A stretch of 64,000 nucleotides of DNA, from positions 544 through 64,543 of the forward strand of contig CALBRZ010000083.1 of assembly GCA_937927735.1 (NCBI GenBank), in the 5' to 3' direction. The DNA comes from an uncultured Planctomycetales bacterium (GTDB taxonomy: Bacteria; Planctomycetota; Planctomycetia; Pirellulales; S012-138). The position numbers were made by a program, and so were the translations under genes. Under the pieces are notes generated by a model. The model was not told the DNA's origin and ran no database searches. It saw only the letters and a program-made list of their open reading frames with translations. Of the stretch, positions 1 to 64,000 are shown piece by piece (the stretch's first letter is position 1; the number at the start of each line of letters is the position of its first letter).

Positions 1-46
1 GGGATTGGTACGGGTCGGCCGGTAGTTCCATGGCGGTGCCTCCTGG

Positions 47-385
47 TTAATGTTCATGCGCCTGCTGGCCGAGTCGGATCTGCTGCAGCGTCGAAACGAT
101 GCCGCAGAGAATCGCGGGAGCCAGGCAGCCCACCACGCAGACCTCCAGCACGCGCCCTAGCAAGGCGTGCTGGGGGATGAAGGTCGACCGGAGCATCATG
201 ATGGTGATGCCGAAGGCCAGCATGACGGGCTGTTGCCCCAGCATAGCTAACATGCCGCGGCGCGTGGCCGGGGTAGAGTTCGCTAAAGCTGCCAGGCTGG
301 ACATCAGCACGAAGGGAATGGCAGCCAGCATGGATGCCAGAAGGGCTTCACCGAATTGCAGACCGGTGGAAACTTCGCCGCGCAC
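47..385 (-). CDS. hypothetical small membrane protein
   Basis: 112-codon ORF with a GTG start, GC-rich third codon positions and several hydrophobic helix-like stretches (AIPFVLMSSLAALA, VMLAFGITIMML, VVGCLAPAILCGIV). No recognisable family. Confidence 0.4.
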   Translation of the reverse strand: MRGEVSTGLQFGEALLASMLAAIPFVLMSSLAALANSTPATRRGMLAMLGQQPVMLAFGITIMMLRSTFIPQHALLGRVLEVCVVGCLAPAILCGIVSTLQQIRLGQQAHEH

Positions 386-656
386 GGACGGGGTGAGGGC
401 GTAGAGAAGCCCCCAGCACGAAGAAGAATCAAATGGCCGCCCCGATCAGACCGGCCACCGTGGCGGCGAAGACGCCCCGGCACCAACTGATGAATCTCGG
501 AAAGGAGGCAACCGGTCGAATCGGCCTGCTGCCAGGATTCGTGGGTGATTGATGGGGATTGGCCGCTGACTGCATGCATCTACCCCGGCCAAGCGAGCGG
601 CGCGCCAAGAGCCGGCGCTGCTCTAGACGCCATGATGCCCGGCGGGGGAGGGGCGA

Positions 657-1439
657 TCAAAAACGCATGCCGGTGAAACCGCCGTCCACGTAGTAGCTGG
701 CGCCGGTGATGAAGCTGCCGGCGACGGGGGCGAGCAACAGAATGGTTGCCCCGACCAGTTCATGCGGCTCGCCGAAGCGGGCCATAGGCGTCTGGGCCAT
801 GATGCTGGCCACACGCTGCGGATCGAGAATCTTGCGGTTCTGTTCCGCCGGGAAGAAGCCAGGGCATAAGGCGTTCACACGCACGCCGTAGGGGGCCAAC
901 TCGCGGGCGACGTTCTTGGTGAGGTTTTCGACGGCCGCCTTCGAAGCCGAGTACGCGAACACCCGCGACAGCGGCAGATGGCTGGTCACGCTGGCGATGT
1001 TGACGATGGCGCCGCCGCCGTTGTCGACCATGTGCTTGCCGAAGATCTGGCAGCCCCAGTGAACCGCGGTCAGGTTGCTGTGGATGACGCGTTCCCAGTC
1101 CTCGTCGGTCACTTCGAAGTAGCTGCTGCCGGAGTTCACGCCGGCGCCGTTGATGAGGAAGTCGACCTTGCCCCGGGCTGCCACGGCCGCGGCCAGCAGC
1201 TCCTCGATCGACTTGCGTTGCGAGACATCGACCGGCAGGAAGGCCGCCTCTCCACCCAGGGCTTTGATGGCCTCGACACGTTCGGCGCCACGCTCGGCCG
1301 AGCGGCCGGCGACGATCGTGAAGGCACCGGCCTGGGCGATGCCTTCGGCCAGCGCTCCGCCCAGCACACCCGTGCCCCCGATCACGACGGCGGTACGCCC
1401 GTGCAGGCCGAACAAGTGGCGGAGGTAGTCAGCGTTCAT
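657..1439 (-). CDS. short-chain dehydrogenase/reductase (SDR) family oxidoreductase
   Basis: N-terminal Rossmann motif VIGGTGVLGGALA and catalytic YSASK (YxxxK). Typical 260-aa length. GAGG lies 6 nt upstream of the ATG. Confidence 0.9.
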   Translation of the reverse strand: MNADYLRHLFGLHGRTAVVIGGTGVLGGALAEGIAQAGAFTIVAGRSAERGAERVEAIKALGGEAAFLPVDVSQRKSIEELLAAAVAARGKVDFLINGAGVNSGSSYFEVTDEDWERVIHSNLTAVHWGCQIFGKHMVDNGGGAIVNIASVTSHLPLSRVFAYSASKAAVENLTKNVARELAPYGVRVNALCPGFFPAEQNRKILDPQRVASIMAQTPMARFGEPHELVGATILLLAPVAGSFITGASYYVDGGFTGMRF

Positions 1440-1617
1440 CAGGAGCCTCGGATCGGCGAACGGTACAGATGCGAGATTTCAACGGGTGGCAGGCTGGTGG
1501 CGTCCAGGGAAGCGGCGTCACCGCAAGACACCTAACGCGCGGCGCAGTGGAAACCGGCCCGCGGCCGGCTAAGAGGGCCGCGGGCCGGCACGGTGTTGCG
1601 CTATAAGCTTCGCGAGT

Positions 1618-3060
1618 TTAGTCCTTGGGGGGCCGGCGCTTGGAGAGCCAGTCGGTGTGGAACGTGCCCGGCTGGTCCACGCGCTCGTAGGTGTGGGCGC
1701 CAAAGTAGTCGCGCTGGGCCTGGAGCAGGTTGGCCGGCAGCCGCTGCTGACGATAGCCGTCGTAGTAGGTCAGGGCCGTGGTGAAGGCCGGCACCGGGAT
1801 GCCCAGGTTGATCGCCGTGGTGACCACGTGCCGCCAGGCCGGCTGGGCGCTGGCCACAGCGTTGGTGAAGTACGGGGCCAGCAGCAGGTTTTCCAGATCC
1901 GGTTCGGCGTCGAACGCTTCCTTGATGCGATCGAGGAACTGGGCGCGGATGATGCAGCCGCCCCGCCACAGCAGCGCGATATCGCCGTACTTCAGCGGCC
2001 AGTCGTGCTCCTTGGCCGCGGCTTCAAGCTGCACGAAGCCCTGGGCGTAGCTGCAGATCTTCGAGGCGTAGAGCGCCTGCCGCACCTGCTCGATGAACTG
2101 CTTGGGATCGCCGTCGTACTCGCCATCCGGGCCGTGCAGCACCTTGCTCGCGCGGACGCGAGGATCCTTCATCGCCGAGAGGCAACGGGCGAACACGGCT
2201 TCGGTGACCAGGGTGCTGGGCACGCCCAGGTCCAGCGCCAGTTGGCTCATCCACTTGCCGGTGCCCTTGGCGCCGGCCCGGTCGAGGATCACGTCGACCA
2301 GCCGCTGGTTGGTCAGCTCGTCTTCGACGCTGAAAATATCGCGGGTGATCTCGATCAGGTAGCTGTTAAGCTCCCCGCGGTTCCACTCGTCGAACACGTC
2401 GTACAGTTCGTCGTTGGTGAGGCCCAGCACGTGCTTGAGCATGAAGTAGGCTTCGCAGATGAGCTGCATGTCGCCGTACTCGATGCCGTTGTGGACCATC
2501 TTCACGTAGTGGCCGGCGCCGCGAGGGCCCACCCATTCACAGCAGGGAATGCCGTTGTTGGGGCCCACCTTGGCCGCGATCGCCTTGAAGATCGGCTCGA
2601 CCAGCGGCCAGGCCTTCTCGCTACCGCCGGGCATCAGGCTGGGGCCCTTGAGGGCGCCTTCTTCGCCGCCGGAAACGCCGGTGCCGATAAACAGCAGGCC
2701 CTTGCTTTCCACGTAGGCGGTGCGGCGCTCGGTGTCGGCGTAGTGGGTGTTGCCGCCATCGATGATGATGTCGCCAGGCTCCAGCAGCGGGATCAGGTCC
2801 TCGATCACGGCGTCGACCGCCGGACCGGCCTTGATCATCAGCATGATCTTGCGGGGCCGCTTGAGCGACTTGACCAGGTCGGTCAGCTCGTGGCAGCCGA
2901 TGAAGTTCTTGCCCTTGGCCCGGCCCTGAATGAACTCGTCGACCTTTTCGGTGGTGCGGTTGTAGACAGCGACGGTGTAACCGCGGCTTTCCATGTTCAG
3001 GGCCAGGTTCTCGCCCATCACGGCGAGGCCCATCAGTCCGATATCGGCAAGCGTGCTCAT
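1618..3060 (-). CDS. gnd: 6-phosphogluconate dehydrogenase, decarboxylating
   Basis: Start re-called at MSTLADIGLMGLAVMGENLALNMESRGY (NAD(P)-binding GxAxxG). Gnd-like along the full length (GGNTHY, GTGVSGGEEGA, HNGIEYGDMQLI). Gives 480 aa. Confidence 0.95.
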   Translation of the reverse strand: MSTLADIGLMGLAVMGENLALNMESRGYTVAVYNRTTEKVDEFIQGRAKGKNFIGCHELTDLVKSLKRPRKIMLMIKAGPAVDAVIEDLIPLLEPGDIIIDGGNTHYADTERRTAYVESKGLLFIGTGVSGGEEGALKGPSLMPGGSEKAWPLVEPIFKAIAAKVGPNNGIPCCEWVGPRGAGHYVKMVHNGIEYGDMQLICEAYFMLKHVLGLTNDELYDVFDEWNRGELNSYLIEITRDIFSVEDELTNQRLVDVILDRAGAKGTGKWMSQLALDLGVPSTLVTEAVFARCLSAMKDPRVRASKVLHGPDGEYDGDPKQFIEQVRQALYASKICSYAQGFVQLEAAAKEHDWPLKYGDIALLWRGGCIIRAQFLDRIKEAFDAEPDLENLLLAPYFTNAVASAQPAWRHVVTTAINLGIPVPAFTTALTYYDGYRQQRLPANLLQAQRDYFGAHTYERVDQPGTFHTDWLSKRRPPKD

Positions 3061-3392
3061 CGACGGAGGTTCCGGGAAAAACGTGGGGCAAACGGCAAGA
3101 ACGGGTGCCAGCATGGCACCAAGCCGCCATTTTCATGAAACCGGCCTAGGAAACAAGGGGCGCAACCGGCGGCACGGGCCGGCTCTTGCCGTATGCGGCA
3201 GGTTCGATGCGTTGTGCCCAGACCGCCTCCGATTGCCGTCTTGAAGCAGCCAGCGTCTCCCTGCCAGCAGAGCGGCCGGAAAAGGGGGGACATTGCACTT
3301 GCCGCTGTGGGCGGTGCTCGCTATGGTCCTGCGACCTTTCTCCGGCGGAACTCGCGCCCGCCTTTCCCGCAAACGTCGCGGACGGAGTTGGC

Positions 3393-4166
3393 ATGGTGGA
3401 TACAGTTCGACAGCCTTCGGCATGTGGCGCTGCGACGGCCTGGGGCCGGTCGCGAGCCTGGCTGGTCGCGGTGGCCCTGGTGACGCCCCTGGTGGGCTGC
3501 AATTTCGAGGGCCGGCGGCTCAACGGCCAAGGTGTGCACCTGTTTCAGCAGGGGAACCTCGACGCCGCGCAGGTTGCATTCCAGCAAGCGCTAGCGCACG
3601 ATCCGCAGAACTCCAATATCTACTATAACTTAGGCCGCGTACACCAGCAGCGGGGTAAGCAACTGCAGAGCCAGGCCGACCTGCAAAAGGCCGAGAGCTA
3701 TTTCCACCTGGCGCTGGATCAGAACGACAACAACCGCGACTGCTACCGCGCGTTGGCCGTGCTGCTCCTGGAGCAGGATCGGGCCGAACAGGCGTTCACG
3801 CTGCTGGAAGGCTGGGCGATGCGCAGCCCCAAGTCGGCTGAGCCGCGGATCGAGCTGGCCCGGTTGTACGAGGAGTTCAACGAGCTGGAGCCGGCCAAAG
3901 AAAAGCTGATGGAGGCCCTGAAGCTGGAGCCCAATCATCCCCGGGCATTGGCCGCGCTGGGCAATATCCACGAGCGGCAGGGCGATTACGCCCAGGCGTT
4001 GGCCGACTACAAGCGGTCGCTCTACTACGACCAGAACCAGCCGGAGGTGGCTTCGCGGGTGGCGGCGATCCAGCTTTCGATGCCGCGGCTCTCGCAGGCC
4101 GTTTCGGCTCAGCCGCCGCTGACGCCGACTATGGGCCGGACATTCACCACGCGCAACCGGTACTAA
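3393..4166 (+). CDS. TPR-repeat lipoprotein
   Basis: Start re-called at the ATG at 3393. Lipobox-like LVTPLVGC follows a hydrophobic stretch. Repeated TPR-like units (AFQQALAHDPQNSNIYYNLG, ALKLEPNHPRALAALGNIHERQGDYAQALADYKRSL). Confidence 0.75.
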   Translation: MVDTVRQPSACGAATAWGRSRAWLVAVALVTPLVGCNFEGRRLNGQGVHLFQQGNLDAAQVAFQQALAHDPQNSNIYYNLGRVHQQRGKQLQSQADLQKAESYFHLALDQNDNNRDCYRALAVLLLEQDRAEQAFTLLEGWAMRSPKSAEPRIELARLYEEFNELEPAKEKLMEALKLEPNHPRALAALGNIHERQGDYAQALADYKRSLYYDQNQPEVASRVAAIQLSMPRLSQAVSAQPPLTPTMGRTFTTRNRY

Positions 4167-4185
4167 ATCGCCGACGAACACGGAT

Positions 4186-4249
4186 GGCACCGGCAAACAT
4201 CAACGGTGCCGCATGAATTCGGATGCCCGGGAGCCCCCGGGGGCTCTGG
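4186..4249. terminator. two stem-loops between convergent genes (possible factor-independent terminators)
   Basis: GGCACCG(4186-4192)/CGGTGCC(4204-4210), then a GGGAGCCCC/GGGGCTCT hairpin at about 4228-4249. No clear T-run. Confidence 0.35.
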
Positions 4250-4257
4250 CTGGCGTG

Positions 4258-5202
4258 TTACGCGCTCTCGGCCACCGCAACGGTTTCCGGCTCGGGGGCC
4301 GAGGCGGTTTCGGCGGGCCGGTAGCAATGCACCTTGTTCCGGCCGGCTTCTTTCGACTTATAAAGCGCTTCGTCGGCGTGCTTGAGAATGGTTTCGGCCG
4401 TGTCGCCTTCTTCGACGGCCGCCACGCCGATGCTGAACGTGATCGCCACACGTTCGGCTTCCATCGTGTCGAAGTTCTGCTTGGCGATCTCTGACCGGAT
4501 GCGTTCCGCAATTGCGGCCGCCGTCTCCAGATCGGCCCCCGGCAGCAGCATGGCGAACTCGTCGCCGCCGTACCGCGCGACGAAGTCGTCCTCGCGCAAA
4601 CGTTTCTTGATGAATTGACCCACGTGGGCCACCACGCAGTCGCCGGACTGGTGCCCGTGGGTGTCGTTGATCCACTTGAAGTGATCGATATCGGTGAGGA
4701 TCAGCACGAACGGCTCGCCTTCGCGCCGCCAGGTGCGGAGCATCAGGTCCAGCCGTTCGTCGAATGCCTTGCGGTTGGCCACGCCGCTGAGGGCGTCGGT
4801 CCGGGCTTCGCGGCGGGTGCGGTCGATCTCCTGGGCCTGCTGCTCAAGTTTGAGCCGGGCGTAGGTCAGGTCGTCTTCCAGCTTGCGGTTAGATTCCAGC
4901 ACGCTGGCAATCTGGTCCAGTAGGGCGTGCTGAACGCCGCGGAAACTGGGATCGATGGGCATGTCGATCAGGTTCCGCCCCACCTGCTTGATCTCGCTGT
5001 TGTGTACGTCAACGTCGTTGTGCAACCGGTCGGCGGTGCTCAGCAGGTTGGCGAGCACTTTGAGCGTGACTTCGCGTTCTTTGCGGGCGCTGGACGAGCG
5101 CTTGACCGGTTTGCGGCTGGAGCGGCCCAGATAATAGCCGACCCCCACGCCGACGAAGACGCTGGCCAGAACCCACGGCAGTACGAACTGAAGCTGCGTC
5201 AC
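4258..5202 (-). CDS. membrane-anchored diguanylate cyclase (GGDEF domain)
   Basis: Start re-called at the GTG at 5202, with GGAAGG 6 nt upstream. One N-terminal TM helix (FVLPWVLASVFVGVGVGYYL), a coiled-coil-like linker, then a GGDEF domain (DALSGVANRKAF, HGHQSGD, RYGGDEFAMLL). RxxD I-site REDD lies 5 residues before GGDEF. Confidence 0.9.
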   Translation of the reverse strand: MTQLQFVLPWVLASVFVGVGVGYYLGRSSRKPVKRSSSARKEREVTLKVLANLLSTADRLHNDVDVHNSEIKQVGRNLIDMPIDPSFRGVQHALLDQIASVLESNRKLEDDLTYARLKLEQQAQEIDRTRREARTDALSGVANRKAFDERLDLMLRTWRREGEPFVLILTDIDHFKWINDTHGHQSGDCVVAHVGQFIKKRLREDDFVARYGGDEFAMLLPGADLETAAAIAERIRSEIAKQNFDTMEAERVAITFSIGVAAVEEGDTAETILKHADEALYKSKEAGRNKVHCYRPAETASAPEPETVAVAESA

Positions 5203-5802
5203 GGTTGACCTTCCTTTTCGCCCGCACAGCAGCCGGCAGGTGGTCGGCTGCGGCCGGCATGCCCCCCCTCGCAGTGCGGGATCGCCGAAACAGCACCAAT
5301 TCGCCCGGCTGCTATGGAAGGCTATGCCTGTCCGCGCTGTCAGGCCAGTGGTGCTTGCTGGTTCTCGGCCCCGTGCGCTTGGCGAGAAGGCCCCGGCCAT
5401 TCCGCCGGAAACGGCCCTCCATCGTCAAACGTACACGGAAAGCATAGATCACAACAAGCCGCTGGGGGGCCGGGGGAAGCAGCGGTTTTGGGCCGCCGCA
5501 TACCGCGACGGCCGGGATACGGAAAAGCCGGTTGTAACGAGCGTGCGACGCGCTAAGGGCTTATCAGCCAATATCGCCGCCAACGTGCCGCGGCGTGAAC
5601 TAATCTTGCATGTTCCCTGCGCCGAAACGCGGAAAGCTTTTCCGGGGGGGCGGTTTGGCGAGAACGCCAGGCCCGCCGCTCCGGACGAGAGAAGCCGCTG
5701 GCAGACTGCCGGATTCACCGCAGCCCGACAAAGGCCGACGACGTCTGCCGCAACCTTGGTATTGAAGATCCCTCCACCCGTTGCAGCTTGAGCGTCTGCT
5801 CC

Positions 5803-6936
5803 ATGCCTGTTGTCCCGCAACGCATTCTCACCCTCGAAGGCCGCCCCGGTGACGGTGCGCGTATCGAACAGGTGTTGATGCATGCGCCAGGAGTGACCGA
5901 ACTGATGTCGGGGACCTACGAACTGGTCATTGCGCCGGCCTGCGGTTGCGACATCGGCCAGTTGATGGCGTCGCAGGCATTCGATGCGGTGCTGCTGTGT
6001 TTGGGGGCCGGGCTGACCGATCCGGCTCCGCTGATCGCCCAATTGCTCGACGCGGCCCCCTATGCGCCCATCGTGGCGATTGCCGACGAGGCCGATGACG
6101 AACTGGCCCTCCGGGCGGTTTGCCTGGGTGCGCAGGATTACCTGCTGTGGAACGAACTGACCGCCCGTTCGCTTGCCCGCGCGATCCGCGCCTCGATCGA
6201 ACGGTGCTGGGCCAAGCAGCAGATTGCGGAAAGCCGGCTTTCATTCGTGTGGCGGTTGGCCAAGGCCGCCGAGTGCCGCGACGAAGTCACCGGCAATCAC
6301 GTGGTTCGCGTCGGTTGCTATAGCAAGATCCTGGCCGAAGCCCTGGGCATGGATCGCCAGTTTGTCGAGGCGATCTTCGTTACGGCCCCGCTGCACGACA
6401 TCGGCAAGATCGGCATACCGGATGCCATCCTGCGCAAGCCAGGGCCGCTCACGGCCCAGGAACGCGCCGTGATGCAGATGCACTGCGAGATCGGCGAACG
6501 GATCTTGCGCGACGACTCCAAGGCCATGGGCGCGTTTCGCGCCTGGCGCGGGTTGCACCCGCACGGCGAACGCTTCGAACCCGTCGACAGCCTGTTGGAA
6601 ATGGCCTGCACGGTCTCGCTGACCCACCACGAACGCTGGGATGGCCGCGGCTACCCGCGGGGCCTGGCCGGAGAACAGATTCCGCTGGTGGGCCGTATTG
6701 TGGCGATGTCCGACGTGTTTGATGCGCTGCTTTCCGAACGACCGTACAAGCGCGCGTATTCCGAAGACGAAGCCCTGGCCATCCTGGAACAGGAAGTCGG
6801 CCGGCAATTCGATCCCGAAATATACGCGGCACTGCTGCGCTCGCTCGACGACATGCGGCAAGTGCGTGAGGAGTTCAACGACTCCCATTGCGAGGAGCAC
6901 GAGCTGCCGTTCGTGCTCGCGCCCGACAGAAATTGA
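5803..6936 (+). CDS. HD-GYP c-di-GMP phosphodiesterase with degenerate N-terminal receiver-like domain
   Basis: HD motif PLHDIGKIGIPD and HHERWDGRGYPRGL (GYP). The N-terminal ~125 aa has REC-like topology but lacks the acidic pocket (see findings). The ATG at 5803 is preferred over the TTG at 5788. Confidence 0.9.
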   Translation: MPVVPQRILTLEGRPGDGARIEQVLMHAPGVTELMSGTYELVIAPACGCDIGQLMASQAFDAVLLCLGAGLTDPAPLIAQLLDAAPYAPIVAIADEADDELALRAVCLGAQDYLLWNELTARSLARAIRASIERCWAKQQIAESRLSFVWRLAKAAECRDEVTGNHVVRVGCYSKILAEALGMDRQFVEAIFVTAPLHDIGKIGIPDAILRKPGPLTAQERAVMQMHCEIGERILRDDSKAMGAFRAWRGLHPHGERFEPVDSLLEMACTVSLTHHERWDGRGYPRGLAGEQIPLVGRIVAMSDVFDALLSERPYKRAYSEDEALAILEQEVGRQFDPEIYAALLRSLDDMRQVREEFNDSHCEEHELPFVLAPDRN

Positions 6937-6954
6937 TCCGAGGGATTTGCACCC

Positions 6955-8166
6955 ATGTTTGATAACTGGTGCCAAGGCGGCCTGATGGCTCAACCAACAT
7001 CGAACCTTGCGTCTGGTGGCGTAGGTGACCTGGTGGCCGGACTGCTCCTTGGCGACTATGGCCCCGCACCGCAGTTCGAACTGGTGGTCGTCATGGTGTA
7101 CGGCATCCTGCTGACGCTGTTGGCAGGCATGCTGATCCGTGAAACACGCCGCCGGTCCGATCTTGCGCGCGATCGCGACCTCAACCTGCTGGCCAGCCGG
7201 ATCCTGCAGCAGATGCGCAGCCTGACCGGTGACGTGGTCACCGGGCTGGGGAAGTACGCCGCGCAGATCGAGTCGGTGAGTCGGGCCATCGTGCATGCCT
7301 CGGCCGAAGATCGTCCATTCCTCCAGCAGCGGCTGGTCGAACTGATGCAGCAGATGGTTTCGGTTAACCGCGCGCTGCAAGCCCGATTGAACGAAGCCGA
7401 AAATCAACTGGCCCAGCAGCGCGACCAACTGGCGCGGCATGCCTCGGAAGCCCGCACCGATGCCCTGACGGGACTGCCCAATCGCCGCGCCTTCGACGAA
7501 GCATGTGCCCGCAGCCTGGCCGAGTGGGAACGGTTTGGACACCCGTTCTCGCTGGTGCTGCTGGACGTGGACCGTTTCAAACAGTTCAACGATCAGTTTG
7601 GGCACGTGGCCGGCGATACCGTTCTGCAAGCCGTGGCCAGCAGGCTCTCGTGCGGCCGGGCAAGCGATACGGTGTGCCGGTTTGGCGGCGAGGAGTTCGC
7701 CATCCTGCTGAACGATACCGCGCTACCCGAGGCGCTGCTGCCGGCCGAACGCGCCCGGCAACAGTTGGCCCAGCAAGTGGTCATGATCGACGGTAAGCCC
7801 CACCGCGTGACCGTCAGTGTGGGCGTGGCCACGGTGCTGGCCGAGGAAACGGTGAACAGCCTGCTTGAGCGCGCCGACGCGGCCTTGTATGCCGCCAAAA
7901 AGGCCGGGCGAAACTGCACCTGGTATCACGACGGCGAACAATCCCACCCCGCAAGCGCGGTCTTGGGATTGATGCCGCAGTTCGCCACGGTCAGCAGCGC
8001 CGAGGAAGAGGCGTTTCCAGAAACCCTGCCGCTGGAGAGCCGCAGTTGCTACCCGGCCAGCGAGGCCAGCCTGGCCAGCAGCATTGCCGAACTGGAAGCC
8101 GTGTGCAGCGAACTGCGCCGCCAGTTCGAGGAAAAGATGGGCAGCGCGGCCGCCACCAAGGCGTAA
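6955..8166 (+). CDS. membrane-anchored diguanylate cyclase (GGEEF)
   Basis: TM helix (VVVMVYGILLTLLAGMLI), a coiled-coil-like segment, then a GGDEF domain (DALTGLPNRRAF, FGHVAGD, RFGGEEFAILL). I-site RASD lies 5 residues upstream of GGEEF. Confidence 0.9.
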   Translation: MFDNWCQGGLMAQPTSNLASGGVGDLVAGLLLGDYGPAPQFELVVVMVYGILLTLLAGMLIRETRRRSDLARDRDLNLLASRILQQMRSLTGDVVTGLGKYAAQIESVSRAIVHASAEDRPFLQQRLVELMQQMVSVNRALQARLNEAENQLAQQRDQLARHASEARTDALTGLPNRRAFDEACARSLAEWERFGHPFSLVLLDVDRFKQFNDQFGHVAGDTVLQAVASRLSCGRASDTVCRFGGEEFAILLNDTALPEALLPAERARQQLAQQVVMIDGKPHRVTVSVGVATVLAEETVNSLLERADAALYAAKKAGRNCTWYHDGEQSHPASAVLGLMPQFATVSSAEEEAFPETLPLESRSCYPASEASLASSIAELEAVCSELRRQFEEKMGSAAATKA

Positions 8167-8387
8167 CCGTTACCGCACATTGCCCCCGGGCGAGACACGC
8201 GGGGCGAAAGCCTCGCAACCGCGCCTTCACCGCTGCCGCAGCAAGCATCCTTCTCTGGTAATCCCTCGACTGCTGTTTGACCGGGGGACTGCCTTTGCTA
8301 TGGTCCGCGCCCCGGGCCACCAGGGGGAGTCCGTCACTTTGCTTGGACTGCTATCAAGGCAGTCGCTGCAACTCCAGGGAGGGAGTC

Positions 8388-9365
8388 ATGCACGCATTGG
8401 GCACCTTCGCCCACGCTTATCGTTGGGCATTTCGATCCGCGGTGTTGCTGGTTACCGCGGGGCTGCTTGTGGGGTGCGGACTGGAACCGCCGCCACAGCG
8501 TCAAACCTCTACGCAACCAGAAACCCAGCCGGTTTCACACGTACCGCCAGCGGCCCAAACCGGCGAGACTATTCGTATCGCGTCGTTCAACATTCAGGTG
8601 TTTGGCCAGGCCAAGCTCGACCAGCTCGACGTGATGCAGCGGCTGGCGCACATCGTCCGCCAGTTCGACGTGGTCGCCATCCAAGAGATTCGTTCCAAGG
8701 AACAGAACGTCCTGCCGACGTTTCTGCAATTCATCAATGCCGACGGTTCGCGGTACGACTTTGTGATCGGCCCCCGACAGGGACGCACGAGCAGCAAGGA
8801 ACAGTATGCCTTTGTCTATAACTCGGCCACGATCGAATTGATGCCCGACTCGGTATACGTGGTGCCCGATCCCGAGGATTTGTTCCACCGTCCGCCGCTG
8901 GTAGCCGGCTTCCGCGTGCGCGGTCCGCCGAACCCGTTCACGTTCACGCTGATCAACATTCACACTGATCCGGACGAAGCCGACCTGGAAGTGGATGCCC
9001 TGGCTGATGTCTATCTCTCGGTGCTTCAGCAGCCCGGCGCCGACGATGACGTGATCGTGCTGGGCGATTTGAACGTTAGTGATCGCAAGCTGGGCCGGTT
9101 GGGGGCGATCCCTGGCATGATGTGGGCGATCAGCGGCGAGCCGACCAATACGCGGATGACGCAGACCTACGACAATTTACTGTGGCTGCGACAGACGACC
9201 GAGTTCACCGGACGCAGCGGCGTTTATAACCTGATGGACGAATTGGGCCTGACCATGGAGCAGGCCTTGGCGATCTCGGACCACATGCCGGTTTGGGCCG
9301 AGTTCAGCGCGGTCGAGGCTCCGCTGGTGGCGGCCGCGCCAGACCAGCCGCGGCGGCAACGCTAG
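8388..9365 (+). CDS. secreted endonuclease/exonuclease/phosphatase (DNase I-like) lipoprotein
   Basis: Start re-called at the ATG at 8388, after GGGAGGGAG. Lipobox LLVGC. EEP motifs: IASFNIQVFG, VVAIQEI, VLGDLN, SDHMPVWAEF. Confidence 0.8.
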   Translation: MHALGTFAHAYRWAFRSAVLLVTAGLLVGCGLEPPPQRQTSTQPETQPVSHVPPAAQTGETIRIASFNIQVFGQAKLDQLDVMQRLAHIVRQFDVVAIQEIRSKEQNVLPTFLQFINADGSRYDFVIGPRQGRTSSKEQYAFVYNSATIELMPDSVYVVPDPEDLFHRPPLVAGFRVRGPPNPFTFTLINIHTDPDEADLEVDALADVYLSVLQQPGADDDVIVLGDLNVSDRKLGRLGAIPGMMWAISGEPTNTRMTQTYDNLLWLRQTTEFTGRSGVYNLMDELGLTMEQALAISDHMPVWAEFSAVEAPLVAAAPDQPRRQR

Positions 9366-9479
9366 ACGTAATCCTCCCTCAATCTGGCCGGGTATGCATG
9401 GTTTCTGATGGATCGATCGCGGTTGTCAAAACCGCGAAATTGACCTTGCCATTTCGTACACGCCAGAGAATGATGACTT

Positions 9480-9743
9480 CAGTGGGTCGTGCGAGACGCG
9501 GCACGACGGACTAGAGGCTGCGAGGTGGCTGGGTGGCTCCCGGTCGAAGCGGCGGGTTCTAGTGAAAGGAGGTGATCAGTGTTATCTGACTGTACGAGCC
9601 ATGTAGGTGGTTCCGCCTGATGACAGTCGGCGGGCTGTCTCCTAAACCAGGCAGCCATCACCACTCGTAGGATCACTTCCGATCAAAACTACGAGTCAAA
9701 CGGGCCCGGTCCTCTGCACGCACAGGGGGCCGGGTTCTTTTTT
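9480..9743 (+). ncRNA. candidate orphan structured small RNA / leader-peptide transcript (family unknown)
   Basis: No plausible protein gene lies between 9366 and 9801. Nested helices: 9486-9492/9501-9507, 9510-9515/9558-9563, 9568-9577/9671-9680, 9606-9611/9657-9662. It ends in a canonical intrinsic terminator. The 5' end is not determined. Confidence 0.35.
9705..9743 (+). terminator. rho-independent terminator
   Basis: 12-bp stem CCCGGTCCTCTG / CAGGGGGCCGGG (two G-U pairs), 6-nt loop, followed by TTCTTTTTT. Confidence 0.8.
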
Positions 9744-9801
9744 GCGCTCTGGCGGAGGGGCACGGAACGCCGTGGGTCTGCGACGCGGGCCGAAAAATCA
9801 C

Positions 9802-10470
9802 TCAGATCTGCCCGCTCTTCTTTTGCATGACTTCTGCCACGGCCTGACGTATGGCCGACGCCGACTCTCGCCCAAAGCGTTTCTGGTATCGCCGCATCAG
9901 GGGGTAGCCAAGCCGCGCGAGGAGGTGTCCAGGTTGCGAGAACGCCAGGATGTCGTAGTGGACTTCGCCGTTGGGCAGCATCTCTACCAGGAAGCATTCT
10001 TCGCCCCGGCCGGCATGTCCCGGCAACGTACCGTAGGCAAAGCCGAATCGTCGCTTTGTCCCGGTGTCCTCGTCGATTACGTAGACGATCCGGCACGGAT
10101 TGACCCACCATAAACCGGCGGCTTTGGCGACGATGGCCACGACGGTGCCGGGCACAAGGGGCGCATCTGCTGGCGCAATGGTCAACCATGAAAGGCCAAA
10201 CTGCCGCCAACCACGGAGCGCGTCGCATGCGGCGGCGAACACGGCTTCGCCTTGCCCGAGCAGGCAGCGAGTGTGATCGACGCGGTAGCCTTGTGGCGGC
10301 TGCGTGGCCGTGGCTCCGATGGCCTCGTAGGTGAAGGTCCGTCGCTGCTGCCGCGCGAGCCATTGGGCGACTTGCCCGGGCGATGGTTGGCGGAGCGACG
10401 GCAGGGCGTCCTGCCAACCGACGCCGCAAACGTGAGGGCGGGGATCGTGCTGGGGATGCTCGTGAGACAT
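9802..10470 (-). CDS. DUF1990 family protein
   Basis: By-eye match to the DUF1990 pattern (FTYEAIGAT, GLWWVNPCRIVYV, FGFAYGTLPGHAGRGEECF). The exact start is uncertain. Confidence 0.75.
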   Translation of the reverse strand: MSHEHPQHDPRPHVCGVGWQDALPSLRQPSPGQVAQWLARQQRRTFTYEAIGATATQPPQGYRVDHTRCLLGQGEAVFAAACDALRGWRQFGLSWLTIAPADAPLVPGTVVAIVAKAAGLWWVNPCRIVYVIDEDTGTKRRFGFAYGTLPGHAGRGEECFLVEMLPNGEVHYDILAFSQPGHLLARLGYPLMRRYQKRFGRESASAIRQAVAEVMQKKSGQI

Positions 10471-10505
10471 GCTCGTGATGATGCGACGCGGCCAAGGTTC
10501 CGCGC

Positions 10506-10554
10506 AAAAATTTAGGCCGACTCCAGCCCGCCATGATAGCGGGCGAGTCGGCCT
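10506..10554 (-). terminator. rho-independent terminator of the histone-like gene
   Basis: On the minus strand, a 10-bp stem AGGCCGACTC/GAGTCGGCCT with an inner hairpin, followed by AAATTTTTG. Lies 60 nt after the stop at 10614. Confidence 0.7.
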
Positions 10555-10613
10555 CTCTCGCTGTATCGTGTCATGCGGCCGCAGAGCGGGCGGCCGAAGG
10601 GTTCCGCCTAAAG

Positions 10614-10886
10614 TTACTTGCTGGCGGTCTTCTTGGCGGCCGGCTTCTTAGCGGCCGGAGCCTTCTTGGCAGCGGAGGCCTTGGCCTTGGGCGAAGCCTT
10701 CGGCTTGGCGGCCTTGGCTGCCTTGGTCGCGGTGGTCTTGGCCGCAGCCTTCTTGGGCGAGGCCTTCGCCTTGGTGGCGGCCGGCTTGGCAGCCTTGGCC
10801 GGAGCCTTCTTGGCGGTCGAGGCCTTTGCCTTGGGCGAAGCCTTGGGCTTTTCAGCCTTGGCCGGCGACTTCTTCGCTGTGGGCAT
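10614..10886 (-). CDS. histone H1-like, Lys/Ala/Pro-rich nucleoid protein
   Basis: Start re-called at MPTAKKSPAKA (ATG at 10886, AGGAGC 6 nt upstream). 90 aa, almost entirely K/A/P/S/T. Internal duplication: KPKASPKAKASTAKKAPAKAAKPAA versus KPKASPKAKASAAKKAPAAKKPAA. Confidence 0.8.
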   Translation of the reverse strand: MPTAKKSPAKAEKPKASPKAKASTAKKAPAKAAKPAATKAKASPKKAAAKTTATKAAKAAKPKASPKAKASAAKKAPAAKKPAAKKTASK

Positions 10887-11996
10887 TCTATCGCTCCTGA
10901 AGATGACGCCCCGAACTCCAAAGTCCTCTTCCTCAGGGCGTCCAGCGGGAAGAGGTTTCCGCCGTACAGGTGGCGGATGGTTTCGTCCGTGCTTGTTCAC
11001 CCAGGCCCGCAGGTCTAGGTGTTTGATGCCCTAACTGGCGGCAGGCAAATGCGAGGCGCGGTTATCAACCCGCAAGAAGCTTTGCTTGCCGAGTGATCGT
11101 ATCAACCGTGTATCCGTACTCCGTGCTTGAGGCACGCGTGGTTGCAAAGCCCAAGGAGTCAGCCAGAAATCGGGGAACACCTGCCAGGTGCACTGCGGCT
11201 CGCCTTCCTCCGCGGCCGGAGCAACCAGCCAAGGCGGGTTCCTCATATCATGCCGGCCGTTCGCCATGGGGGGCCCTGTCTTGCCATGGGGGCGTGTCCC
11301 GGGCCCGGCCGATTTCTGTCTTATTTCAGAGGAGCGTGTTCCTTGTAGGGGGCGGCGATGCGAGCTCGAAGCATGGGGCGTTTCAAGAGAAGGAAGCCGC
11401 CGGCCACGACGACTTCAGATCACTGATCATGACTCCCATGTCTGCGAGTGGTCCGTCCTCCATGCCGCCCAAGGTTATTGACGTTCGCGCGACCGTCGCC
11501 ACCTTGGATTGTGCCACCCGGTTGGCCTGTGGAGAGCTCACCAAAGCGGCGCTTCCGGCGAGGGCTGCGTAGGTATCACTAATAACCTTCGCCCGTTGCG
11601 CCAAATTGAAGCAACTTAACCGCACTTACGTCAAGGCGGATCGGAACATTCTGGTCAAGTTCTACAACTTTTTTTGCTCATGACATGGTTAGAGGCCCTC
11701 ATACCAACCGCTAACGTAGGCGCGGGTCGGTTCAACTGCTGATTTGACAACCGCGCCGCGACCTTCATCGTCGCGCGCTAAACCTCCTTGTGGCGGACGG
11801 CGGGCAGCGTTCCACGTTAAATGCTCCCGTTCGCAAGGTGCGGGGACGCGGCCGCGTGGTGCTGTAGCGCCGGTCAAACGTGTAATGGCCGCGCGACGGT
11901 TGGTAGACTGGTACGCTGTCCGCCGCCGGGGATGGTTGGCTCGTTGGACCTGCCGCGGCGCGGCCTCAAAAAATGTGAGCAGTCGGGTGCCCCACT

Positions 11997-13403
11997 ATGG
12001 CCGTTGATTCCTCGCTGGCGTTTGCTTCGATCCGCACCCTGGGCCGTCATCTCCGCGCCAAGCGGTTCACCTCGCTGGAACTTACCGAGTTCTTTCTCGA
12101 CCGGCTGCGACGTCACGGCCCGCGGCTCAACGCCGTGGTCACACTCACCGAGGATCTTGCCCGAAGCCAGGCCCGGCAGGCCGACGAAGAGCTTGCCCGG
12201 GGGATCGATCGTGGCCCCCTGCACGGCATTCCTTACGGCGCCAAAGACCTGCTATCGACGCCCGGCATTCCGACCAGTTGGGGCGCCGCCCCGCTTCGCG
12301 AGCGCATTCTGGAGGACGAGGCGACCGTGGTCCGCCGCCTCCGCGAGGCCGGCGCGGTGCTGTGCGCCAAGCTGGCCATGGTGGAGATCGCCGGGGGGCT
12401 GGGGTACGACCAGGCCAACGCGTCGTTCACCGGGCCGGGGTTGAATCCCTGGGCCACCGACCGCTGGAGCGGCGGTTCGTCCAGCGGTTCAGGCTCGGCC
12501 GTGGGAGCCGGCCTGGTGCCGATGGCGATTGGCTCAGAAACCTGGGGCTCGATCATGACGCCGGCCGGCTACTGCGGCGTCACCGGGCTGCGTCCGACCT
12601 ATGGCCGTGTCAGCCGCCACGGCGCGATGGCCCTGAGTTGGACCATGGACAAGTTGGGTTGCCTGACCCGGACGGCGGACGACGCCGGGCTGGTTCTGGA
12701 GGCCATCGCGGGGCACGACCCCAACGACCCGACATCGTTGCGCAGCACGTTCACCTACCGGCGTCTCAAGCCGAACCGCCGCTGGAAGCTGGCACGCCTG
12801 GCTGGCGACGTCGAGCGGGTACAGCCTGAGGTCCGGGCTGCCTTTGAAACCTCACTCGAGGTATTGATGGCCGACGCCGACATCGCGCAGGTGAAACTGC
12901 CCGACCTGCCCTATAGCCTGGTGGCGAGCGTCATCATCAATTGTGAAATGGCGGCCGCGTTTGAAGGCCTCATCTCATCCGGCGATATCTGGGAAATGAC
13001 GGCTCCCGAGGATTGTATTGGCGCGCACGCGGCCCAATTGATACCCGCCAAGGACTATATCAATGCCCTGCGCATCCGCCGCAAGATCCAGGTGGCCCTG
13101 GACGAGTTGCTGCAACCTTATGACGCCCTGGTGATGCCCACGCTGGCCACGGTGGCTTCGCCGATCGACCGTGACTTTGCCAGCTATCACCGAGGCTGGG
13201 GGCTGCCCCCCCTGGGAGGCGGCGAGAATGCCGCAGGCATCCCGGCGATCACCGTCCCCAATGGATTCGGGGAATCCCAACTGCCGACCGGTTTGAAGTT
13301 TGTCGGCAGGGCCTTCTCGGAGAACCGGCTGCTGAATCTGGCGCGCGCCTACCAGCAGCGCACCGCGTGGCACGCCGAAGTGCCGCCGGAGTTCAAGGGC
13401 TGA
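11997..13403 (+). CDS. amidase-signature family amidase (GatA-like)
   Basis: Amidase signature GGSSSGSGSAVGAGLVPMAIGSETWGSIMTPAGYCGVTGLRPTYGRVSRHG. Conserved Lys context IPYGAKDL. Confidence 0.9.
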   Translation: MAVDSSLAFASIRTLGRHLRAKRFTSLELTEFFLDRLRRHGPRLNAVVTLTEDLARSQARQADEELARGIDRGPLHGIPYGAKDLLSTPGIPTSWGAAPLRERILEDEATVVRRLREAGAVLCAKLAMVEIAGGLGYDQANASFTGPGLNPWATDRWSGGSSSGSGSAVGAGLVPMAIGSETWGSIMTPAGYCGVTGLRPTYGRVSRHGAMALSWTMDKLGCLTRTADDAGLVLEAIAGHDPNDPTSLRSTFTYRRLKPNRRWKLARLAGDVERVQPEVRAAFETSLEVLMADADIAQVKLPDLPYSLVASVIINCEMAAAFEGLISSGDIWEMTAPEDCIGAHAAQLIPAKDYINALRIRRKIQVALDELLQPYDALVMPTLATVASPIDRDFASYHRGWGLPPLGGGENAAGIPAITVPNGFGESQLPTGLKFVGRAFSENRLLNLARAYQQRTAWHAEVPPEFKG

Positions 13404-13439
13404 GTGCTGGCTGGTCGTTGCTGACGTGCGTAGTTGTCG

Positions 13440-13727
13440 TTACAGGCCTGCCCGAAGCGACAGCCACAGGACGCCCCCGACAAAGGCAGCCAGCAAACCG
13501 GCCATTTTCATCAGGTCCACGCGGCGCCGCTCCACAGCCTGGGGCAGCCGCCAGGTGGTGATATTGCCTTCGCGCAACCGTTCGGCCCCGCAGCGGGGGC
13601 AACAAGTATCGCGCAACCGCATGGTGCCAGAACAGTTCCAGCAGATCCGCCCGCTCTGGATCGCGGTACAGCGCTGGCTATTGCGAAGGCTTTGCCCCAG
13701 GTGGCTCGAATCACATAGTGTTGTCAC
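13440..13727 (-). CDS. zinc-ribbon protein with C-terminal TM helix
   Basis: CWNC...(12 residues)...CPRC zinc-ribbon pattern and a C-terminal hydrophobic helix MAGLLAAFVGGVLWLSL. GTG start with GAGG 7 nt upstream. Confidence 0.5.
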   Translation of the reverse strand: MTTLCDSSHLGQSLRNSQRCTAIQSGRICWNCSGTMRLRDTCCPRCGAERLREGNITTWRLPQAVERRRVDLMKMAGLLAAFVGGVLWLSLRAGL

Positions 13728-14252
13728 GACAGCACCTCACTGACGGGACCGTCGGGCGGGGATGGTTCGCTCACGTGAGTCTTGAGCGTAGCGCGAGCCA
13801 CCGCGTTACAGCTTTGGTCCGGCTTCCGCGGGCGTGGGGGACGCACGCGACTGGCCCTGGTAACCGGTGCTATCGCCCCCCCGGCTAGGATTGCGCTCCC
13901 CGTTCCCAGCCAACAACACGGGACTACAGACCGGCCAACCGGAATGACCGCCGCCACTGGTCCAGGTCGAATAATTGTCCTATTCGCCTTCGGCAGCCGG
14001 AGCGTGCCGACTCAATCAACTCTTGGTCACGGTTTACGCTTTACGAATGACGAAAAGTCCGGCCAACCGTTCGCACCGGACCTATCTGACGCAAAAGCCG
14101 TACTTTCCTTGTTTTCTCACATGCGTGACCGGCTCTGCTCCGCAGAGAGCAAGCGAGCAGATTAGATGCCCCCCAACGGTGCAATCGCGATAATCGGTAG
14201 AAGCTGTCGTGCGGACCAACAACGTCCGTTGGCGGCGTTTCTGGATGCAGTG

Positions 14253-14930
14253 CTATCGGCTCGCCAGCTCATACCAATCGACGGGCCGATCAAAGCGGTC
14301 GGCACCGTGAGCTAGATGGGCCAACGCCGTGTCGGCCGGCAGCCACCGCTGAAGTTCGGCCAGGTTCCGCCGCTGGCTCAGGTCCGATGCGTGCGGCCGG
14401 GCGTCGTTGAGTACTACGGCCGCCACGCGGAGGTTGCGGCGCTGGCACGCTTCGGCGGTCAACAGCGTCTGGTTGATCACGCCCAGACAGTTGTCGGCCA
14501 CGATCACGACCGGCAGTCGAAACTCCACCGCCAGGTCGGCCACCAGATCGTGGTCGCTGATGGGCGAGAGAAAGCCGCCGGCGCCCTCGACCACAACCAC
14601 TTCAAAGGACTGCCAGGCGGTGAGGCCTTGCCGTAAAAGCTGCCGATCGATGGCGCGGCCCTCGGTCGTCGCGGCCAGGTGGGGAGCCAGCGGGGCTTCA
14701 AAACATTGGGGGCAAACGGCTGCCAGGTTCAATGGGCGGCCTGCGGCTTCCCATAGCGCCAGGGCATCTTCGGCAATCAGCCGGTCGCCTTCGCGGCGGC
14801 AACCACTGGCGGCCGGTTTGTAGACGCCCGCCCGCCGGCCCGCTTCGGCCAACTGCCGCGTGATCCTGGCGGCCACGTAGGTCTTGCCGACTTCGGTACT
14901 GGTGCCGGTGATGAACAGGCCGGTTGGCAT
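14253..14930 (-). CDS. bioD: dethiobiotin synthase
   Basis: Start re-called at MPTGLFITGTSTEVGKTYV (P-loop GTxTxVGKT). VYKPAASGC and GAGGFLSP are BioD-like. Gives 225 aa. Confidence 0.9.
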   Translation of the reverse strand: MPTGLFITGTSTEVGKTYVAARITRQLAEAGRRAGVYKPAASGCRREGDRLIAEDALALWEAAGRPLNLAAVCPQCFEAPLAPHLAATTEGRAIDRQLLRQGLTAWQSFEVVVVEGAGGFLSPISDHDLVADLAVEFRLPVVIVADNCLGVINQTLLTAEACQRRNLRVAAVVLNDARPHASDLSQRRNLAELQRWLPADTALAHLAHGADRFDRPVDWYELASR

Positions 14931-15033
14931 GCTTGGTTTGCGGGGGCGGTGGACGGATCGGGGCCAAATGAACAAGAGCCGGGCGGCGCTCATGCGCAAC
15001 CCGGCTCTCAATATATCAATTGTGCCGTGAGCA

Positions 15034-16200
15034 CTAGTGGCCGGGCGGCGGAGGCAGCGTGACGCCGCTGGCACCCGCGGCCGGCGTCGGCGCGTTCACC
15101 TGGGCCACGATCGCTTTGCGGAGCCAGGCCAGCGTGGCTTGGAACTCAGGCATGTCGGCCACTACGCGGTACTGCGGATTCTCGGCCACCGATTGATACG
15201 CCTGAAGTGACTTGCCCAGCGCTTCGACGTTGGCTGTCTTTCCTGGCTGGAACACTTCCGGCGGCAGGGCCAGGTAACGCCGCCAGGGATCATCCAACCG
15301 CCGGCTGAGTGCCTGCCACGAGCTGGCCAGGTGCTGCTGAGTTTCGGCGGGCGAATCCGCGGCTGGCGTCGGCATTTGGGGGGCCGGCGGCTGCACGATC
15401 GCTTGCGCCGTCGTTACCGGGGTGAGCTGGGCAGCCCGATCGGGACGCGACAGGTTCGTGAGCATCTCTTGCAGACGCGCGGCTTCGGTCGGTTCGCCCC
15501 GAGCGTAGTAAATCTGCGTGGCAGCCGGATCGGTCTTGAGCGAAGCGCCATCCAGGGCCACGCCGACGAAGAGGCCGCGGGTGCGCGAGTATGAATAGAT
15601 CTCGGCCCTGAGTTGCACGTCGGTACCGATCTCGGCCTGGCGTCCCACCGGGCCGGCGGCCACGGCGGCATCGGCCCCCAGCGTGATCTTGCCGCGCATC
15701 ATGGCATCGACCGATTCGCGATTGCGGAAGATGAGCACCACGTCGGTCGAGAGCGCGCCGGCCTGGAAACCAAAGCTGCCCCCGGTCAGCGTGACGAACT
15801 GCGGCGGACCCCAGTTGCCCTGGGCGTCGCGGATCAGGATCACGCCGTTGCCGTGGCGGATGCCGGCGATGAAGCCCACCTTGATCACGTTGGGGATGAT
15901 CGCCACCGCCTGGGCACGTCCCAGCAGAACGTGCGGAATGCCGCGCTCGGGAATGGCGGTGACGTCGGCCAGTACTTGAATGGCTGAATCCACGGTGGCG
16001 GTCTGCGGGGAAATGACCACCGGCATCGTCCCGTTGTACGGTCCGTAGTACGGACCATAGCTGGGCATCACATACGGTCCGTTGAACGTGCCGCCATACG
16101 GCTCGACCGCGGGCGACTGCAGATCCTGGGCACCGGCGTATGTGCTCGCCAGCAGACACAGCCCAACTGAGAACGCGATGCGCAACGTGTTTGCCAGCAT
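15034..16200 (-). CDS. secreted SYLF (DUF500/Ysc84-like) lipid-binding domain protein
   Basis: Start re-called at MLANTLRIAFSVGLCLLASTYAGAQD (signal peptide). SYLF-like core: AVAIIPNVIKVGFIAGIRHGNGVILIRD...GGSFGFQAG...LGADAAVAAGPVGR...IYSYSRTRGLFVGVALDGA. Confidence 0.85.
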   Translation of the reverse strand: MLANTLRIAFSVGLCLLASTYAGAQDLQSPAVEPYGGTFNGPYVMPSYGPYYGPYNGTMPVVISPQTATVDSAIQVLADVTAIPERGIPHVLLGRAQAVAIIPNVIKVGFIAGIRHGNGVILIRDAQGNWGPPQFVTLTGGSFGFQAGALSTDVVLIFRNRESVDAMMRGKITLGADAAVAAGPVGRQAEIGTDVQLRAEIYSYSRTRGLFVGVALDGASLKTDPAATQIYYARGEPTEAARLQEMLTNLSRPDRAAQLTPVTTAQAIVQPPAPQMPTPAADSPAETQQHLASSWQALSRRLDDPWRRYLALPPEVFQPGKTANVEALGKSLQAYQSVAENPQYRVVADMPEFQATLAWLRKAIVAQVNAPTPAAGASGVTLPPPPGH

Positions 16201-16748
16201 GATGGCTTCCTTGATGGCTGAAGGGGGGGCGGCAGCGTTCGCGCTTGCGGGGCTAGCGAGAATGCGCCGTGTGCTTCGTGCAGCAGTCCCACCGGTTGCG
16301 GGGCAGAGGCAGCATCCTAAAGCGAACCGCCAATTTTGGGCAATGCCAGCGCGGAAGCATCGCTGTGAGCGCACGGCATGCTAGCAAGTGTGGTGTGCGG
16401 TTCACGCGTCGGACGCGGTCGCGGTCCCCCCTTCAAAGCTGCGGGAGGTTTCCGCCCAGAAGTGCGGGCGATGCGCACCGCTCAATTGTGGTGGTTGTTT
16501 TTGGGCGGTGGCGAAAAGACCATCACAGGCGGCGCGCAAATCGCCACCAGGCGAATCGCGCCGCGCAGAGCGCCTCGCGAGAATTGCTATCGATCCGCCA
16601 GTTTAGGCGCGCATGGAAGCAATGGCATCGCGCTTGCATTACGCGGATCGATGCTCACCGGCACGGCCACGGTTCCCGTGCACTTGTTGACCCGCCGCAC
16701 CGGATGCCCCGCCTGACCGCCCCCCCGTTGAAAGGAGTCCTCGCGCTT

Positions 16749-17741
16749 ATGATGCGCCGCAGAGGTTTCACCCTCGTCGAGCTACTGGTGGTCATCGCCA
16801 TTATCGGACTTTTGATCGCGCTGCTGTTGCCGTCCATCCAGGCAGCGCGCGAATCGGGGCGCCGCACCAAGTGCCAGAGCAATCTGCGACAGATTGCGCT
16901 GGCGATGCACCTGCATCACGACAACAAGAATTGCTTTCCCGCCGCGCGGCTGTCCTCCGACCCCAAGTACGGGCACATGGTGGCCCTGCTGCCGTACATT
17001 GAGCAGAGCAACCTCGCGGGCATGTTCGATGCCACGGCGCCCGGCGGCTTCGCCGACCCGGTGAACCAGCCGGTGGCGAACGCCCCCTTGGAGATCATCC
17101 GCTGCCCATCCAACCCGATGCAGGAGCCGATCAAGATGCGGCTTGCCAGCCAGACGGGTAAGGCTTACGGCGCGTTCATCACCCTGACCGGTTCGACCAC
17201 CGATCCCAACGACCCCAACATCCTGACCGGCCAGGGCAACGATTACTGGGTGAACCACGCCATCAACGCTTCGGCCTACGCGCTGGTCAGCAGTTCGGGC
17301 ATCACACCTAACCCCATCCTCAAAGGCACTTACCCCACCATGGGGCAGGTGACCGATGGGCTGTCGTATACCACGATGATCCTCGAACACGCCGGCTACG
17401 ATCTGCACTACGTGGCCGGGGTGGGCATGCCGATGCCGGCTGATGATCTCACGCTCGATCAGCCGGGCGCCTGGGGGACTTGGCTGGGCTGGTGTGCGTT
17501 CACGCTCCAGACCTATCCCAACTTTACGCCGGAAACGTACCCCCGGGACCAGGCCAACATCCCCGCCGGCACCGAGTGCGTGATCAACTGCAACAACTCG
17601 CAAGGTGTGTTCGGCTTCCATCCCAACGGTGCGAACATCGCCATGGGCGACGCGAGCGTCCGCCTCTTTTCGACCAAAACATCTGCGGCGGCGCTGCTGT
17701 TCCAGGCCACGCGCGATGGCGGAGAGGCGATCGGCGAATGA
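16749..17741 (+). CDS. DUF1559 protein with prepilin-type N-terminal cleavage/methylation domain
   Basis: Start re-called at MMRRRGFTLVELLVVIAIIGLLIALLLPSIQAARESGRRTKCQSNLRQIALAMH, the hallmark N-terminus of the planctomycete-expanded DUF1559 family. C-terminal GFHPNGANIAMGDASV. Confidence 0.9.
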   Translation: MMRRRGFTLVELLVVIAIIGLLIALLLPSIQAARESGRRTKCQSNLRQIALAMHLHHDNKNCFPAARLSSDPKYGHMVALLPYIEQSNLAGMFDATAPGGFADPVNQPVANAPLEIIRCPSNPMQEPIKMRLASQTGKAYGAFITLTGSTTDPNDPNILTGQGNDYWVNHAINASAYALVSSSGITPNPILKGTYPTMGQVTDGLSYTTMILEHAGYDLHYVAGVGMPMPADDLTLDQPGAWGTWLGWCAFTLQTYPNFTPETYPRDQANIPAGTECVINCNNSQGVFGFHPNGANIAMGDASVRLFSTKTSAAALLFQATRDGGEAIGE

Positions 17742-18169
17742 AAGCACCTGCGATGGCAAAGGTCAGCGGGACCGTTCTGATAGCGGTCTGCCTGGTCGCC
17801 TTCGGCGGCTGTGGCGAGACGTCGACGGCGTGCCGGGTGACCGGCCAGGTTTTCATCAATCAGAAGCCGGCCGCGGGCGTGTACGTGCTGTTGCAGCCGG
17901 CCGAGCCGGCCGACGACAAAGCCGCCGGACAGGCCGCTGGCGCGGCGCGTACCGGTGACGACGGCACGTTCACGCTGGTCGTGCCTGAACCCGGCCAGTA
18001 CGTCGTCAATGCCTTCTGGCCCGAGGTGATCACAACATCAGACGAAGTCGTCGAAGGCGAGGACCGGTTCCGCGGCCGTTACCGCGACCCCAAGCGGCCC
18101 ATTGCGACGGTGCAGATCACCGCGCCTGAGCTGACGTTGCCGCCGATCGAATTGACCTTCCGCAAGTAG
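17738..18169 (+). CDS. small lipoprotein, carboxypeptidase-regulatory-like beta-sandwich (putative)
   Basis: The ATG overlaps the upstream stop (ATGA at 17738-17741). Lipobox VAFGGC. CRVTGQVF...DDGTFTLVVPEPGQYVV pattern. Confidence 0.7.
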   Translation: MKAPAMAKVSGTVLIAVCLVAFGGCGETSTACRVTGQVFINQKPAAGVYVLLQPAEPADDKAAGQAAGAARTGDDGTFTLVVPEPGQYVVNAFWPEVITTSDEVVEGEDRFRGRYRDPKRPIATVQITAPELTLPPIELTFRK

Positions 18170-18269
18170 ACGCTCGAGGCCGCTATGGGCCTGCTCGTTG
18201 AGCCAATCCCACGTTAGCCCCCCCCTGTTGAATCATTCTGGCATCGTTCGAAACCTGAAAGTGATCGCA

Positions 18270-20357
18270 ATGAATTGGTATCGTGCGACCTTCGGCTTTT
18301 GTGCAGTTTTTGTGCTGAGCCTGACCGTGGCAGTGACCGCCGCCGCGGAGCATCCGCTGGTGATGAGTAAGAAGTCGGGCGCCTGGTCATCGCCCGAAAC
18401 GTGGGACGCCGGGCGTGTGCCCAAAACCGGCGACCGCGTTGTGATCCGCGCCGGCCACCATGTGCAGTACGATGTCGAGTCGCGCGAGGTGATTCGGCTG
18501 GTGCAAATTGTGGGCACGCTGGAGTTTGCCCGCGATCGCAACACGCGGCTGGAAGCCGGCCTGATCACGCTGACCACCAGCGAAGAACCTTCGGAAGAAG
18601 GGTTCGATTGCCATGCCCATCCGGCTCCGCCGGAGCAGGGGCAACAGCGCCCGGCTCTGTTCGTGGGGACGCCCGGCAACCCCATCCCGCGCGAGTACAC
18701 GGCAACGATCCGCCTGCATTACGTGGAGGGCATGGACAAGAACTCGTGTCCGGCGCTGGTGAGCTGCGGCGGCCACGTGGAACTGCACGGCGCTCCGATG
18801 CGCGTCACGTGGGTAAAGCTGAAGCGTGGCGTCGAGGCCGGCAGCGCGGTCGTCGCCTTGGATGAACCGGTCACCGATTGGCAAGTGGGTGATCGCGTGA
18901 TTGTCACCGGCACGGAGCGTCAGGTTGAGGGAATACGCGGTGATGCCGGCACTTTCCTGGATAAGATCCAGACCGAAGTGCGCCGGATCAAGCGGATTGG
19001 CAATCGCGACTTCACCGGCGGGTACCCGCTGGAGTTGGATCGGCCGCTATCGTTCGATCACTATGCCGCCGGCAACTTCCGCGCGGAGGTCGCCAACTTG
19101 ACGCGCAACGTGGTGATCGAATCGGCCGACCCCGATGGCGTCCGCGGCCACACCATGTTCCACGTGCACTCGGCCGGTTCGATCAGCTATGCCGAATTCC
19201 GGCACCTGGGCAAGCGCGGCATCCTGGGGCGGTACAGCCTGCACTACCACCTGTGCGGTGACACGATGCGTGGCAGTTCCGTGATCGGGGCCTCGATATG
19301 GGACAGCCACAACCGCTTCCTCACGATCCACGGGACCGATTCGATCGTGGTCCGCGACTGCGTGGGCTTCCAGTCCATCGGCCACGGCTTCTTCCTCGAA
19401 GATGGCACCGAGATCAACAACATCCTCGATCGCAACCTGGCCGTGGCCGTTGCACCGGGTAACCCGCTGCCCGACCAGGTGGTGCCGTTTGATCCCAACC
19501 GCGGCGCCGGCTTCTGGTTTGCCAACTGCCAGAACGTTTTTACGCGGAACGTGGCCGCCGAGTGCGCGGAGTATGGTTACCGGTTCGACACCAAACGCAC
19601 CGACGACTACAACCCGATCCGCCCGATCCGTCAGCCCGACGGTAGCGTGGTCGACCAGGACACCCGTATCCTGCCGTTTATCCGGTTCGAGGACAACGAA
19701 GCGCATACGATGCGGTTCTTCTGCTTGAACCTGCGCGGCATCACCCGCCCGGCCGACGGCTCGCTCAACTTCTACCAGCAGAATCTGACGCTCTCCCAGG
19801 AAGCTGCTGAGGCGATTCCCACGCCAGGCCAGCCGTTCTGGATCCGCAATTTCCGCTGCTGGGAAGCCAATTGGGCCACGCACCTGGGCACTGCCGGCGT
19901 GTTCGTCGATGGGCTCGACGTATTCCGTTCCGACGTCGCGATCTGGCGGTCGGTGATGGACCGCTCGGGGTTCCGCCGGATCACCACGCAGGAGATGCGG
20001 GTGAACGATATCCACAATCCGCTGAGCGTGGGGCTGTCGTCATACGCCGACGAGCAGACGGCGCGGCGGGCTCTGGGCGGGGTGTCGAGCTTCCGCGATG
20101 AGATGCCGCCGGTCACGATGATCACCCGCGCGGTTCGCCGCGGGAACCTGGTTCAGGTCGAAGGTTCGGTGGCCGACGCCAGCGACATCAAGTACGTGAC
20201 CGTGAATGGTCAGCCGGCGCGATCGACGCGAGGCAGTTTTGCCGAGTGGGAGATCACCCTGGAAGCACCCGCCGGTCAGACGGTCCGCATCGAAGCGTTC
20301 GCAGAAGACGTGAATGGCCACGTCGAACCGCGGCCGCACGTGATCGAGGTGCAATAG
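18270..20357 (+). CDS. secreted G8-domain / right-handed beta-helix protein
   Basis: Start re-called at MNWYRATFGFCAVFVLSLTVAVTAAAE (signal peptide). G8-like N-terminus WSSPETWDAGRVPKTGDRVVIRAGHHVQYDV...IVGTLEF. Central NxxxxN/HGF repeats typical of parallel beta-helix. Confidence 0.8.
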   Translation: MNWYRATFGFCAVFVLSLTVAVTAAAEHPLVMSKKSGAWSSPETWDAGRVPKTGDRVVIRAGHHVQYDVESREVIRLVQIVGTLEFARDRNTRLEAGLITLTTSEEPSEEGFDCHAHPAPPEQGQQRPALFVGTPGNPIPREYTATIRLHYVEGMDKNSCPALVSCGGHVELHGAPMRVTWVKLKRGVEAGSAVVALDEPVTDWQVGDRVIVTGTERQVEGIRGDAGTFLDKIQTEVRRIKRIGNRDFTGGYPLELDRPLSFDHYAAGNFRAEVANLTRNVVIESADPDGVRGHTMFHVHSAGSISYAEFRHLGKRGILGRYSLHYHLCGDTMRGSSVIGASIWDSHNRFLTIHGTDSIVVRDCVGFQSIGHGFFLEDGTEINNILDRNLAVAVAPGNPLPDQVVPFDPNRGAGFWFANCQNVFTRNVAAECAEYGYRFDTKRTDDYNPIRPIRQPDGSVVDQDTRILPFIRFEDNEAHTMRFFCLNLRGITRPADGSLNFYQQNLTLSQEAAEAIPTPGQPFWIRNFRCWEANWATHLGTAGVFVDGLDVFRSDVAIWRSVMDRSGFRRITTQEMRVNDIHNPLSVGLSSYADEQTARRALGGVSSFRDEMPPVTMITRAVRRGNLVQVEGSVADASDIKYVTVNGQPARSTRGSFAEWEITLEAPAGQTVRIEAFAEDVNGHVEPRPHVIEVQ

Positions 20358-20421
20358 CGGCCGCGGTGAATCCTAGGCGGCGGTCAGCGATGCGCCGCCT
20401 GATGCAGCAACTGCGGCGACC

Positions 20422-21180
20422 TCAGGCGGCGCGGAGAATCGATTGCGCCGGAGCGCTGGGCCGTGCAGGCAAGCGGCTGTCGGCAAACTGTCCGATGGTT
20501 TGCACCTGCATGGCTCCGTTATGGCGGTGCCGCGTGAGTTCGAGCAACGCCTGGCGGAAACTTGGATCCAGCGGCGCATCGAGCCGGACCTGGCTGAAGT
20601 CGCAGATCAGGTGCGCCATGCCTTCGGCAGCCGCTTGTGCCAGGGGGCGGCGGATGGTGCGAATCGACTGCCCGGGCCGCCACTGGGCGACCGCCGGCGC
20701 GGTCCACAGACCATAGCGGATCATTTGCCCCGGGGCTGCCGCGGCGGGCGCCTTCAGCCGCAGCAGCCCTGTTTTCATCGCCGCAGACGACATCCGCACC
20801 GCGCTAATTCCGAGTTTGACCAGCAAGTCGGTGTGCGGCGTCAGGGGGAAATCGCCCCAGGCCAGGGTCGTCACCGTCACCCCCTGGGCCTGGGCAACCT
20901 GCAATTGCGAGCGGAGCGTTTGGGCGAATGCTGGCCGGCCAGCCTCCGGATGTCCCCAGGAAGCCTCCACCCGTAACGCCAGCTCGTGTTGGAGCGAGAA
21001 CAGCGAGTGCACGTACCCTGCGGGGGCCATGTCGAGCAGGGTCATGGTGACGGGGGCATCGCACGCGGCCAACTCTTGCGCGAGTGCCTGCAACCACGGG
21101 TGCGGCGTGGACGCGTCGCCGCTCATTGCAGGGAGATCGATACTGCAAATCAAGGCTGCCTGTCGCGCGGTGCGTGCCAT
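20422..21180 (-). CDS. hypothetical protein
   Basis: 252-codon ORF with coding-like composition, convergent with the G8 gene. No motif I can assign; any polysaccharide-deacetylase-like resemblance is unproven. Confidence 0.5.
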   Translation of the reverse strand: MARTARQAALICSIDLPAMSGDASTPHPWLQALAQELAACDAPVTMTLLDMAPAGYVHSLFSLQHELALRVEASWGHPEAGRPAFAQTLRSQLQVAQAQGVTVTTLAWGDFPLTPHTDLLVKLGISAVRMSSAAMKTGLLRLKAPAAAAPGQMIRYGLWTAPAVAQWRPGQSIRTIRRPLAQAAAEGMAHLICDFSQVRLDAPLDPSFRQALLELTRHRHNGAMQVQTIGQFADSRLPARPSAPAQSILRAA

Positions 21181-21701
21181 CGTGGGCCCTCCTTGTCACC
21201 AGCGGTGCATTTCTCCCCCAGGCCGCCCTGCAGTCACCCAACCTCGCTCGGCCCGGGGGCGTCGCCGCTTCTCGCTCGTCCATCCCTGACCGGCACGGAC
21301 CAACCGGCTGGTCTACTTCGGATAGTCGATGCGGCTGTCGCCATGGGTAAGGTCGGCAAGGCCGACAGCACGGCTACAGGTGACCCAGGTAGAGTACGGG
21401 TTCAGGGGGAAATGCGGATCTTGCCTGTTGCACCGGTTGCAGCGGCAAACGCCCCGCCCGCCCTGGCATGGCCCTTTCCGGTCAAGTTCCGTAAGATTCA
21501 TGCGAGCCGCAGACGCGCCTCGGCACGTCCCCGGTGGAGACCACCCACTGCGGTTTGCCCACGGCGAGGTGTCGTTGAAACACGGGACGCTCCCGTGTGA
21601 AAGGGCCCCGGCGCGGTCGGGAGGGGCCCCGGCCAGCGGCTCGGTTCCTGATGCGATGGCCGGCGCCGCACGCCGGTCGGATCGCTTCCCATACCAAGTA
21701 G

Positions 21702-22361
21702 TTGGAGTCCGTGCGGATGAGCCAGCCAGACGATTCGTGGTCGAACCCTGAGCCCAAGCAAGGCAGCAACCTGGGCTTCTTTCTGGTGCTCATGGTGTTG
21801 GCCGCCGTGCTGGTGGGCTGGTACGCGCTGCGGCCCATGTTCCACGGCGGAGGCGGCGTCAAACCGGCCGTCGACGCCGAGCCGCTGCCTGAGCTGCAAC
21901 TGGCTCCGCTCACGCCGGGGTCGACCGAGGTCACGCTCAACCAGACCGCCGGCAAGGTCGTCCTGCTCAACTTCTGGGGCACCTGGTGCCCGCCATGCCG
22001 TGCCGAGTTCCCCGACGTGGTCGCCCTGGAAAAGAAGTACCGCGGCAGCGACCAGGTGATGATCCTGCCGGTCAGTTGCGGCTCAAGCATGCGCGAGGAC
22101 ATCGATGAGCTGCGGGCGAACACCGAGGACTTTCTGCAGCAGCGCGAGACCGACATCCCGGTCTACGCCGACCCCGGCCTGGTGACGCGCAAAGCCGTGA
22201 ACGACGTGGTGGGCTTCCGCGGCTATCCGACGACGGTGCTGCTCGACGGCGAGCACCGCATCCGCGAGGTGTGGGTTGGCCCGGCGACGTTCGACGAGAT
22301 GAACGCCGGAATCGAAGCGTTACTCAAAGAGCACCAGGAGGCGACCGCCCAGGCGAACTGA
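21702..22361 (+). CDS. TlpA/ResA-like thiol:disulfide oxidoreductase (thioredoxin fold), membrane-anchored
   Basis: N-terminal TM helix LGFFLVLMVLAAVLVGWYAL. GKVVLLNFWGTWCPPCRAEFP redox motif. An alternative start exists at 21717. Confidence 0.85.
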   Translation: MESVRMSQPDDSWSNPEPKQGSNLGFFLVLMVLAAVLVGWYALRPMFHGGGGVKPAVDAEPLPELQLAPLTPGSTEVTLNQTAGKVVLLNFWGTWCPPCRAEFPDVVALEKKYRGSDQVMILPVSCGSSMREDIDELRANTEDFLQQRETDIPVYADPGLVTRKAVNDVVGFRGYPTTVLLDGEHRIREVWVGPATFDEMNAGIEALLKEHQEATAQAN

Positions 22362-22569
22362 GCGGACCGTCCGCTCCGCACTATCGTAGAGTCCGCTTTG
22401 CGGACCATCGGACGACAGGACAACGCAGCGCTCGTAGGGGCCGCTGTGCGGACCTGAAATTCGCTACGCAATCCGACGTGCGGCGCGTGTGTTTGTGTTG
22501 CACGGCTCGCAGAGGCGTGGCACGTAATTCGTGACACGCCGGGGGCACGCTGACACGAAGGCCGCGCAA

Positions 22570-23991
22570 TTAGCCGCGGCCGGGGTGGATGACCACGGTC
22601 TTGGTTTCGGTCATCTCGGCGATTGCGTAGCGAGGGCCTTCCTTGCCCATGCCGCTTTCCTTGAGGCCGCCGTAAGGCATCAGGTCGGCGCGCCACTGCG
22701 GTCCCCAGTTCACGTGGATGTTGCCGGAGTCGACCTCCTGGGCAAAACGCAGCGCCCAATCGATGTTCTGGGTGAAGATGGCAGCGCTCAGACCGTAGCG
22801 GGAGTCGTTGGCCAGTCGGATCGCTTCGTCGATGTTGGCGGCCCTGGTGACACCCACAGCTGGGCCGAACACCTCGTCGCGGCTGATCCGCATTTCGGGC
22901 GAAACCTCGGCCAACAGCGTCGGCTGGAGCAACGCACCCTGGCGGTGGCCGCCGGCCAGCAGCTTGGCCCCGGCTCCCACGGCTTCGCCGATCCATTGCT
23001 CCACACGCTGGGCATCGCCTTCGCGGATCATCGGGCCCATCCGCGTGGCTTCGTCTAGCTGGTTGCCGATGGTCAGTTCCGACACTTTCGGCACCAACTG
23101 CTCCAGGAGCGTCTCGTACACGCCTTCCAGGGCGATCACCCGCTGGGCCGAAATGCACACCTGGCCGGCGTTGGAGTAACCGGTGGTCACCGTGGCGTGG
23201 ACGACCTGGGCGAGGTCGGCGTCGGGCATCACGATCAGCGGGCTGTTGGAACCCAGCTCCATGGTCGCCCGCTTCAGCCCTGCCATGTGGCAGATGCGTT
23301 CACCCACGTCGCGGCTGCCGGTGAAGCTAATTTTCCGCACCCGCGGGTCGCGGCACAGAGCATCGCCCAGTTCGCCGCCGGGGCCGGTCAAGCAGGCGAT
23401 GGCCTCAGGAGGCAGCCCACACTCCAAGAGAATCTCAACCAGCTTGAGTGCCGAGAGCGGCGTATCGCTGGCCGGTTTGACGACAACCGCGTTGCCTGCC
23501 GCCAGGGCCGGACCCACCTTGTGCGCCACCAGGTTCAGCGGGAAGTTGAACGGCGTGATCGCCGCGACCACGCCGCAGGGTACCCGCAGCGTGAAGCCCA
23601 GGCGGCGTCCGCCGGTTGACGCGCCATCCAGCGGCAACACTTCGCCGGTGATCCGCTTGGCTTCTTCGCCCGAGAGTTCGATGGTTTCCGCCGCCCGGGC
23701 GACTTCCGCGCGGGCCTCGGCCAGGATCTTGCCTTCTTCCTGGCTGATGGTGCGGGCCAGTTCTTCGGCCCGTTGCCGCATCATGTCGGCCGCCCGGCGG
23801 AGGATCACAAACCGTTCGTAGCCGCTCATCTGCCGCATGATGGCCGCCCCGGCCACGGCACCCTCGATGGCCGCGTCGACGTCGGCCGCCGTGCCCCGGG
23901 GAACGGTGTCGATGATCGAGCCATCGAACGGGTTGGTCACCTCGATCTTCTCGGGCTTGTCGACCCACTCGCCGCGAATGAACATCTGCAT
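22570..23991 (-). CDS. NAD(P)-dependent aldehyde dehydrogenase
   Basis: Start re-called at MQMFIRGEWVD. ALDH motifs FTGSRDVG, MELGSNSPLIV (catalytic Glu) and GQVCISAQRV (catalytic Cys). Confidence 0.9.
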   Translation of the reverse strand: MQMFIRGEWVDKPEKIEVTNPFDGSIIDTVPRGTAADVDAAIEGAVAGAAIMRQMSGYERFVILRRAADMMRQRAEELARTISQEEGKILAEARAEVARAAETIELSGEEAKRITGEVLPLDGASTGGRRLGFTLRVPCGVVAAITPFNFPLNLVAHKVGPALAAGNAVVVKPASDTPLSALKLVEILLECGLPPEAIACLTGPGGELGDALCRDPRVRKISFTGSRDVGERICHMAGLKRATMELGSNSPLIVMPDADLAQVVHATVTTGYSNAGQVCISAQRVIALEGVYETLLEQLVPKVSELTIGNQLDEATRMGPMIREGDAQRVEQWIGEAVGAGAKLLAGGHRQGALLQPTLLAEVSPEMRISRDEVFGPAVGVTRAANIDEAIRLANDSRYGLSAAIFTQNIDWALRFAQEVDSGNIHVNWGPQWRADLMPYGGLKESGMGKEGPRYAIAEMTETKTVVIHPGRG

Positions 23992-24114
23992 GGTTGGTTG
24001 ACCTCCCGGATGACTGGCTGAGGGCGTTAAGCCGCCGAGCAAACCAAAATGCGGCTCGGCGATGAACGGCAGTCTGGCGTGGCGTCAGCGGCGCTCTTAG
24101 GGCGGAGCCGCGGT

Positions 24115-24831
24115 CTACCCGCTGACCAGGTCCTTCATCTCCCGCACGGCCTGCTGCATGCCGACCATGACCGCCCGGGCGATGATGCTGTGCCCGATGT
24201 TGAGCTCGTCCATATCGGGGATGCGGGCGATGGGCTGCACGTTGCGGTAGTTGAGGCCATGCCCTGCGTGAAGCGTCAGGCCCGCTTGGCGGACGGCGGC
24301 CGCCGCCTTGATGATCTGCTCCAGCTCCTGGGCCTGATGCGGCTGCTTGTCGGCCAGGGCGTAGGTGCCGGTGTGGAGCTCCACGGCGTCGGCCCCCAGT
24401 TCGGCCGCGACTTCGATCTGGGCCAGGTCGGGATCGAGGAACAGGCTAACGACGATCCCGGCGTCGCGCAGCCGCTTGATCGCCTCGGCCACGCGTTGCT
24501 TCTGGCCGACCACGTCCAGGCCGCCTTCGGTGGTCACTTCCTCGCGCCGTTCGGGCACCAGCGTGGCCTGGTCGGGCCGCACCTGGCAGGCGATCTGGAC
24601 CACCTCATCCTCGGCGGCCAGTTCCAGGTTCAGCTTGACGGTAACCGTCTCCCGCAGCAGTCGCAGGTCGCGGTCCTGGATATGGCGGCGGTCCTCCCGC
24701 AGGTGCAGGGTGATGCCGTCGGCTCCGCCCAGTTCGGCCAGGGCCGCCGCCCAGACCGGATCGGGTTCGTAGGTTTTCCGGGCTTGCCGGATGGTTGCCA
24801 CGTGATCGATGTTGACGCCTAACTTTGCCAT
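24115..24831 (-). CDS. pdxJ: pyridoxine 5'-phosphate synthase
   Basis: Start re-called at [31 protein letters not shown] and ELHTGTYA are PdxJ hallmarks. Gives 238 aa. Confidence 0.92.
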
Positions 24832-25255
24832 CGACAGTTGTGCGGTTGGAGGAATCGAAGCTGCCTGGTGCCCGCCAGCCAACGAGGGCCAAATCGCGCC
24901 GGAGGTTCGGACCTTGCCTTGGCAGGCAGACGGGAGTGGTCTGCTGTTGCGAAGGACGCGGGACGCTCTGGGGGACCGAGTGCCGGCCGGCTAATCGGAT
25001 GGCGGAGGCAACGGCTCGGCCCCGACCTGATGACGGAACGCTCCGCATCCCGGTGCACTTGCGCCCATCTTGCCGCTTGTTTGCGCCGTTGCCTAGTCCC
25101 GGCCGAAGCAGAAGGACTCGCTGGCTTCGTCAGTCGGGGCGAGACTCAAGCCCGGAGTCGCCCCACCGGGCGGGCGAACCGCCCAGCAGCTCCCTGCCGG
25201 ACCGTTGCGACCAACCGCCGCAATGCCGCGCCGACCAGGCAAGAGCGAGCCGCCG

Positions 25256-25963
25256 TCAGGAAGTGCCTTCCTGGGAGATGGTCAGGGGCTCAGGCAACTC
25301 CCGCTCCCGGATGCGGCCGCGAGGATCCGCCTGCCAGATGTGGTTGGTGGCCACGTCCAGGCAGGTCAGCCAGCCACCGACCCCGTAGATGCAGGTGTCG
25401 ATGCAGACGTGGTGGCCGACGTTCAGCGGCAGCCCGGTCTTCTGGGCCGTGTGTCCGCAGACGACGCGTTTGCCGGAGACGTGCGGCCGGAGCTTATCAG
25501 GAATGAACTTCTTCCAGCAGAGGTTGTACTCGTCCTGTTCGGTGAGCGGCAGCTCGGGGTCGACTCCGGCGTGGACGAAGATCGTGTCGTCGGTTTCGTA
25601 CCAACGGCGGCAGCGGTTCTTGATGAAGTCCCAGTGGGATTCGGGGATGTCGGCGAGGGTGCCTTCGGAGTCGGCCGGGGCGTACGAGGCCAGCGCCTCG
25701 CGGCCGCCCACCTGGAGCCACAGGTCGTAGTCCTCACCCTCGGCGTTGAGCATCAGCAGTTCGTGGTTGCCCTGCAGCGGGATCAGCCTGTTGCGGTTCT
25801 GCCAGTCCATCAGCAGTTCGAGTACGCCCCGGGTGTCCGGGCCGCGGTCCACGTAATCGCCGAGGGTGATGATGAGGTCGTCGGGCTGAGGATCAACTGC
25901 GTCTAACAACGCCTCCAGCGCGCGGAGGTGTCCGTGAATGTCACCGATGGCCAGATGCCGCAT
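25256..25963 (-). CDS. metallophosphoesterase (PPP-family Ser/Thr phosphatase / ApaH-like)
   Basis: GDIHG, GDYVDRGPD, QGNHE and VCGHT motifs in canonical order. Confidence 0.85.
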   Translation of the reverse strand: MRHLAIGDIHGHLRALEALLDAVDPQPDDLIITLGDYVDRGPDTRGVLELLMDWQNRNRLIPLQGNHELLMLNAEGEDYDLWLQVGGREALASYAPADSEGTLADIPESHWDFIKNRCRRWYETDDTIFVHAGVDPELPLTEQDEYNLCWKKFIPDKLRPHVSGKRVVCGHTAQKTGLPLNVGHHVCIDTCIYGVGGWLTCLDVATNHIWQADPRGRIRERELPEPLTISQEGTS

Positions 25964-26257
25964 TTCGCTTGCCGCCTTTTACCGTCGCCTTGGTCCGATG
26001 GCCCGGTGGGGGACCGCGTCTACCAGAATCCAGAAGAGGCCGACCATGCAGGACCGTCCAGCGACCGAGCGGCCGGAGGATCGCAGCGCAGGTCCGCTGT
26101 ATCTTACCGCCCAGACCACCCGGCCGACAGGTCTAGGGGACGCCGCGGGGCGTTCGCCTCGCGGCCGAGGTTGCCCTCTGTTTGGCCCGCGGGGAGCGGC
26201 GAATGGCCCCGTGAGCCACGGCTGGCTGAGCGGCCCAGGTACGGCAAAATGTACCGC

Positions 26258-26498
26258 GTTTCACGTGAAACGGCTTGGCGCGATTTGACGCGGTTACCGG
26301 AGGCCCTGCCGGTCGTGCCACGGAGTGCGGCCTGGCAAGAACGACGGCCCTGGCTTGGGGACCGTCCTGCGGGGAGCGCGACGGCTGGCGAAGGTTGGTG
26401 TTTCACGGGAAACAGCTCAGGCCGGACAAGCTTGGGCGTTTGCCGCGCCCAACGTGTTTGGGTAAGTGACGCGGGTCCGGGCGTGTTTCACGTGAAAC
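26258..26498. repeat. three copies of the 14-bp palindrome GTTTCACGTGAAAC (candidate operator or repeat element)
   Basis: Perfect copies at 26258-26271 and 26485-26498. A one-mismatch copy (GTTTCACGGGAAAC) at 26400-26413. All lie in the 615-bp non-coding gap between the phosphatase start and the purB stop. Confidence 0.6.
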
Positions 26499-26578
26499 GG
26501 GGTAATGTGCCCGACGGCTGGGACGTACTGCGGATGCCCCGAACCGATCCTACGGAACCGGCGGGGCCGCTTAGACAC

Positions 26579-28012
26579 TTACACCCGGACCTCGGCGGTG
26601 GTTTTCTTCAGCTCGTCCGCGTACCGCTGCCGGATCGGTTCGACGACTTCGGCGATGAACTCGTCGACCTGCTGGGGAGCCCTGCCCACGTACTGGCTCG
26701 GTTCCAAGGTGGCCGTGAAGTCCAGCCCGGCGAAGGCCTCGTCGGCAGCCAGCCGCTGGAGCAGGTCGTTGGGCTTGCCCTCTTCCTTAACCACGCGGCC
26801 GGCGGCGTGGCTGTGCTGACGGATCCGCTCGTGCAGGTCCTGGCGGTCGCCGCCACGCTGCCGGACAGCCTCCATCATGATGTTCTCAGTGGCCATGAAC
26901 GGCAGTTCTTCGGTCAGGTGCTTGGCGATGACCTTGGGGTAGACCACCAGGCCGCTGGCCACGTTCTGGTACAGGATCAGGATCGCATCGACGGCCAGGA
27001 ACGCCTGAGGTAGCGTCAACCGTCGGTTGGCGCTGTCGTCGAGCGTGCGTTCCAGCCACTGGGTCGAGGCCGTCTGGGCGGCGCTGGTTTCCAGGCTGCT
27101 GACGAATCGGGCCAGGCCGCAGATGCGTTCCGAGCGCATCGGGTTGCGCTTGTATGCCATGGCCGACGAGCCGATCTGCTCCTTCTCGAATGGCTCCTCG
27201 ATCTCCTTGCGGCTTTGGAGAATCCGCAGGTCGGTGGCCGCCTTGGACGCGCTTTGGGCGATGCCCGACAGGGTGTTGAGAATCTGCGAGTCGACCTTCC
27301 GCGGGTAGGTCTGACCGGTCACGGCGAAGCTCTTGGGCAGGCCCAACTTCTCACAAACCCGGCGTTCCAACTGACGGACCTTTTCGTGGTCGCCGTCGAA
27401 CAGGTTGAGGAAGCTGGCCTGGGTGCCGGTGGTGCCCTTGAGGCCGCGCAGCCGCAGCGTGTCGAGCCGGTGTTCGACCTCCTCCAGGTCGAGCACCAGG
27501 TCGTACGCCCACAGGCAGGCCCGCTTGCCAACCGTCGTAGGCTGGGCCGGCTGCAGGTGGGTGAACGCCAGACAGGGTAGATCGCGGTACTGCTGGGCGA
27601 AGTTGGCCAACCGATCGATCACGGCGACCAGCCGGGCGCGGACCATCTCCAGCGCCTCGCGGATCAGCAGCAGGTCGGTGTTATCGGTGACAAAGCAGCT
27701 GGTCGCACCCAGGTGGATGATGCCCCGAGCCTTGGGGCACGCGTCGCCGTAGGTGTGGACGTGGGCCATCACGTCGTGCCGCAGGCGGCGTTCATGGGCC
27801 GCCGCCGCGGCGAAGTCGATGTTGTCGACATTCGCCCGAAGCTCGGCCAGCTGCTCCTCGGTGATCGGCAGGCCCAGCTCGGCCTCCGCCTCGGCCAGGG
27901 CGATCCACAGCCGCCGCCAGGTGCTGAACTTCCGCTGCGAGCCCCACAAGCGACTCATCTCGTCCGAGGCGTAACGGCTGATCAGCGGGTTCTCGTAGTA
28001 GTCGTGCGACAT
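26579..28012 (-). CDS. purB: adenylosuccinate lyase
   Basis: PurB-like along the full length ([38 protein letters not shown] signature). Confidence 0.95.
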
Positions 28013-28305
28013 GAACGGTTCTGGCGTGGTGGGGCTAGGAAGGCGGGAAACGGCGGCATACGCCGGCCAAAACAGCGCGGCGACTTCCCGAACTATACCG
28101 GCATCGCCCGAGCTGATGAAGGGGCCAGGCCTGCCCCCCGATCACCGAAAATAACCGAGCCGATAGCGAGTGCGGCATCCGAGCGTGGCGGGCGGCGTGG
28201 AGCGAACGCCAGCGATGACGAAAGGCCGCAGCGACCAAGCGGGGGCCGGCATCACGCGGCGGCTGAGGCGTACCTCGACGGCCGTCGAGCGAACAAGAGA
28301 GCGCA

Positions 28306-28352
28306 ACAAAAAACGCCCCCCGGCTGCCAAAGCGGCGGAGCCAGGGGGCGCT
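28306..28352 (-). terminator. rho-independent terminator after frr
   Basis: Minus strand: GCGCCCCC...GGGGGGCG stem followed by TTTTTTG, about 25 nt after the frr stop. Confidence 0.7.
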
Positions 28353-28373
28353 TTGTGCTGGGATGTGCGGTGC

Positions 28374-28937
28374 TCAGCTTTCGTCGAGCACTTCGGCTTC
28401 GCGAGCCTTGGCCAGTTCGTTGGCCTGGTTCTCGTACTTCTTGGTCAGTTCCTGGATCTCTTCCTTGGTCGCCTTGCAATCGTCCTCGCTGAGCAGCTTG
28501 TCTTTCTCTTCCTGCTCACAGCTCTTGTTGGCGTCGCGGCGGATGTTGCGGATGGCGATCTTGGCTTCCTCGGTCAGTTCCTTGATCCGGTTGACCATCT
28601 TCTTGCGGACCTCGGTCGACAAGGGCGGCACGATCAACCGGATGACCTTGCCGTCGTTGATCGGGTTGAAGCCCAGGTCGCTGGCCTGGATGGCCTTTTC
28701 GATGTCCTTGAGGACGCCCGGATCGTAGGGCCGGATCACGATCTGGTTGGGCTCGGGCGCACTGACCGAAGCCAACTGCTTGATCGGGGTGGGCGAGCCG
28801 TACGCCTCGACGCGGAGCGAGTCGACCAGGCCCGGGTTGGCCCGGCCCGTGCGGATACCGGCCAAGGCGTGCTTGAGCACTTCGATGGCCTTTTCCATGC
28901 GTTCTTCGGCGTTCAGGAGAATTTCGTCGGCGCTCAT
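28374..28937 (-). CDS. frr: ribosome recycling factor
   Basis: Start re-called at MSADEILLNAEERMEKAIE. IRTGRANPGLVD, LVPPLSTEVRKKMV-like and AIRNIRRDAN motifs. Gives 187 aa. Confidence 0.95.
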   Translation of the reverse strand: MSADEILLNAEERMEKAIEVLKHALAGIRTGRANPGLVDSLRVEAYGSPTPIKQLASVSAPEPNQIVIRPYDPGVLKDIEKAIQASDLGFNPINDGKVIRLIVPPLSTEVRKKMVNRIKELTEEAKIAIRNIRRDANKSCEQEEKDKLLSEDDCKATKEEIQELTKKYENQANELAKAREAEVLDES

Positions 28938-28947
28938 TGGTTCCTCA

Positions 28948-29721
28948 CTAACTGACCACGACGGGGGCCGGGTTGTTGGAAACCAAAGTCCCGACCTTCT
29001 CGCCGCGCACGGCCCCCTGGATGTTTCCTGGCTTGTTGAAGTTGAAAACCATGATCGGCACGTCGTGCTCGCGGCACTGCGCAATGGCCGTGGGGTCCAT
29101 GACCTTCAAGTTCTGTTCCAGAACCTGCTGATACGACAGCTCGCTGAACAGCACGGCGTGCGGGTTCTTTTCCGGATCGTCGCTGTACACTCCGTCCACC
29201 CGGGTCGCCTTGAGCACGATCTCCGCCTCCAGCTCCAGCGCCCGCAGCGTGGCCGCGGTGTCGGTGGTGACAAACGGGCTGCCGGTGCCGGCGGCCAGAA
29301 TGATGATCCTGCCTTTCTGCAGGTGACGCTGGGCCCGGCGGCGGATGTACGGCTCGGCCACGCCGTCCATGCGGATGGCGGTCATCAGCCGCGTCTGGCA
29401 GTCGAGCGACTCCAGCGCGTCTTGCAGCGCCAGGCCGTTCATGACGGTGGCCAGCATGCCCATGTAGTGCGCGGTGGCCTCGTGGATGCCCGTGCTGCCG
29501 GAGGTGAACTGGGCCCCGCGGAGGATGTTGCCGCCGCCGATGACGATGGCGATTTCGACCCCCAGTTGCGCGGCCTCCTTGGTCTCGCGGGCGATGTGCA
29601 GCACCTGGTCCATGCTGATGCCGCGTTCGCCGGGGTGGGTGAAACTCTCGCCGGAGATCTTGAGGATCACCCGCCGGTATTTGAGAGGACTGCCAGACTG
29701 CTCGGACTGCGAAGTTGCCAT
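28948..29721 (-). CDS. pyrH: UMP kinase
   Basis: Start re-called at [29 protein letters not shown] and [12 protein letters not shown]-like motifs. Confidence 0.93.
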
Positions 29722-29850
29722 ATTGCCTTCGTTGGCGTTGTTAGGATGCGCGGCGATCCGCTGTGGCTGCCACGCCCGACCGACACAAAACGGGGGCGCC
29801 AATCCGGCCGCGCGGACCGGTTTGGCACCCCCAGAGTTTTACCTTACTTT

Positions 29851-30684
29851 TCAGGCGTTGCCACCCAGGGTCCAGTGGATGAACCGCTTGATGGTCATGC
29901 CGTTCTGCTGGGCCATCTTGCCCACGGTCACCGAGTTGTCCTTCACGAACGGCTGTTCGTTCAGCACCCGCTCGGCGTAGAAGTTCCGCAGGCGGCCTTC
30001 GACCATCTTCTCGATGATGTTCTCGGGCTTGCCTTCCTTGCGGCTGGCGGCCGACAGAATCTCGCGTTCCTTGGCGACCACCTCGGGATCGAGGTCTTCG
30101 ATCCGGACCACGTCGGGCCGCATGGCCACGATCTGCATGCCGACTTCCTTGGCCAGCTCGTCATTGCCGCCTTCGACCACCACCAGCACGGCCGAGCGGC
30201 CGTCGTGGTGCGCGTACCCGCCGCAGGGCTCGTCCACCCGCACGATCCGTGCCAGGCGGAACACCTCGCGGATCTGGTTGGTCAGCTCGGTCAACTGATC
30301 CTTCAACGTCTGGCCGGGCCGGCTGGGCGAGGGCTGGGCCAGCAGTTCCTCGGGGGTGGCGGCGCCGGGGCCCTTGGCCAGTTGCTTGACCAGGTCCGCG
30401 GTCAGCTGGCGGAACGACTCGTTCTTGGTGACCGGGTCGCTCTCGCACTGCAACTCGATCATCGCGCCAACGCCTTCGGACACGCTGGCGTAGACCTCGA
30501 TGCGGCCCGACGAGGTTTCGCGATCGCCGCGGCTCTCGCTGAACTTCTCGCCTTCTTTGCGGAGCAGCTCGATCGCCGCTTCCTCGTCGCCGCCGGTCTG
30601 CTCCAAGGCAGCCTTACACTTCATCATGGGGAGCTTGGTACGGTCCCGGAGGGACTTCACTGCCGCAGCGCTGATCTCAGCCAT
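29851..30684 (-). CDS. tsf: translation elongation factor Ts
   Basis: MAEISAAAVKSLRDRTKLPMMKCKAALEQTGGDEEAAIELLRKEG (UBA-like EF-Ts N-terminus). 277 aa. Confidence 0.95.
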   Translation of the reverse strand: MAEISAAAVKSLRDRTKLPMMKCKAALEQTGGDEEAAIELLRKEGEKFSESRGDRETSSGRIEVYASVSEGVGAMIELQCESDPVTKNESFRQLTADLVKQLAKGPGAATPEELLAQPSPSRPGQTLKDQLTELTNQIREVFRLARIVRVDEPCGGYAHHDGRSAVLVVVEGGNDELAKEVGMQIVAMRPDVVRIEDLDPEVVAKEREILSAASRKEGKPENIIEKMVEGRLRNFYAERVLNEQPFVKDNSVTVGKMAQQNGMTIKRFIHWTLGGNA

Positions 30685-31296
30685 TCGTTGCTGCTCCGTT
30701 CACTTGAGTCTGTATGGATTGTGTGATTGTACGTCGGGTGGAATTGGGATGGGCTCGCCGGGCCCGGTTCTGACAGTCCGCCTCGGTGGCCTACAACCGT
30801 CTGTGTGGCAAGCCGTGTGCCTTGCGGAGCCTGCTGGCCACCATAAAAACCGCTGGCACGGCATCCGCCGCAGGCCCGCTCGGCTTTTCATGGCCGGTCA
30901 ACGTGCGCCGCGACCGGTGGCCGTTGCACGACCACTTGGCCAACAGCACCCGGCTGCCGCGACAACCTGACCGCTCAACGAGCCGAGCCTGGTGCCATAA
31001 GCCACCCCGGGGCCGCCTGCGGTTGGCATAGGCCACGCCCCGCGAGCCGATCGCGCAGGGCCTATCTTAGCAGGCCCATTCTAACGGTATGCGGCGAAAA
31101 CGACACCCACCCCCGGAGAACCATGGGGCGGTTCCCCTAAGGCGTGATGCCGCGTCCGCTCATCATGGGCGGACGCGGCTGCGCCGAACTGCTTTCGATG
31201 CGGTGCTCCGCAAGTACGCGTCTTGGTGGTGCAACGTGGCCGGGGGGCGAGTGCCGCCGGCGGCGTCGCGGCCTGGAGCACGGGTGCCAGGCGGGC

Positions 31297-32016
31297 TTAG
31301 TTGCCGGCCATCGCCTGGAGTTCGCCTTCGCGGGCAGAGTTCTTGCCTTCGATCACGGCGTCGGCCAACGACTTCACAATCAGCTCGATTGAGCGGATGC
31401 TGTCGTCGTTGCCGGGGATCAGCAGATCCACTTCATCCGGATCGCAGTCGGTGTCGATCAGGGCGACCGTGGCGATGCCCATCTTGCGCGCTTCGCGGAC
31501 GGCGTTGCGCTCCTTCTTGGGATCAATCACCACCAACACTTCCGGCAGCCGGTTCATGGTGCGGATGCCGTTGAGGTTGCGGTACATCTTGCGGTACTCG
31601 CGATTGAGCGCCGACTGCATCTTCTTGGAGTACTCGCTCAACCGGTCGCTGTTGCGGATGTCTTCCAGCTCTTCGAGCCGGGCCAGCCGGCTGCGGATCG
31701 TGCGGAAGTTGGTCAAGCAGCCACCCAGCCAGCGGTCGCTCACGTAGGGCATGCCGCAGCGCTGAGCTTCGCGCTCGATCGCCTCGGCGGCTTGGCGCTT
31801 GGTACCGACAAACAGAATCAGGCTGCCGTTGGCGGCCACCTGCGAAAGATACTTGCGTGCCCGCAGCAGGCCCTTGACCGTCTCGCGCAGGTCGATGATG
31901 TGGATCAGATTCTTCTTGGCATAGATATACGGCCGCATCTTGGGATTCCAGCGGCTCGATCGATGCCCGAAGTGTACGCCTGCCTCAATGAGTTCCTTAA
32001 CCAGAACTGGTGCCAC
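31297..32016 (-). CDS. rpsB: 30S ribosomal protein S2
   Basis: [33 protein letters not shown] and VIDTDCDP-like S2 motifs. GTG start. Confidence 0.95.
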
Positions 32017-32484
32017 GCGCTACATTCCTTCAACTACAAAGGCACACCGGCTATGTCCAACAGGCAAACGACCGCCTGCCGGCGTCCGGCGTTCAAATAG
32101 TACCACCGGCCTGAACCACACCGCCCGCACGGCGATCACCACACAGTTTGGAAGGTTGGCCCGGACAGAACCCGGGGCGCAATGCGGACGAGCTTTCGCT
32201 GGGCCGATCAGCGAAAGAGTAGAAATGCTATCAGGTATAGGAGTTACCGTCAATCGGTGTATGGCGGCGGGCGACTGTAGCCCGGAGCCCACCGCTCGGA
32301 AAATTGGCGCTAACCGCTGCGACGTGATCCCCCACACGGCGTGAGGCGGGTCGCCCCTCGTCACGGCCAGAAACATCCATTGCCGTTAATGGATTCGGCA
32401 CGCCCAGCTTGGGCCCGCCGCGACACTGGGGGCGGGGGCAAACGGCTGGGCGGCCGTCCCAGGAAGGGAGGAGCCAGCGGGCGT

Positions 32485-33561
32485 CTAGTTGATCGAAGGC
32501 CGCGGGCCGGCGTCGTCCGTCGGCATGAAGAAGTCCTGGAAGTCGGTCACCGTTTCGGCGGTGCCTTCCATGTCGAATTCGTCGGAGATCAGGTTGCCGA
32601 TGTAGCCCTGCATCAGCCGTCGCCCCTCCTCGGTGGCGTGGTGGGTGGCCACCTCGCTGGCGAAGTTGATCAGGTCGTATACGCGGGCCCGGCTGGGCAG
32701 CACCCGCTGCCGCTTGACGCTCAGCGCGTCGAGATTGGCCAGGCCATAGATCTCGTGCAGGTTGCCGGTCACCCGGTTCAGGTCGCGCAACACCTGTTCG
32801 TGGGCGATACCGCCCCGGCTGTGGGCTTTGGTCAGCGCCTTGTACAGCTCATGGCATTCGTTCACCGATGCCCACGACTGCTGGGCACTAGTGAACCGTT
32901 GCCGCAGGGCCGCATAGCCGTCGCCATTGTCGAAGCTCTCCAGTGCCCGGCTAAGGCTGTGCGTTACATCCTTGCCCAGGCTGATGTCGCTGCGGAACGC
33001 CCGGCTGTAGCCGATAGCGCCGTTGGAACAAATGGTTCGCAGAAACGACAGATAAATCTTGGGCTGGCTGAACCCGTCGATCGGCGTTTCCATCACGAAG
33101 CGGTGCTGGAACGCGTCGCCCGCGATGGTGATCGTCTTGTCACCGGTTCGCGGCACATGGGTGCTGCTCACCACGCCGTCGTGGTAGCCGATGTCGGTGC
33201 CGCCGTAGCGGCTGGCCAGGTCATGGATCTCGCCGTAATTGATGATGGGCCGGTTGGGATTGCTCACGGCCAGCAGCCTCGCGCCGCGGCTGCCGCTCTG
33301 CTCGATGCAGTAACGCACCAGGTCATCCTGGGCCACGTGCGAAATCCGCTCGAACACCTCCAGGGGATCGAAGTACCGGAACACCGTGTCGGAAATGCCA
33401 AACCGCATGAAGAACGACGTCCAGAACCGCTGGGTGGGTGCCACCAGGTGACCGTCGACTTCCATCAGGCGAATGTGCAGCCGGCCGTTGGACGAACGCT
33501 GCTGGTGGATCACTCGAAACTGCTGCACGCGGGCGTAGCCGGTTTGAAACGTGTACTGCAT
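32485..33561 (-). CDS. DUF932-like protein (phage/plasmid-associated family), function unknown
   Basis: Start re-called at MQYTFQTGYARV (ATG at 33561); the listed upstream part of the ORF is Arg/Pro-rich shadow. The core METPIDGFSQPKIYLSFLRTICSNGAIG resembles the DUF932 xSxDGS...RxVCxNG pattern by eye. Confidence 0.65.
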   Translation of the reverse strand: MQYTFQTGYARVQQFRVIHQQRSSNGRLHIRLMEVDGHLVAPTQRFWTSFFMRFGISDTVFRYFDPLEVFERISHVAQDDLVRYCIEQSGSRGARLLAVSNPNRPIINYGEIHDLASRYGGTDIGYHDGVVSSTHVPRTGDKTITIAGDAFQHRFVMETPIDGFSQPKIYLSFLRTICSNGAIGYSRAFRSDISLGKDVTHSLSRALESFDNGDGYAALRQRFTSAQQSWASVNECHELYKALTKAHSRGGIAHEQVLRDLNRVTGNLHEIYGLANLDALSVKRQRVLPSRARVYDLINFASEVATHHATEEGRRLMQGYIGNLISDEFDMEGTAETVTDFQDFFMPTDDAGPRPSIN

Positions 33562-33626
33562 GGCTGAGTCTTCAGGCTTGGGGGAGCGGGAGTTTCTTGG
33601 GGCGACCGGGGCGGTGACGCGCGGCG

Positions 33627-34826
33627 TCAGTCCCAGTCGCGCTGCTGGGTCCAAAAGTCGCGGGTGCGGTGCTGGGCGACGAGCTGCGGAAGTTCGGCCT
33701 GGCTGCGGGCGATGGCCGCGCGGCTGCGCTGGGTAATCGCCGCGATCCGCTGGTTCACCCGGAGGGTACGCCAGGTGCCGTCGAGCCAGATGTACTGCTC
33801 GTCGGCCATCGCCGTCTTGAGGAACGGGTGCCGCGTCTGCTTGCACTGCACGATCTGCTTGAACGGGATCCGGGGATGCTTGCGAAATACGCGGCCGCCC
33901 ATCTGAATGGTGCAACCCTTGCCCGACGGGCGGCAGAACACGGTCTTGAGCGTGGGGCAGTCGAAGCCTTCGGTGAGGATCGCCATGTTCAACAGCACGT
34001 CGATCCGGCCCTCGGCGAAGTCGTCCAGCTGCCGCTGCCGGTCGGTTTGGGCGGTGACCACCTCGGCCCGGATGCCGGCGGCCGTAAGGAGTTCGTGGCA
34101 CTGCTGACACTGCTGGAGCCGGTGGAAGAAGATCAGGGTTTTCCCCCACCGCTGCGGCTCGCGAAGGAAGTGCTCGGCCACGCTCTCGGGCGTGTAACGC
34201 TCAATGGTGTAATGGTGGTACCGGCTGAGGTAGCCATCTTGAATGAGCTGATGGATGCCCGCGTCTTTAATTACCTGGTCGAAGCACAGCTTGATCCGAT
34301 CGGTGCGAAACGGCGTGGCGGTCAGCCCTAGCACGTGCCGTGGCCGGATCACGCTGTGCAGGTTGGCCATGCTCATGGCGGCGTCGTGCTGGGCTTCGTC
34401 GACGACCAGCATGTCGACGGCGGGTGGGTTCTTGTCGAACATGGAGATGAACTCCAGGTCGACGTTGAAACCGCGGGCCTGGTTTTCGGCCTCGGCCTGG
34501 GCCAGCAGGTTCCGCCGCATGGACACCCAGCCGATGCGGTAGCCGTGCTTTTGCTGCATCTGCCGGGCGATGGCCAGGCCCATCACCGTCTTGCCGCTGC
34601 CGGTGGGGCTCTCGACCATGACCGAATGGGCGGCGGGTTCCAGGTCGCCGGCCCGATTGCGGTACTGGCCGTGGAACATCTCCAGGGCCTGATGGATAAT
34701 CCGCAATTGATACGGCCGAGCTTCCACGGCGGCATCGGCCAGCAGCGGGCGGCCTTCCCAATGGCTGGGAGGTTCCGGGACAGCTTGGGCCGCGGGGGCG
34801 TGGTTGACTGCCGGCGTGAGCGTCAT
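33627..34826 (-). CDS. superfamily 2 (DEAD/DEAH, ResIII-like) helicase
   Basis: Start re-called at MTLTPAVNH. Motifs: RPYQ (Q-like), I SPTGSGKT, II VVDEAQH, III LTATP, V LTEGFDCP, VI QMGGRVFR. 399 aa, with no accessory domain visible. Confidence 0.85.
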   Translation of the reverse strand: MTLTPAVNHAPAAQAVPEPPSHWEGRPLLADAAVEARPYQLRIIHQALEMFHGQYRNRAGDLEPAAHSVMVESPTGSGKTVMGLAIARQMQQKHGYRIGWVSMRRNLLAQAEAENQARGFNVDLEFISMFDKNPPAVDMLVVDEAQHDAAMSMANLHSVIRPRHVLGLTATPFRTDRIKLCFDQVIKDAGIHQLIQDGYLSRYHHYTIERYTPESVAEHFLREPQRWGKTLIFFHRLQQCQQCHELLTAAGIRAEVVTAQTDRQRQLDDFAEGRIDVLLNMAILTEGFDCPTLKTVFCRPSGKGCTIQMGGRVFRKHPRIPFKQIVQCKQTRHPFLKTAMADEQYIWLDGTWRTLRVNQRIAAITQRSRAAIARSQAELPQLVAQHRTRDFWTQQRDWD

Positions 34827-35002
34827 GGCAGGCGCACTCCATCCGTGCGGGGAGCGGCAGGCTGGCATTCCGCCTGCCGGGATGCGGCTGCAAGAACGAC
34901 GCTTGAGCGCGGGACGTTTTGCGGCCGACTCGGAATAATCTTTAAAGGGAGGGCGCCGGACCGGCTTGGTGGCCAGGGGCCGGCGCGGTCGCTTTGGGCA
35001 GA

Positions 35003-35027
35003 CTGAACAGCCTGTTCTGGTGTTCAG
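35003..35027. promoter_or_regulatory. nested inverted repeat in a divergent promoter region (candidate operator)
   Basis: CTGAACAGCCTGTTCTGGTGTTCAG. The outer arms are CTGAACA/TGTTCAG and the inner palindrome is GAACAG-c-CTGTTC. It lies between the helicase start (34826, minus) and the membrane-protein start (35179, plus). Confidence 0.3.
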
Positions 35028-35178
35028 TATTGGTGCATTGTTCGCATTTGCCGTTTCCGGGCAAGAGCAGTTGCCGTCCTCGGGGGGCAAAAGAGGCGGT
35101 TGCGGTGACGCGGCGGGGGGAACGAGAAGCCGCCCCGGATATGTGGACGCCGCTTGCGCGCTGATCTACGATGCGGCT

Positions 35179-35853
35179 ATGAATGGCGACGTGAATCTAT
35201 CCTTCGATACGGCTCACCTGGTCGTGGCACTGGTGCCGCTGGCAATCTATTTTTTGTTGCTGGCCGTGATTAACCTGATGCCGCGACCGCTGATGATTTC
35301 CGGCACGCGCGACTTGGCCGCGCTGGCGGTGGGCATTTCGGGCCTGGTGATGATGGGGCCCGTGCAGCTTTTCACGCCCCCGCCGATGCTGGCCCAGATG
35401 GGCCCCTATTACTGGTTGCTGCTGGTCTTGCTGTACGGCTCTGCGGTTTCGCTCTGGATCTTGTTCCTGCGGCCGCGCGTGGTGGTCTACAACATTGCCC
35501 CCGAGCAATTCCGGGGCATCGTCTCCACCATCGCCGTGCGCCAGGACCCGTCTGCCCGCTGGGCCGGCAATGCGCTGGAGATGCCGCAAGCCCGGCTGCT
35601 GCTCAAGCTTGAGCCGTTCCCGGCATTCCGCAACGTGTCGCTGGCGATCGACAGCGATCAGTTTGACTTCAGTGCCTGGCAGCGGCTGGTGGGCGAACTT
35701 TCGGTCGCGCTAGCCGAGATGCGTGTCCCCCGTAATCCGCGCGGCGTAACCTTCGGCATGATCGGGACGATCATCATGGGGGTGTTGATCCACCGCTGCT
35801 CGCAGCAAGGGCAGGCTCTGACCGAGAGTTTCATTCGTTTGCTGGGACTTTAA
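35179..35853 (+). CDS. hypothetical integral membrane protein
   Basis: Start re-called at MNGDVNLSFD. At least three TM helices (VVALVPLAIYFLLLAVINL, LAALAVGISGLVMMGPV, YYWLLLVLLYGSAVSLWILFL). No family recognised. Confidence 0.6.
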   Translation: MNGDVNLSFDTAHLVVALVPLAIYFLLLAVINLMPRPLMISGTRDLAALAVGISGLVMMGPVQLFTPPPMLAQMGPYYWLLLVLLYGSAVSLWILFLRPRVVVYNIAPEQFRGIVSTIAVRQDPSARWAGNALEMPQARLLLKLEPFPAFRNVSLAIDSDQFDFSAWQRLVGELSVALAEMRVPRNPRGVTFGMIGTIIMGVLIHRCSQQGQALTESFIRLLGL

Positions 35854-35899
35854 GCCGCCGTTGCAGTACGAAGGGCCGTACTCCGTCGGCCACGCGCGC

Positions 35900-35943
35900 A
35901 AAAAAATGCCAGGCGAATCGGTTCGCCTGGCATTCTTGTTTTT
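35900..35943. terminator. bidirectional rho-independent terminator
   Basis: Perfect 12-bp stem ATGCCAGGCGAA/TTCGCCTGGCAT with a TCGG loop. Flanked by AAAAAAA upstream and TCTTGTTTTT downstream, between convergent genes. Confidence 0.85.
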
Positions 35944-35985
35944 GAAAGTAGTCGTTGTCGCCGCCAGCGTGATCGGGGGAATGAG

Positions 35986-36939
35986 CTAGCGAGCGATGTA
36001 CAGCGTCGGGTCGTCGATGATCCACGGCGTGGACCAGGTGCGGCCGTCGTCCGGGCTGCAGACGTTGAAGAAGAACGTCTCGAACGTCTCACACTTGGCG
36101 CCGTAGCAATACATCGAGGCCAGGTGATCTTCAGGCCGCAGGTCTTCCACGCCGGGGCGAGCATAGTAGTGCACCATACCATCGGGCGTGAACGACATGC
36201 CCAGCGTCCACCAGCCGCTGCCGGGAATATCCGGTCCGCGGAAGTCCTGGCCACGCTGGTTGGCACGCAGGATGAAGTACGCCGAGTCTTCCTTGTGCCG
36301 GCCGTCGTGCTTGCTGTTGAAGTGGATGAAGAAGCCGGGCCAGTACGGTTCGACATCGGTGGTCGTCTTCGTCACGCCGAAGAAGCCCACGATGCCGCCG
36401 GCCGTTTCGGTCTTGGTGCGAGGGCCGGAGCAGCCGGCGCGCACGCCGAACGTGATACCGGTGCGCTTCTCAAAGTCTTCAAAAGGGGGCACGAACACCC
36501 GCACCACAAAGCTCGGCATCCGCGATACAGGGATGGGGCGGCCGATCACCGCCAGCAGGTCATCCTGTTGTAGCTTGTTGCTTCGCGTGCCTGGCACGCC
36601 CGTATCGCGCGACATAATCAGCAGTGAGCCTTTGCTGCCGGGGAGCCCGCCGACGGGCGTTTCCACCCGGCGCACGTGGTCCGGGGTGCCGCGGAGGGCG
36701 CTCTCCGCCCAGCGGCGGTTGGTGGAGTAGGCACCAGGCAGGCGCTTTTCCTCGTCGATCTCCTCGCTGGCCTTGGGCAGGTTGTACACGTACGACCAGT
36801 TAGGGTCTTCAAAATCGTCGCCGGCGTTCTCGACCTTCTTGCCGGTACCCGGCACCAGTTGGGCCTGGGCGACCGTGGGAATCATCATTAGCACCGCGGC
36901 GAGTACCAGCGGCCAAGGCAACAAGCGGTAAATGCGCAT
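35986..36939 (-). CDS. secreted hypothetical protein
   Basis: Start re-called at MRIYRLLPWPLVLAAVLMMIPTVAQAQ (signal peptide), with GGGAGG upstream. 317 aa. No motif recognised. Confidence 0.7.
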   Translation of the reverse strand: MRIYRLLPWPLVLAAVLMMIPTVAQAQLVPGTGKKVENAGDDFEDPNWSYVYNLPKASEEIDEEKRLPGAYSTNRRWAESALRGTPDHVRRVETPVGGLPGSKGSLLIMSRDTGVPGTRSNKLQQDDLLAVIGRPIPVSRMPSFVVRVFVPPFEDFEKRTGITFGVRAGCSGPRTKTETAGGIVGFFGVTKTTTDVEPYWPGFFIHFNSKHDGRHKEDSAYFILRANQRGQDFRGPDIPGSGWWTLGMSFTPDGMVHYYARPGVEDLRPEDHLASMYCYGAKCETFETFFFNVCSPDDGRTWSTPWIIDDPTLYIAR

Positions 36940-37332
36940 GAACGAGCCTCCCTGCTCACGAGCGAGTGATCGTATTGTGTGGCAAATGTGCGGAACGCCT
37001 GTTTGCGGGCGTGCGCGGCACGGTCGACGGCGGCGCGGCGTGGTTATGCGAGGTGGGATCAGCATGTGCTGGTGGCAGTGCCAGGCCAGCACTTGAATGT
37101 TGTGACGCGCGCCACTACGGGTGGAGTTGCCCCTAGAACCAATATCGTCGGCACCATCGGTTCCAATCGGTCCGGCAAGGCAGCCAAGTCCATGAAATCG
37201 GGGGAGAAGAGCCGGACCCGAGCCCGGGGACTAAGCCGCCGCGACAGCGTGTCGTAGCACCTTCAGATGAGGGGCGGACGTAAACCGCCGGCTCAAATAC
37301 TGCACATGGCAATAGATGTAGGGCCCGGCCAC

Positions 37333-37539
37333 TCAATCGGCGTCGTCGGCGCCTTCGCAGTCGCGGCGATCGTTGGGATGCCAAAGCGGAAGTCCCCGCT
37401 GCAACCGTTCAGCCAACACCTGCAACTTGGCCTGCGTGCCCGGCAAGGCATCGGTGCCATCGAAGTCGGGTTCTTCCGTCCATTGAGGTTCGAAGTCCCA
37501 ATCGCCTTCTCGAATGGCATCCAGCACCGACTTTGGCAC
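37333..37539 (-). CDS. small acidic hypothetical protein (68 aa)
   Basis: GTG start at 37539 with GAAGGAG 7 nt upstream. Coding-like codon bias. Sequence: VPKSVLDAIREGDWDFEPQWTEEPDFDGTDALPG... Confidence 0.45.
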   Translation of the reverse strand: MPKSVLDAIREGDWDFEPQWTEEPDFDGTDALPGTQAKLQVLAERLQRGLPLWHPNDRRDCEGADDAD

Positions 37540-38046
37540 CTCTGGGCTCCTTCGTTGTTCAGGCAAATGCGAACGCAACCGGCGGCCCCCTGTTGGCCCC
37601 AACTGTAGCTACTTCAGAACCTTGCGATCAAAGCGTTGGCTTCGCCGCAGCGCCAAGTGGCCCGGTCCAAACAGACGCAACCCTAGCGCGGACAATACAG
37701 GCGGAGCGGGCGATTCGCCGTCTGCAGGCGGCAATATCAACGCTCAGAAGGTACTTGCCGGGAAGCCTGGTTAATCGAGACGTGATCCTTGGAGGCAAAG
37801 ACGCGGCTCCCCGCGCACCGTTCGAGCCATCGTTATGGCAAGCGGTATTAGTGCTGTCAAGAAAATGGATCACGCCGCATTCGCGGGGGCGGCGCGCAGT
37901 TCGCGGAACCGGCACGACCGGGCAAATGTCGCCCGTGGGCGCAAGTCGCGATACTTATGGTCGATCCAGGTGTATAATAGGCAAGGGCCGCCCCCGCTGG
38001 GACGGCCGCGCTGCCAAACGCATATTCCTATGCTGCGAGCTTGATT

Positions 38047-38757
38047 ATGGAATACCGGCTAATTCATCGCGCCCTGTGCGTCGTTTGCGGATGCCTGGTG
38101 GCGCTGGGCAGCAGCGAAGCCCTGGCCCAGTTCCAGTCGTCGAACCTCAGCAGCCAGGGCCGCACCAGTACCGGTACCTTTGGTAACCGCACCGTCGGTG
38201 CGGCCGGCGGCTTGTCGGCCCGGTCGGGCACGATGTTCGGCGGAGGTGGCGCCGGTGGCTCGGTGGCCGGAACCACGCAGCAGAATCAGCAGGTTGGCAT
38301 GATCGAAGGCAGCGAACGCTTCCTCCGTGCCAACCGCCAGGGCCAGTTCGTCGGTGCCGACACGGCCGATACGCGGCAGATTGGTTCGTTCGGCCAGGCG
38401 GTGAGCAACTTCATCCAGAGCCCGAACTTCCGCAACAATCGCGACGCCAACCAGCAGCTCACCACGCAGACGCGAACGCGGCCCCCTTATCGCACCACGC
38501 TGCGGGTTGGCTTCGATTACGTGGCTCCGGAGCCGAATGCGCTCTCGGCTCAACTTACGAACCAGTTGCGGCGCGCGAGGCTGGGCCCGTTACAAAGTTC
38601 CGTTGTGGTGGAGGTTCAAGGCCATACTGCCATTTTACGTGGTCAGGTAGCCACGGCCCATGCACGCGCTCTAGCGGAGCAATTGGTGCTCCTAGAACCC
38701 GGGATTGAGCAGGTCGATAACCAACTGGAGGTTGCTGAGCCTGCCCCGCAACAGTAG
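38047..38757 (+). CDS. secreted BON-domain protein
   Basis: Signal peptide MEYRLIHRALCVVCGCLVALGSSEALAQ, a Gly/Gln-rich middle region, and a C-terminal BON-like domain VVVEVQGHTAILRGQVATAHARALAEQLVLLEPGIEQVDNQLEV. Confidence 0.8.
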   Translation: MEYRLIHRALCVVCGCLVALGSSEALAQFQSSNLSSQGRTSTGTFGNRTVGAAGGLSARSGTMFGGGGAGGSVAGTTQQNQQVGMIEGSERFLRANRQGQFVGADTADTRQIGSFGQAVSNFIQSPNFRNNRDANQQLTTQTRTRPPYRTTLRVGFDYVAPEPNALSAQLTNQLRRARLGPLQSSVVVEVQGHTAILRGQVATAHARALAEQLVLLEPGIEQVDNQLEVAEPAPQQ

Positions 38758-39913
38758 CCGTCGGATCCAGCGGCATCAAACCCGGTGCGTACTGGGCACC
38801 GGCATTGACCTGCGGCATCGCAGCCGCCGCACCCGCCGTCGGCGGCAAGGCCTCGGTGCCGACGCCCGCCCGATAGGCCGGCTGAGCCTGACCCGGATAC
38901 TGCGGATTAGGCCGAGACCGGAACTGCGGATACGCTTGGTTTCGTCCGCCATTGGTCGCCGGCGGCAGCTGCATCGCACCGGCCGGCATCACGTTGCCTT
39001 GAGCGGCGTTCTCAGCCGGGGCCATGTAATAGGCCTGCGAGGCATCGGTCTGCGGCGCGACCATCGCACCTTGCGGCACGACCATCTGGTAGTCGGCCTG
39101 CGTTGCATAGCCACCATACGTGCCAGCGGCAGGCTGCACCGGTTGCGGCGTCGACGTCCGCCAGGTCGGCATGTTGCCCGCGTTGAACCGCTGCGGCAAA
39201 TCGATGGTCGAGGTCTTCATCCGCGGCCGGTTAGCCGGCTGCAAATCCAGCTGCTGGCCGGGGTAGGCTTTGAGCGGTTCGTCGTACGAAACCAGTTGGC
39301 CTTCCCGGTTCTCGCCCTTTTCGCCGTTTTCCGGCTTCTTGGCGAGTAGTTCTTCGTCGGTGGCTTCCGGCTTGTAGCGGTACTTCATCTTCTCGGCCAG
39401 CGTGGCTTCACGCCCCGGCAGCGTGTGGTGCGTGATTTCGCTGACGATGGTGGTGCCACCGGTCAGCGGCGTGAACCGGGCCACCAGCGAGATCTCCAGC
39501 TCGGGGCCGCCCGCCTCGTCCCACGGCAGCCAGAAGCTGTACGAGTGGCCCAGCGGCTTCTTGGGGCTGTAGTGCTTCTCGAACTGCTCCGGCGTGAAGA
39601 CGTACTTGCGGTCGGGCCGCGTGTCGGTCTTCTTGCGGCCGTCTTCGACAAACGCATACACTTCCAGCCGGCCCTTGGCTTTGATGGGCTTCTCACCGCC
39701 GGCGTAGATGAACACTCGGCCGCCGAAACCGCGGATCGGCGGTTTCTCAGGCTGGTGCAACACCGTATCTTGCCACACGGCGACGATCCGCAGGTTGCCG
39801 CTGAACTCCCCGTCCTTGCCGGCACCCCAGGGGATGTTCTTGCTCATATCAAACTTGGCACAGCCGCTGCCCAGCATCAGCAGCGCCAAGCTCAGGTGTA
39901 ACGCCGTACGCAT
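38555..39913 (-). CDS. lipoprotein with a Pro/Gln/Ala-rich C-terminal half, immediately downstream of the secretin
   Basis: Start re-called at MRTALHLSLALLMLGSGC (lipobox). Structured N-terminal ~190 aa, then low complexity. The 3' end overlaps the BON gene by 203 nt. Confidence 0.7.
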   Translation of the reverse strand: MRTALHLSLALLMLGSGCAKFDMSKNIPWGAGKDGEFSGNLRIVAVWQDTVLHQPEKPPIRGFGGRVFIYAGGEKPIKAKGRLEVYAFVEDGRKKTDTRPDRKYVFTPEQFEKHYSPKKPLGHSYSFWLPWDEAGGPELEISLVARFTPLTGGTTIVSEITHHTLPGREATLAEKMKYRYKPEATDEELLAKKPENGEKGENREGQLVSYDEPLKAYPGQQLDLQPANRPRMKTSTIDLPQRFNAGNMPTWRTSTPQPVQPAAGTYGGYATQADYQMVVPQGAMVAPQTDASQAYYMAPAENAAQGNVMPAGAMQLPPATNGGRNQAYPQFRSRPNPQYPGQAQPAYRAGVGTEALPPTAGAAAAMPQVNAGAQYAPGLMPLDPTATVAGQAQQPPVGYRPAQSRVLGAPIAPLERVHGPWLPDHVKWQYGLEPPPQRNFVTGPASRAATGS

Positions 39914-39987
39914 CGCAGAATCCTTTCTGGCCGTGGTGCGGGTCATCGACGGGGAAGAAGCAGAGCCAAGCAAACTACGACTGACGA

Positions 39988-42900
39988 TCATCGACTGCGT
40001 TGCGGTGTCTCGGTGGCGTTGCGCTTCCAGGGCAACTTGCTCCACCGGGACGGTTCCGCCTGCGGTTGCAGCTGGGCGTACTCAGCACGCTCCGAGGGGC
40101 TGATCAACCGCACCTCCTGAGCAGGCACGGCCGTCTGTCCGGGGCCGGCGCTCACCGGCTGCTGCCAGGCGGCGGGCTGCACGTGCTGGCTGCCCGGTGC
40201 CATGGCGCTGTCGCTCGGTGGCACCAGCTTCAGCGAGTTACCGTCGTCATTGCCTGGGGGACTTGCCCCTTGGCCCGCTCCTCCCGAACGTTGCCCCGGC
40301 GGCGACGGTGCGGGCGGCACCGTCTGTTGCCGTTGCTGCGGTGTCGTCAGCGGCGGCACATTCCGCGGCTGCTGCGACGAGGGCATCGGCGTGGGCAGCA
40401 GTTCCTCCATGTCGGCCGGCTGCGGCTGCAGGTCCGGATCGCCCAGGTTCAGCTTGCCGTCCGGGTTGACGTGCGGATAGATCACCGGGATGCCGGCGTC
40501 TTCCCAGGCGTCGCCGCGACCGCGGAGGCCCGAATCACCGTGCACATCGCGGACATCGGAGAGCACCCAGTGCATCCGGGCCGACTCGATCTGCTTGATC
40601 ATTTCCATGTCCTCCTCGGTGCGGACGACACGCGGCGTCATGATGATCAGCAGTTCGGTGCGCTGTTCCACGTTGGCGTCGTAGCGGAACAGGTGCCCCA
40701 ACACCGGGATCGAGGCCAGCAGCGGCACCCGGCGGTGGGTTTGAGCCCGGGTCTTGGTGATCAGACCGCCCAGCACGATGGTTTGGCCGCTCAAGGCGCT
40801 GACCGTCGATTGGGCCAGCGTGGTGTTGATGCGCGGCGAGCGAATCACGTCGCCGGTGGGCAGCACCGAGACGGGGATACCCTCGGACTCGGGACCGACT
40901 TCGGACTTTTCAACGTCGATTTCCATCACCACCAGGCCATCGGGGCTGATACGCGGCGTGACGCCGAGGATCAAACCGACGTTCTGCTGGGCACCAAGCT
41001 GGTTGGTCTGGATACCGGTCGCCTGGTCAAACGTGGTCGCGGTGATGAGCTGCACCCGCTGGCCCACCTGGATGAAGGCCGGCTGGTTGTCCAAGGTCAT
41101 CACTTGCGGCCGGGCCAGCACGTCCAACCGGCGGCACTCTTGCAGAGCCCGGATCAGGATGCTGATGCTCTCGCTGCTGGCCGACAGCACCAGACCGCCG
41201 TAGCCCAGTTGGCTGTTCACGCGGCCCACCGAAAAGCTGCTCAGCGCCTGGCCGGCCAGCTTGCCCGACGTGGCCCGCGACAAGTCGCTGCCGCTGTTCC
41301 CCAACGGCTGGTTGTTGAACAGGAAGCCAGGCGTGAGGCTGGCACCCTGGATGATCTGGTTGGTGGTGGTCACCACCGTGTTGCCTTGGGGCGTCTGCGT
41401 GCTGTTGGTGGTCGTGATCAGGTCGCCCAGCAGGCTGCGGTCGAACAGGATGGAGTCCTGCAGGCCGAGCTCCACGCCGAACTCGTCGGTGTTGTTCAAC
41501 TGCACTTCGGCGATGAGTACCTGGATCATCACCATCGGGGGCCGGCGGTCCAGCTCGTCGATGATGCGGCGAATCTCGCCGAAGTATCGCGGCGTGGCGG
41601 TTACGATCAGGCTGTTGGTCACCGGCTCGCCGACGACCACCACTTCTTCCTGGATCTGCTGGAACGCACTGCGGACGCCCTGCTCCTGCACGGCCCGCTC
41701 GGCCTGCAGCAACTGGTTGATGCTGTTGGCCACGTCGAGCGCCGGAGCGTTCTTCAGGCGGTATACCTGCGTTTCGCGCTCGCGGACGTCGCTTTCATCG
41801 AGCCGCAGCAAGATGGCTTCGACGATCGTCAGGTCGGCGGCACTACCGGTTGCCAGAATCGAGTTGGTACGGGTATCGACGGCAAACCGCAGCGGCACGA
41901 TCGAGCCGTCGGACTGCACCGAGGCCGCCTGTTGCACGCCGAACTGGCCGCCGGTTGAAGTGGCATTGAACAGCGTGCTGAGCATGTTCACCAGGCTTTC
42001 GGCATCGCCGTTGACGATGGTGAACACCTTGATCTGCGCGGTAGCGCCGGGAATGTTGTCCAGTTGCTCGATCAGGGCTTCGATCAGCGGCATGCTGTCG
42101 GCCGGAGCCCGTACGATCAGCGAGTTCGCCCGGGCGTCGGCGGTCACTTGCACGTCGGTGAGGATGCCGGACCGGAGGATGGTGCGGTCGCGGGCGTCGA
42201 GCGTCATCAGCCGCAGCACGGCCGAACGCTGGACGGCTTGCTGGCCTTGCACCCCCTGCTGCTGCTGCACACCCGGCAACTGCGGTCCGATCTGCTGCTG
42301 ACCCGGAGCCGCCGTGCCGGTGATGGCCGCTTGCAGAACGGCAGCCAGGTCCTCGGCCAGGGCGTTCCGCAACTGGAACACCTTGAGCGACAGTTCCGAG
42401 GGCGAGCTATCGATGTCGATCCGCGACAACAGGTGCGCGATCTCGGCCAGGTCGCGAGGGCTGGCCCGCACGATCAGCGCGTTGGTGCGGTAATCGGCAA
42501 TCACGTTCACCCGCGGGAACAAGCCCGGCAGGTTCTGCTGCTGTTGCCCTTGCTGCTGCGTGCCCGGCCCCGCCGTGGCGCCGTAGAACTGCTGCAAGGT
42601 GGCCGCGGCAGCCTGGGCCGAAGCGTACTTTAGGCGGAACACTTCAAATTGCGACTCGGGGCCCGAGGGCGTATCCAGCCGGCGGATCAGATCCATGGCG
42701 GCTTCCACGCTGGCCGGCGGACCGATCAGCAGCAACGCGTTGGGGTCGACCAGCGGCGTGATGCTCACGCGGCCTTTTCGCCCGGCGTAAACCGAGTCGT
42801 ACAACTGGCGGACGATGGTGGCCAGCGCTTCACCGTTGACGTATTCCAGCGGATGGATACGGATCTCCGGCTCGGTCTCCTGGCTCCGTTCTTCAATCTG

Positions 42901-44499
42901 CTCGATGATGCGGATCAACCGGTCCACGTCTTCCTTGGGACCGCGGAGGATGATCACGCCCAGGTCTTCGAGCACTTCAATCTGCACGGGGCCGACCAGC
43001 CCTTCGGTATCGGTCGGGATGGTCACCTGACCTTGCGCTGGAGCCTGACCGGTTTGTGTCTGACCGGGCAAGGCCTGCCCGGCAGCGGCACCGGCTCCTG
43101 CCGCCGCACCGCCCTGGGGCTGTGCGGGCACCTGTTGTGCCGGTTGCGGCTGATTGTTCTGGGGCTGCTGCTCGCTCGGCGGCTGGAACAGTTGAGCCAC
43201 CAGGTGCGGCGAACGAGTGGCCTGGGCCCGTACGGTTTGACCGCGCTCACGCAGACCACGCAGCCGGGCCTCCTCCAACAGCGAGGCTACTTGATGGACC
43301 TTGCCCGGGGCTGCGGCACCCAGCGGCATCACTTCGATCTTGCGAGCAGCTTGCGGAGCCTGCGGGGCCTCGAGGATGGCCAGCAACCGAGCGCACCGCT
43401 CGGCGGCCGCCGGCGGACCGTGGATCACCACCTGGCCGGTCAGCATATCGAACTCGATCCGCAGCCGCTCCTGGGCCGAGAGGTCGAGCGTATAAACCAC
43501 GACGTCGCGGTTGGTGTTGGCGGCCGCCATGAGCTTGGGGCCGTACAGCCGCTTGAGAGCCTTCTGCACTTCGACCGACGACGTGCGCAGTTGCATGATC
43601 TGGCCCGTGCCGGCCGTGGTCGTCAGCAGGCCGAAGTTAGCACCGCGCGGCGTGGCAGGTGCCGGGCCAAGTTGCTGTGTCTGTTCGCCAGCGGCGGCTT
43701 GCATCGGCTGAGCCGGTTTGCCTTCGACGGCACCGATGAACTTGGCGATCTCGGTCTGCATCGCCGCCGGCGCGACGACCAGCAGTTGTTCGTTGCGGGC
43801 ATCGGTGGCCACGCGGGCACCATACGGTCCAAAGCGATCGCGGATCGCCTGGCTCATCGGCTCCAGTTGCGCGGCGGCAGCCGGGTAGGTCTGGAGCGTG
43901 GGCGGACCAAGCTGGGCCTCGGCTTCGCGATCGATCGACTGCACCACTTCGGCGGCCAGCCGCTGCACGTCGTCGCCGCCCTGCACGATGACGACGTTTT
44001 GCGTGGGATCGATCGCCACGTCGCCCCGCAGCGATGCACTGTTCAACCAGTGGACCACGGCCGGTTGAACATCTTGCGCCCGGGCAAACTTAAGCGAATA
44101 CACACGTGCTTGAGACACCCCGGCGTTTTGCTGGGGCATCGCGGCCGTATTCCCCAATGGTACACCGCCAGCCTGGGCGACATTACCCGCGGGAGCGGTC
44201 GCCGTGGGAGTTACGTGCGCGGCAGGCATGACAGCATTGCCTGCAGGCATCCCCATGCCCGGCGCCATGTGCTGGCCCTGCGGCGCCGATCCCGGCCCAA
44301 GTGGCATGGGCGGCATCGACGGCGCGAACGGATGGGGAGCAGGTAATTGGCCGCCAGGATGTGGGCCAACCGGGACGAAGCCTTGCTGTGCTTGTCCGGC
44401 CGGAAACGGTTCCGCGGCCAGCGATGTCGCTACCAGCGACAACAGCGCGGCGCATCCGCAGAGCGCGCGCTTCGTGGGTCCAAATGTTGGCACGTGCAT
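39988..44499 (-). CDS. giant secretin (GspD/PilQ family outer-membrane channel)
   Basis: Signal peptide after MHVPTFGPTKRALCGCAALLSLVATSLAAEP. At least 6 secretin-N-like modules (for example EVFRLKYASAQAAAATLQQF, KVFTIVNGDAESLVNMLSTLF, QVYRLKNAPALDVANSINQLL). Canonical secretin C-domain: LARPQVMTLDNQPAFIQVGQ...GLILGVTPRISPDGLVVMEI...VPLLASIPVLGHLFR...ELLIIMTPRVV. Confidence 0.9.
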   Translation of the reverse strand: MHVPTFGPTKRALCGCAALLSLVATSLAAEPFPAGQAQQGFVPVGPHPGGQLPAPHPFAPSMPPMPLGPGSAPQGQHMAPGMGMPAGNAVMPAAHVTPTATAPAGNVAQAGGVPLGNTAAMPQQNAGVSQARVYSLKFARAQDVQPAVVHWLNSASLRGDVAIDPTQNVVIVQGGDDVQRLAAEVVQSIDREAEAQLGPPTLQTYPAAAAQLEPMSQAIRDRFGPYGARVATDARNEQLLVVAPAAMQTEIAKFIGAVEGKPAQPMQAAAGEQTQQLGPAPATPRGANFGLLTTTAGTGQIMQLRTSSVEVQKALKRLYGPKLMAAANTNRDVVVYTLDLSAQERLRIEFDMLTGQVVIHGPPAAAERCARLLAILEAPQAPQAARKIEVMPLGAAAPGKVHQVASLLEEARLRGLRERGQTVRAQATRSPHLVAQLFQPPSEQQPQNNQPQPAQQVPAQPQGGAAAGAGAAAGQALPGQTQTGQAPAQGQVTIPTDTEGLVGPVQIEVLEDLGVIILRGPKEDVDRLIRIIEQIEERSQETEPEIRIHPLEYVNGEALATIVRQLYDSVYAGRKGRVSITPLVDPNALLLIGPPASVEAAMDLIRRLDTPSGPESQFEVFRLKYASAQAAAATLQQFYGATAGPGTQQQGQQQQNLPGLFPRVNVIADYRTNALIVRASPRDLAEIAHLLSRIDIDSSPSELSLKVFQLRNALAEDLAAVLQAAITGTAAPGQQQIGPQLPGVQQQQGVQGQQAVQRSAVLRLMTLDARDRTILRSGILTDVQVTADARANSLIVRAPADSMPLIEALIEQLDNIPGATAQIKVFTIVNGDAESLVNMLSTLFNATSTGGQFGVQQAASVQSDGSIVPLRFAVDTRTNSILATGSAADLTIVEAILLRLDESDVRERETQVYRLKNAPALDVANSINQLLQAERAVQEQGVRSAFQQIQEEVVVVGEPVTNSLIVTATPRYFGEIRRIIDELDRRPPMVMIQVLIAEVQLNNTDEFGVELGLQDSILFDRSLLGDLITTTNSTQTPQGNTVVTTTNQIIQGASLTPGFLFNNQPLGNSGSDLSRATSGKLAGQALSSFSVGRVNSQLGYGGLVLSASSESISILIRALQECRRLDVLARPQVMTLDNQPAFIQVGQRVQLITATTFDQATGIQTNQLGAQQNVGLILGVTPRISPDGLVVMEIDVEKSEVGPESEGIPVSVLPTGDVIRSPRINTTLAQSTVSALSGQTIVLGGLITKTRAQTHRRVPLLASIPVLGHLFRYDANVEQRTELLIIMTPRVVRTEEDMEMIKQIESARMHWVLSDVRDVHGDSGLRGRGDAWEDAGIPVIYPHVNPDGKLNLGDPDLQPQPADMEELLPTPMPSSQQPRNVPPLTTPQQRQQTVPPAPSPPGQRSGGAGQGASPPGNDDGNSLKLVPPSDSAMAPGSQHVQPAAWQQPVSAGPGQTAVPAQEVRLISPSERAEYAQLQPQAEPSRWSKLPWKRNATETPQRSR

Positions 44500-44983
44500 T
44501 CGTGATAACTCATGCCTCAGGGCGCCCCCCCTGGAACTGAGTTTACGGACCATGCGGCGCAGCGGCCGCAAAATCCGCGTAGTTCATCAATTCGGCATGT
44601 TGAAACCGTGGCTAGAGAAAAGCCTTGCGGATTTTGCAAACTTTGACGGCACCCGATAGCAGCAAGCGGCCGCTATCAGCGCCAGCTTTTGCCCGGTGGA
44701 GACGCAACGAACCTCGGCTCGCCAGTTCCCGAGGACGTGGGGAGCACGTTGGGCTGAAAAGATTGCAGACGCCAGGTCATGCCAGCACAGTGGCTGAGCA
44801 ACGATCGTTTGCAGCAGCACGACCAGAATTCGCCCAGGATGAGGCAGTTTTCGCCCCGACTGGGTTTGCCTCGCGGCGGCCGTTGGCATATCGTTTGCCG
44901 CTCTTTATGCACTTCGCCCGCATCGCCGCCGCCATTGCTCCTGCTATCGCCGGCATGCGTTCAACACATGCAAGGGGTCACTG

Positions 44984-45160
44984 ATGAAACGGATTCTGCC
45001 CTTGGGCCTGTGCGCGGCACTCTTGATTGCGCTAGGCTGCCATCATCGCCCGGTCTGCCCACCGCAGTACTGGACGCCCTCGCCTGCCTGCGCGGTTCCG
45101 TCGTGCCCGCCGGGCTGCGCTCCGGTGGTGCAGAGTGCCCCGGTAACGTACGGTCCCTAA
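44984..45160 (+). CDS. 58-aa Cys/Pro-rich lipoprotein (below the ORF-track length cutoff)
   Basis: My own translation: MKRILPLGLCAALLIALGCHHRPVCPPQYWTPSPACAVPSCPPGCAPVVQSAPVTYGP*. Lipobox LIALGC. AAGGGG lies 7 nt upstream of the ATG. Confidence 0.45.
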   Translation: MKRILPLGLCAALLIALGCHHRPVCPPQYWTPSPACAVPSCPPGCAPVVQSAPVTYGP

Positions 45161-45315
45161 TGGCGATTTTGCTCGGGTGAATGAACCTGCCCCGCCATCG
45201 CGGCCCGGCCGCCTGGCTCGTTCCCAAGATTTCGCCGCTACGCTACACTGCGCCGCGCGTGCTTGCTTTATCCAGCGACACCGTCGCAGCGCTCATAGGA
45301 TGGGGGGAACGAGCA

Positions 45316-47385
45316 ATGGCCAAACGACAACAAGTGTGGCTTGGGAGGGCTATCGCCGCGTGGCTGTTCGTCGGTTGCCTGATGCCGGCGCCAACCCGCG
45401 CCGACGAAGGCATGTGGCTGTTCAACGAGCTGCCACGCGAGTACTTGAGGGAGAAGTACGGCTTCGAGCCGACCGACGCCTGGATCGAGCACCTGATGAA
45501 GGCGTGCGTGCGGTTCAACTCGGGCGGCTCGGCCTCGTTCGTTTCCGCCGATGGTCTGGTGCTGACCAATCATCACGTCGGCGCCGACACACTGCATAAG
45601 CTGTCCACGGCCGAACGGAACCTGTACACCGACGGTTTCTACGCCAAGACGCTCAGCGACGAGATCCCCGCGCCCGACCTGGAACTGAATCAGCTCGTTT
45701 CGATCGAGGATGTGACCGAGCAGGTCAACCAGGCGGTTACCGAGGGGATGTCGCCGGCCGAGGCGGCGCAGGCTCGGCGGGCGGCGATGGCCAAGATCGA
45801 GCAGCAGTCACTCAAGCAGACGGGCCTGCGAAGCGACGTCGTTACGCTCTATGGCGGCGCGAAATATCATCTCTATCGCTATAAACGCTACACCGACGTG
45901 CGGCTGGTCTGGTCGCCGGAGGAAGCCATCGCCTTCTTTGGCGGCGATGCCGACAACTTTGAGTATCCGCGTTACTGCCTGGATGTATGCCTGTTTCGCG
46001 TTTATGAAAACGGGAAACCCGCCAAGATTGAGCACTATCTGAAACTTTCAGACGGCAAGCTCAAGGAGGAAGAACTGGTCTTCGTGGCCGGCAACCCCGG
46101 CAGCACCAATCGTATCTATACGGTCGCGGCTCTTACGCATTTGCGCGATACCTGGCTGCCGTACTACATGGATTACCTGCGGCGACAGGAGATCCTGCTG
46201 CAACAGTTCGGTCTGGAAGGCGTCGAACAAGAGCGGCGCGCGGCGGAAGAGTTGAACTCAATTCAGAACGCCCGCAAATCCCTGTGGGGGTCGCTGAGCG
46301 GCTTGCAGGATCCGGCCTTCTTCCGCACCAAGCGACAGCGCGAAGCCGAACTCCGGGCAGCCATTGCCAGGCATCCCAAGCTGAAGGCGTACGAATCCGC
46401 CTTCGACGACATCGCCGCGGCCCAAAAGCGCAAGGCTCAGATCCAAGGTCAGGCTCCGGCGCTTGCCGGCCGGCTGTTTGAGATTGCCGAGACGCTCGTG
46501 CAAATGGCCGCCGAGGATACCAAGCCCAGCGATGAGCGGCTCCGTGAGTATCGCGACTCCAACCGCGAGTCGCTGCTGCAAGATTTGTACTCCACGGCGC
46601 CTATCTACGCCGACTTGGAGCAGGTGAAGCTGGCCGACTCCATCGCCCGCATGGCTGAACGCCTGGGCGGTGATCACCCGCTGGTGCGCAAGGTACTTTC
46701 AGGTAAGAGCCCGAAAGATCGCGCGGCGGCCCTGATCGCCGGTACCAGGCTGTTCGACGTGGAGGAACGCAAGAAGCTGGCCGAGCAAGGTCTGGCCGGG
46801 ATTGAAGCCAGTAATGACCCCATGATTGTTCTGGCCCGGCTGGTGGACCCACGCACGCGAGAAATCCGCAAAGAAGCCGAGGAAATCGCTGAGATTGAGC
46901 GGCAAGCCTACGCCAAGATCGCGCAGGCGTTGTTCGAGCTGAGCGGCACGGCGCTCTATCCCGATGCCACGTTCACTTTGCGGCTGGCGTTTGGCCCGAT
47001 CCGCGGCTATCAGGAGGGAGGGCAAACCATCCCGGCCTGGACCACGATCGGGGGCGCGTTTGAATCGCAGCAGCGGCATGGCGGCCGCGAACCCTGGAGG
47101 CTGCCGGAAAGCTGGATGAAGAACCGCGATCGACTCAACCTGCAAACGCCCTTCAATTTTGTCTGCACGGCCGACATCATCGGGGGGAACTCGGGCAGCC
47201 CCGTGGTGAACCGGGCCGGTGAACTGGTGGGCGTGATCTTCGACGGCAACATCCAATCGCTCACCGCCAACTACATGTACAGCGATGAGCAGGCCAGGGC
47301 CGTTTCGGTGGCCATCGCCGCCATGATCGAGGCTCTGGACAAGATCTACGGGGCCGAGCGGGTTTTGAAGGAACTGGGGCGCTGA
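45316..47385 (+). CDS. peptidase S46 family dipeptidyl-peptidase (DPP7/DPP11-like)
   Basis: Start re-called at MAKRQQVWLGRAIAAWLFVGCLMPAPTRADEGMW. S46 N-terminus DEGMWLFNELP, catalytic-His context LVLTNHHVG, and Ser context IIGGNSGSPVVN. Confidence 0.9.
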   Translation: MAKRQQVWLGRAIAAWLFVGCLMPAPTRADEGMWLFNELPREYLREKYGFEPTDAWIEHLMKACVRFNSGGSASFVSADGLVLTNHHVGADTLHKLSTAERNLYTDGFYAKTLSDEIPAPDLELNQLVSIEDVTEQVNQAVTEGMSPAEAAQARRAAMAKIEQQSLKQTGLRSDVVTLYGGAKYHLYRYKRYTDVRLVWSPEEAIAFFGGDADNFEYPRYCLDVCLFRVYENGKPAKIEHYLKLSDGKLKEEELVFVAGNPGSTNRIYTVAALTHLRDTWLPYYMDYLRRQEILLQQFGLEGVEQERRAAEELNSIQNARKSLWGSLSGLQDPAFFRTKRQREAELRAAIARHPKLKAYESAFDDIAAAQKRKAQIQGQAPALAGRLFEIAETLVQMAAEDTKPSDERLREYRDSNRESLLQDLYSTAPIYADLEQVKLADSIARMAERLGGDHPLVRKVLSGKSPKDRAAALIAGTRLFDVEERKKLAEQGLAGIEASNDPMIVLARLVDPRTREIRKEAEEIAEIERQAYAKIAQALFELSGTALYPDATFTLRLAFGPIRGYQEGGQTIPAWTTIGGAFESQQRHGGREPWRLPESWMKNRDRLNLQTPFNFVCTADIIGGNSGSPVVNRAGELVGVIFDGNIQSLTANYMYSDEQARAVSVAIAAMIEALDKIYGAERVLKELGR

Positions 47386-47417
47386 AGTAGCCAGCATCAG
47401 GATTGTTAACCCAGCAC

Positions 47418-47461
47418 CGCCTGCCGTGGACGTACCTGGTCCGCGGCAGGCGTTTCTTGTT
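47418..47461 (+). terminator. rho-independent terminator after the S46 peptidase gene
   Basis: CGCCTGCCG (47418-47426) pairs with CGGCAGGCG (47444-47452), followed by TTTCTTGTT. Confidence 0.6.
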
Positions 47462-47967
47462 GCGCGCGGCCTGGCCGGCGGGGAGTGCCGTAAGGCATCG
47501 GGCTGGGCCGCGAAGGTGTCCATTAGAGCTCGCAGCCGTCAAAGTCACCCCAAACGGCAGCATTGATATCAGCGTCAATCCGGGTGGTAACCGCTAGCAT
47601 CTATATAGGTTGTGGGTTCGTCATAATCAGAAGGAACGTTATGATTGCTATCAATTTCGTCATCAAAGAAGGAATTGCCTGCTAGCATGAAAAAGTTCTC
47701 AAGCTATTTGGCGTGATCGCTCGCGCGGCAACTTGCATTCAGATTGAAAAGATTCAAGAATGACATGCAGCTCTAGGTTGCCAGAGAAGGAGCCAAATCC
47801 CACACTTCTTTGGCGTTGAAAGCTATTGAGATCCTTGAATCACCCTCACCGCTTCGCGGACGCAGTGGCCGGGAAGGCATGAACGCGAGGCGGTGCCCAA
47901 GCTCAAGTAGAATGCAGGCCGGTTCGGCGCAGGAAGGCCGGAGTCGAAGGCCCAGGAGCTCCGAGCG

Positions 47968-49488
47968 ATGCGTAGTGTTGCTGGCTTGTTGGTATGCGCG
48001 GTGCTGACCGCGCCTGGGACGTCGGGGATTGCCCGCGCTGAAGTGTGCGGCTCGCCCGCCTGCGAAGTCTATCCGACGCAGACGTACCGCCTGGTGTGCG
48101 AAACCGTTTACGACGAGCGCCCCGTCACGTGCTACCGGCTCGAAACCGAAACGGTGTACGAGCAGCAGCAGGTGACCTGCTACCGCAATGTCTGGGAAAC
48201 GGAGATGCGGGAGCGGCGCTACACGGTGCAGCGCCCCGTCTACGAAACCCACGAGCGCGAGGAACGGTACACCGTCCAGCGTCCGGTGTGGGAAACCCGG
48301 ATGCGGACCGTGAACGTCAATCGCGTCCGCAATGTGATCGAAACGCACGAGCGTGAAGAACGGTACGTGGTGCAACGCCCGGTGACCGAAACGCACGTTC
48401 GTGAAGAACGCTTCTACGTGCAGCGCCCGGTGCTGGAAACGGCCGAACGCGAAGAGTGCTACACGGTGCTGCGTCCGCAGGTGACGTATCGCAACGTGAC
48501 GGTCGACAACGGCTGCTGGGAACAGCAGCAGGTGTTGCGGCCCGGTCCGGTCAAAACGCGGCTGCGCTGGGTGCCCGGCGGCTGCGAGGTGGACCCGGTC
48601 ACTGGTCGTTCGTACTACCGTGGCGGCGGCCTGGCCTGGGTGCAGCAGCCTTGCCCGCCCACGGTTGAAGTCCAGCAGGTGTGGCGGCCCAACGTGCAAA
48701 CCTTCCAGGTGCCGCAGACGGTGATGGTGCCGCAAACCGAGCGCCGCGTGGTGCAATACCAGGTGCAGCGGATGGTCACCGAGGAACAGGTTCGCCAGGT
48801 GCCGTACCAGGTGTGCCGCATGGTGGCCGAAGAACACGTGCGGCGCGTGCCCTACCAGGTTTGCCGCCAGGTGGTGGAAACCTGCCAGCAGCAGATCCCC
48901 GAGCGGGTTTGCCGCATGGTGACCGAGGAGCACGTGCGGCGCGTGCCATACACCACCTGCCGCCTGGTGTGCGAGGAACGCGTGGAGCAGATCCCGGTTC
49001 GCACCTGCCGCCGCGTGGCCGTGCAGCAAACGATCCAGGTGCCCCGGCAAGTGGTGCGCCGCGTGCCGGTCACCTACACGCTGCGTGTGCCGCGGGTGAT
49101 CGTGCATCGGATCCCGATCGATCCCTGCACGGGCGCCGACCTGACGGTTCCGGCCGCCCCGTCGACCAGTGCCTCGCAAGCGGATACGCCGCTGACTCCG
49201 ATTCCGGAAGCGCAGTCGGACCTGCTGCAGCCGACGCCCGCCCCGCAAACCCAGCAGGGCGCGCCGCGGACCTTTGCTCCGCAGTCGGAAGCGCAGCCGA
49301 CCCCGATGCCGCAGCCTCAGCCGGCACCCTTGCCGCAGCCGCGGACCCAACCGGCGCCGATCCGGCCCGAGCCGGAAACGCCCCAGCCGCGGATCGAGCC
49401 GGGCGAGGCTGTCCGCGAGCCGAACGTGAACGCCACGTTCCGTTCGACGTTCTCGCCGCTGGTGCCGGTGAGCTACCACAACGGTTAA
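47968..49488 (+). CDS. secreted Cys-rich repeat protein (YTV-type repeats)
   Basis: Signal peptide MRSVAGLLVCAVLTAPGTSGIARA. Tandem ~13-16-aa units REERYTVQRPVxET (about 48205-48480) and EEHVRRVPYQVCRxV (about 48760-49010). Pro/Gln-rich tail. The plus strand is preferred over the equal-length antisense ORF. Confidence 0.8.
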   Translation: MRSVAGLLVCAVLTAPGTSGIARAEVCGSPACEVYPTQTYRLVCETVYDERPVTCYRLETETVYEQQQVTCYRNVWETEMRERRYTVQRPVYETHEREERYTVQRPVWETRMRTVNVNRVRNVIETHEREERYVVQRPVTETHVREERFYVQRPVLETAEREECYTVLRPQVTYRNVTVDNGCWEQQQVLRPGPVKTRLRWVPGGCEVDPVTGRSYYRGGGLAWVQQPCPPTVEVQQVWRPNVQTFQVPQTVMVPQTERRVVQYQVQRMVTEEQVRQVPYQVCRMVAEEHVRRVPYQVCRQVVETCQQQIPERVCRMVTEEHVRRVPYTTCRLVCEERVEQIPVRTCRRVAVQQTIQVPRQVVRRVPVTYTLRVPRVIVHRIPIDPCTGADLTVPAAPSTSASQADTPLTPIPEAQSDLLQPTPAPQTQQGAPRTFAPQSEAQPTPMPQPQPAPLPQPRTQPAPIRPEPETPQPRIEPGEAVREPNVNATFRSTFSPLVPVSYHNG

Positions 49489-49554
49489 CCGTAGCGCTGC
49501 CCAAAACGCGGCAGTAGATCCAAGCGATTCCCAATCACTGATCGGGTTGCAGCG

Positions 49555-49588
49555 TAACGCCCGGCCGGACTTTGCTCTGGCCGGGCGT
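49555..49588. terminator. perfect 11-bp hairpin between convergent genes
   Basis: AACGCCCGGCC (49555-49565) pairs with GGCCGGGCGTT (49578-49588). No T-run on either side. Confidence 0.45.
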
Positions 49589-49735
49589 TATAGCATTCTG
49601 GCCAGCGCCGTACCTGCCGATCGCGACGCATGGCACGGAATGCAAGACGGCACCGAGCAGCGCGAGCCGCTCGGTGCCGTGGAGGTGTCCAGTCAGCCTA
49701 ACTGGCAATGGGTCAGCCCGGGGGGGACTGGCCGC

Positions 49736-50344
49736 TTACTTGGCCGCGGCGTAACGCCGGGCAACTTCGTCCCAGTTGATCACGTTGAAGAATGCGTTGA
49801 TGTACTCAGGCCGCCGGTTCTGGTACTTCAGGTAATAGGCGTGTTCCCACACATCCAGGCCCAGGATCGGGGTGTGGCCATGCATCAGCGGCGTGTCCTG
49901 GTTGGGCGTGCTCTCGATGTGCAGGTTCTTGTTGCCGTCCAGGCACAGCCAGGCCCAGCCGCTGCCGAAGCGGTTGGCGGCCGCGTCGCTGAACTGTTCC
50001 TTGAACTTCTCGAAGCTGCCGAAGGTCGCGTTGATGGCTGCGGCCAGTTCGCCCTTTGGTTCGCCACCGCCGTTGGGGCTCATGATGGTCCAGAACAACG
50101 AGTGGTTGGCGTGGCCGCCGCCGTTGTTCCGCACCGCGGTGCGAATGTTCTCAGGCACCGTGTCGATCTTGGCCATCAGCTCCTCGATCGGCAGATTGCC
50201 CAGGTCGGTGTTCTCGATCGCCGCGTTCAGCTTCGCCACGTAGGTCGCATGATGCTTGTCGTGATGGATCTCCATCGTCTTGGCATCAATGTGCGGCTCC
50301 AGGGCGTCGAAGGCGTAAGGCAGGTCCGGAAGGGTATAAGCCAT
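49736..50344 (-). CDS. sodA: superoxide dismutase (Mn type by sequence)
   Basis: [33 protein letters not shown] and NQD...DVWEHAYY. The GGGHxNHS plus late Gln pattern favours Mn over Fe. Confidence 0.9.
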
Positions 50345-50839
50345 GTCTGTTTCTCCTGGTCAAGGTTGGCCCGGATGACAGCCGCGGGCCGAACGCACAA
50401 GAATCATCGTTTCCGTCCAGCGCGGAGGAAACGCCCGCCGCTGCTGAATCGCGAATCGGGTACACGCCCAGCACTGCGGCCGGCGTGCCACTGGCCGAGG
50501 CCAGCGCCAACAGCCTGCCGCTGCGGCATTAGGGCGATCGTACGCTGCCCGGTGCGCGGCCTGCTGCTCGCTTGACATTGCTCGACATGCGAATGTGGAA
50601 CATACCCAATTCGGCGCGCGCTGGCAATTCGCCTGAAGGGCCAATCAAAAACCCTCGCACCGCACCAATCGATGCTCTAAGCAAGGCCGATGCCAGGGGG
50701 AAACCTGCTCCCGTCGCCCGCACCAGGCCTGCGGGATACGATCTAACAGGCGGGAACGTTGACGTTGACTAGCGCGGGGCGGCGCTACGGTTGGCAGCGG
50801 CCGCAGCCGGAGTTCCCGTCGTCACGTCACCCCAGGTTT

Positions 50840-52828
50840 ATGATGAGCAACGAGCGACTTGAAAGTGGTCTGTTGCCAAGCGGAGCACACGACGCGCACG
50901 CTTCGGTCCCCGTTGTTCCCAGCGACGAGCCTGCGCGGTTAGAGCTGTCGGCCGAAGCCATGCGGGCGATGGGCTATCAGGTGATCGATCAACTGGTCGA
51001 ACGCTTTGTGAAGCTGCCCGAGAAGCCGGCCACGCGCATCGTCCCACGGCCGGTCTTGAAGGAGAAACTGTCGGCTCCGCCGCCGGAAGAACCCGAGCCG
51101 TGGGGCCGCATTCTCCAGCAGACCCAAGATGACGTGATGACGGCTGTGGGGCTTACCACGCATCCCCGCTTTGCGTTCGTGCCGAGCCCCAGCAACTTCG
51201 TCAGTGTGATGGCCGATTGCCTGGCGGCTGGCTTCAACATCTTCGGCGGCAACTGGTTGGAGGGGGCCGGCCCCTGCCAGGTGGAACGCACGGTCATCGA
51301 CTGGATGCGCGCCTGGTGCGGCATGCCGGAATCCACCGGTGGCGTGCTGGTTAGCGGTGGCTCACAGGCCAACCTGACGGCGCTGGCGACCGCCCGGCAT
51401 GTGAAGCTCCGCAACGAAGTGTCCCGCGGCGTGGCCTACGGCTCGGACCAGTGCCACTCGTCGCTGCTGCGAGGCTTTCGCGTGCTGGGCTTTTCCCAGG
51501 ATCAGTTCGTCCGGCTTCCGTCCGACGAGCATTTCCGGCTGCCGGTCGAGGCCTTACGCGCCCGAGTGGCGGAAGATCGTGCTCGCGGTTTGCACCCGTT
51601 TTGCGTGGTGGCCAACGCCGGCACAACAAATACCGGTGCGGTTGATCCCCTGGACGAACTGGCCGACTTCTGCCAGCAAGAGGGGCTCTGGCTGCATGCC
51701 GACGGCGCGTACGGCGCCGCGGCCGTTCTTTCGCCAGCCGGCCGCGAGGCCTTGCGAGGCATCGAGCGGGTGGATTCGCTGACCATCGACCCGCACAAAT
51801 GGCTGTTCCAGCCCTACGAGTGCGGCTGCGTGCTGGTCCGCGATTGGCAACACCTGTTCGGGGCGTTTCAGGTCACGGCCGAGTATCTGGCCGATGCCCT
51901 GCGGATCAGCGAGGACGTGAACTTCCAGGACCTGGGCATCCAGCTCACCCGGTCATTCCGCGCCCTGAAGCTGTGGATGTCGATCCGGTTCTTCGGGCTG
52001 GCGGCGTTCCGCGAGGCAATTACCCGGGGCATCGAACTGGCCCAGCAGGCGGAACAGATCGTGCGCGAAACCCAGGGGCTGCATCTGTTCACACCGGCTC
52101 AGTTGGGCATCTTGACCTTTTATTACGCGGAACCGGAGCACGACTTGGCCGCGGCCAATGAGCTGAATCAACGGATTGTGAACCGGGTCTTGGACGAGGC
52201 GTTTGCCACCGTGACGTCGACGATGCTTCGCGACCGCCGCGTTTTGCGGATGTGCATCATCAACCCCCGCACGACGGTGGACGACCTGCGTCAAACTGTC
52301 GCACGTCTGGCACAGTTCGGACGTGAGGAATCCCAGCGGACGAGGGGGGCAGATAGCTCATCTTCCTTGCATTCCGCAAGTTTTCAGCGACTTTCGCTGG
52401 ATGATGACACCTCTTGTTGGACGGAGCGACAGGTGGGGGGCACCTTCGAGCGGTTCGCGTCCCCCGCTGGCTGCGGAATAGCAAGCATCCACGGTCGTTG
52501 CTATCTTGCGATTGCCGTGAGTGCCGCCGTGCGTGGCTTGCCGCGGGCCAGAGACCGTGCCCCGTGCCATGTTCCACCCGAAGGGGTGTGGCAATTTGCC
52601 GCACCCTGCCAGGGGGCTTGTCTGGGGCGCCCCATCGTGTACAAAGGGCGCTTGACACTTGGCCGGGGGGTCTACGAGTCGCCTCGCTTGCAAACTTTCG
52701 TGCAAGCGCAATGGTTTCTGGTCTTATCGGGCGCGTGCGTTGTCGAGTGCAGGTCTGATGTTGCGCTCGCTTTTCAGCGAGCGACCAAGCACCAAGAGTC
52801 GACACAATGGCCGAGAAAAAGAAGTTGA
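50840..52828 (+). CDS. PLP-dependent group II (aromatic-amino-acid-type) decarboxylase with an unexplained C-terminal extension
   Basis: Start re-called at MMSNERLE. Motifs HPRFFAF-like HPRFAFVPSP, SGGSQANL and DPHKWLFQPYECG (PLP Lys). The recognisable domain ends near 52330, but the frame stays open to 52828. Confidence 0.85.
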   Translation: MMSNERLESGLLPSGAHDAHASVPVVPSDEPARLELSAEAMRAMGYQVIDQLVERFVKLPEKPATRIVPRPVLKEKLSAPPPEEPEPWGRILQQTQDDVMTAVGLTTHPRFAFVPSPSNFVSVMADCLAAGFNIFGGNWLEGAGPCQVERTVIDWMRAWCGMPESTGGVLVSGGSQANLTALATARHVKLRNEVSRGVAYGSDQCHSSLLRGFRVLGFSQDQFVRLPSDEHFRLPVEALRARVAEDRARGLHPFCVVANAGTTNTGAVDPLDELADFCQQEGLWLHADGAYGAAAVLSPAGREALRGIERVDSLTIDPHKWLFQPYECGCVLVRDWQHLFGAFQVTAEYLADALRISEDVNFQDLGIQLTRSFRALKLWMSIRFFGLAAFREAITRGIELAQQAEQIVRETQGLHLFTPAQLGILTFYYAEPEHDLAAANELNQRIVNRVLDEAFATVTSTMLRDRRVLRMCIINPRTTVDDLRQTVARLAQFGREESQRTRGADSSSSLHSASFQRLSLDDDTSCWTERQVGGTFERFASPAGCGIASIHGRCYLAIAVSAAVRGLPRARDRAPCHVPPEGVWQFAAPCQGACLGRPIVYKGRLTLGRGVYESPRLQTFVQAQWFLVLSGACVVECRSDVALAFQRATKHQESTQWPRKRS

Positions 52829-54057
52829 CCACTGCCGAGATCCTGGCGGCCGCGCGCAAGCTGGACTCTAAGGGGTCGCAGGGGTCAGAAACAACGCCCC
52901 CCGAATCTCCGCCACCTTCTCCCCCGACGGAAGCTGCGGCCAGTTCTTCCTCCGGTGAGTCTACCCCTGCAGCGGCCGATGCTCCCCAGCCGGCTGCCAC
53001 GCCCAGCTCCAGTGGCGGAAAACTCACTACGGCCGAGATTCTGGCCCTGGCCCGAGCCGGCAAAGCCGGCGGTGCCAAGCCGGCGGCAGCGGCCGAGACG
53101 CCTGCCCAGGAGCCGGCAACCCCGGCAAATCCGGCAAATCCGGCGAGTTCATCCGGTGGTCGGCCCAGCGTTCAGGAGATCCTGGCGATGGCCCGGGCCG
53201 GCAAAGGTGGCCAGCAACCTCCTGCCGAGCCGGCGGCCGAGCCGCCCGCTACACAACCCTCTGCGGCCAAGCCAACCGCCGCCAAACCGGAACCGGCAGC
53301 CTCGCAGGCCGAGGAAGTTCCGGCTGGTCCGCCCAAGACGGCAAGCATCCTGGCGGCGGCCCGGGCGGAAAAGAAACGCGGGCCCTTGAGCAAAGCCGAG
53401 GCCGGCTTGCTGCCCGGCCATGATGAATCGCGCATCGAAGAGGCGATTCCGCGTCCGGCCAAGCCGGTCGTGCCGCCTATGCCCGCCAAACCGGCGTATG
53501 CGCAAAAGAAGCCCGAGGGCGCTCAGCCCAAGGTCGACGAAGGCCGCCGCGGCGTGTTGGCGATGCTCAGTGCGATGGTCGGCACCTCGCTGGGGATAGG
53601 CTTTGGCGCGTTGGCCGGCACCGCGGGGTTGTGGTCGCTGGGGCTGGCTCGTTACATGTTCCCCAACATCCTGACGGAGCCGCCCAGCCAGTTTAAGGTG
53701 GGGCAGCCGTCGGACTTTCCGCCGGGTATGGTGGACGAGCGGTTCAAGGCGGCCTTTGGCGTGTGGATCGTCAACGCCGAGTACAACGGCCAGCAGATGA
53801 TCTACGCTTTGAAGACCGTCTGCACGCACCTGGGCTGCACGCCCAACTGGTTGGAAAGCGAGCAGAAGTTCAAATGCCCCTGCCACGGCAGCGGCTTTTA
53901 CATTGATGGGATCAACTTCGAGGGGCCGGCGCCCCGCCCCCTGGAACGGTACGCGATTCGAATCGCCGACGACGGCCAGTTGGAGATCGACAAGAGCCGC
54001 GTCTTCCAGGAAGAAAAGGGCGAGTGGACCAACCCCGACAGCTATGTGATCGTCTGA
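52807..54057 (+). CDS. Rieske [2Fe-2S] subunit of a cytochrome bc-type complex, with a 245-aa N-terminal extension
   Basis: CTHLGC...CPCHGSGF cluster-binding boxes. A twin-arginine EGRRGVL followed by the TM helix AMLSAMVGTSLGIGFGALAG at residues ~247-275. Ala/Pro-rich repeat-bearing N-terminus. Confidence 0.9.
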   Translation: MAEKKKLTTAEILAAARKLDSKGSQGSETTPPESPPPSPPTEAAASSSSGESTPAAADAPQPAATPSSSGGKLTTAEILALARAGKAGGAKPAAAAETPAQEPATPANPANPASSSGGRPSVQEILAMARAGKGGQQPPAEPAAEPPATQPSAAKPTAAKPEPAASQAEEVPAGPPKTASILAAARAEKKRGPLSKAEAGLLPGHDESRIEEAIPRPAKPVVPPMPAKPAYAQKKPEGAQPKVDEGRRGVLAMLSAMVGTSLGIGFGALAGTAGLWSLGLARYMFPNILTEPPSQFKVGQPSDFPPGMVDERFKAAFGVWIVNAEYNGQQMIYALKTVCTHLGCTPNWLESEQKFKCPCHGSGFYIDGINFEGPAPRPLERYAIRIADDGQLEIDKSRVFQEEKGEWTNPDSYVIV

Positions 54058-54250
54058 GGTGGGGGGGCCGCCGGCCTCCGTGCCAGTCAAGCTCGAGCAG
54101 ATCGCGCGAGGTGGTTCGCCGCGTCGAGCTTGCGCCGGCAAGTTGACCGACGGTGGGCCGAAGCGTTGCGATAAACGCCGGCCGGGTCGCGCCGCAGTAC
54201 CGCCCACGCACGACCGTTGACTGAATCCTTCCAATCGTTAGGGAACGCCG

Positions 54251-55027
54251 ATGCCGTCAATTGGCGAAACGGTACGCAACAGCCAGATCTGGAAGAGTAT
54301 CTTCCGTCACCCGATGCCGCTGGATCGGCGCAATCGCATCGTGGTGATGCTGACCAACTTCTTCCTGCACCTGCACCCGGTTTCGATCAAGAAGCAGGGC
54401 ATCGCGCTGAGCTACACCTGGTGCATGGGCGGGGTGACGTTCTTCCTGTTTCTGGTGGAGACCGTCACCGGCGTGCTGCTGATGTTCTATTACCGGCCGA
54501 CGCTCCAATGGGCGTTCACCGATATCCAGGCTTTGCGCGACGTCACCAGCCTGGGCATTCTCCGCGAGCTGCATCGCTGGGGGGCCCATGCCATGGTGAT
54601 TACCGTCTGGTTGCACATGTACCGGGTGTTCTTGACCGGCAGTTACAAACCTCCGCGAGAATTCAACTGGGTCGTGGGGGTGATCCTGTTGTTATTAACG
54701 CTGTTGTTGTCGTTCACCGGCTACTTGCTGCCGTGGGACCAGTTGGCCATATGGGCCATCACGGTGGGCTCCAATATGGCCCGGGCGACTCCCTTCTTAG
54801 GCAGCGAAGGCCCCGGCCAGCAGTTGCTGTCCATCGGCGGCATCGACATGATCACCAGTGCCTCGGACGCGCGGTTCGGCCTCTTGGGGGCACGGTTTGT
54901 CGGTGAAGAAACGCTGAACCGGTTTTACGTGCTGCACTGCATCGCAATTCCCCTGGCGGTGGCGATGCTCTTGGCGATTCACTTTTGGCGAGTGCGGAAG
55001 GACGGCGGGATCAGCGGTCCGCTGTAA
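54251..55027 (+). CDS. cytochrome b6-type subunit (N-terminal four-helix half of cytochrome b)
   Basis: [60 protein letters not shown] and AIWAITVG are classic cyt b/b6 heme-ligand and Qo-region helices. Confidence 0.92.
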
Positions 55028-55165
55028 GGCCCCCCCGGCGAACCTGGGAGGAGTGCAGGCCGCGCGCGGACCGGCCGGGATGGCACGTGCGAAGCGGAAC
55101 GAACTGGGACGTTGCGGCAAGGATGGCCCCTTGGCTAGCCGAGGCGGCCGTTTCCAGCCGGCACA

Positions 55166-56509
55166 ATGGATGAACATATGCATGGCGCGTCGTTAGACTT
55201 CGTCGACAAGGCCTCCTCCTTCCTGGGCCCCTACTACATTACGATGGCCGCGCTCAACGCGGTGGTGGCCGGGGTGCTGCAGTTCCGGTTGCAGCGCAGC
55301 GGCCTGGCCCTGGGCTGCCTGATCGCCACGATCGCCTTTGTCATCCTGGGGGCGTTCGCATGGTCGGGCTCGCTACCTGGGCTGGGGCACAATACCGAGC
55401 ATCTGATCAACTCGCTCTTGAGCGGGAACCGCGGCGCGGTGGTCTACACCGTGGGCACGGCGGTTGGCCTGGCGGTGCTGTATTGGTTCCGCCGCTTCTT
55501 CGTGCAGCCGGTGGTGGCCTACATCGGGTTCAACCTGGTGATGCTGCTGCTGGGGTTGTCGATGACCAACCCCAATTTCTGGGAGATCGTCGCCAAGCCC
55601 GACAACGTACCGATCGTGATGCTCGTGCTGCTGCTGGGCTTTTTCACCTGGTTGGCCACGTGGAAAGCCGTGCAGAACGACGATCGGGCCCGGCAGGGCC
55701 TGCCGCCGCTGGAATCGCTCGATAACGAGAAAGTGCTGGTGTGGCCCGACCTGGTCTACACCGAGCTGATCTGCATGGTGCTGCTGACGGCGCTGCTGTT
55801 GGTTTGGGCCATCGTGCTCAAGGCGCCGCTGGAAGAACCGGCCAGCGCGGTCAAAACGCCTAACCCCTCCAAGGCCCCGTGGTACTTCCTGGGGCTGCAA
55901 GAAATGCTCGTGTACTACGATCCCTGGATGGCCGGCGTGGTGCTGCCCAGCTTGGTGATCGTGGGGTTGATGGCGATTCCCTACCTGGACTTCAACAAGG
56001 AAGGCAACGGCTACTACACGATCGAGAAACGCAAGTTCGCGTACCTGACCTTCCAGATCGGCTTTCTGCTGCTGTGGGTCACGTTGATCGTGCTGGGCAC
56101 CTTCCTGCGAGGGCCCAACTGGAGCTTCTTCGGCCCATTTGAGTACTGGGATCCCCATAAGGTCGAGGCCCAGAACAACGTCAACCTCTCGGACTACTTC
56201 TGGATCAACCTGATGGGGGCCAGCGTGCCGAGGGTGACCAGCGACATGGGCACGGCGGAATCGCTGTGGATGATCCTCAAACGCGAAGGGCTGGGGATCG
56301 TCCTGGTGCTGGGCTACTTCCTGTTCTTGCCGCCCGTGCTGGCGGCCACGGTCCTGCGGCCGTTTTTCATCCGGATGGGCTTCATCCGTTACATGGTGAT
56401 GGCCATTTTGCTGCTGTTCATGGCGGCCCTGCCGATCAAGATGCTGCTCCGCTGGACCTTGAACCTGAAGTACATCGTCAGCATCCCGGAGTACTTTTTC
56501 AACATTTAG
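55166..56509 (+). CDS. cytochrome b C-terminal / subunit IV-like protein, expanded (447 aa, about 10 TM helices)
   Basis: PSKAPWYFLGLQEMLVYY (the PEWYF-type motif of cyt b C-terminal domain/PetD), flanked by extra N- and C-terminal hydrophobic helices. Confidence 0.85.
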   Translation: MDEHMHGASLDFVDKASSFLGPYYITMAALNAVVAGVLQFRLQRSGLALGCLIATIAFVILGAFAWSGSLPGLGHNTEHLINSLLSGNRGAVVYTVGTAVGLAVLYWFRRFFVQPVVAYIGFNLVMLLLGLSMTNPNFWEIVAKPDNVPIVMLVLLLGFFTWLATWKAVQNDDRARQGLPPLESLDNEKVLVWPDLVYTELICMVLLTALLLVWAIVLKAPLEEPASAVKTPNPSKAPWYFLGLQEMLVYYDPWMAGVVLPSLVIVGLMAIPYLDFNKEGNGYYTIEKRKFAYLTFQIGFLLLWVTLIVLGTFLRGPNWSFFGPFEYWDPHKVEAQNNVNLSDYFWINLMGASVPRVTSDMGTAESLWMILKREGLGIVLVLGYFLFLPPVLAATVLRPFFIRMGFIRYMVMAILLLFMAALPIKMLLRWTLNLKYIVSIPEYFFNI

Positions 56510-56578
56510 CCGCGACCCGTTTCGCACACCGGTCGCCGATACCGCTCACAGGCTCCGCGATTGCTCCGGAGAGGGCAA

Positions 56579-59500
56579 ATGCCTGCTACAGAACAAACTT
56601 GGCGCGACATCAAGAAAGTCCACCTGTTCTTTGGAATTTCCTCCGTGGCCATGCTGGCCGCCACGGTGTGGATGATCGCTGACGACCATAACCGCGAGTG
56701 GAAGACCTACCAGGAGCAGTATTACGGCCAGTTGGAAGTCTGGACGCTCCAGTCGCGGATCTACGAACAACTGGCGGGTGATTACGTCACCGGTGAGGAA
56801 GTGCGCGAACACGTCGTGCGCGAGGTGAGCGCGCAGCCGCCCGAGCCCGCTTTCGGCAAGCTGTTCATGCTGTACGTGGCGCAGCGCGCGCAACCTCGCG
56901 ATGGCGAAGCCGTGGAACTGGTCAGCTTCAAGGCGAACGCCGATGCGCGGGGCAAGCTGCCCGAGGCGGGCGCCGCCGAGGAACGTTTTTACCAGGTGAA
57001 CGAAGCGGCCCTGGCCGCGGCGGCCCTGTACGACCAGTTGGCTCAGCTTTCGGTCAGTTTGCAGATCGATCGGGCGACCCTCGAACGCGTTACGGATCCG
57101 CAGCGCAAGAAGGTGTTGCAGGGTCAGATCCAGGCCGCCGAAAAGCGGCTGGAAATCGTCAACCAGCAGGTGACCGAGCAGCTGGCTTCACTGCGGCCGC
57201 AGATCGATCAGACACTCACCCACTACTGGAAGAACGTCCCCGGCGACACACAGCAGTTGCTCGCCGCGATTGATTCGTCGCTGAATGCCGCGGTGGAAGC
57301 GCCATCGCCCGAACGCCGAGCGCAGTTCGTGCGCGAGCTTGAGGCCGTGATCAAACAGGCCTTGTTTCGCGAAGAGGTGCTGCAGCGCGATCTGAAGTTC
57401 CGCCGGGCTGACCTGGACGAGGCCCGCAGCGCATTCAACCTGGCCTTCGGCAACGACGCCCCGGCCGCCGAGTTGCGTGAGTTGCAGGCCAACGTCGACG
57501 CCATCAGCGCCGAGGTCAACGATCTGAACAGCCGGTACGAGTCGGCCAAAACCTATCGCGAACGGCTGGAACGTGCCCGCAACGCGGTCAACGCGCCGGT
57601 GGGCTATGCGGAGCAGAACCTCGAGCGGTATCGCATGGACATGAACCGGCTGGAGGAGCAGTTGGCCAAGAGCCGGCCCAATGTCGGCAAGAAGCTGCTC
57701 AACATGCCGATTCTGGACGCCTTCAGCAAGGAAGGCGACATCAAGGTGCGGCAGATCTGGCTGCCGGATCTGACGATCGACTTCAACTTCCAGGACGTGG
57801 CCCGGTTCGACCGCTGCATGACCTGCCACGTGGGCATCGAGAAGACGGCGCCCGGCTCGGCTGTTGCCGCCGGTTATCCGCATGAGCACGTGCTGGATGG
57901 CGTGCAGCTCAAGACGCCGGCCGAACCGCCAACCTTGGACAGCGGGCAAGAAGGCGATGAAACGGCCGATGCCACGATCATCATTCCCAGCGAGCTGTCC
58001 AACGAGCAACAGAATCGCCTGTTGCTCCAGGCGTACGGCTTCCGATTGGCCGATCGCGGCGTGTTCAATGCCAACGATGCGACCATCGAGTTTGTGATGG
58101 ATCGCAGCTTTGCTGCCGACGCGCTGTTGCAACGCGGCGACGTGCTGGTGGCGATCGGCGGCAAGGACGTGTGGTCGCGTCAGGACGCCGTCGACCTGCT
58201 GCTGGGCGTGGTCAAGTGGGGCGAGCCACTGGAACTGAAGGTCCGCCGCGGCGTCCCGCATCCCTACAGCACGCACCCGCGGTTCGAGCTGTTCGGGGCT
58301 TCGACCAGTCCTCACCCGTTTGCCACGGTAGGCTGCACAATTTGCCACGATGGCCAGGGTAGCGCCACGGCGTTCAAGTGGGCCTCGCACTCGCCCAACT
58401 CGGTCGAACAGCTCCAGCAATGGACCAAGAAGTACGGCTGGTTCTACAACCACCACTGGATCTTTCCGATGATGCCCAAGCGGTTCTCGGAAAGCCTATG
58501 CCTCAAGTGCCATCACGACGTGGTGGAGTTGTTGCCCAGCGAGCGGTTCCCCGAGCCGCCGGCACCCAAGCTGATGCAGGGCTACAACCTGGTTCGCGAG
58601 TACGGCTGCTTCGGCTGCCACGAGATCAAGGGCTATGACAGCCCCACGCGGAGCATCGGTCCCGACATGCGGCTGGAGCCTGGCTACACACCCGCGGCTC
58701 TGGCCCTGTATGCCGATCCGGAACTCTATCGCAATGAAACCTACCGTCGCGATCATCCCGAGAGCTACGAGCAGCGCCTCCAGCAACTGTTCGGTCCCGG
58801 CGTGACCGTGGGCCAGGACGGCAAGCCGGTGTACAAGCCGGACGCGGTTCCGCAAGGCTTCTCGGCTGAGGAAGCCAACGCGGGCTTGGCGAAGTTCACC
58901 CAGAATCTGCAAGATCTGGCCGGACGCGTGGTGCGCGATCCATCGAACGATACCGCACGGCGCCGGCTGGTGCAGCTTCTGAAAGAGGACGAAGCCCGGG
59001 CCAAGAACGCCATTTCGCCCGAGCCGGCTTACCTCAGCAGCCAGCATCATCGCCTGGCGTTGGTGTTGGCCGACGTTGAGGTGCCCGGCAAGATGCGCCC
59101 GGTCGGCCCGAGCCTCCGCTATGTCTCCAGCAAGCTCTCCAAGGAGTTTGTCTACAACTGGATTCGCAATCCGCGCGAGTACCAGCCCAAGACGCGGATG
59201 CCGCGGTTTTTCGGTCTGTATGACCACCTGCTCTCCGAAGAGAAGGAAGAGGGCGAGGCCTACGGCGAAACGCTCCAGGAGCCGTACCACACCGAGAAGC
59301 TGGAGCAGATCGAGATTCGGGCGATCACCGAGTATCTGCTGACCTCCAGCCAGCCGTTCATCCATGCGACTAAGCCGGCCGAGGTGACCGAGGCTCCGGA
59401 TGCGGAACGCGGCAAGAACTTCTTTGCCGATCGCGGCTGCCTGGCCTGCCACCAGCACAGCGAGTTTCCGGATCAAGAGCTGACGGCCGACCAGGGGCCG

Positions 59501-61570
59501 AACCTCTCGAACATCGGCAACAAGCTCCGGGCTGGCGGCGAGGAAGCGGCCGAGAAGGGCGCCCGCTGGCTGTATAGCTGGTTGAAGAACCCGGCGCACT
59601 ACTCGCACCGGACCAAGATGCCCAACATGCTGTTGGAGCCGGTAAAGGAAGCCGACGGCAAGGTGGTCGATCCGGCGGCCGACATCGCGCTGTTTTTGAT
59701 GAACTCGACCAACGCCTGGGAGCCGGCGCCGCTGCCGCAGATCGACCAGGATGCGCTGTACAACCTGGCCCTGGGGCACCTCCAGGGCGTTTTCACCCGG
59801 CAGCAGGCCGAGCAGTATCTCCAGACCGGCATTCCGCTGAACCTGGCCAACGAGATCAAGGGCGATGAAGCCGAACTGCTTGGCACGTTCAAAGACGAAA
59901 CTGACCGCGTGAATCGGTTGCTGCGGTTCGTCGGTGCCCGGTCCGTACGCAAGTACGGCTGCTTCGGCTGCCACGACATCCCCGGCATGGAAACGGCCAA
60001 GCCGATCGGTACCGGCCTGGCCGACTGGGGACGCAAGGAGCCTTCGAAGATCGCCTTCAACCAGATCGGTCAGTACATCAAGCACTCCGATCCCGACGTG
60101 GTGATCACCGGCCCGGATGGCCAGCCGCAATTGGACCTGGAAGGTTTAAAGGATAAGGACAAGGCGTTCTTCATCCACGCCCTGCTCTCGCATCATCGCG
60201 AAGGGTTCTTGTGGCAGAAGCTGCGCGCTCCGCGGAGCTTCGACTACGAGATGACGCAGAACATGCGTTACGACGAACGGCTGCGGATGCCGCAGTTCCC
60301 GTTCACTGAAGAAGAACGCGAAGCGGTGATGACCTTCATCCTGGGGTTGGTTGCCGAGCCGCCGGCCGACCAGTTCGTGTACTCGCCTGATCCGCGGCAG
60401 AAGGCCATCAACGAAGGCCGCAAGGTGCTGGAGCAGTACAACTGCGGTGGCTGCCATACCCTGGAGATGCCCAAGTTTACGTTCACCTTCACGCCCGACT
60501 CGCTGCTGTACTCGCGGCAACCGCCGCCGGCACCGGACGATTACCTCGAGTTGTTCCAGCCGCACTTCACGCCCGAGCAGATCGAGCGATCGAAGCAGCT
60601 CGACAAGCGAGGGCTGGGGACGGCCACGATCACGGCCAAACGCAGCGTCGACCCGGCGCAAAAGGGCGTGGCGTGGGAGTCGGAGGACGACGACGGCAAT
60701 ATCATCCACCTCTACACGCTGTGGGAGGATGCGCTGGTCAACGGCAACTACTGGCTCGCCGGGGATAAGACCTTCCCGATCTATCCCGAGTCGATGGTGC
60801 CGGGGCCGGGCATTCCCAGCCAGCCTGAGCTGGGCGGCATGTTCGCCAACTGGCTGTATCCGCGCGTGGTCAATCAGCGCAATCCCAAGGACCTTGATAG
60901 CGCCTGGGGGTACGTGCCGCCGCCGCTGGTGGGCGAGGGCAACAAGGTGCAGCCGGGCTGGCTGTACGACTTCCTGCGGGAGCCGTACGTGATTCGTCCG
61001 GCGGTGGTGCTGCGGATGCCCAAGTTCAACCTGTCGCCGCAGGAGGTCGAGGCCCTGGTGAACTACTTCGCGGCCAAGGACAACGCGACGTATCCGTACG
61101 AGTACTACGATCGCCGCAATCCGCTGGAGCTCTCGGCCAAGGAACTGGCGTACGCCGACCGGCTGAGCGACGCCCTCAAGATCGTCACCAACCGCAACTA
61201 CTGCGTGGCTTGCCACAGCGTGGGCGACTTTACGCCCGAGGGCGGCGTCGATGCCCTGGCGCCCAACCTCGACCAGGTGCACAATCGTCTGCGGCCTGAC
61301 TACCTGCACAAGTGGATCGCCAATCCCAAGCACATCTTGCCCTACACGGCCATGTTCGCCGTGATCAAACCCAATGAGCCGATCCGGCCGGACAAGTTCC
61401 AGGGCGAGGTGGGCAAGCTGATCCAGGAAGGCACCAGCACGGAGCAGGTCGATGCCGTGGTGGATCTGCTCTTGAACTACGACCAGTACATGATGAGGCA
61501 GGTGCCGATCAAACCCATGATTCAGGGATCGCCGCCTGCCAATCTGGCACCAGCAGAAGACGACGAGTAA
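56579..61570 (+). CDS. giant membrane-anchored octaheme c-type cytochrome (1663 aa)
   Basis: GGAGAGGG precedes the ATG at 56579. N-terminal TM helix VHLFFGISSVAMLAATVWMI. Eight in-frame CxxCH motifs: 57815-57829 CMTCH, 58334-58348 CTICH, 58499-58513 CLKCH, 58607-58621 CFGCH, 59438-59452 CLACH, 59960-59974 CFGCH, 60443-60457 CGGCH, 61202-61216 CVACH. Confidence 0.9.
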   Translation: MPATEQTWRDIKKVHLFFGISSVAMLAATVWMIADDHNREWKTYQEQYYGQLEVWTLQSRIYEQLAGDYVTGEEVREHVVREVSAQPPEPAFGKLFMLYVAQRAQPRDGEAVELVSFKANADARGKLPEAGAAEERFYQVNEAALAAAALYDQLAQLSVSLQIDRATLERVTDPQRKKVLQGQIQAAEKRLEIVNQQVTEQLASLRPQIDQTLTHYWKNVPGDTQQLLAAIDSSLNAAVEAPSPERRAQFVRELEAVIKQALFREEVLQRDLKFRRADLDEARSAFNLAFGNDAPAAELRELQANVDAISAEVNDLNSRYESAKTYRERLERARNAVNAPVGYAEQNLERYRMDMNRLEEQLAKSRPNVGKKLLNMPILDAFSKEGDIKVRQIWLPDLTIDFNFQDVARFDRCMTCHVGIEKTAPGSAVAAGYPHEHVLDGVQLKTPAEPPTLDSGQEGDETADATIIIPSELSNEQQNRLLLQAYGFRLADRGVFNANDATIEFVMDRSFAADALLQRGDVLVAIGGKDVWSRQDAVDLLLGVVKWGEPLELKVRRGVPHPYSTHPRFELFGASTSPHPFATVGCTICHDGQGSATAFKWASHSPNSVEQLQQWTKKYGWFYNHHWIFPMMPKRFSESLCLKCHHDVVELLPSERFPEPPAPKLMQGYNLVREYGCFGCHEIKGYDSPTRSIGPDMRLEPGYTPAALALYADPELYRNETYRRDHPESYEQRLQQLFGPGVTVGQDGKPVYKPDAVPQGFSAEEANAGLAKFTQNLQDLAGRVVRDPSNDTARRRLVQLLKEDEARAKNAISPEPAYLSSQHHRLALVLADVEVPGKMRPVGPSLRYVSSKLSKEFVYNWIRNPREYQPKTRMPRFFGLYDHLLSEEKEEGEAYGETLQEPYHTEKLEQIEIRAITEYLLTSSQPFIHATKPAEVTEAPDAERGKNFFADRGCLACHQHSEFPDQELTADQGPNLSNIGNKLRAGGEEAAEKGARWLYSWLKNPAHYSHRTKMPNMLLEPVKEADGKVVDPAADIALFLMNSTNAWEPAPLPQIDQDALYNLALGHLQGVFTRQQAEQYLQTGIPLNLANEIKGDEAELLGTFKDETDRVNRLLRFVGARSVRKYGCFGCHDIPGMETAKPIGTGLADWGRKEPSKIAFNQIGQYIKHSDPDVVITGPDGQPQLDLEGLKDKDKAFFIHALLSHHREGFLWQKLRAPRSFDYEMTQNMRYDERLRMPQFPFTEEEREAVMTFILGLVAEPPADQFVYSPDPRQKAINEGRKVLEQYNCGGCHTLEMPKFTFTFTPDSLLYSRQPPPAPDDYLELFQPHFTPEQIERSKQLDKRGLGTATITAKRSVDPAQKGVAWESEDDDGNIIHLYTLWEDALVNGNYWLAGDKTFPIYPESMVPGPGIPSQPELGGMFANWLYPRVVNQRNPKDLDSAWGYVPPPLVGEGNKVQPGWLYDFLREPYVIRPAVVLRMPKFNLSPQEVEALVNYFAAKDNATYPYEYYDRRNPLELSAKELAYADRLSDALKIVTNRNYCVACHSVGDFTPEGGVDALAPNLDQVHNRLRPDYLHKWIANPKHILPYTAMFAVIKPNEPIRPDKFQGEVGKLIQEGTSTEQVDAVVDLLLNYDQYMMRQVPIKPMIQGSPPANLAPAEDDE

Positions 61571-61953
61571 TCGCCGATCGGCGCGCGCTCCGGATGGGGT
61601 AGCGCCCGGATAAGTGATTGGGGCTTTGGGGACGAGGGGTTCCAAACCTGTGACAAAATGCCGCAGGTTTGGGGCCCGGCGGTTCCGGTATCATGGAATG
61701 CGTCCTGACCTTGGGCACGTCAGGCACCCGAACCAACAAGACAGAGGGGGGCGCGAACCAGCGCTTCGGGGCTTATAATGTCCGGTTTGACCGCAAGGTG
61801 CGGTCGACGGTCCCCCCTAGCGGGCTGACTCCACTGGCCGGAGTGGCCGACGGGGGCGTGCCGAACTGGACTGGATTCGCCCAGGGAACAGGGGCGAGAG
61901 CCCTTTGGCAGGGCGCCGCGACGGCGTGCGGTGCCGCTGTTGGGAGAGAACGT

Positions 61954-62733
61954 ATGTTGCAGACGCGTTGGAGTTCGTTGTTCGCCTTGGCTGTCGCCCC
62001 GGCCATTGCCTGGCTGGGCTCGTCGCTGGCCGTGGCCGCTGAATGGGCCGATCTGACCGGCAAGTTTGTGTACGACGGCAAGCCGCCCGTGCCCAAGCCT
62101 GTCGAGATCACCAAGGATCAGGAGGCCTTCGGCAACCTCGGCCTGGTCGATGAATCGCTGCTGGTGTCCAAGGACGGCGGCATTGCCAACGTGGTCATTT
62201 ACGTCCGCACCCGCGATGTCGACATCCATCCCGACATCGAGAAGAACATCCCCAAGGAAGTGAAGTTCGACAACGTGGGCGGCCGCTTCGTGCCGCACAT
62301 CCTGCCGGTGTGGCTGGATAAGCAGAAGGTGATTCTGCACAACTCCGACCCCGTCCCTCACAACGCCAACGTGCAGCCGCTGGGCGACGAGGGCAAGAAT
62401 CCGCTGCTGCCCCCCAACACGGGCGTTGATCACAAGTTCAACCGCCAGCAACTGATTCCGGTGCCGGTGGCCTGCAATATCCACCCCTGGATGCGCGGCT
62501 TCATCCTGCCCCGCAACAACCCCTACACCGCCGTGACCGCCGAAGACGGCACCTTCACTTTGGAGAAGCTGCCGGCGGGCACCGAGTTGGAGTTCCAGGT
62601 GTGGCACGAGAAAGCCGGTTATCTGGATCCCAACGGTGAATGGGCCCGCGGCCGGTTCACCATGACCCTCAAGCCGGGCAAGAACGACCTGGGCACGATC
62701 CGCGTCGATCCGTCCGTGTTTGAGAAGAACTAA
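61954..62733 (+). CDS. secreted cupredoxin-like protein (amicyanin-type Cys-x2-His-x2-Met loop) with a C-terminal beta-sandwich
   Basis: Start re-called at MLQTRWSSLFALAVAPAIAWLGSSLAVAAE (signal peptide), with GGGAGAGAA upstream. Candidate type-1 Cu ligands: H in NSDPVPHNANV, then CNIHPWM. C-terminal TAEDGTFTLEKLPAGTELEFQVWHE. Confidence 0.75.
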   Translation: MLQTRWSSLFALAVAPAIAWLGSSLAVAAEWADLTGKFVYDGKPPVPKPVEITKDQEAFGNLGLVDESLLVSKDGGIANVVIYVRTRDVDIHPDIEKNIPKEVKFDNVGGRFVPHILPVWLDKQKVILHNSDPVPHNANVQPLGDEGKNPLLPPNTGVDHKFNRQQLIPVPVACNIHPWMRGFILPRNNPYTAVTAEDGTFTLEKLPAGTELEFQVWHEKAGYLDPNGEWARGRFTMTLKPGKNDLGTIRVDPSVFEKN

Positions 62734-62756
62734 GTACATGTTCGTGGATCATGAGC

Positions 62757-62784
62757 AGCCAGGCGGCCGGCTGGCCGCCTGGCT
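62757..62784 (+). terminator. perfect 12-bp hairpin between the two cupredoxin paralogs
   Basis: AGCCAGGCGGCC-ggct-GGCCGCCTGGCT, 24 nt after the stop. No T-run, so it could be a terminator, an attenuator or an RNA-stability element. Confidence 0.45.
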
Positions 62785-63020
62785 GACTCGAAACCACGCG
62801 TTGAATATGGAATCGGCCAGCGCCGGACCGGCAGTGCGCCCCGGGCCGTGCAAGGGCCGTAGCTACCCAACCTTGCCGAGACACTAGAGAGCCGACGATC
62901 GCAGCGCGCACTTTTCTTCCTCGCGTGTGCTGACACCTGGCGGGGCCTGCGATGACCGCTGCCGGGGACCACACTCGCCAGGAATCGTCTGTTGGACCCG
63001 AACCGTTGGAGGCGGTTGCC

Positions 63021-63917
63021 ATGCGATGCCCTAGCCTGATGCTTGTTACCTGTGCCGCGCTCCTGACGACGGCCGTGGGCTGTGGCGACTCGTCCAGCGA
63101 TCGAGGGCCCCGGGCCAAGCCCGAGGTGGTGCAGAACCTGCGGGCACGCAACCAGGCCGGCAGCGCCGCCGGCCAGTCTGGCGGCAGCAGCATGGACCAG
63201 GCTGACGGCTGGGGTACCATCCGCGGCCGCTTTGTCTACGGCGGTCAGCCTCCCGCCCGGCCACCGCTCTCGGTGACCAAGGACGTTCAGTTCTGCGGCC
63301 AGCACCGCGTGCTCGATGAGTCGCTGGTGGTCGGCCCCGATGGCGGCGTGAAGAACGTCGTCGTGTTCCTCCGCACCCGCGATCCCAAGGTTCACGAATC
63401 GTACGCCGAGAAGATCAAGCAGCCGGTGGTCTTCGACAACCGCGATTGCCGCTTTGAGCCGCACGTGCTGCTGGTCCATACCTCGCAACCGGTGGAGATC
63501 CTCAACTCCGATCCGGTTGGCCATAACACCAGCGTCCAGTTCCAACGCAACCCGTCATTCAGCCAGGGCGTGGCCTCGAACCAGCGGGTGGTGCAGAAGA
63601 TGGACGTGGCGGAGACCTTGCCGGCTCCGGCGGCCTGCAATGTCCATCCCTGGATGGGCGGCTGGATCGTGGTCAAAGACAACCCCTACATGGCCGTGAC
63701 CGACGAGAACGGCAACTTCGTGATCGAGAACGTTCCGGCCGGCGTGGAACTGGAGTTCCAGGTCTGGCATGAACGCGGCGCCGGGAACCAAGGTTCCGTC
63801 GATGGCACGGGTTCCGTCACCAATGTCGATCGCGGCCGGTTCAAGGTCACCGTTCCCAAGGACGGTGAAGTGGATCTTAAGGATATCACCCTGCCGCCGT
63901 CGTCGTTCCGTTCGTAG
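63021..63917 (+). CDS. cupredoxin-like lipoprotein, paralog of 61954-62733
   Basis: Start re-called at MRCPSLMLVTCAALLTTAVGC (lipobox), with GGAGG 8 nt upstream. Same ligand pattern: NSDPVGHNTSV and CNVHPWM. C-terminal TDENGNFVIENVPAGVELEFQVWHE. Confidence 0.75.
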   Translation: MRCPSLMLVTCAALLTTAVGCGDSSSDRGPRAKPEVVQNLRARNQAGSAAGQSGGSSMDQADGWGTIRGRFVYGGQPPARPPLSVTKDVQFCGQHRVLDESLVVGPDGGVKNVVVFLRTRDPKVHESYAEKIKQPVVFDNRDCRFEPHVLLVHTSQPVEILNSDPVGHNTSVQFQRNPSFSQGVASNQRVVQKMDVAETLPAPAACNVHPWMGGWIVVKDNPYMAVTDENGNFVIENVPAGVELEFQVWHERGAGNQGSVDGTGSVTNVDRGRFKVTVPKDGEVDLKDITLPPSSFRS

Positions 63918-64000
63918 ACCGTCGCGCGGGGAGCAGGGCAGGACAGGGCACGGCCGCCGGATCACCGCCGACCATTCTGCCGCTTCGTTTGCCATGGACG

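Follow-up and report, generated by a model that had tools for sequence, protein, structure and literature searches.

Six genes of an uncultured Planctomycetales bacterium form the front half of a conserved planctomycete respiratory cluster combining a b6-type quinol oxidase, an octahaem cytochrome c and two cupredoxins

Six co-oriented genes of an uncultured Planctomycetales bacterium were confirmed. They make up the first half of a conserved planctomycete respiratory cluster, as yet uncharacterised, that encodes a b6-type quinol oxidase, an eight-haem cytochrome and two blue-copper proteins directly upstream of a cytochrome c oxidase. They lie at the end of the stretch of DNA analysed here (the window; 64,000 nucleotides). 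We consider it probable that they encode the quinol-oxidising half of a menaquinol-to-oxygen chain that is specific to Pirellulales and related Planctomycetota and contained in one cluster of ~20 kb. The features are as follows.

52807..54057, + strand: Rieske iron-sulfur subunit, 416 aa (PF00355 and PetC/Rieske NCBIfam matches)
52807..53541, + strand: N-terminal extension of the Rieske protein, aa 1-245 (four repeats, kept in L002, L005 and L007)
54251..55027, + strand: cytochrome b6-type subunit, 258 aa, 4 TM helices (PF00033, E = 1.6e-41)
55166..56509, + strand: enlarged subunit IV, 447 aa (PF00032 and PetD matches, aa 192-305 only)
56579..61570, + strand: octahaem c-type cytochrome, 1663 aa (CXXCH positions, TM helix, Pfam matches)
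58034..58252, + strand: PDZ-like insertion between haem 1 and haem 2 (aa ~492-564 of the 1669-aa ORF)
61571..61953, + strand: non-coding spacer between the cytochrome c gene and cup1 (window aligned with L002 and L001)
61954..62733, + strand: cup1, secreted two-domain blue-copper protein, 259 aa (100% identity to P0039)
63021..63917, + strand: cup2, lipoprotein paralogue, 298 aa (from sequence; exact product on record in 19 contigs)

All six ORFs were found, co-oriented on the + strand, where the preliminary description had placed them (52807-63917), with gaps of 51 to 218 nt between raw ORF ends. Every + strand terminator-like match in the region fell within a gene. The same interval had been given for the cluster, a boundary that needs to be moved: the window ends 83 nt past cup2, and the cluster runs on beyond 63917. 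Contig L010, which is 99.76% identical to window positions 53030-64000, carries a dihaem cytochrome c gene beyond the window edge, followed by COX2 and COX1. This order is kept in six related loci (L001, L002, L003, L004, L005, and L007). CtaA, CtaB, and COX3 come next in the four loci that reach far enough (L001, L002, L004, and L005), and L005 additionally contains COX4. In L002, COX2 has a CuA motif and the dihaem cytochrome c has a lipobox. Judged from these sequences, the genes after the cupredoxins encode a dihaem cytochrome c, a CuA-containing COX2, COX1, haem A and haem O synthases, and COX3. Since the cluster continues past the window edge, the six genes make up its first half, and the whole quinol-to-O2 cluster measures ~20 kb.

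At the sequence level, the catalytic core is a Rieske/cytochrome b complex of the b6 type that falls in the APWY clade. It consists of the [2Fe-2S] Rieske protein, a cytochrome b6 of four helices that carries two b haems and the haem-cn cysteine, and a subunit IV with the Qo motif. That cytochrome b is split and b6-type, as first proposed, was borne out by the PF00033 match and by alignment to solved b6 chains (7r0w_I and 6rqf_I), in which all four haem b ligands are kept (H108, H122, H229, and H244). Cys58, within a TWCMGG motif, aligns with b6 Cys35, the attachment site of haem cn. The N-terminal FFLHLHP (His40/42) is retained, almost no variation was seen in the N- and C-terminal stretches compared, and identity across L001, L002, L005, and L007 was 89.5 to 99%.

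Read from its first ATG, subunit IV has 447 aa; the calls for homologues give 443 aa, corresponding to a start at ATG 55178. In agreement with the earlier count of about 10, ten TM helices were predicted: five extra N-terminal helices, the canonical E, F, and G, and two extra C-terminal helices. The helices were taken from an AF2 model of medium confidence (pLDDT 72), and the topology was assigned by the positive-inside rule. The APWY Qo motif occupies aa 237-240, and a periplasmic loop, RGPNW..FGPFEYWDPHK (315-332), is mostly invariant. At least 8000 relatives were scored; among the 120 matches listed, lengths ranged from 424 to 601 aa, nearly all of them 431 to 464.

In the Rieske protein, whose gene is syntenic in L001, L002, L004, L005, and L007, the PF00355 match covers aa 296-382. 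The cluster boxes CTHLGC and CPCHGS are found, and CTHLGC...CPCHGSGF corresponds to signature S-F, assigned by comparison with PMC4122944. The core had been called Firmicute-style; TWCMGG, APWY, and the S-F signature fit the APWY clade instead (PMC4122944). An RR motif (246-247) is followed by a TM helix (250-268), consistent with an internal twin-arginine signal-anchor and a periplasmic [2Fe-2S] domain. The 245-aa cytoplasmic repeat extension was recovered as described: residues 1-245 contain four [ST]xx[EDS]ILAxAR repeats with Pro/Ala/Glu/Lys-rich linkers, and, because they lie upstream of the Tat motif, a cytoplasmic location is predicted. The motif was not found elsewhere in the window, and the extension, an add-on to the complex, matched no Pfam family.

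A membrane-anchored octahaem cytochrome stands in place of cytochrome f or c1. Its eight CXXCH motifs and one N-terminal TM helix agree with the TM-anchored, 1663-aa, eight-haem protein of the preliminary description. The start is most likely ATG 56579, which agrees with P0001 and has a GGAGAGGG site upstream; the raw ORF has 1669 aa. The N-in TM anchor is followed by a length-variable helical/coiled-coil region, haem 1, the PDZ-like domain, a tri-haem block, a variable linker, and four class-I-like domains. The family has 971 representatives at E <= 1e-30, and exactly eight CXXCH motifs, with fixed spacings of 55 and 36 residues, were present in 38 of the 38 homologues examined. The PDZ-like insertion, also noticed earlier, is seen as a weak PDZ_6 match (24.3 bits, E = 2.5e-5, under the 27-bit gathering cutoff) and as precomputed PDZ matches (PF17820, PF13180, or PF00595) in several homologues.

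Haems 1 to 4 have a conserved candidate distal His, and haems 5 to 8 have a conserved candidate distal Met. Outside the CXXCH motifs, conservation extends to four His and at least four Met, so that every haem could have its own candidate distal ligand, as is the case for electron-transfer cytochromes. The protein contains no CXXCK or other unusual haem motif. Both features speak against a complex that does not feed oxygen respiration, operating in reverse or by bifurcation as proposed for anammox and Geobacter APWY-type complexes, with the octahaem protein as a catalytic or extracytoplasmic redox module. None of the 10 loci showed a gene for an NAD(P) oxidoreductase or another catalytic partner, and the cluster runs directly into a full A-type oxidase operon that includes genes for haem A biosynthesis. 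We regard this reading as improbable, even though Kao and Hunte tied the APWY motif and a mid-to-high-potential Rieske signature to reverse operation (PMC4122944), anammox relatives carry octahaem partners for which non-canonical roles have been proposed, and the best NCBIfam matches, below their cutoffs, are ExtP and ExtQ of the Geobacter selenite/tellurite reduction operon.

The two small proteins are predicted type-1-copper cupredoxins, one free in the periplasm and one lipid-tethered, in line with the amicyanin-like soluble and lipid-anchored pair first reported. In cup1, a Sec signal ending ...LAVA/AEW precedes an amicyanin-like cupredoxin domain (ligands H136, C174, H177, and M180) and a CarboxypepD_reg-like beta-sandwich. 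The best Foldseek matches of its AF2 model (pLDDT 92.7) were amicyanin, a Nitrosopumilus cupredoxin, NirK, and pseudoazurin. The cup proteins were missed by every Pfam cupredoxin model; in an hhalign alignment, the cup1 His/Cys/His/Met set, on which the earlier proposal depended, was in register with amicyanin H53/C92/H95/M98. The ligands H...C-x2-H-x2-M vary little or not at all among 46 family members, 35 of which have matches to the C-terminal domain. Cup2, which starts at ATG 63021 and is 42% identical to cup1, has a lipobox (TAVG/C), a ~60-aa flexible linker, and the same cupredoxin plus beta-sandwich architecture, with ligand motifs GHNTS and ACNVHPWM.

PCuAC-type copper chaperones also have a cupredoxin-like fold. 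The cup genes are directly upstream of cox genes, and no Sco, PCuAC, or CtaG genes were seen within the cluster, so that these proteins might be chaperones or assembly factors loading CuA or CuB of the downstream oxidase rather than electron carriers. Such a role is highly improbable in our judgement. The ligands make up a classical type-1 electron-transfer site, including a His-Asn pair and the short amicyanin loop C-x2-H-x2-M, unlike the Met/His motif of PCuAC and the CxxxC...H motif of Sco, and the nearest structures are redox cupredoxins. The tightest linkage of the cup genes, moreover, is to the octahaem cytochrome, an adjacency that persists in relatives at ~30% identity (L008 and L009). 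These two loci have the cytochrome and a cupredoxin without adjacent Rieske, b6, or cox genes, and the modules are therefore separable. The earlier suggestion that the complex is connected to a terminal oxidase through the cupredoxins is strongly supported by cox synteny in the same organism and six relatives, since a dihaem cytochrome c and an A-type oxidase operon directly follow.

With cup1 starting at ATG 61954, a 383-nt non-coding gap lies behind the cytochrome c gene. Three blocks in it are conserved: CTGTGACAAAATGCCGCAG (61648-61666), TATAATG (61774-61780), which does not vary, and the hairpin GACCGC-AAGGT-GCGGTC (61789-61805), whose stem in L001 is altered on both sides with pairing retained. 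The spacer matched no Rfam family and is a candidate internal promoter with a putative regulator site and 5' stem-loop; the conserved promoter-like block ahead of cup1 suggests at least two transcription units. Plastocyanin and cytochrome c6 are the model for carriers switched by copper or iron availability. The promoter-like and operator-like block directly upstream of cup1, the range of one to three cup paralogues per locus, and the solubility of one paralogue, which fits a diffusible carrier, would suit cupredoxins and a dihaem cytochrome c that act as alternative parallel carriers of this kind, with neither consecutive links nor a fixed supercomplex. We hold this to be possible but somewhat unlikely: both cup and dihaem cytochrome c genes are kept on the same strand in L001, L002, L003, L004, L005, L007, L009, and L010, and a lipobox on one carrier of each type (cup2 in the window; the dihaem cytochrome in L002) suggests short-range, ordered transfer.

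In the menaquinol-to-oxygen chain that we favour, quinol would be oxidised at the Qo site, and one electron would leave through the Rieske cluster for the four membrane-proximal bis-His haems, then move along the four His/Met class-I domains of the octahaem cytochrome. By way of the cupredoxins and the dihaem cytochrome, acting either consecutively or side by side, it would reach CuA of an aa3-type oxidase, the enzyme that would reduce O2. A Q cycle through bL, bH, and cn would return the second electron. The seven extra helices of subunit IV and the long helical arm of the cytochrome probably serve as scaffold or interface for a fixed bc-oxidase assembly. We infer for this scheme that the genes are transcribed together, that a complex forms, that the copper and haem sites are occupied, and that electrons flow in the direction given. 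Haems with bis-His ligation frequently have low potentials and would be poorly suited downstream of a ~+260 mV Rieske centre, which counts against the proposed chain. So do the promoter-like block ahead of cup1, the separability of the modules seen in L008 and L009, and the medium confidence of the subunit IV model. The reverse operation proposed by Kao and Hunte for APWY-type complexes also counts against it (PMC4122944) and, in turn, conflicts with the cox synteny of the present cluster. As for the undescribed supercomplex originally envisaged, the accessory set is indeed undescribed in the searchable literature, the core is already catalogued, and a supercomplex is suggested by gene order.

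The APWY clade has been catalogued phylogenetically, with no characterised member reported in 2014 (Kao and Hunte, PMC4122944). It roughly equals group A2, which includes Blastopirellula marina and Pirellula staleyi and in which split cytochromes b have seven helices in total (Baymann et al. 2012, PMC3509893). The present core has in common with this clade the split cytochrome b, the WCMGG haem-ci motif, the APWY Qo motif, the Rieske S-F (Mid+) signature, and a planctomycete host. Both papers catalogue only cytochrome b and the Rieske protein, without description of a 10-TM subunit IV, a 1,300- to 2,000-aa octahaem partner, cupredoxins, or oxidase linkage. In the searchable literature, no description of the enlarged subunit IV, the octahaem cytochrome family, the cupredoxins, or the oxidase linkage was found.

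Multihaem partners had been noted as known from anammox Planctomycetota, and octahaem partners are indeed reported there. The Rieske/cytochrome b complexes of Kuenenia stuttgartiensis (Kuste4569-4574 and Kustd1480-1485; PMC12954380) share with the present cluster the phylum, a b6-like four-helix cytochrome b with haem cN, and a separate enlarged subunit IV. In them, a hexa- or octahaem cytochrome c replaces cytochrome f (PMC12954380); the likeness to the present octahaem cytochrome is by description, as is that of Kustd1485, which is very large with long helices. An N-terminal His and a C-terminal Arg of the anammox complexes, suggested to bind an additional b haem, seem to be matched here by His40/42 and Arg247. 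Unlike the anammox complexes, the present cluster has neither an NAD(P) oxidoreductase subunit nor an HAO-like protein, its subunit IV has 10 helices rather than 5, cupredoxins and an aa3 oxidase are attached, and the host lineage is aerobic. The Geobacter Ext cluster gave the best NCBIfam matches (ExtP and ExtQ, with ExtS weak), at 261.7 bits for b6 and 65.9 bits for subunit IV, both under the curated cutoffs of 290 and 150 bits; it is tied to anaerobic selenite/tellurite reduction, not to an oxidase.

With cyanobacterial and chloroplast b6f, the cluster shares a cytochrome b6 whose alignment (E ~ 1e-44) includes every haem ligand and Cys35, a subunit IV core that aligns with PetD, a PetC-like Rieske protein, and a cupredoxin acceptor (plastocyanin in b6f). 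It differs in having no cytochrome f, in that small Pet subunits were not found, and in a subunit IV three times larger, APWY for PEWY, and the cytoplasmic Rieske extension. The actinobacterial bcc-aa3 supercomplex (PDB 6adq, 6hwh, and 7rh5) is a menaquinol-oxidising bc complex in fixed contact with an aa3 oxidase by way of a membrane-bound multi-haem cytochrome c rather than a soluble carrier, which resembles the arrangement proposed for the present cluster; its qcr and cta genes are likewise neighbours. It has, however, a long unsplit cytochrome b of the PDWY clade, a dihaem cytochrome, and no cupredoxins. Blue-copper links are known from the Sulfolobus SoxM supercomplex, in which sulfocyanin connects a Rieske/cytochrome b module to a terminal oxidase, and from the Paracoccus chain from a dehydrogenase through amicyanin to cytochrome c551i. 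The amicyanin-type loop is common to this comparison and the cup proteins, whereas hosts and subunits are unrelated and the cup proteins have an extra C-terminal prealbumin-like domain. Given the anammox precedent for octahaem partners and an enlarged subunit IV (PMC12954380), the APWY-clade core and the octahaem-partner principle are already known, and what is new here is the accessory set.

The preliminary description had reported six co-oriented genes at 52807-63917, and six plus-strand open reading frames (ORFs) were present there, with gaps of 51 to 218 nt (measured on raw ORF ends). Three start codons were corrected: to ATG 56579 for the octahaem cytochrome (1663 aa), to ATG 61954 for cup1 (259 aa), and to ATG 63021 for cup2 (298 aa). 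The features of the window considered here are as follows.

16269-17741: DUF1559/N-methyl pilin-like protein, a typical planctomycete gene, not respiratory
18198-20357: G8/CEMIP beta-helix protein, likewise typical of planctomycetes and not respiratory
39988-44571, minus strand: giant secretin, 1527 aa, with six Secretin_N repeats and a Secretin domain
45181-47385: S46 peptidase, a typical planctomycete gene, not respiratory
47968-49488: YTV-repeat protein, also a typical, nonrespiratory planctomycete gene
50759-52828: pyridoxal phosphate (PLP)-dependent decarboxylase, 689 aa (PF00282), overlapping the Rieske start codon by 22 nt
52807-54057, plus strand: Rieske protein
54251-55027, plus strand: cytochrome b6
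55166-56509, plus strand: subunit IV, an enlarged PetD-like protein
56579-61570, plus strand: octahaem cytochrome c
61954-62733, plus strand: cup1, a secreted cupredoxin
63021-63917, plus strand: cup2, a lipoprotein paralogue of cup1

The six genes are the first half of a quinol-to-oxygen cluster of ~20 kb. The window stops 83 nt past cup2; a Logan contig from the same organism (L010), 99.76% identical to window positions 53030-64000, continues beyond cup2 with a gene for a 447-aa dihaem cytochrome c, followed by COX2 and COX1. The gene order proved to be conserved, as six loci from Pirellulales and Planctomycetota (L001 to L005 and L007) retained the order Rieske, b6, subunit IV, octahaem cytochrome c, cup (two or three copies), dihaem cytochrome c, COX2, and COX1, with octahaem proteins 35 to 82% identical to that of the window. 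CtaA, CtaB, and COX3 came next in the four loci that reached far enough (L001, L002, L004, and L005), and COX4 was additionally present in L005. The cup, dihaem cytochrome c, and cox genes shared one orientation in seven loci. In L002, COX2 carried a CuA motif and the dihaem cytochrome a lipobox. Two more distant loci lacked adjacent Rieske, b6, or cox genes: L009, in which subunit IV, the cytochrome, cup, and the dihaem cytochrome c lay beside a URO-D (haem biosynthesis) gene, and L008, in which only the cytochrome and cup were found. These reduced clusters indicate that the modules are separable, and the cytochrome-cupredoxin pair was the most persistent linkage among the loci.

The PLP-dependent decarboxylase was considered as a possible member of the cluster and rejected; it is probably unrelated to respiration. 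Because its synteny was limited to the two closest relatives (L001 and L002) and purD takes the upstream position in L005 and L007, the Rieske gene was taken as the left border. In L004, the matches to the Rieske protein, b6, subunit IV, cytochrome c, cup, and cox were split into several frames, which looks like frameshift error in a metagenome assembly and not like pseudogenes. L005 contained three cup paralogues (9801-12446), two secreted and one a lipoprotein, and a 65-aa lipoprotein ORF between its cytochrome c gene and the first cup gene.

The Rieske protein (416 aa) matched PF00355 over aa 296 to 382 (36.4 bits against a cutoff of 20.3) and contained both [2Fe-2S] boxes, CTHLGC and CPCHGS. 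Its residues 1 to 245 carried four [ST]xx[EDS]ILAxAR repeats with Pro/Ala-rich linkers between them, in agreement with the 245-aa cytoplasmic repeat extension originally proposed. Since these residues lie ahead of a twin-arginine motif (RR, 246-247) and of the single transmembrane (TM) helix (250-268), the extension should stay cytoplasmic. Copies of the motif were also found in L002, L005, and L007 and nowhere else in the window, and a Pfam search with the extension (52807-53541) at an E value of <=10 gave no match. The repeats could act as a docking or chaperone-binding module.

Cytochrome b6 (258 aa) matched PF00033 at 1.6e-41 and aligned with solved b6 chains (E value of ~1e-44), with H108, H122, H229, and H244 falling on the haem bL/bH histidines. 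Cys58, in a TWCMGG motif, aligned with Cys35, the attachment site of haem cn, and is thus a candidate attachment residue. An N-terminal FFLHLHP segment (aa 38-42; His40/42) and a C-terminal WRVRK segment (Arg247) were conserved as well. In an AlphaFold3 study of anammox complexes, a further b haem is predicted at the dimer interface, where an N-terminal histidine (His43 or His62) would hold it with Arg247 (or Arg266/Lys267) nearby (PMC12954380). His43 and Arg247 belong to Kuste4571, and His40/42 and Arg247 of the present b6 occupy equivalent positions, which offers a lead to an extra b haem here. Identity to L001 and L002 was 97 to 99% for b6 and only 68 to 82% for the octahaem cytochrome, so evolutionary rates differ strongly within one cluster.

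Subunit IV has the length (447 aa) and approximate number of TM helices (10) first attributed to it: ten were predicted from hydropathy, an AF2 model (pLDDT 72), and the positive-inside rule. Five of these are N-terminal and two C-terminal to the canonical helices E, F, and G, and alignment with PetD was confined to aa 192 to 305. The Qo motif APWY (aa 237-240) was invariant at all four residues in 48 sequences. The same sequences showed a largely invariant periplasmic loop, RGPNW..FGPFEYWDPHK (aa 315-332; window positions 56108-56161), including an invariant His331; this loop is a candidate interface or ligand site. The search with subunit IV scored at least 8000 relatives; the 120 listed were 424 to 601 aa long, nearly all of them 431 to 464 aa. 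Foldseek with the subunit IV model returned nothing significant (best E value of ~1, to cytochrome b chains), and the protein contained no CXXCH motif.

The giant TM-anchored eight-haem cytochrome was borne out by eight CXXCH motifs and one N-terminal TM helix. Exactly eight motifs were present in 38/38 homologues of the first search, with fixed spacings of 55 residues between haems 2 and 3 and 36 residues between haems 3 and 4. Outside CXXCH, conserved histidines lay in the region of haems 1 to 4 (566, 579, 604, and 646) and conserved methionines in the four C-terminal class-I-like domains (1014, 1237, 1480, and 1592), which provides one candidate distal ligand per haem; Met 631 and 874 were likewise conserved. 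We read the protein as having four putative bis-His and four putative His/Met electron transfer haems and no obvious catalytic haem. Its N-terminal arm (residues 1-412) gave only subthreshold matches to coiled-coil families (Pfam, E value of <=10), and length varied among homologues at residues ~100 to 250. A PDZ-like insertion had also been proposed; a PDZ match was present and fell below the threshold. Matches in Pfam and NCBIfam were to cytochrome c families other than cytochrome f, a PDB sequence search returned only a weak match to SoxX, and no internal sequence repeats were found among the class-I domains. The family comprised 971 representatives at an E value of <=1e-30 in a library clustered at 50% identity.

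Two paralogous cupredoxins, one soluble and one lipid anchored, had been postulated downstream. Cup1 and cup2 were 42% identical, cup1 carrying a Sec signal and cup2 a lipobox. The AF2 model (pLDDT 92.7) had a cupredoxin beta-sandwich fold, and Foldseek gave 36 cupredoxin-type matches at an E value of <=1e-3, with amicyanin (TM score of ~0.70 on the target; E = 1.5e-5), a Nitrosopumilus cupredoxin, NirK, CuA domains, pseudoazurin, and plastocyanin in the top ranks. The copper ligands withstood alignment: C174 and H177 were invariant, as was N137, and H136 and M180 were at least 90% conserved. With hhalign, H136, C174, H177, and M180 fell exactly on H53, C92, H95, and M98 of amicyanin. Neither window protein matched the curated cupredoxin models PF00127 and PF13473, and marginal Cupredoxin_1 matches occurred in only 2/46 family members; a C-terminal CarboxypepD_reg-like beta-sandwich was detected in 35/46. 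A PDB sequence search with cup1 returned nothing. By predicted fold and ligand set, both proteins appear to be amicyanin-like type-1 (blue) copper proteins. The ligand chemistry speaks against copper chaperones, a role that we regard as very improbable.

Upstream of cup1 lies a noncoding spacer of 383 nt (61571-61953). Three of its blocks were conserved in L002 and L001: CTGTGACAAAATGCCGCAG (61648-61666), an invariant TATAATG (61774-61780), and a hairpin (61789-61805), of which both stem sides were changed in L001 with pairing kept. With these blocks, the spacer resembles a promoter inside the cluster, complete with operator and 5' stem-loop, that would serve cup, the dihaem cytochrome, and cox. 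A promoter and terminator scan was uninformative, and an Rfam search of 50000-64000 gave no credible RNA. A 74-aa gene on L010 between the cytochrome c gene and cup1 was rejected as probably spurious, being located in poorly conserved spacer. No plausible small hydrophobic Pet-like ORF (PetG, PetL, PetM, or PetN) was found in the gaps flanking b6 and the cup genes, and the gap before the cytochrome c gene, at 51 nt, is too short for one; genes of this kind may be located in other parts of the genome.

From the identities of the parts, their conserved ligands, predicted topology, and gene order, we infer the order of the carriers, the direction of flow, their physical association, and their cofactor occupancy. 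Menaquinol, taken here as the planctomycete quinol, would be oxidized at the APWY Qo site. One electron would pass from the Rieske centre to the bis-His tetrahaem module of the membrane-anchored cytochrome, along its four His/Met domains, and then via the soluble and lipid-tethered type-1 copper proteins and the lipoprotein dihaem cytochrome to CuA of the aa3-type oxidase; the second would enter bL, bH, and cn in a Q cycle. We consider such a forward chain from menaquinol to O2 probable. The same set of parts is compatible with the cupredoxins and the dihaem cytochrome acting as parallel, metal-regulated carriers rather than as a serial wire, an arrangement that we hold to be possible though clearly the less likely one. 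Other APWY complexes have been proposed to run in reverse or to bifurcate, which is unlikely here, since the tight junction of the cluster with a complete A-type oxidase operon, haem A synthesis genes included, argues for forward, aerobic function.

More speculatively, and with considerable doubt on our part, the forward menaquinol-to-O2 chain may be the main aerobic chain of Planctomycetia and an obligate, self-contained mega-assembly, in which an APWY-type b6 complex is wired to the aa3 oxidase by an octahaem "arm" of >1,500 aa, tethered blue-copper proteins, and the lipid-anchored dihaem cytochrome. The seven extra helices of subunit IV would then form the oxidase interface, and the possible intermonomer b haem (His40/42) and the cytoplasmic Rieske repeats would provide regulation or docking unseen in solved bc/b6f complexes.

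In water and soil and on algae, Pirellulales and related bacteria abound as aerobic heterotrophs. The cluster, four of whose protein types lack functional annotation, appears to be a route from quinol to O2 that is widespread among planctomycetes. Forward operation, if true, would contradict the generalization that APWY complexes run in reverse and would supply a natural counterexample. The cluster would also serve as a sister system that respires oxygen, against which the puzzling Rieske/cytochrome b complexes of anammox bacteria could be interpreted. From a structure one would learn how electrons are handed from a Rieske protein to a multihaem wire, what the ten-helix subunit IV does, and how a single chain combines haem with copper carriers. 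The cluster is of value to bioenergetics and to the understanding of anammox complexes without being categorically new.

The preliminary interpretation was essentially correct; its suggestion of an undescribed complex stands for the accessory set and the oxidase linkage, which appear to be undescribed, and not for the core, which is catalogued, or for the octahaem partner, which has an anammox precedent. We found no description of the 10-TM subunit IV, this octahaem family, the cupredoxin pair, or the oxidase linkage in the searchable literature; the gene order may have been mentioned elsewhere. In a Pirellulales genome paper, the account of respiration goes no further than "cytochrome bc1 complex plus cytochrome c oxidases" (PMC6995999). 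The cytochrome b/Rieske core is already catalogued in a clade that is uncharacterized. Baymann et al. assigned to group A2 the split cytochromes b of Blastopirellula marina and Pirellula staleyi, which have the haem-ci cysteine (PMC3509893). Kao and Hunte defined the APWY clade, which includes Planctomycetes, by a WCMGG haem-ci motif, an APWY Qo motif, and an S-F or S-Y Rieske signature, S-F being predicted at ~+260 mV; no member had been characterized, and reverse operation was suggested (PMC4122944). TWCMGG, APWY, and CPCHGSGF (S-F) of the present cluster match these motifs, which points to membership of this clade.

Cytochrome b6f (PetABCD) likewise has b6 and subunit IV in separate genes, with Cys35 equivalent to Cys58; however, its c-type subunit is cytochrome f instead of a 1663-aa octahaem protein, and its subunit IV has three helices and ~160 aa, against ten predicted helices and 447 aa here. 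In Firmicute QcrABC, subunit IV is fused to a C-terminal cytochrome c domain, which the present subunit IV lacks. The quinol oxidase and terminal oxidase of bc-aa3 supercomplexes are physically associated; here, the corresponding genes are linked. In the Kuenenia anammox complexes, cytochrome b is b6-like, subunit IV has five helices, and cytochrome f is replaced by hexa- or octahaem cytochromes, one of them very large with long helices; an NAD(P) oxidoreductase is also included (PMC12954380). No gene for an anammox-type NAD(P) oxidoreductase (FAD/FeS) was found in the window, L001 to L005, or L007 to L010. Likened by description, Kuste4569-74 and Kustd1480-85 have a multihaem cytochrome c in the place of cytochrome f, as does the present cluster, and these Kuenenia complexes are the closest described systems.

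Follow-up and report, generated by a model that had tools for sequence, protein, structure and literature searches.

Rieske/cytochrome b complexes are obligate dimers. In the operons of cytochromes c1 and f, QcrC and the anammox multiheme subunits, the cytochrome gene stands beside those for the Rieske protein, cytochrome b and subunit IV, and the actinobacterial qcr-cta genes, which include that of the diheme QcrC of the bcc-aa3 supercomplex, are linked to an aa3-type oxidase. Planctomycete Rieske/cytochrome b complexes in which cytochrome b is split and which show the CxGG and APWY (Qo) motifs have been catalogued (PMC5600118, PMC3509893, PMC4122944), with an APWY clade described in the last of these (PMC4122944); none of the three papers describes the octaheme subunit that is our subject here. 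A PDZ domain on the same polypeptide as hemes is known from MamP, which combines it with two magnetochrome hemes, and likewise from MamE (PMC3971196). The sequence-only reading of this DNA knew of no described PDZ module in a multiheme cytochrome, a view that MamP and MamE contradict, and NCBI labels some members of the present family as PDZ proteins. Our literature search found neither the octaheme subunit described nor any respiratory cytochrome with a PDZ domain; the family is widespread and appears to have gone undescribed so far. Its members currently carry the labels 'hypothetical', 'c-type cytochrome' or 'PDZ domain-containing protein'.

The window, that is, the whole 64,000-nucleotide stretch of Planctomycetales DNA that was analysed, carries the following genes around the octaheme cytochrome:

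52807..54057, plus strand: Rieske [2Fe-2S] subunit, 416 aa (PF00355), with synteny conserved across related loci
54251..55027, plus strand: cytochrome b6-type subunit, 258 aa (PF00033, 1.6e-41), with a WCMGG (CxGG) motif
55166..56509, plus strand: enlarged subunit IV, 447 aa (PF00032), with about 9 hydrophobic segments and, at aa 237-240, the Qo motif APWY
56579..61570, plus strand: octaheme cytochrome c gene, 1663 aa plus stop, identified by its translation and eight CxxCH motifs
61669..62733, plus strand: cupredoxin-like protein 1, identified by ligand motif and conserved position, with a probable true start near 61954
62952..63917, plus strand: cupredoxin-like protein 2, identified by ligand motif and conserved position

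The ATG at 56579 is the true start of the octaheme gene, as MPATEQTWR opens every homolog and GGAGAGG lies 5-11 nt upstream. Ahead of it, the Rieske subunit bears an Ala/Pro-rich N-terminal extension of ~250 aa. The order Rieske, cytochrome b6, subunit IV, octaheme protein on one strand recurs at all related loci whose contig reaches upstream, and is found in the sister clade as well, placing the octaheme gene where a subunit of a Rieske/cytochrome b complex would be encoded. Downstream, each of the 44 loci of relatives whose flank reaches 5.5 kb or more continues with a pair of cupredoxin-like genes, then COX2, COX1 and CtaA after a gene for a diheme cytochrome c (CxxCH twice in 47/47), so that the locus, like actinobacterial qcr-cta, is linked to an aa3-type oxidase. 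Nowhere in the cluster is there another cytochrome c1- or f-like gene. The two downstream "cupredoxins" have no cupredoxin match in Pfam or among PDB sequences, and their putative label comes from an invariant H...CxxHxxM motif; in cupredoxin-like protein 1, H231, C269, H272 and M275 are invariant in at least 115 of 117 homologs.

We propose, with a probability of roughly 0.6, that a b6f-like Rieske/cytochrome b complex of planctomycetes has the octaheme protein as its c-type cytochrome subunit, in the functional place of cytochrome c1, cytochrome f or QcrC, and that the HtrA-like PDZ domain of the protein is an accessory. Like those proteins it is predicted to be membrane-anchored and periplasmic and to carry c-type heme. 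Where they have one or two hemes and a C-terminal anchor, it has eight hemes and is anchored at its N-terminus, and it alone possesses a helical domain of ~200-330 aa and a PDZ insertion. Searches against the cytochrome c1 and f families gave no Pfam or NCBIfam match even at E up to 1; the protein belongs to neither family, and its operon position alone is common to them.

The hemes of the protein fall within these segments:

57815..57829, plus strand: CMTCH motif of heme 1, aa 413-417, lying in an invariant VARFDRCxxCH stretch
58259..58558, plus strand: multiheme core that includes hemes 2 and 3, aa 561-660, with invariant H566, H579, H604 and H625 and Pfam matches
58571..59338, plus strand: heme 4 module, aa 665-920, with GCFGCH, a FixO/CcoO-like segment and invariant M874
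59396..59728, plus strand: heme 5 class-I module, aa 940-1050, with CLACH, GPNL and invariant M1014
59921..60364, plus strand: heme 6 module, aa 1115-1262, with CFGCH and invariant M1237
60401..61078, plus strand: heme 7 module, aa 1275-1500, with CGGCH and invariant M1480
61166..61498, plus strand: heme 8 module, SoxX-like, aa 1530-1640, with CVACH, APNL and invariant M1592

The CxxCH motifs, at aa 413, 586, 641, 677, 954, 1128, 1289 and 1542, account for all 16 cysteines of the protein, and the count of eight that the initial reading gave holds in exactly that number for 120 of the 120 closest homologs. Across these 120 the spacing is constant between hemes 2 and 3 (55 aa) and between hemes 3 and 4 (36 aa), and homologs ranging from 1440 to 1826 aa each retain eight motifs. 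Together with the single N-terminal signal-anchor, this conservation marks a multiheme c-type cytochrome, with heme attachment predicted from the motifs. When the full protein was searched against PDB sequences, only weak SoxX and peroxidase class-I matches emerged, indicating that no homolog has been solved.

Two kinds of module can be distinguished along the chain. Hemes 2-4 match the cytochrome c7, c3 and paired-CXXCH Pfam models, which in the core of hemes 2 and 3 are matched in 32-37 of 37 homologs, and hemes 4-8 match class I, FixO and cbb3-type Pfam models. PF00034 (class I cytochrome c) scores 72.7 bits over the whole protein; on single modules it reaches 26.6 bits for heme 5 against a cut-off of 21.3, and 18.8-21.5 bits, around that cut-off, for hemes 6-8. 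M874, M1014, M1237, M1480 and M1592 are invariant in 120/120 homologs and, with the profile matches, bear out the earlier proposal of class-I-like modules with Met ligands. Inserts interrupt this pattern, one of them lineage-specific in the heme 4 module (~720-780) and another of ~140 aa in the heme 7 module (1300-1440) with no assigned fold. The invariant residues suggest three bis-His hemes (hemes 1-3) followed by five His/Met hemes (hemes 4-8); in the AlphaFold model of aa 395-720, the heme-binding regions reach a pLDDT of only 35-55.

Profiles of CcoO/CcoP (FixO/FixP) and SoxX, namely FixO, Cytochrome_CBB3, Cytochrom_C and SoxX, all match within hemes 4-8, and these proteins have in common with the octaheme protein a CxxCH...GPxL...W..NP...MPxF layout and an invariant Met. 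What sets the octaheme protein apart is the concatenation of five such modules and the large inserts between them, and its neighbourhood contains neither cbb3 catalytic nor SoxA partner genes. The SoxX resemblance is best at heme 8, where TIGR04485 finds its strongest stretch (1541-1633) and the PDB SoxX entry 2c1d_B matches at E 0.0035. Identity as SoxX itself was rejected: the equivalog model exceeds its cut-off of 61 bits, at 86.3, only by summing three stretches of a 1663-aa protein with no neighbouring sox genes. A model above cut-off in this manner can mislabel members of the family.

That score bears on a different view of the protein, as a periplasmic redox hub or enzyme in its own right, perhaps one for sulfur or iron oxidation, that is merely co-transcribed with the Rieske/cytochrome b genes. 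The 86.3 bits would speak for it, as would the iron oxidation carried out by MamP-type PDZ-heme proteins and the three probable bis-His hemes, which are atypical of a cytochrome c1 analogue. Bis-His hemes are normally of low potential, and it is difficult to fit three of them into a downhill route between Rieske cluster and oxidase, which counts against our own reading. However, the SoxX score adds up contributions from three class-I modules, neither soxA nor any other sox gene lies nearby, and the eight standard CxxCH motifs with conserved sixth-ligand candidates leave no candidate for a catalytic heme. The Rieske/cytochrome b genes would, moreover, then lack a cytochrome c partner, and synteny with the aa3 oxidase is strict. 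We therefore regard an independent hub as very unlikely.

At its N-terminus, the protein begins with an anchor and a helical domain:

56612..56689, plus strand: signal-anchor transmembrane helix, aa ~12-37, from hydropathy and AlphaFold, flanked by invariant H15 and H37
56696..57673, plus strand: periplasmic all-helical domain, aa 40-365, nine helices with short turns (AlphaFold pTM 0.71, pLDDT 95-98)
56879..57298, plus strand: lineage-specific insertion, aa ~101-240, that gives the helical domain two more long helices (132-170, 174-217)

The anchor seen by the sequence-only reading is the sole hydrophobic peak of the protein (aa 14-35, mean Kyte-Doolittle 2.0 over 19 residues) and coincides with an AlphaFold helix at aa 5-37. 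Its identity across homologs, 57-65%, is high enough that we expect a helix packed within a complex rather than a cleaved signal peptide, and the K/R-rich N-terminal flank would, by the positive-inside rule, orient the protein N-in, C-out. The ~350 aa that follow, described earlier as a coiled-coil-like stalk, are confidently helical, but AlphaFold divides them into helices at 40-65, 68-84, 90-103, 132-170, 174-217, 222-240, 244-291, 296-337 and 339-365, the long ones of 40-48 residues with turns of 3-4 residues, and ~140 aa of the segment are the lineage-specific insertion, where alignment occupancy falls to 0.06-0.46 (residues ~101-240, 117 homologs). Heptad periodicity is modest (z about 2) and confined to helices 244-365, coiled-coil matches in Pfam stay below threshold, and no PDB fold matches the domain with E below 0.06. 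One long coiled-coil stalk is thus ruled out by the helix breaks and the weak heptad signal, and the model indicates that the "stalk" is probably an antiparallel helix bundle.

Between hemes 1 and 2 lies the module that gives the protein its distinctive character:

57878..58258, plus strand: PDZ module, aa 434-560, supported by AlphaFold, Foldseek, Pfam matches in homologs and a DegP/DegQ profile match

The sequence-only reading had recognised a PDZ-like segment at 58030-58250, which corresponds to aa 485-558 and so to the core of the domain. The complete layout comprises a first strand (437-444), a variable loop (445-475), a helix (475-486) and the core (487-558) with a conserved YG[FL] loop. 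AlphaFold models aa 434-560 at pLDDT 94-98, and with Foldseek recovers the PDZ fold, a beta-sandwich of 5-6 strands with two helices; the top 50 Foldseek hits in the PDB are all PDZ domains (probability 1.00, target-normalised TM-score up to 0.77). The window protein scores 24.4 bits at full length and 26.8 bits as a segment against Pfam PDZ_6, whose cut-off is 27, while PDZ_2 is matched by 35 of 37 diverse homolog segments (best 8.5e-14) and the family profile of the segment matches DegP/DegQ PDZ domains at 1e-8. As judged by the model and by the homolog and family profiles, the PDZ domain inside the octaheme cytochrome is real. Its predicted carboxylate-binding loop, of the form x-hydrophobic-G-hydrophobic before strand B, is Y486-G487-F488, which in alignment falls on the GxEGAEM loop region of DegP PDZ2; among 37 diverse homologs G487 never varies and Y486 is at least 90% conserved. 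Also among the best conserved positions of the PDZ are the helix A..YLL and the strand that comes next after the YG[FL] loop.

The closest profile relatives of this domain are the PDZs of HtrA/DegP/DegQ, RseP and Ctp, which it matches at 1e-8 to 1e-3 and with which it has in common a periplasmic location and the x-hydrophobic-G-hydrophobic loop. In contrast to those proteins, there is no protease domain, and the PDZ sits in an electron-transfer protein. MamP and MamE resemble the octaheme protein in joining PDZ and CxxCH modules on one membrane-anchored polypeptide on the non-cytoplasmic side, but their magnetochromes are minimal heme units of ~20 residues engaged in iron redox chemistry, whereas the octaheme protein has c7/c3-like and class-I folds and a respiratory operon. 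Their PDZ is N-terminal to the hemes; here it is nested in the multiheme domain. The magnetochrome model PF18509 (MCR) matches only 2 of 37 homologs, weakly (best 8e-4), and leaves the window protein unmatched, so that both profile and respiratory context place the family outside the magnetochrome-PDZ proteins.

How the PDZ is distributed offers some insight into what it might do. Among 191 full-length family proteins, 177 have it after heme 1 and a further 4 have two copies there; it follows heme 5 in 3 and heme 6 in 1, and is absent from 6. Members without it, or with it at the heme 5 or heme 6 site, fall in a sister clade, so that the domain is a movable accessory outside the redox core. 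The usual insertion site is a loop that runs from the heme 1 motif to the HPYSTHP segment and is ~40 aa long in PDZ-less relatives. The downstream gene order is kept in PDZ-less and alternative-site relatives, and operon content is identical with and without the domain, so that comparative genomics points to no partner for the docking, to the cupredoxins or to another complex, that the sequence-only reading had suggested.

A tolerated structural insertion without a specific partner, stabilising or shielding the heme 1-3 core in this lineage, would fit the six PDZ-less members, which keep all eight hemes and the same operon, and an insertion site in a surface loop. We nonetheless consider it unlikely: the site-1 PDZ is kept in 181 of 191 proteins at 33-60% identity, and a domain gained at three sites and duplicated four times suggests selection for PDZ function.

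If that function is peptide binding, the PDZ could be a movable docking module that tethers the octaheme wire to a complex III-complex IV assembly via a hydrophobic C-terminal tail, a possibility that we advance tentatively. Candidate tails may be those of the Rieske subunit, S-[FY]-[VI]-x-[VA], and of subunit IV, IPE[FY]FxNF, both of which are conserved in PDZ-less relatives too, and that of the diheme cytochrome c, A[RK]DR[FL]. When Rieske and subunit IV tails were compared across PDZ-bearing and PDZ-less relatives, none was found to covary with the PDZ. The Rieske tail is strikingly conserved, but the PDZ-less relatives (NSKVEVV, NSFVEIA) and a heme-5-PDZ relative (ASYFQVG) have hydrophobic ends as well, which leaves it a purely speculative ligand, and the subunit IV tail is in the same position. 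Such docking, if true, would mean that a PDZ domain mediates assembly or docking in a respiratory chain, as the first example of its kind, and would explain PDZ insertion at three different points of one protein.

The missing covariation would also suit a dimerisation or scaffold element, in which the two PDZs of a dimeric complex touch and thereby place the heme domains as in MamP, in whose crystals the dimer is kept together chiefly through contacts between PDZ domains (PMC3971196); the dimeric state of Rieske/cytochrome b complexes accords with this. However, a PDZ after heme 1, 5 or 6 is hard to square with one fixed symmetric contact, the nearest sequence relatives are the peptide-binding domains of HtrA, RseP and Ctp, and the YG[FL] loop is conserved, making a purely dimerising role improbable in our view.

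Returning to the c-type subunit of a b6f-like complex as our preferred reading, we envisage the following cascade. The N-terminal helix would hold the protein in the membrane, followed by the periplasmic helical domain and then the eight-heme chain, in which hemes 1-3 probably form a compact bis-His core and hemes 4-8 class-I-type His/Met modules. Menaquinol oxidised at the Qo site would reduce the Rieske cluster, which in turn would reduce the octaheme chain; from there electrons would pass to the two type-1-copper-like proteins and the diheme cytochrome c encoded directly downstream, and these would reduce the aa3-type oxidase. The PDZ domain would most likely grip a peptide or strand that belongs to a partner or to a neighbouring subunit, and in this way aid assembly or docking.

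Planctomycetes are abundant in soils and waters, and their aerobic respiratory chain is essentially uncharacterised. The octaheme family suggests that they have a b6f-like complex in which an eight-heme wire replaces cytochrome c1 or f, a wire coupled genetically to an aa3 oxidase, copper proteins and a diheme cytochrome c. If so, complexes III and IV would here be linked in a new layout. The PDZ domains that this respiratory cytochrome gained at multiple sites offer a concrete handle on how such assemblies dock.

The uninterrupted reading frame at 56579-61570 (+) translates into an octaheme cytochrome of 1663 residues whose true start is the ATG at 56579, not the upstream TTG at 56561, since MPATEQTWR opens all homologs and GGAGAGG lies directly upstream. 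All 16 of its cysteines fall within CxxCH motifs, located at residues 413, 586, 641, 677, 954, 1128, 1289 and 1542, and exactly eight such motifs occur in 120/120 of the closest database homologs (38-82% identity, 1443-1673 aa). This unvarying count, together with constant spacings between hemes 2 and 3 (55 aa) and hemes 3 and 4 (36 aa) in the same 120 proteins, argues that the eight motifs noticed in the sequence-only reading are not there by chance. In most homologs heme 1 lies near residue 296.

From their conserved candidate ligands we infer that hemes 1-3 are bis-His and hemes 4-8 His/Met. Within the region of hemes 1-3, H566, H579 and H604 are invariant (120/120) and H625 is nearly so (118/120), and residues 579-682 are matched by the c7, c3 and paired-CXXCH Pfam families in 32-37 of 37 homologs. 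Downstream of hemes 4-8, M874, M1014, M1237, M1480 and M1592 are invariant in all 120 proteins and stand in MPxF-like contexts, and profile matches give these later modules class I, FixO, cbb3 and SoxX character, so that, for hemes 4-8, the earlier description (class-I-like modules, Met ligands) is correct. Two inserts lack any profile match: a lineage-specific one inside the heme 4 module (58736-58918, aa ~720-780) and a moderately conserved one of ~140 aa inside the heme 7 module (60476-60898, aa ~1300-1440). The SoxX equivalog TIGR04485 (NCBIfam) matches 61199-61477 (aa 1541-1633), and its score of 86.3 bits against a cut-off of 61, summed over three class-I modules, is likely to cause family members to be misannotated.

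The genes around the octaheme gene include those of its proposed redox partners.

Genes flanking the octaheme gene
52807-54057, + strand, Rieske protein, upstream on the same strand
54251-55027, + strand, cytochrome b6-type protein with a WCMGG heme-ci-type motif
55166-56509, + strand, enlarged subunit IV with an APWY Qo motif, directly upstream
61669-62733 and 62952-63917, + strand, two paralogous cupredoxin-like proteins, downstream

A genome scan returned at least 590 confirmed pattern-matching stretches (one gene may give up to two), and its best 80 loci come almost all from records titled Planctomycetota (Pirellulales, Planctomycetia, Planctomycetaceae), with a few titled uninformatively or probably mis-binned (uncultured bacterium, Chitinophagaceae, Kuenenia). 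Rieske, cytochrome b, subunit IV and octaheme genes follow in this order at every locus whose contig reaches upstream. Among related loci L001-L080, L083 and L084, all 44 with at least 5.5 kb past the octaheme gene continue with cupredoxin-like gene(s), a diheme cytochrome c, COX2, COX1 and often CtaA; the diheme protein has ~450-540 aa, and UbiA/CtaB is sometimes present. The complex III-like and aa3 oxidase genes together form one super-operon, and the window stops at 64000, just short of the diheme cytochrome c/COX2/COX1/CtaA part. An exhaustive profile search (E 1e-30 or better) recovered 556 clusters at 50% identity. The octaheme family is widespread, uncharacterised and solidly real.

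The two downstream paralogs have no Pfam cupredoxin match, their only hits being weak CarboxypepD_reg-like ones at the C-terminus. At least 115 of 117 homologs keep their H...C-x2-H-x2-M set, which we take to be amicyanin-type ligand spacing, and the proteins look like a type-1-copper family missed by current profiles. Upstream, the Rieske protein carries an Ala/Pro-rich extension of ~250 aa ahead of its TM helix (52807-53560), in which a short motif recurs four times (at aa 8, 74, 121 and 178, as TTAEILAAAR, TTAEILALAR, SVQEILAMAR and TASILAAAR). GGISGPL, at the C-terminus of cytochrome b6, recurs unchanged in 64/67 relatives, and subunit IV, which in b6f has three helices, here has 447 aa and about nine hydrophobic segments. 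Genes at 39988-44571 (-), 45181-47385 (+), 49736-50344 (-) and 50759-52828 (+) are apparently unrelated to the cluster; such neighbours include a peptidase S46 and a PLP-dependent decarboxylase, and, judging translations by eye, a 202-aa ORF resembles Fe/Mn superoxide dismutase and the C-terminal half of a 1527-aa ORF looks secretin-like.

Architecture, conservation and synteny of the family are direct observations, and the best-supported reading is that the octaheme protein belongs, as its cytochrome c subunit, to a b6f-like complex that oxidises menaquinol. Electrons would pass from the Rieske cluster into its eight-heme wire, and from there through copper-protein and diheme-cytochrome carriers to the aa3 oxidase, an arrangement that recalls the actinobacterial bcc-aa3 system. 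A weak point of this wire model is the role of the three hemes that are probably low-potential; that the protein acts instead as an independent redox enzyme, outside the complex encoded beside it, seems to us quite improbable. Multiheme cytochrome subunits in Rieske/cytochrome b complexes are already known. Planctomycete complexes with split cytochrome b and CxGG and APWY motifs are on record too (PMC5600118, PMC3509893, PMC4122944); our literature search found no description of the octaheme subunit, its helical domain, the nested PDZ domain or the aa3 operon link.

The proposed N-terminal TM anchor is borne out by a sole hydrophobic window (aa 14-35) and an AlphaFold helix (5-37). Across distant homologs the first 40 residues retain 57-65% identity, which suits a helix packed into a complex more than it suits a signal peptide that is cleaved off. 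Basic residues ahead of the helix suggest an N-in, C-out topology, in agreement with heme attachment in the periplasm. H15 and H37 bracket the helix at both membrane interfaces (56621-56689, aa 15-37) and are invariant in an alignment of 35 sequences (A2), as are D36, R39 and K42; in a larger set H15 is kept in 119/120 proteins and H37 in 117/120. The pair might coordinate a cofactor in common with another subunit, or might provide packing contacts.

Residues 40-365 are likewise helical as predicted (pLDDT 95-98, pTM 0.71), but the ~350-aa coiled-coil-like stalk first proposed is rejected as a single coiled coil, since the helices (40-65, 68-84, 90-103, 132-170, 174-217, 222-240, 244-291, 296-337 and 339-365) are broken at turns of 3-4 residues. 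The model suggests an antiparallel bundle ~6-7 nm long. Heptad-like periodicity shows up only in the three conserved helices at 244-365, where it is modest (z about 2, best period 3.4-3.55). Residues ~101-240, with two of the long helices, occur in only 6-46% of homologs and are a lineage-specific insertion. The domain matched no Pfam family, and its best PDB fold match was no better than E = 0.067.

The PDZ-like segment suspected between hemes 1 and 2 is indeed a PDZ domain. Although PDZ_6 scores just below the Pfam threshold of 27 on the window protein (24.4-26.8 bits), it matches 34/37 diverse homolog segments, and PDZ_2 matches 35/37 (best 8.5e-14). A family profile finds the DegP/DegQ, RseP and Ctp PDZ domains in the PDB, down to 1e-8; the model of aa 434-560 has pLDDT 94-98, and its best 50 Foldseek matches in the PDB are all PDZ domains (target-normalised TM-score up to 0.77). 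Among the best conserved positions are the x-hydrophobic-G-hydrophobic loop (Y486-G487-F488) and the second helix (A..YLL). Because an invariant HPYSTHP segment follows the heme 1 motif by ~40 residues in PDZ-less relatives, the PDZ is seen to be inserted within the heme 1-3 domain, in one of its loops.

Position of PDZ domains in 191 full-length eight-heme proteins, surveyed with HMMs built for this analysis
After heme 1: 177/191
Two domains after heme 1: 4/191
After heme 5: 3/191
After heme 6: 1/191
No PDZ: 6/191

The tandem pairs, in homologs P0033, P0101, P0137 and P0191, lie between hemes 1 and 2, the site at which P0013 and P0027 carry long unclassified inserts. Among more distant representatives, a sister clade (named records Planctomycetaceae or Planctomycetota MAGs) keeps eight hemes and the same operon and has no PDZ after heme 1. 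By Pfam matches above threshold, P0252, P0258 and P0260 carry it between hemes 5 and 6 and P0253 after heme 6; a Pfam threshold scan found none anywhere in P0247 and P0262. Operon content is identical in PDZ-bearing and PDZ-less members. This variable position or absence marks the PDZ as an accessory, gained or moved several times and lying outside the electron-transfer core.

HtrA-like affinities, conserved groove elements and repeated acquisition lead us to favour a docking or assembly role, in which the PDZ would grip a partner's peptide or strand. Three proteins have conserved hydrophobic C-termini that make candidate ligands, namely the Rieske protein, subunit IV (almost invariant IPE[FY][FS]LNF) and the diheme cytochrome c; that of Rieske is periplasmic, as is that of subunit IV by a crude hydropathy count. 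In relatives without a PDZ after heme 1, the tails of both Rieske and subunit IV are hydrophobic all the same, so that they single out no partner. A structural insertion binding no ligand is unlikely. The sequence-only reading knew of no described PDZ-like module inside a multiheme cytochrome; this needs correcting, as MamP and MamE each join a PDZ to c-type heme modules in one polypeptide (PMC3971196). A MamP-like PDZ-PDZ dimer contact is as unlikely here as an insertion that binds no ligand. The NCBI pipeline already names a few octaheme family members 'PDZ domain-containing protein'. Our result is mainly a well-founded description of an architecture, whose one surprising evolutionary feature is a wandering PDZ domain, and the favoured docking hypothesis for that domain is testable.
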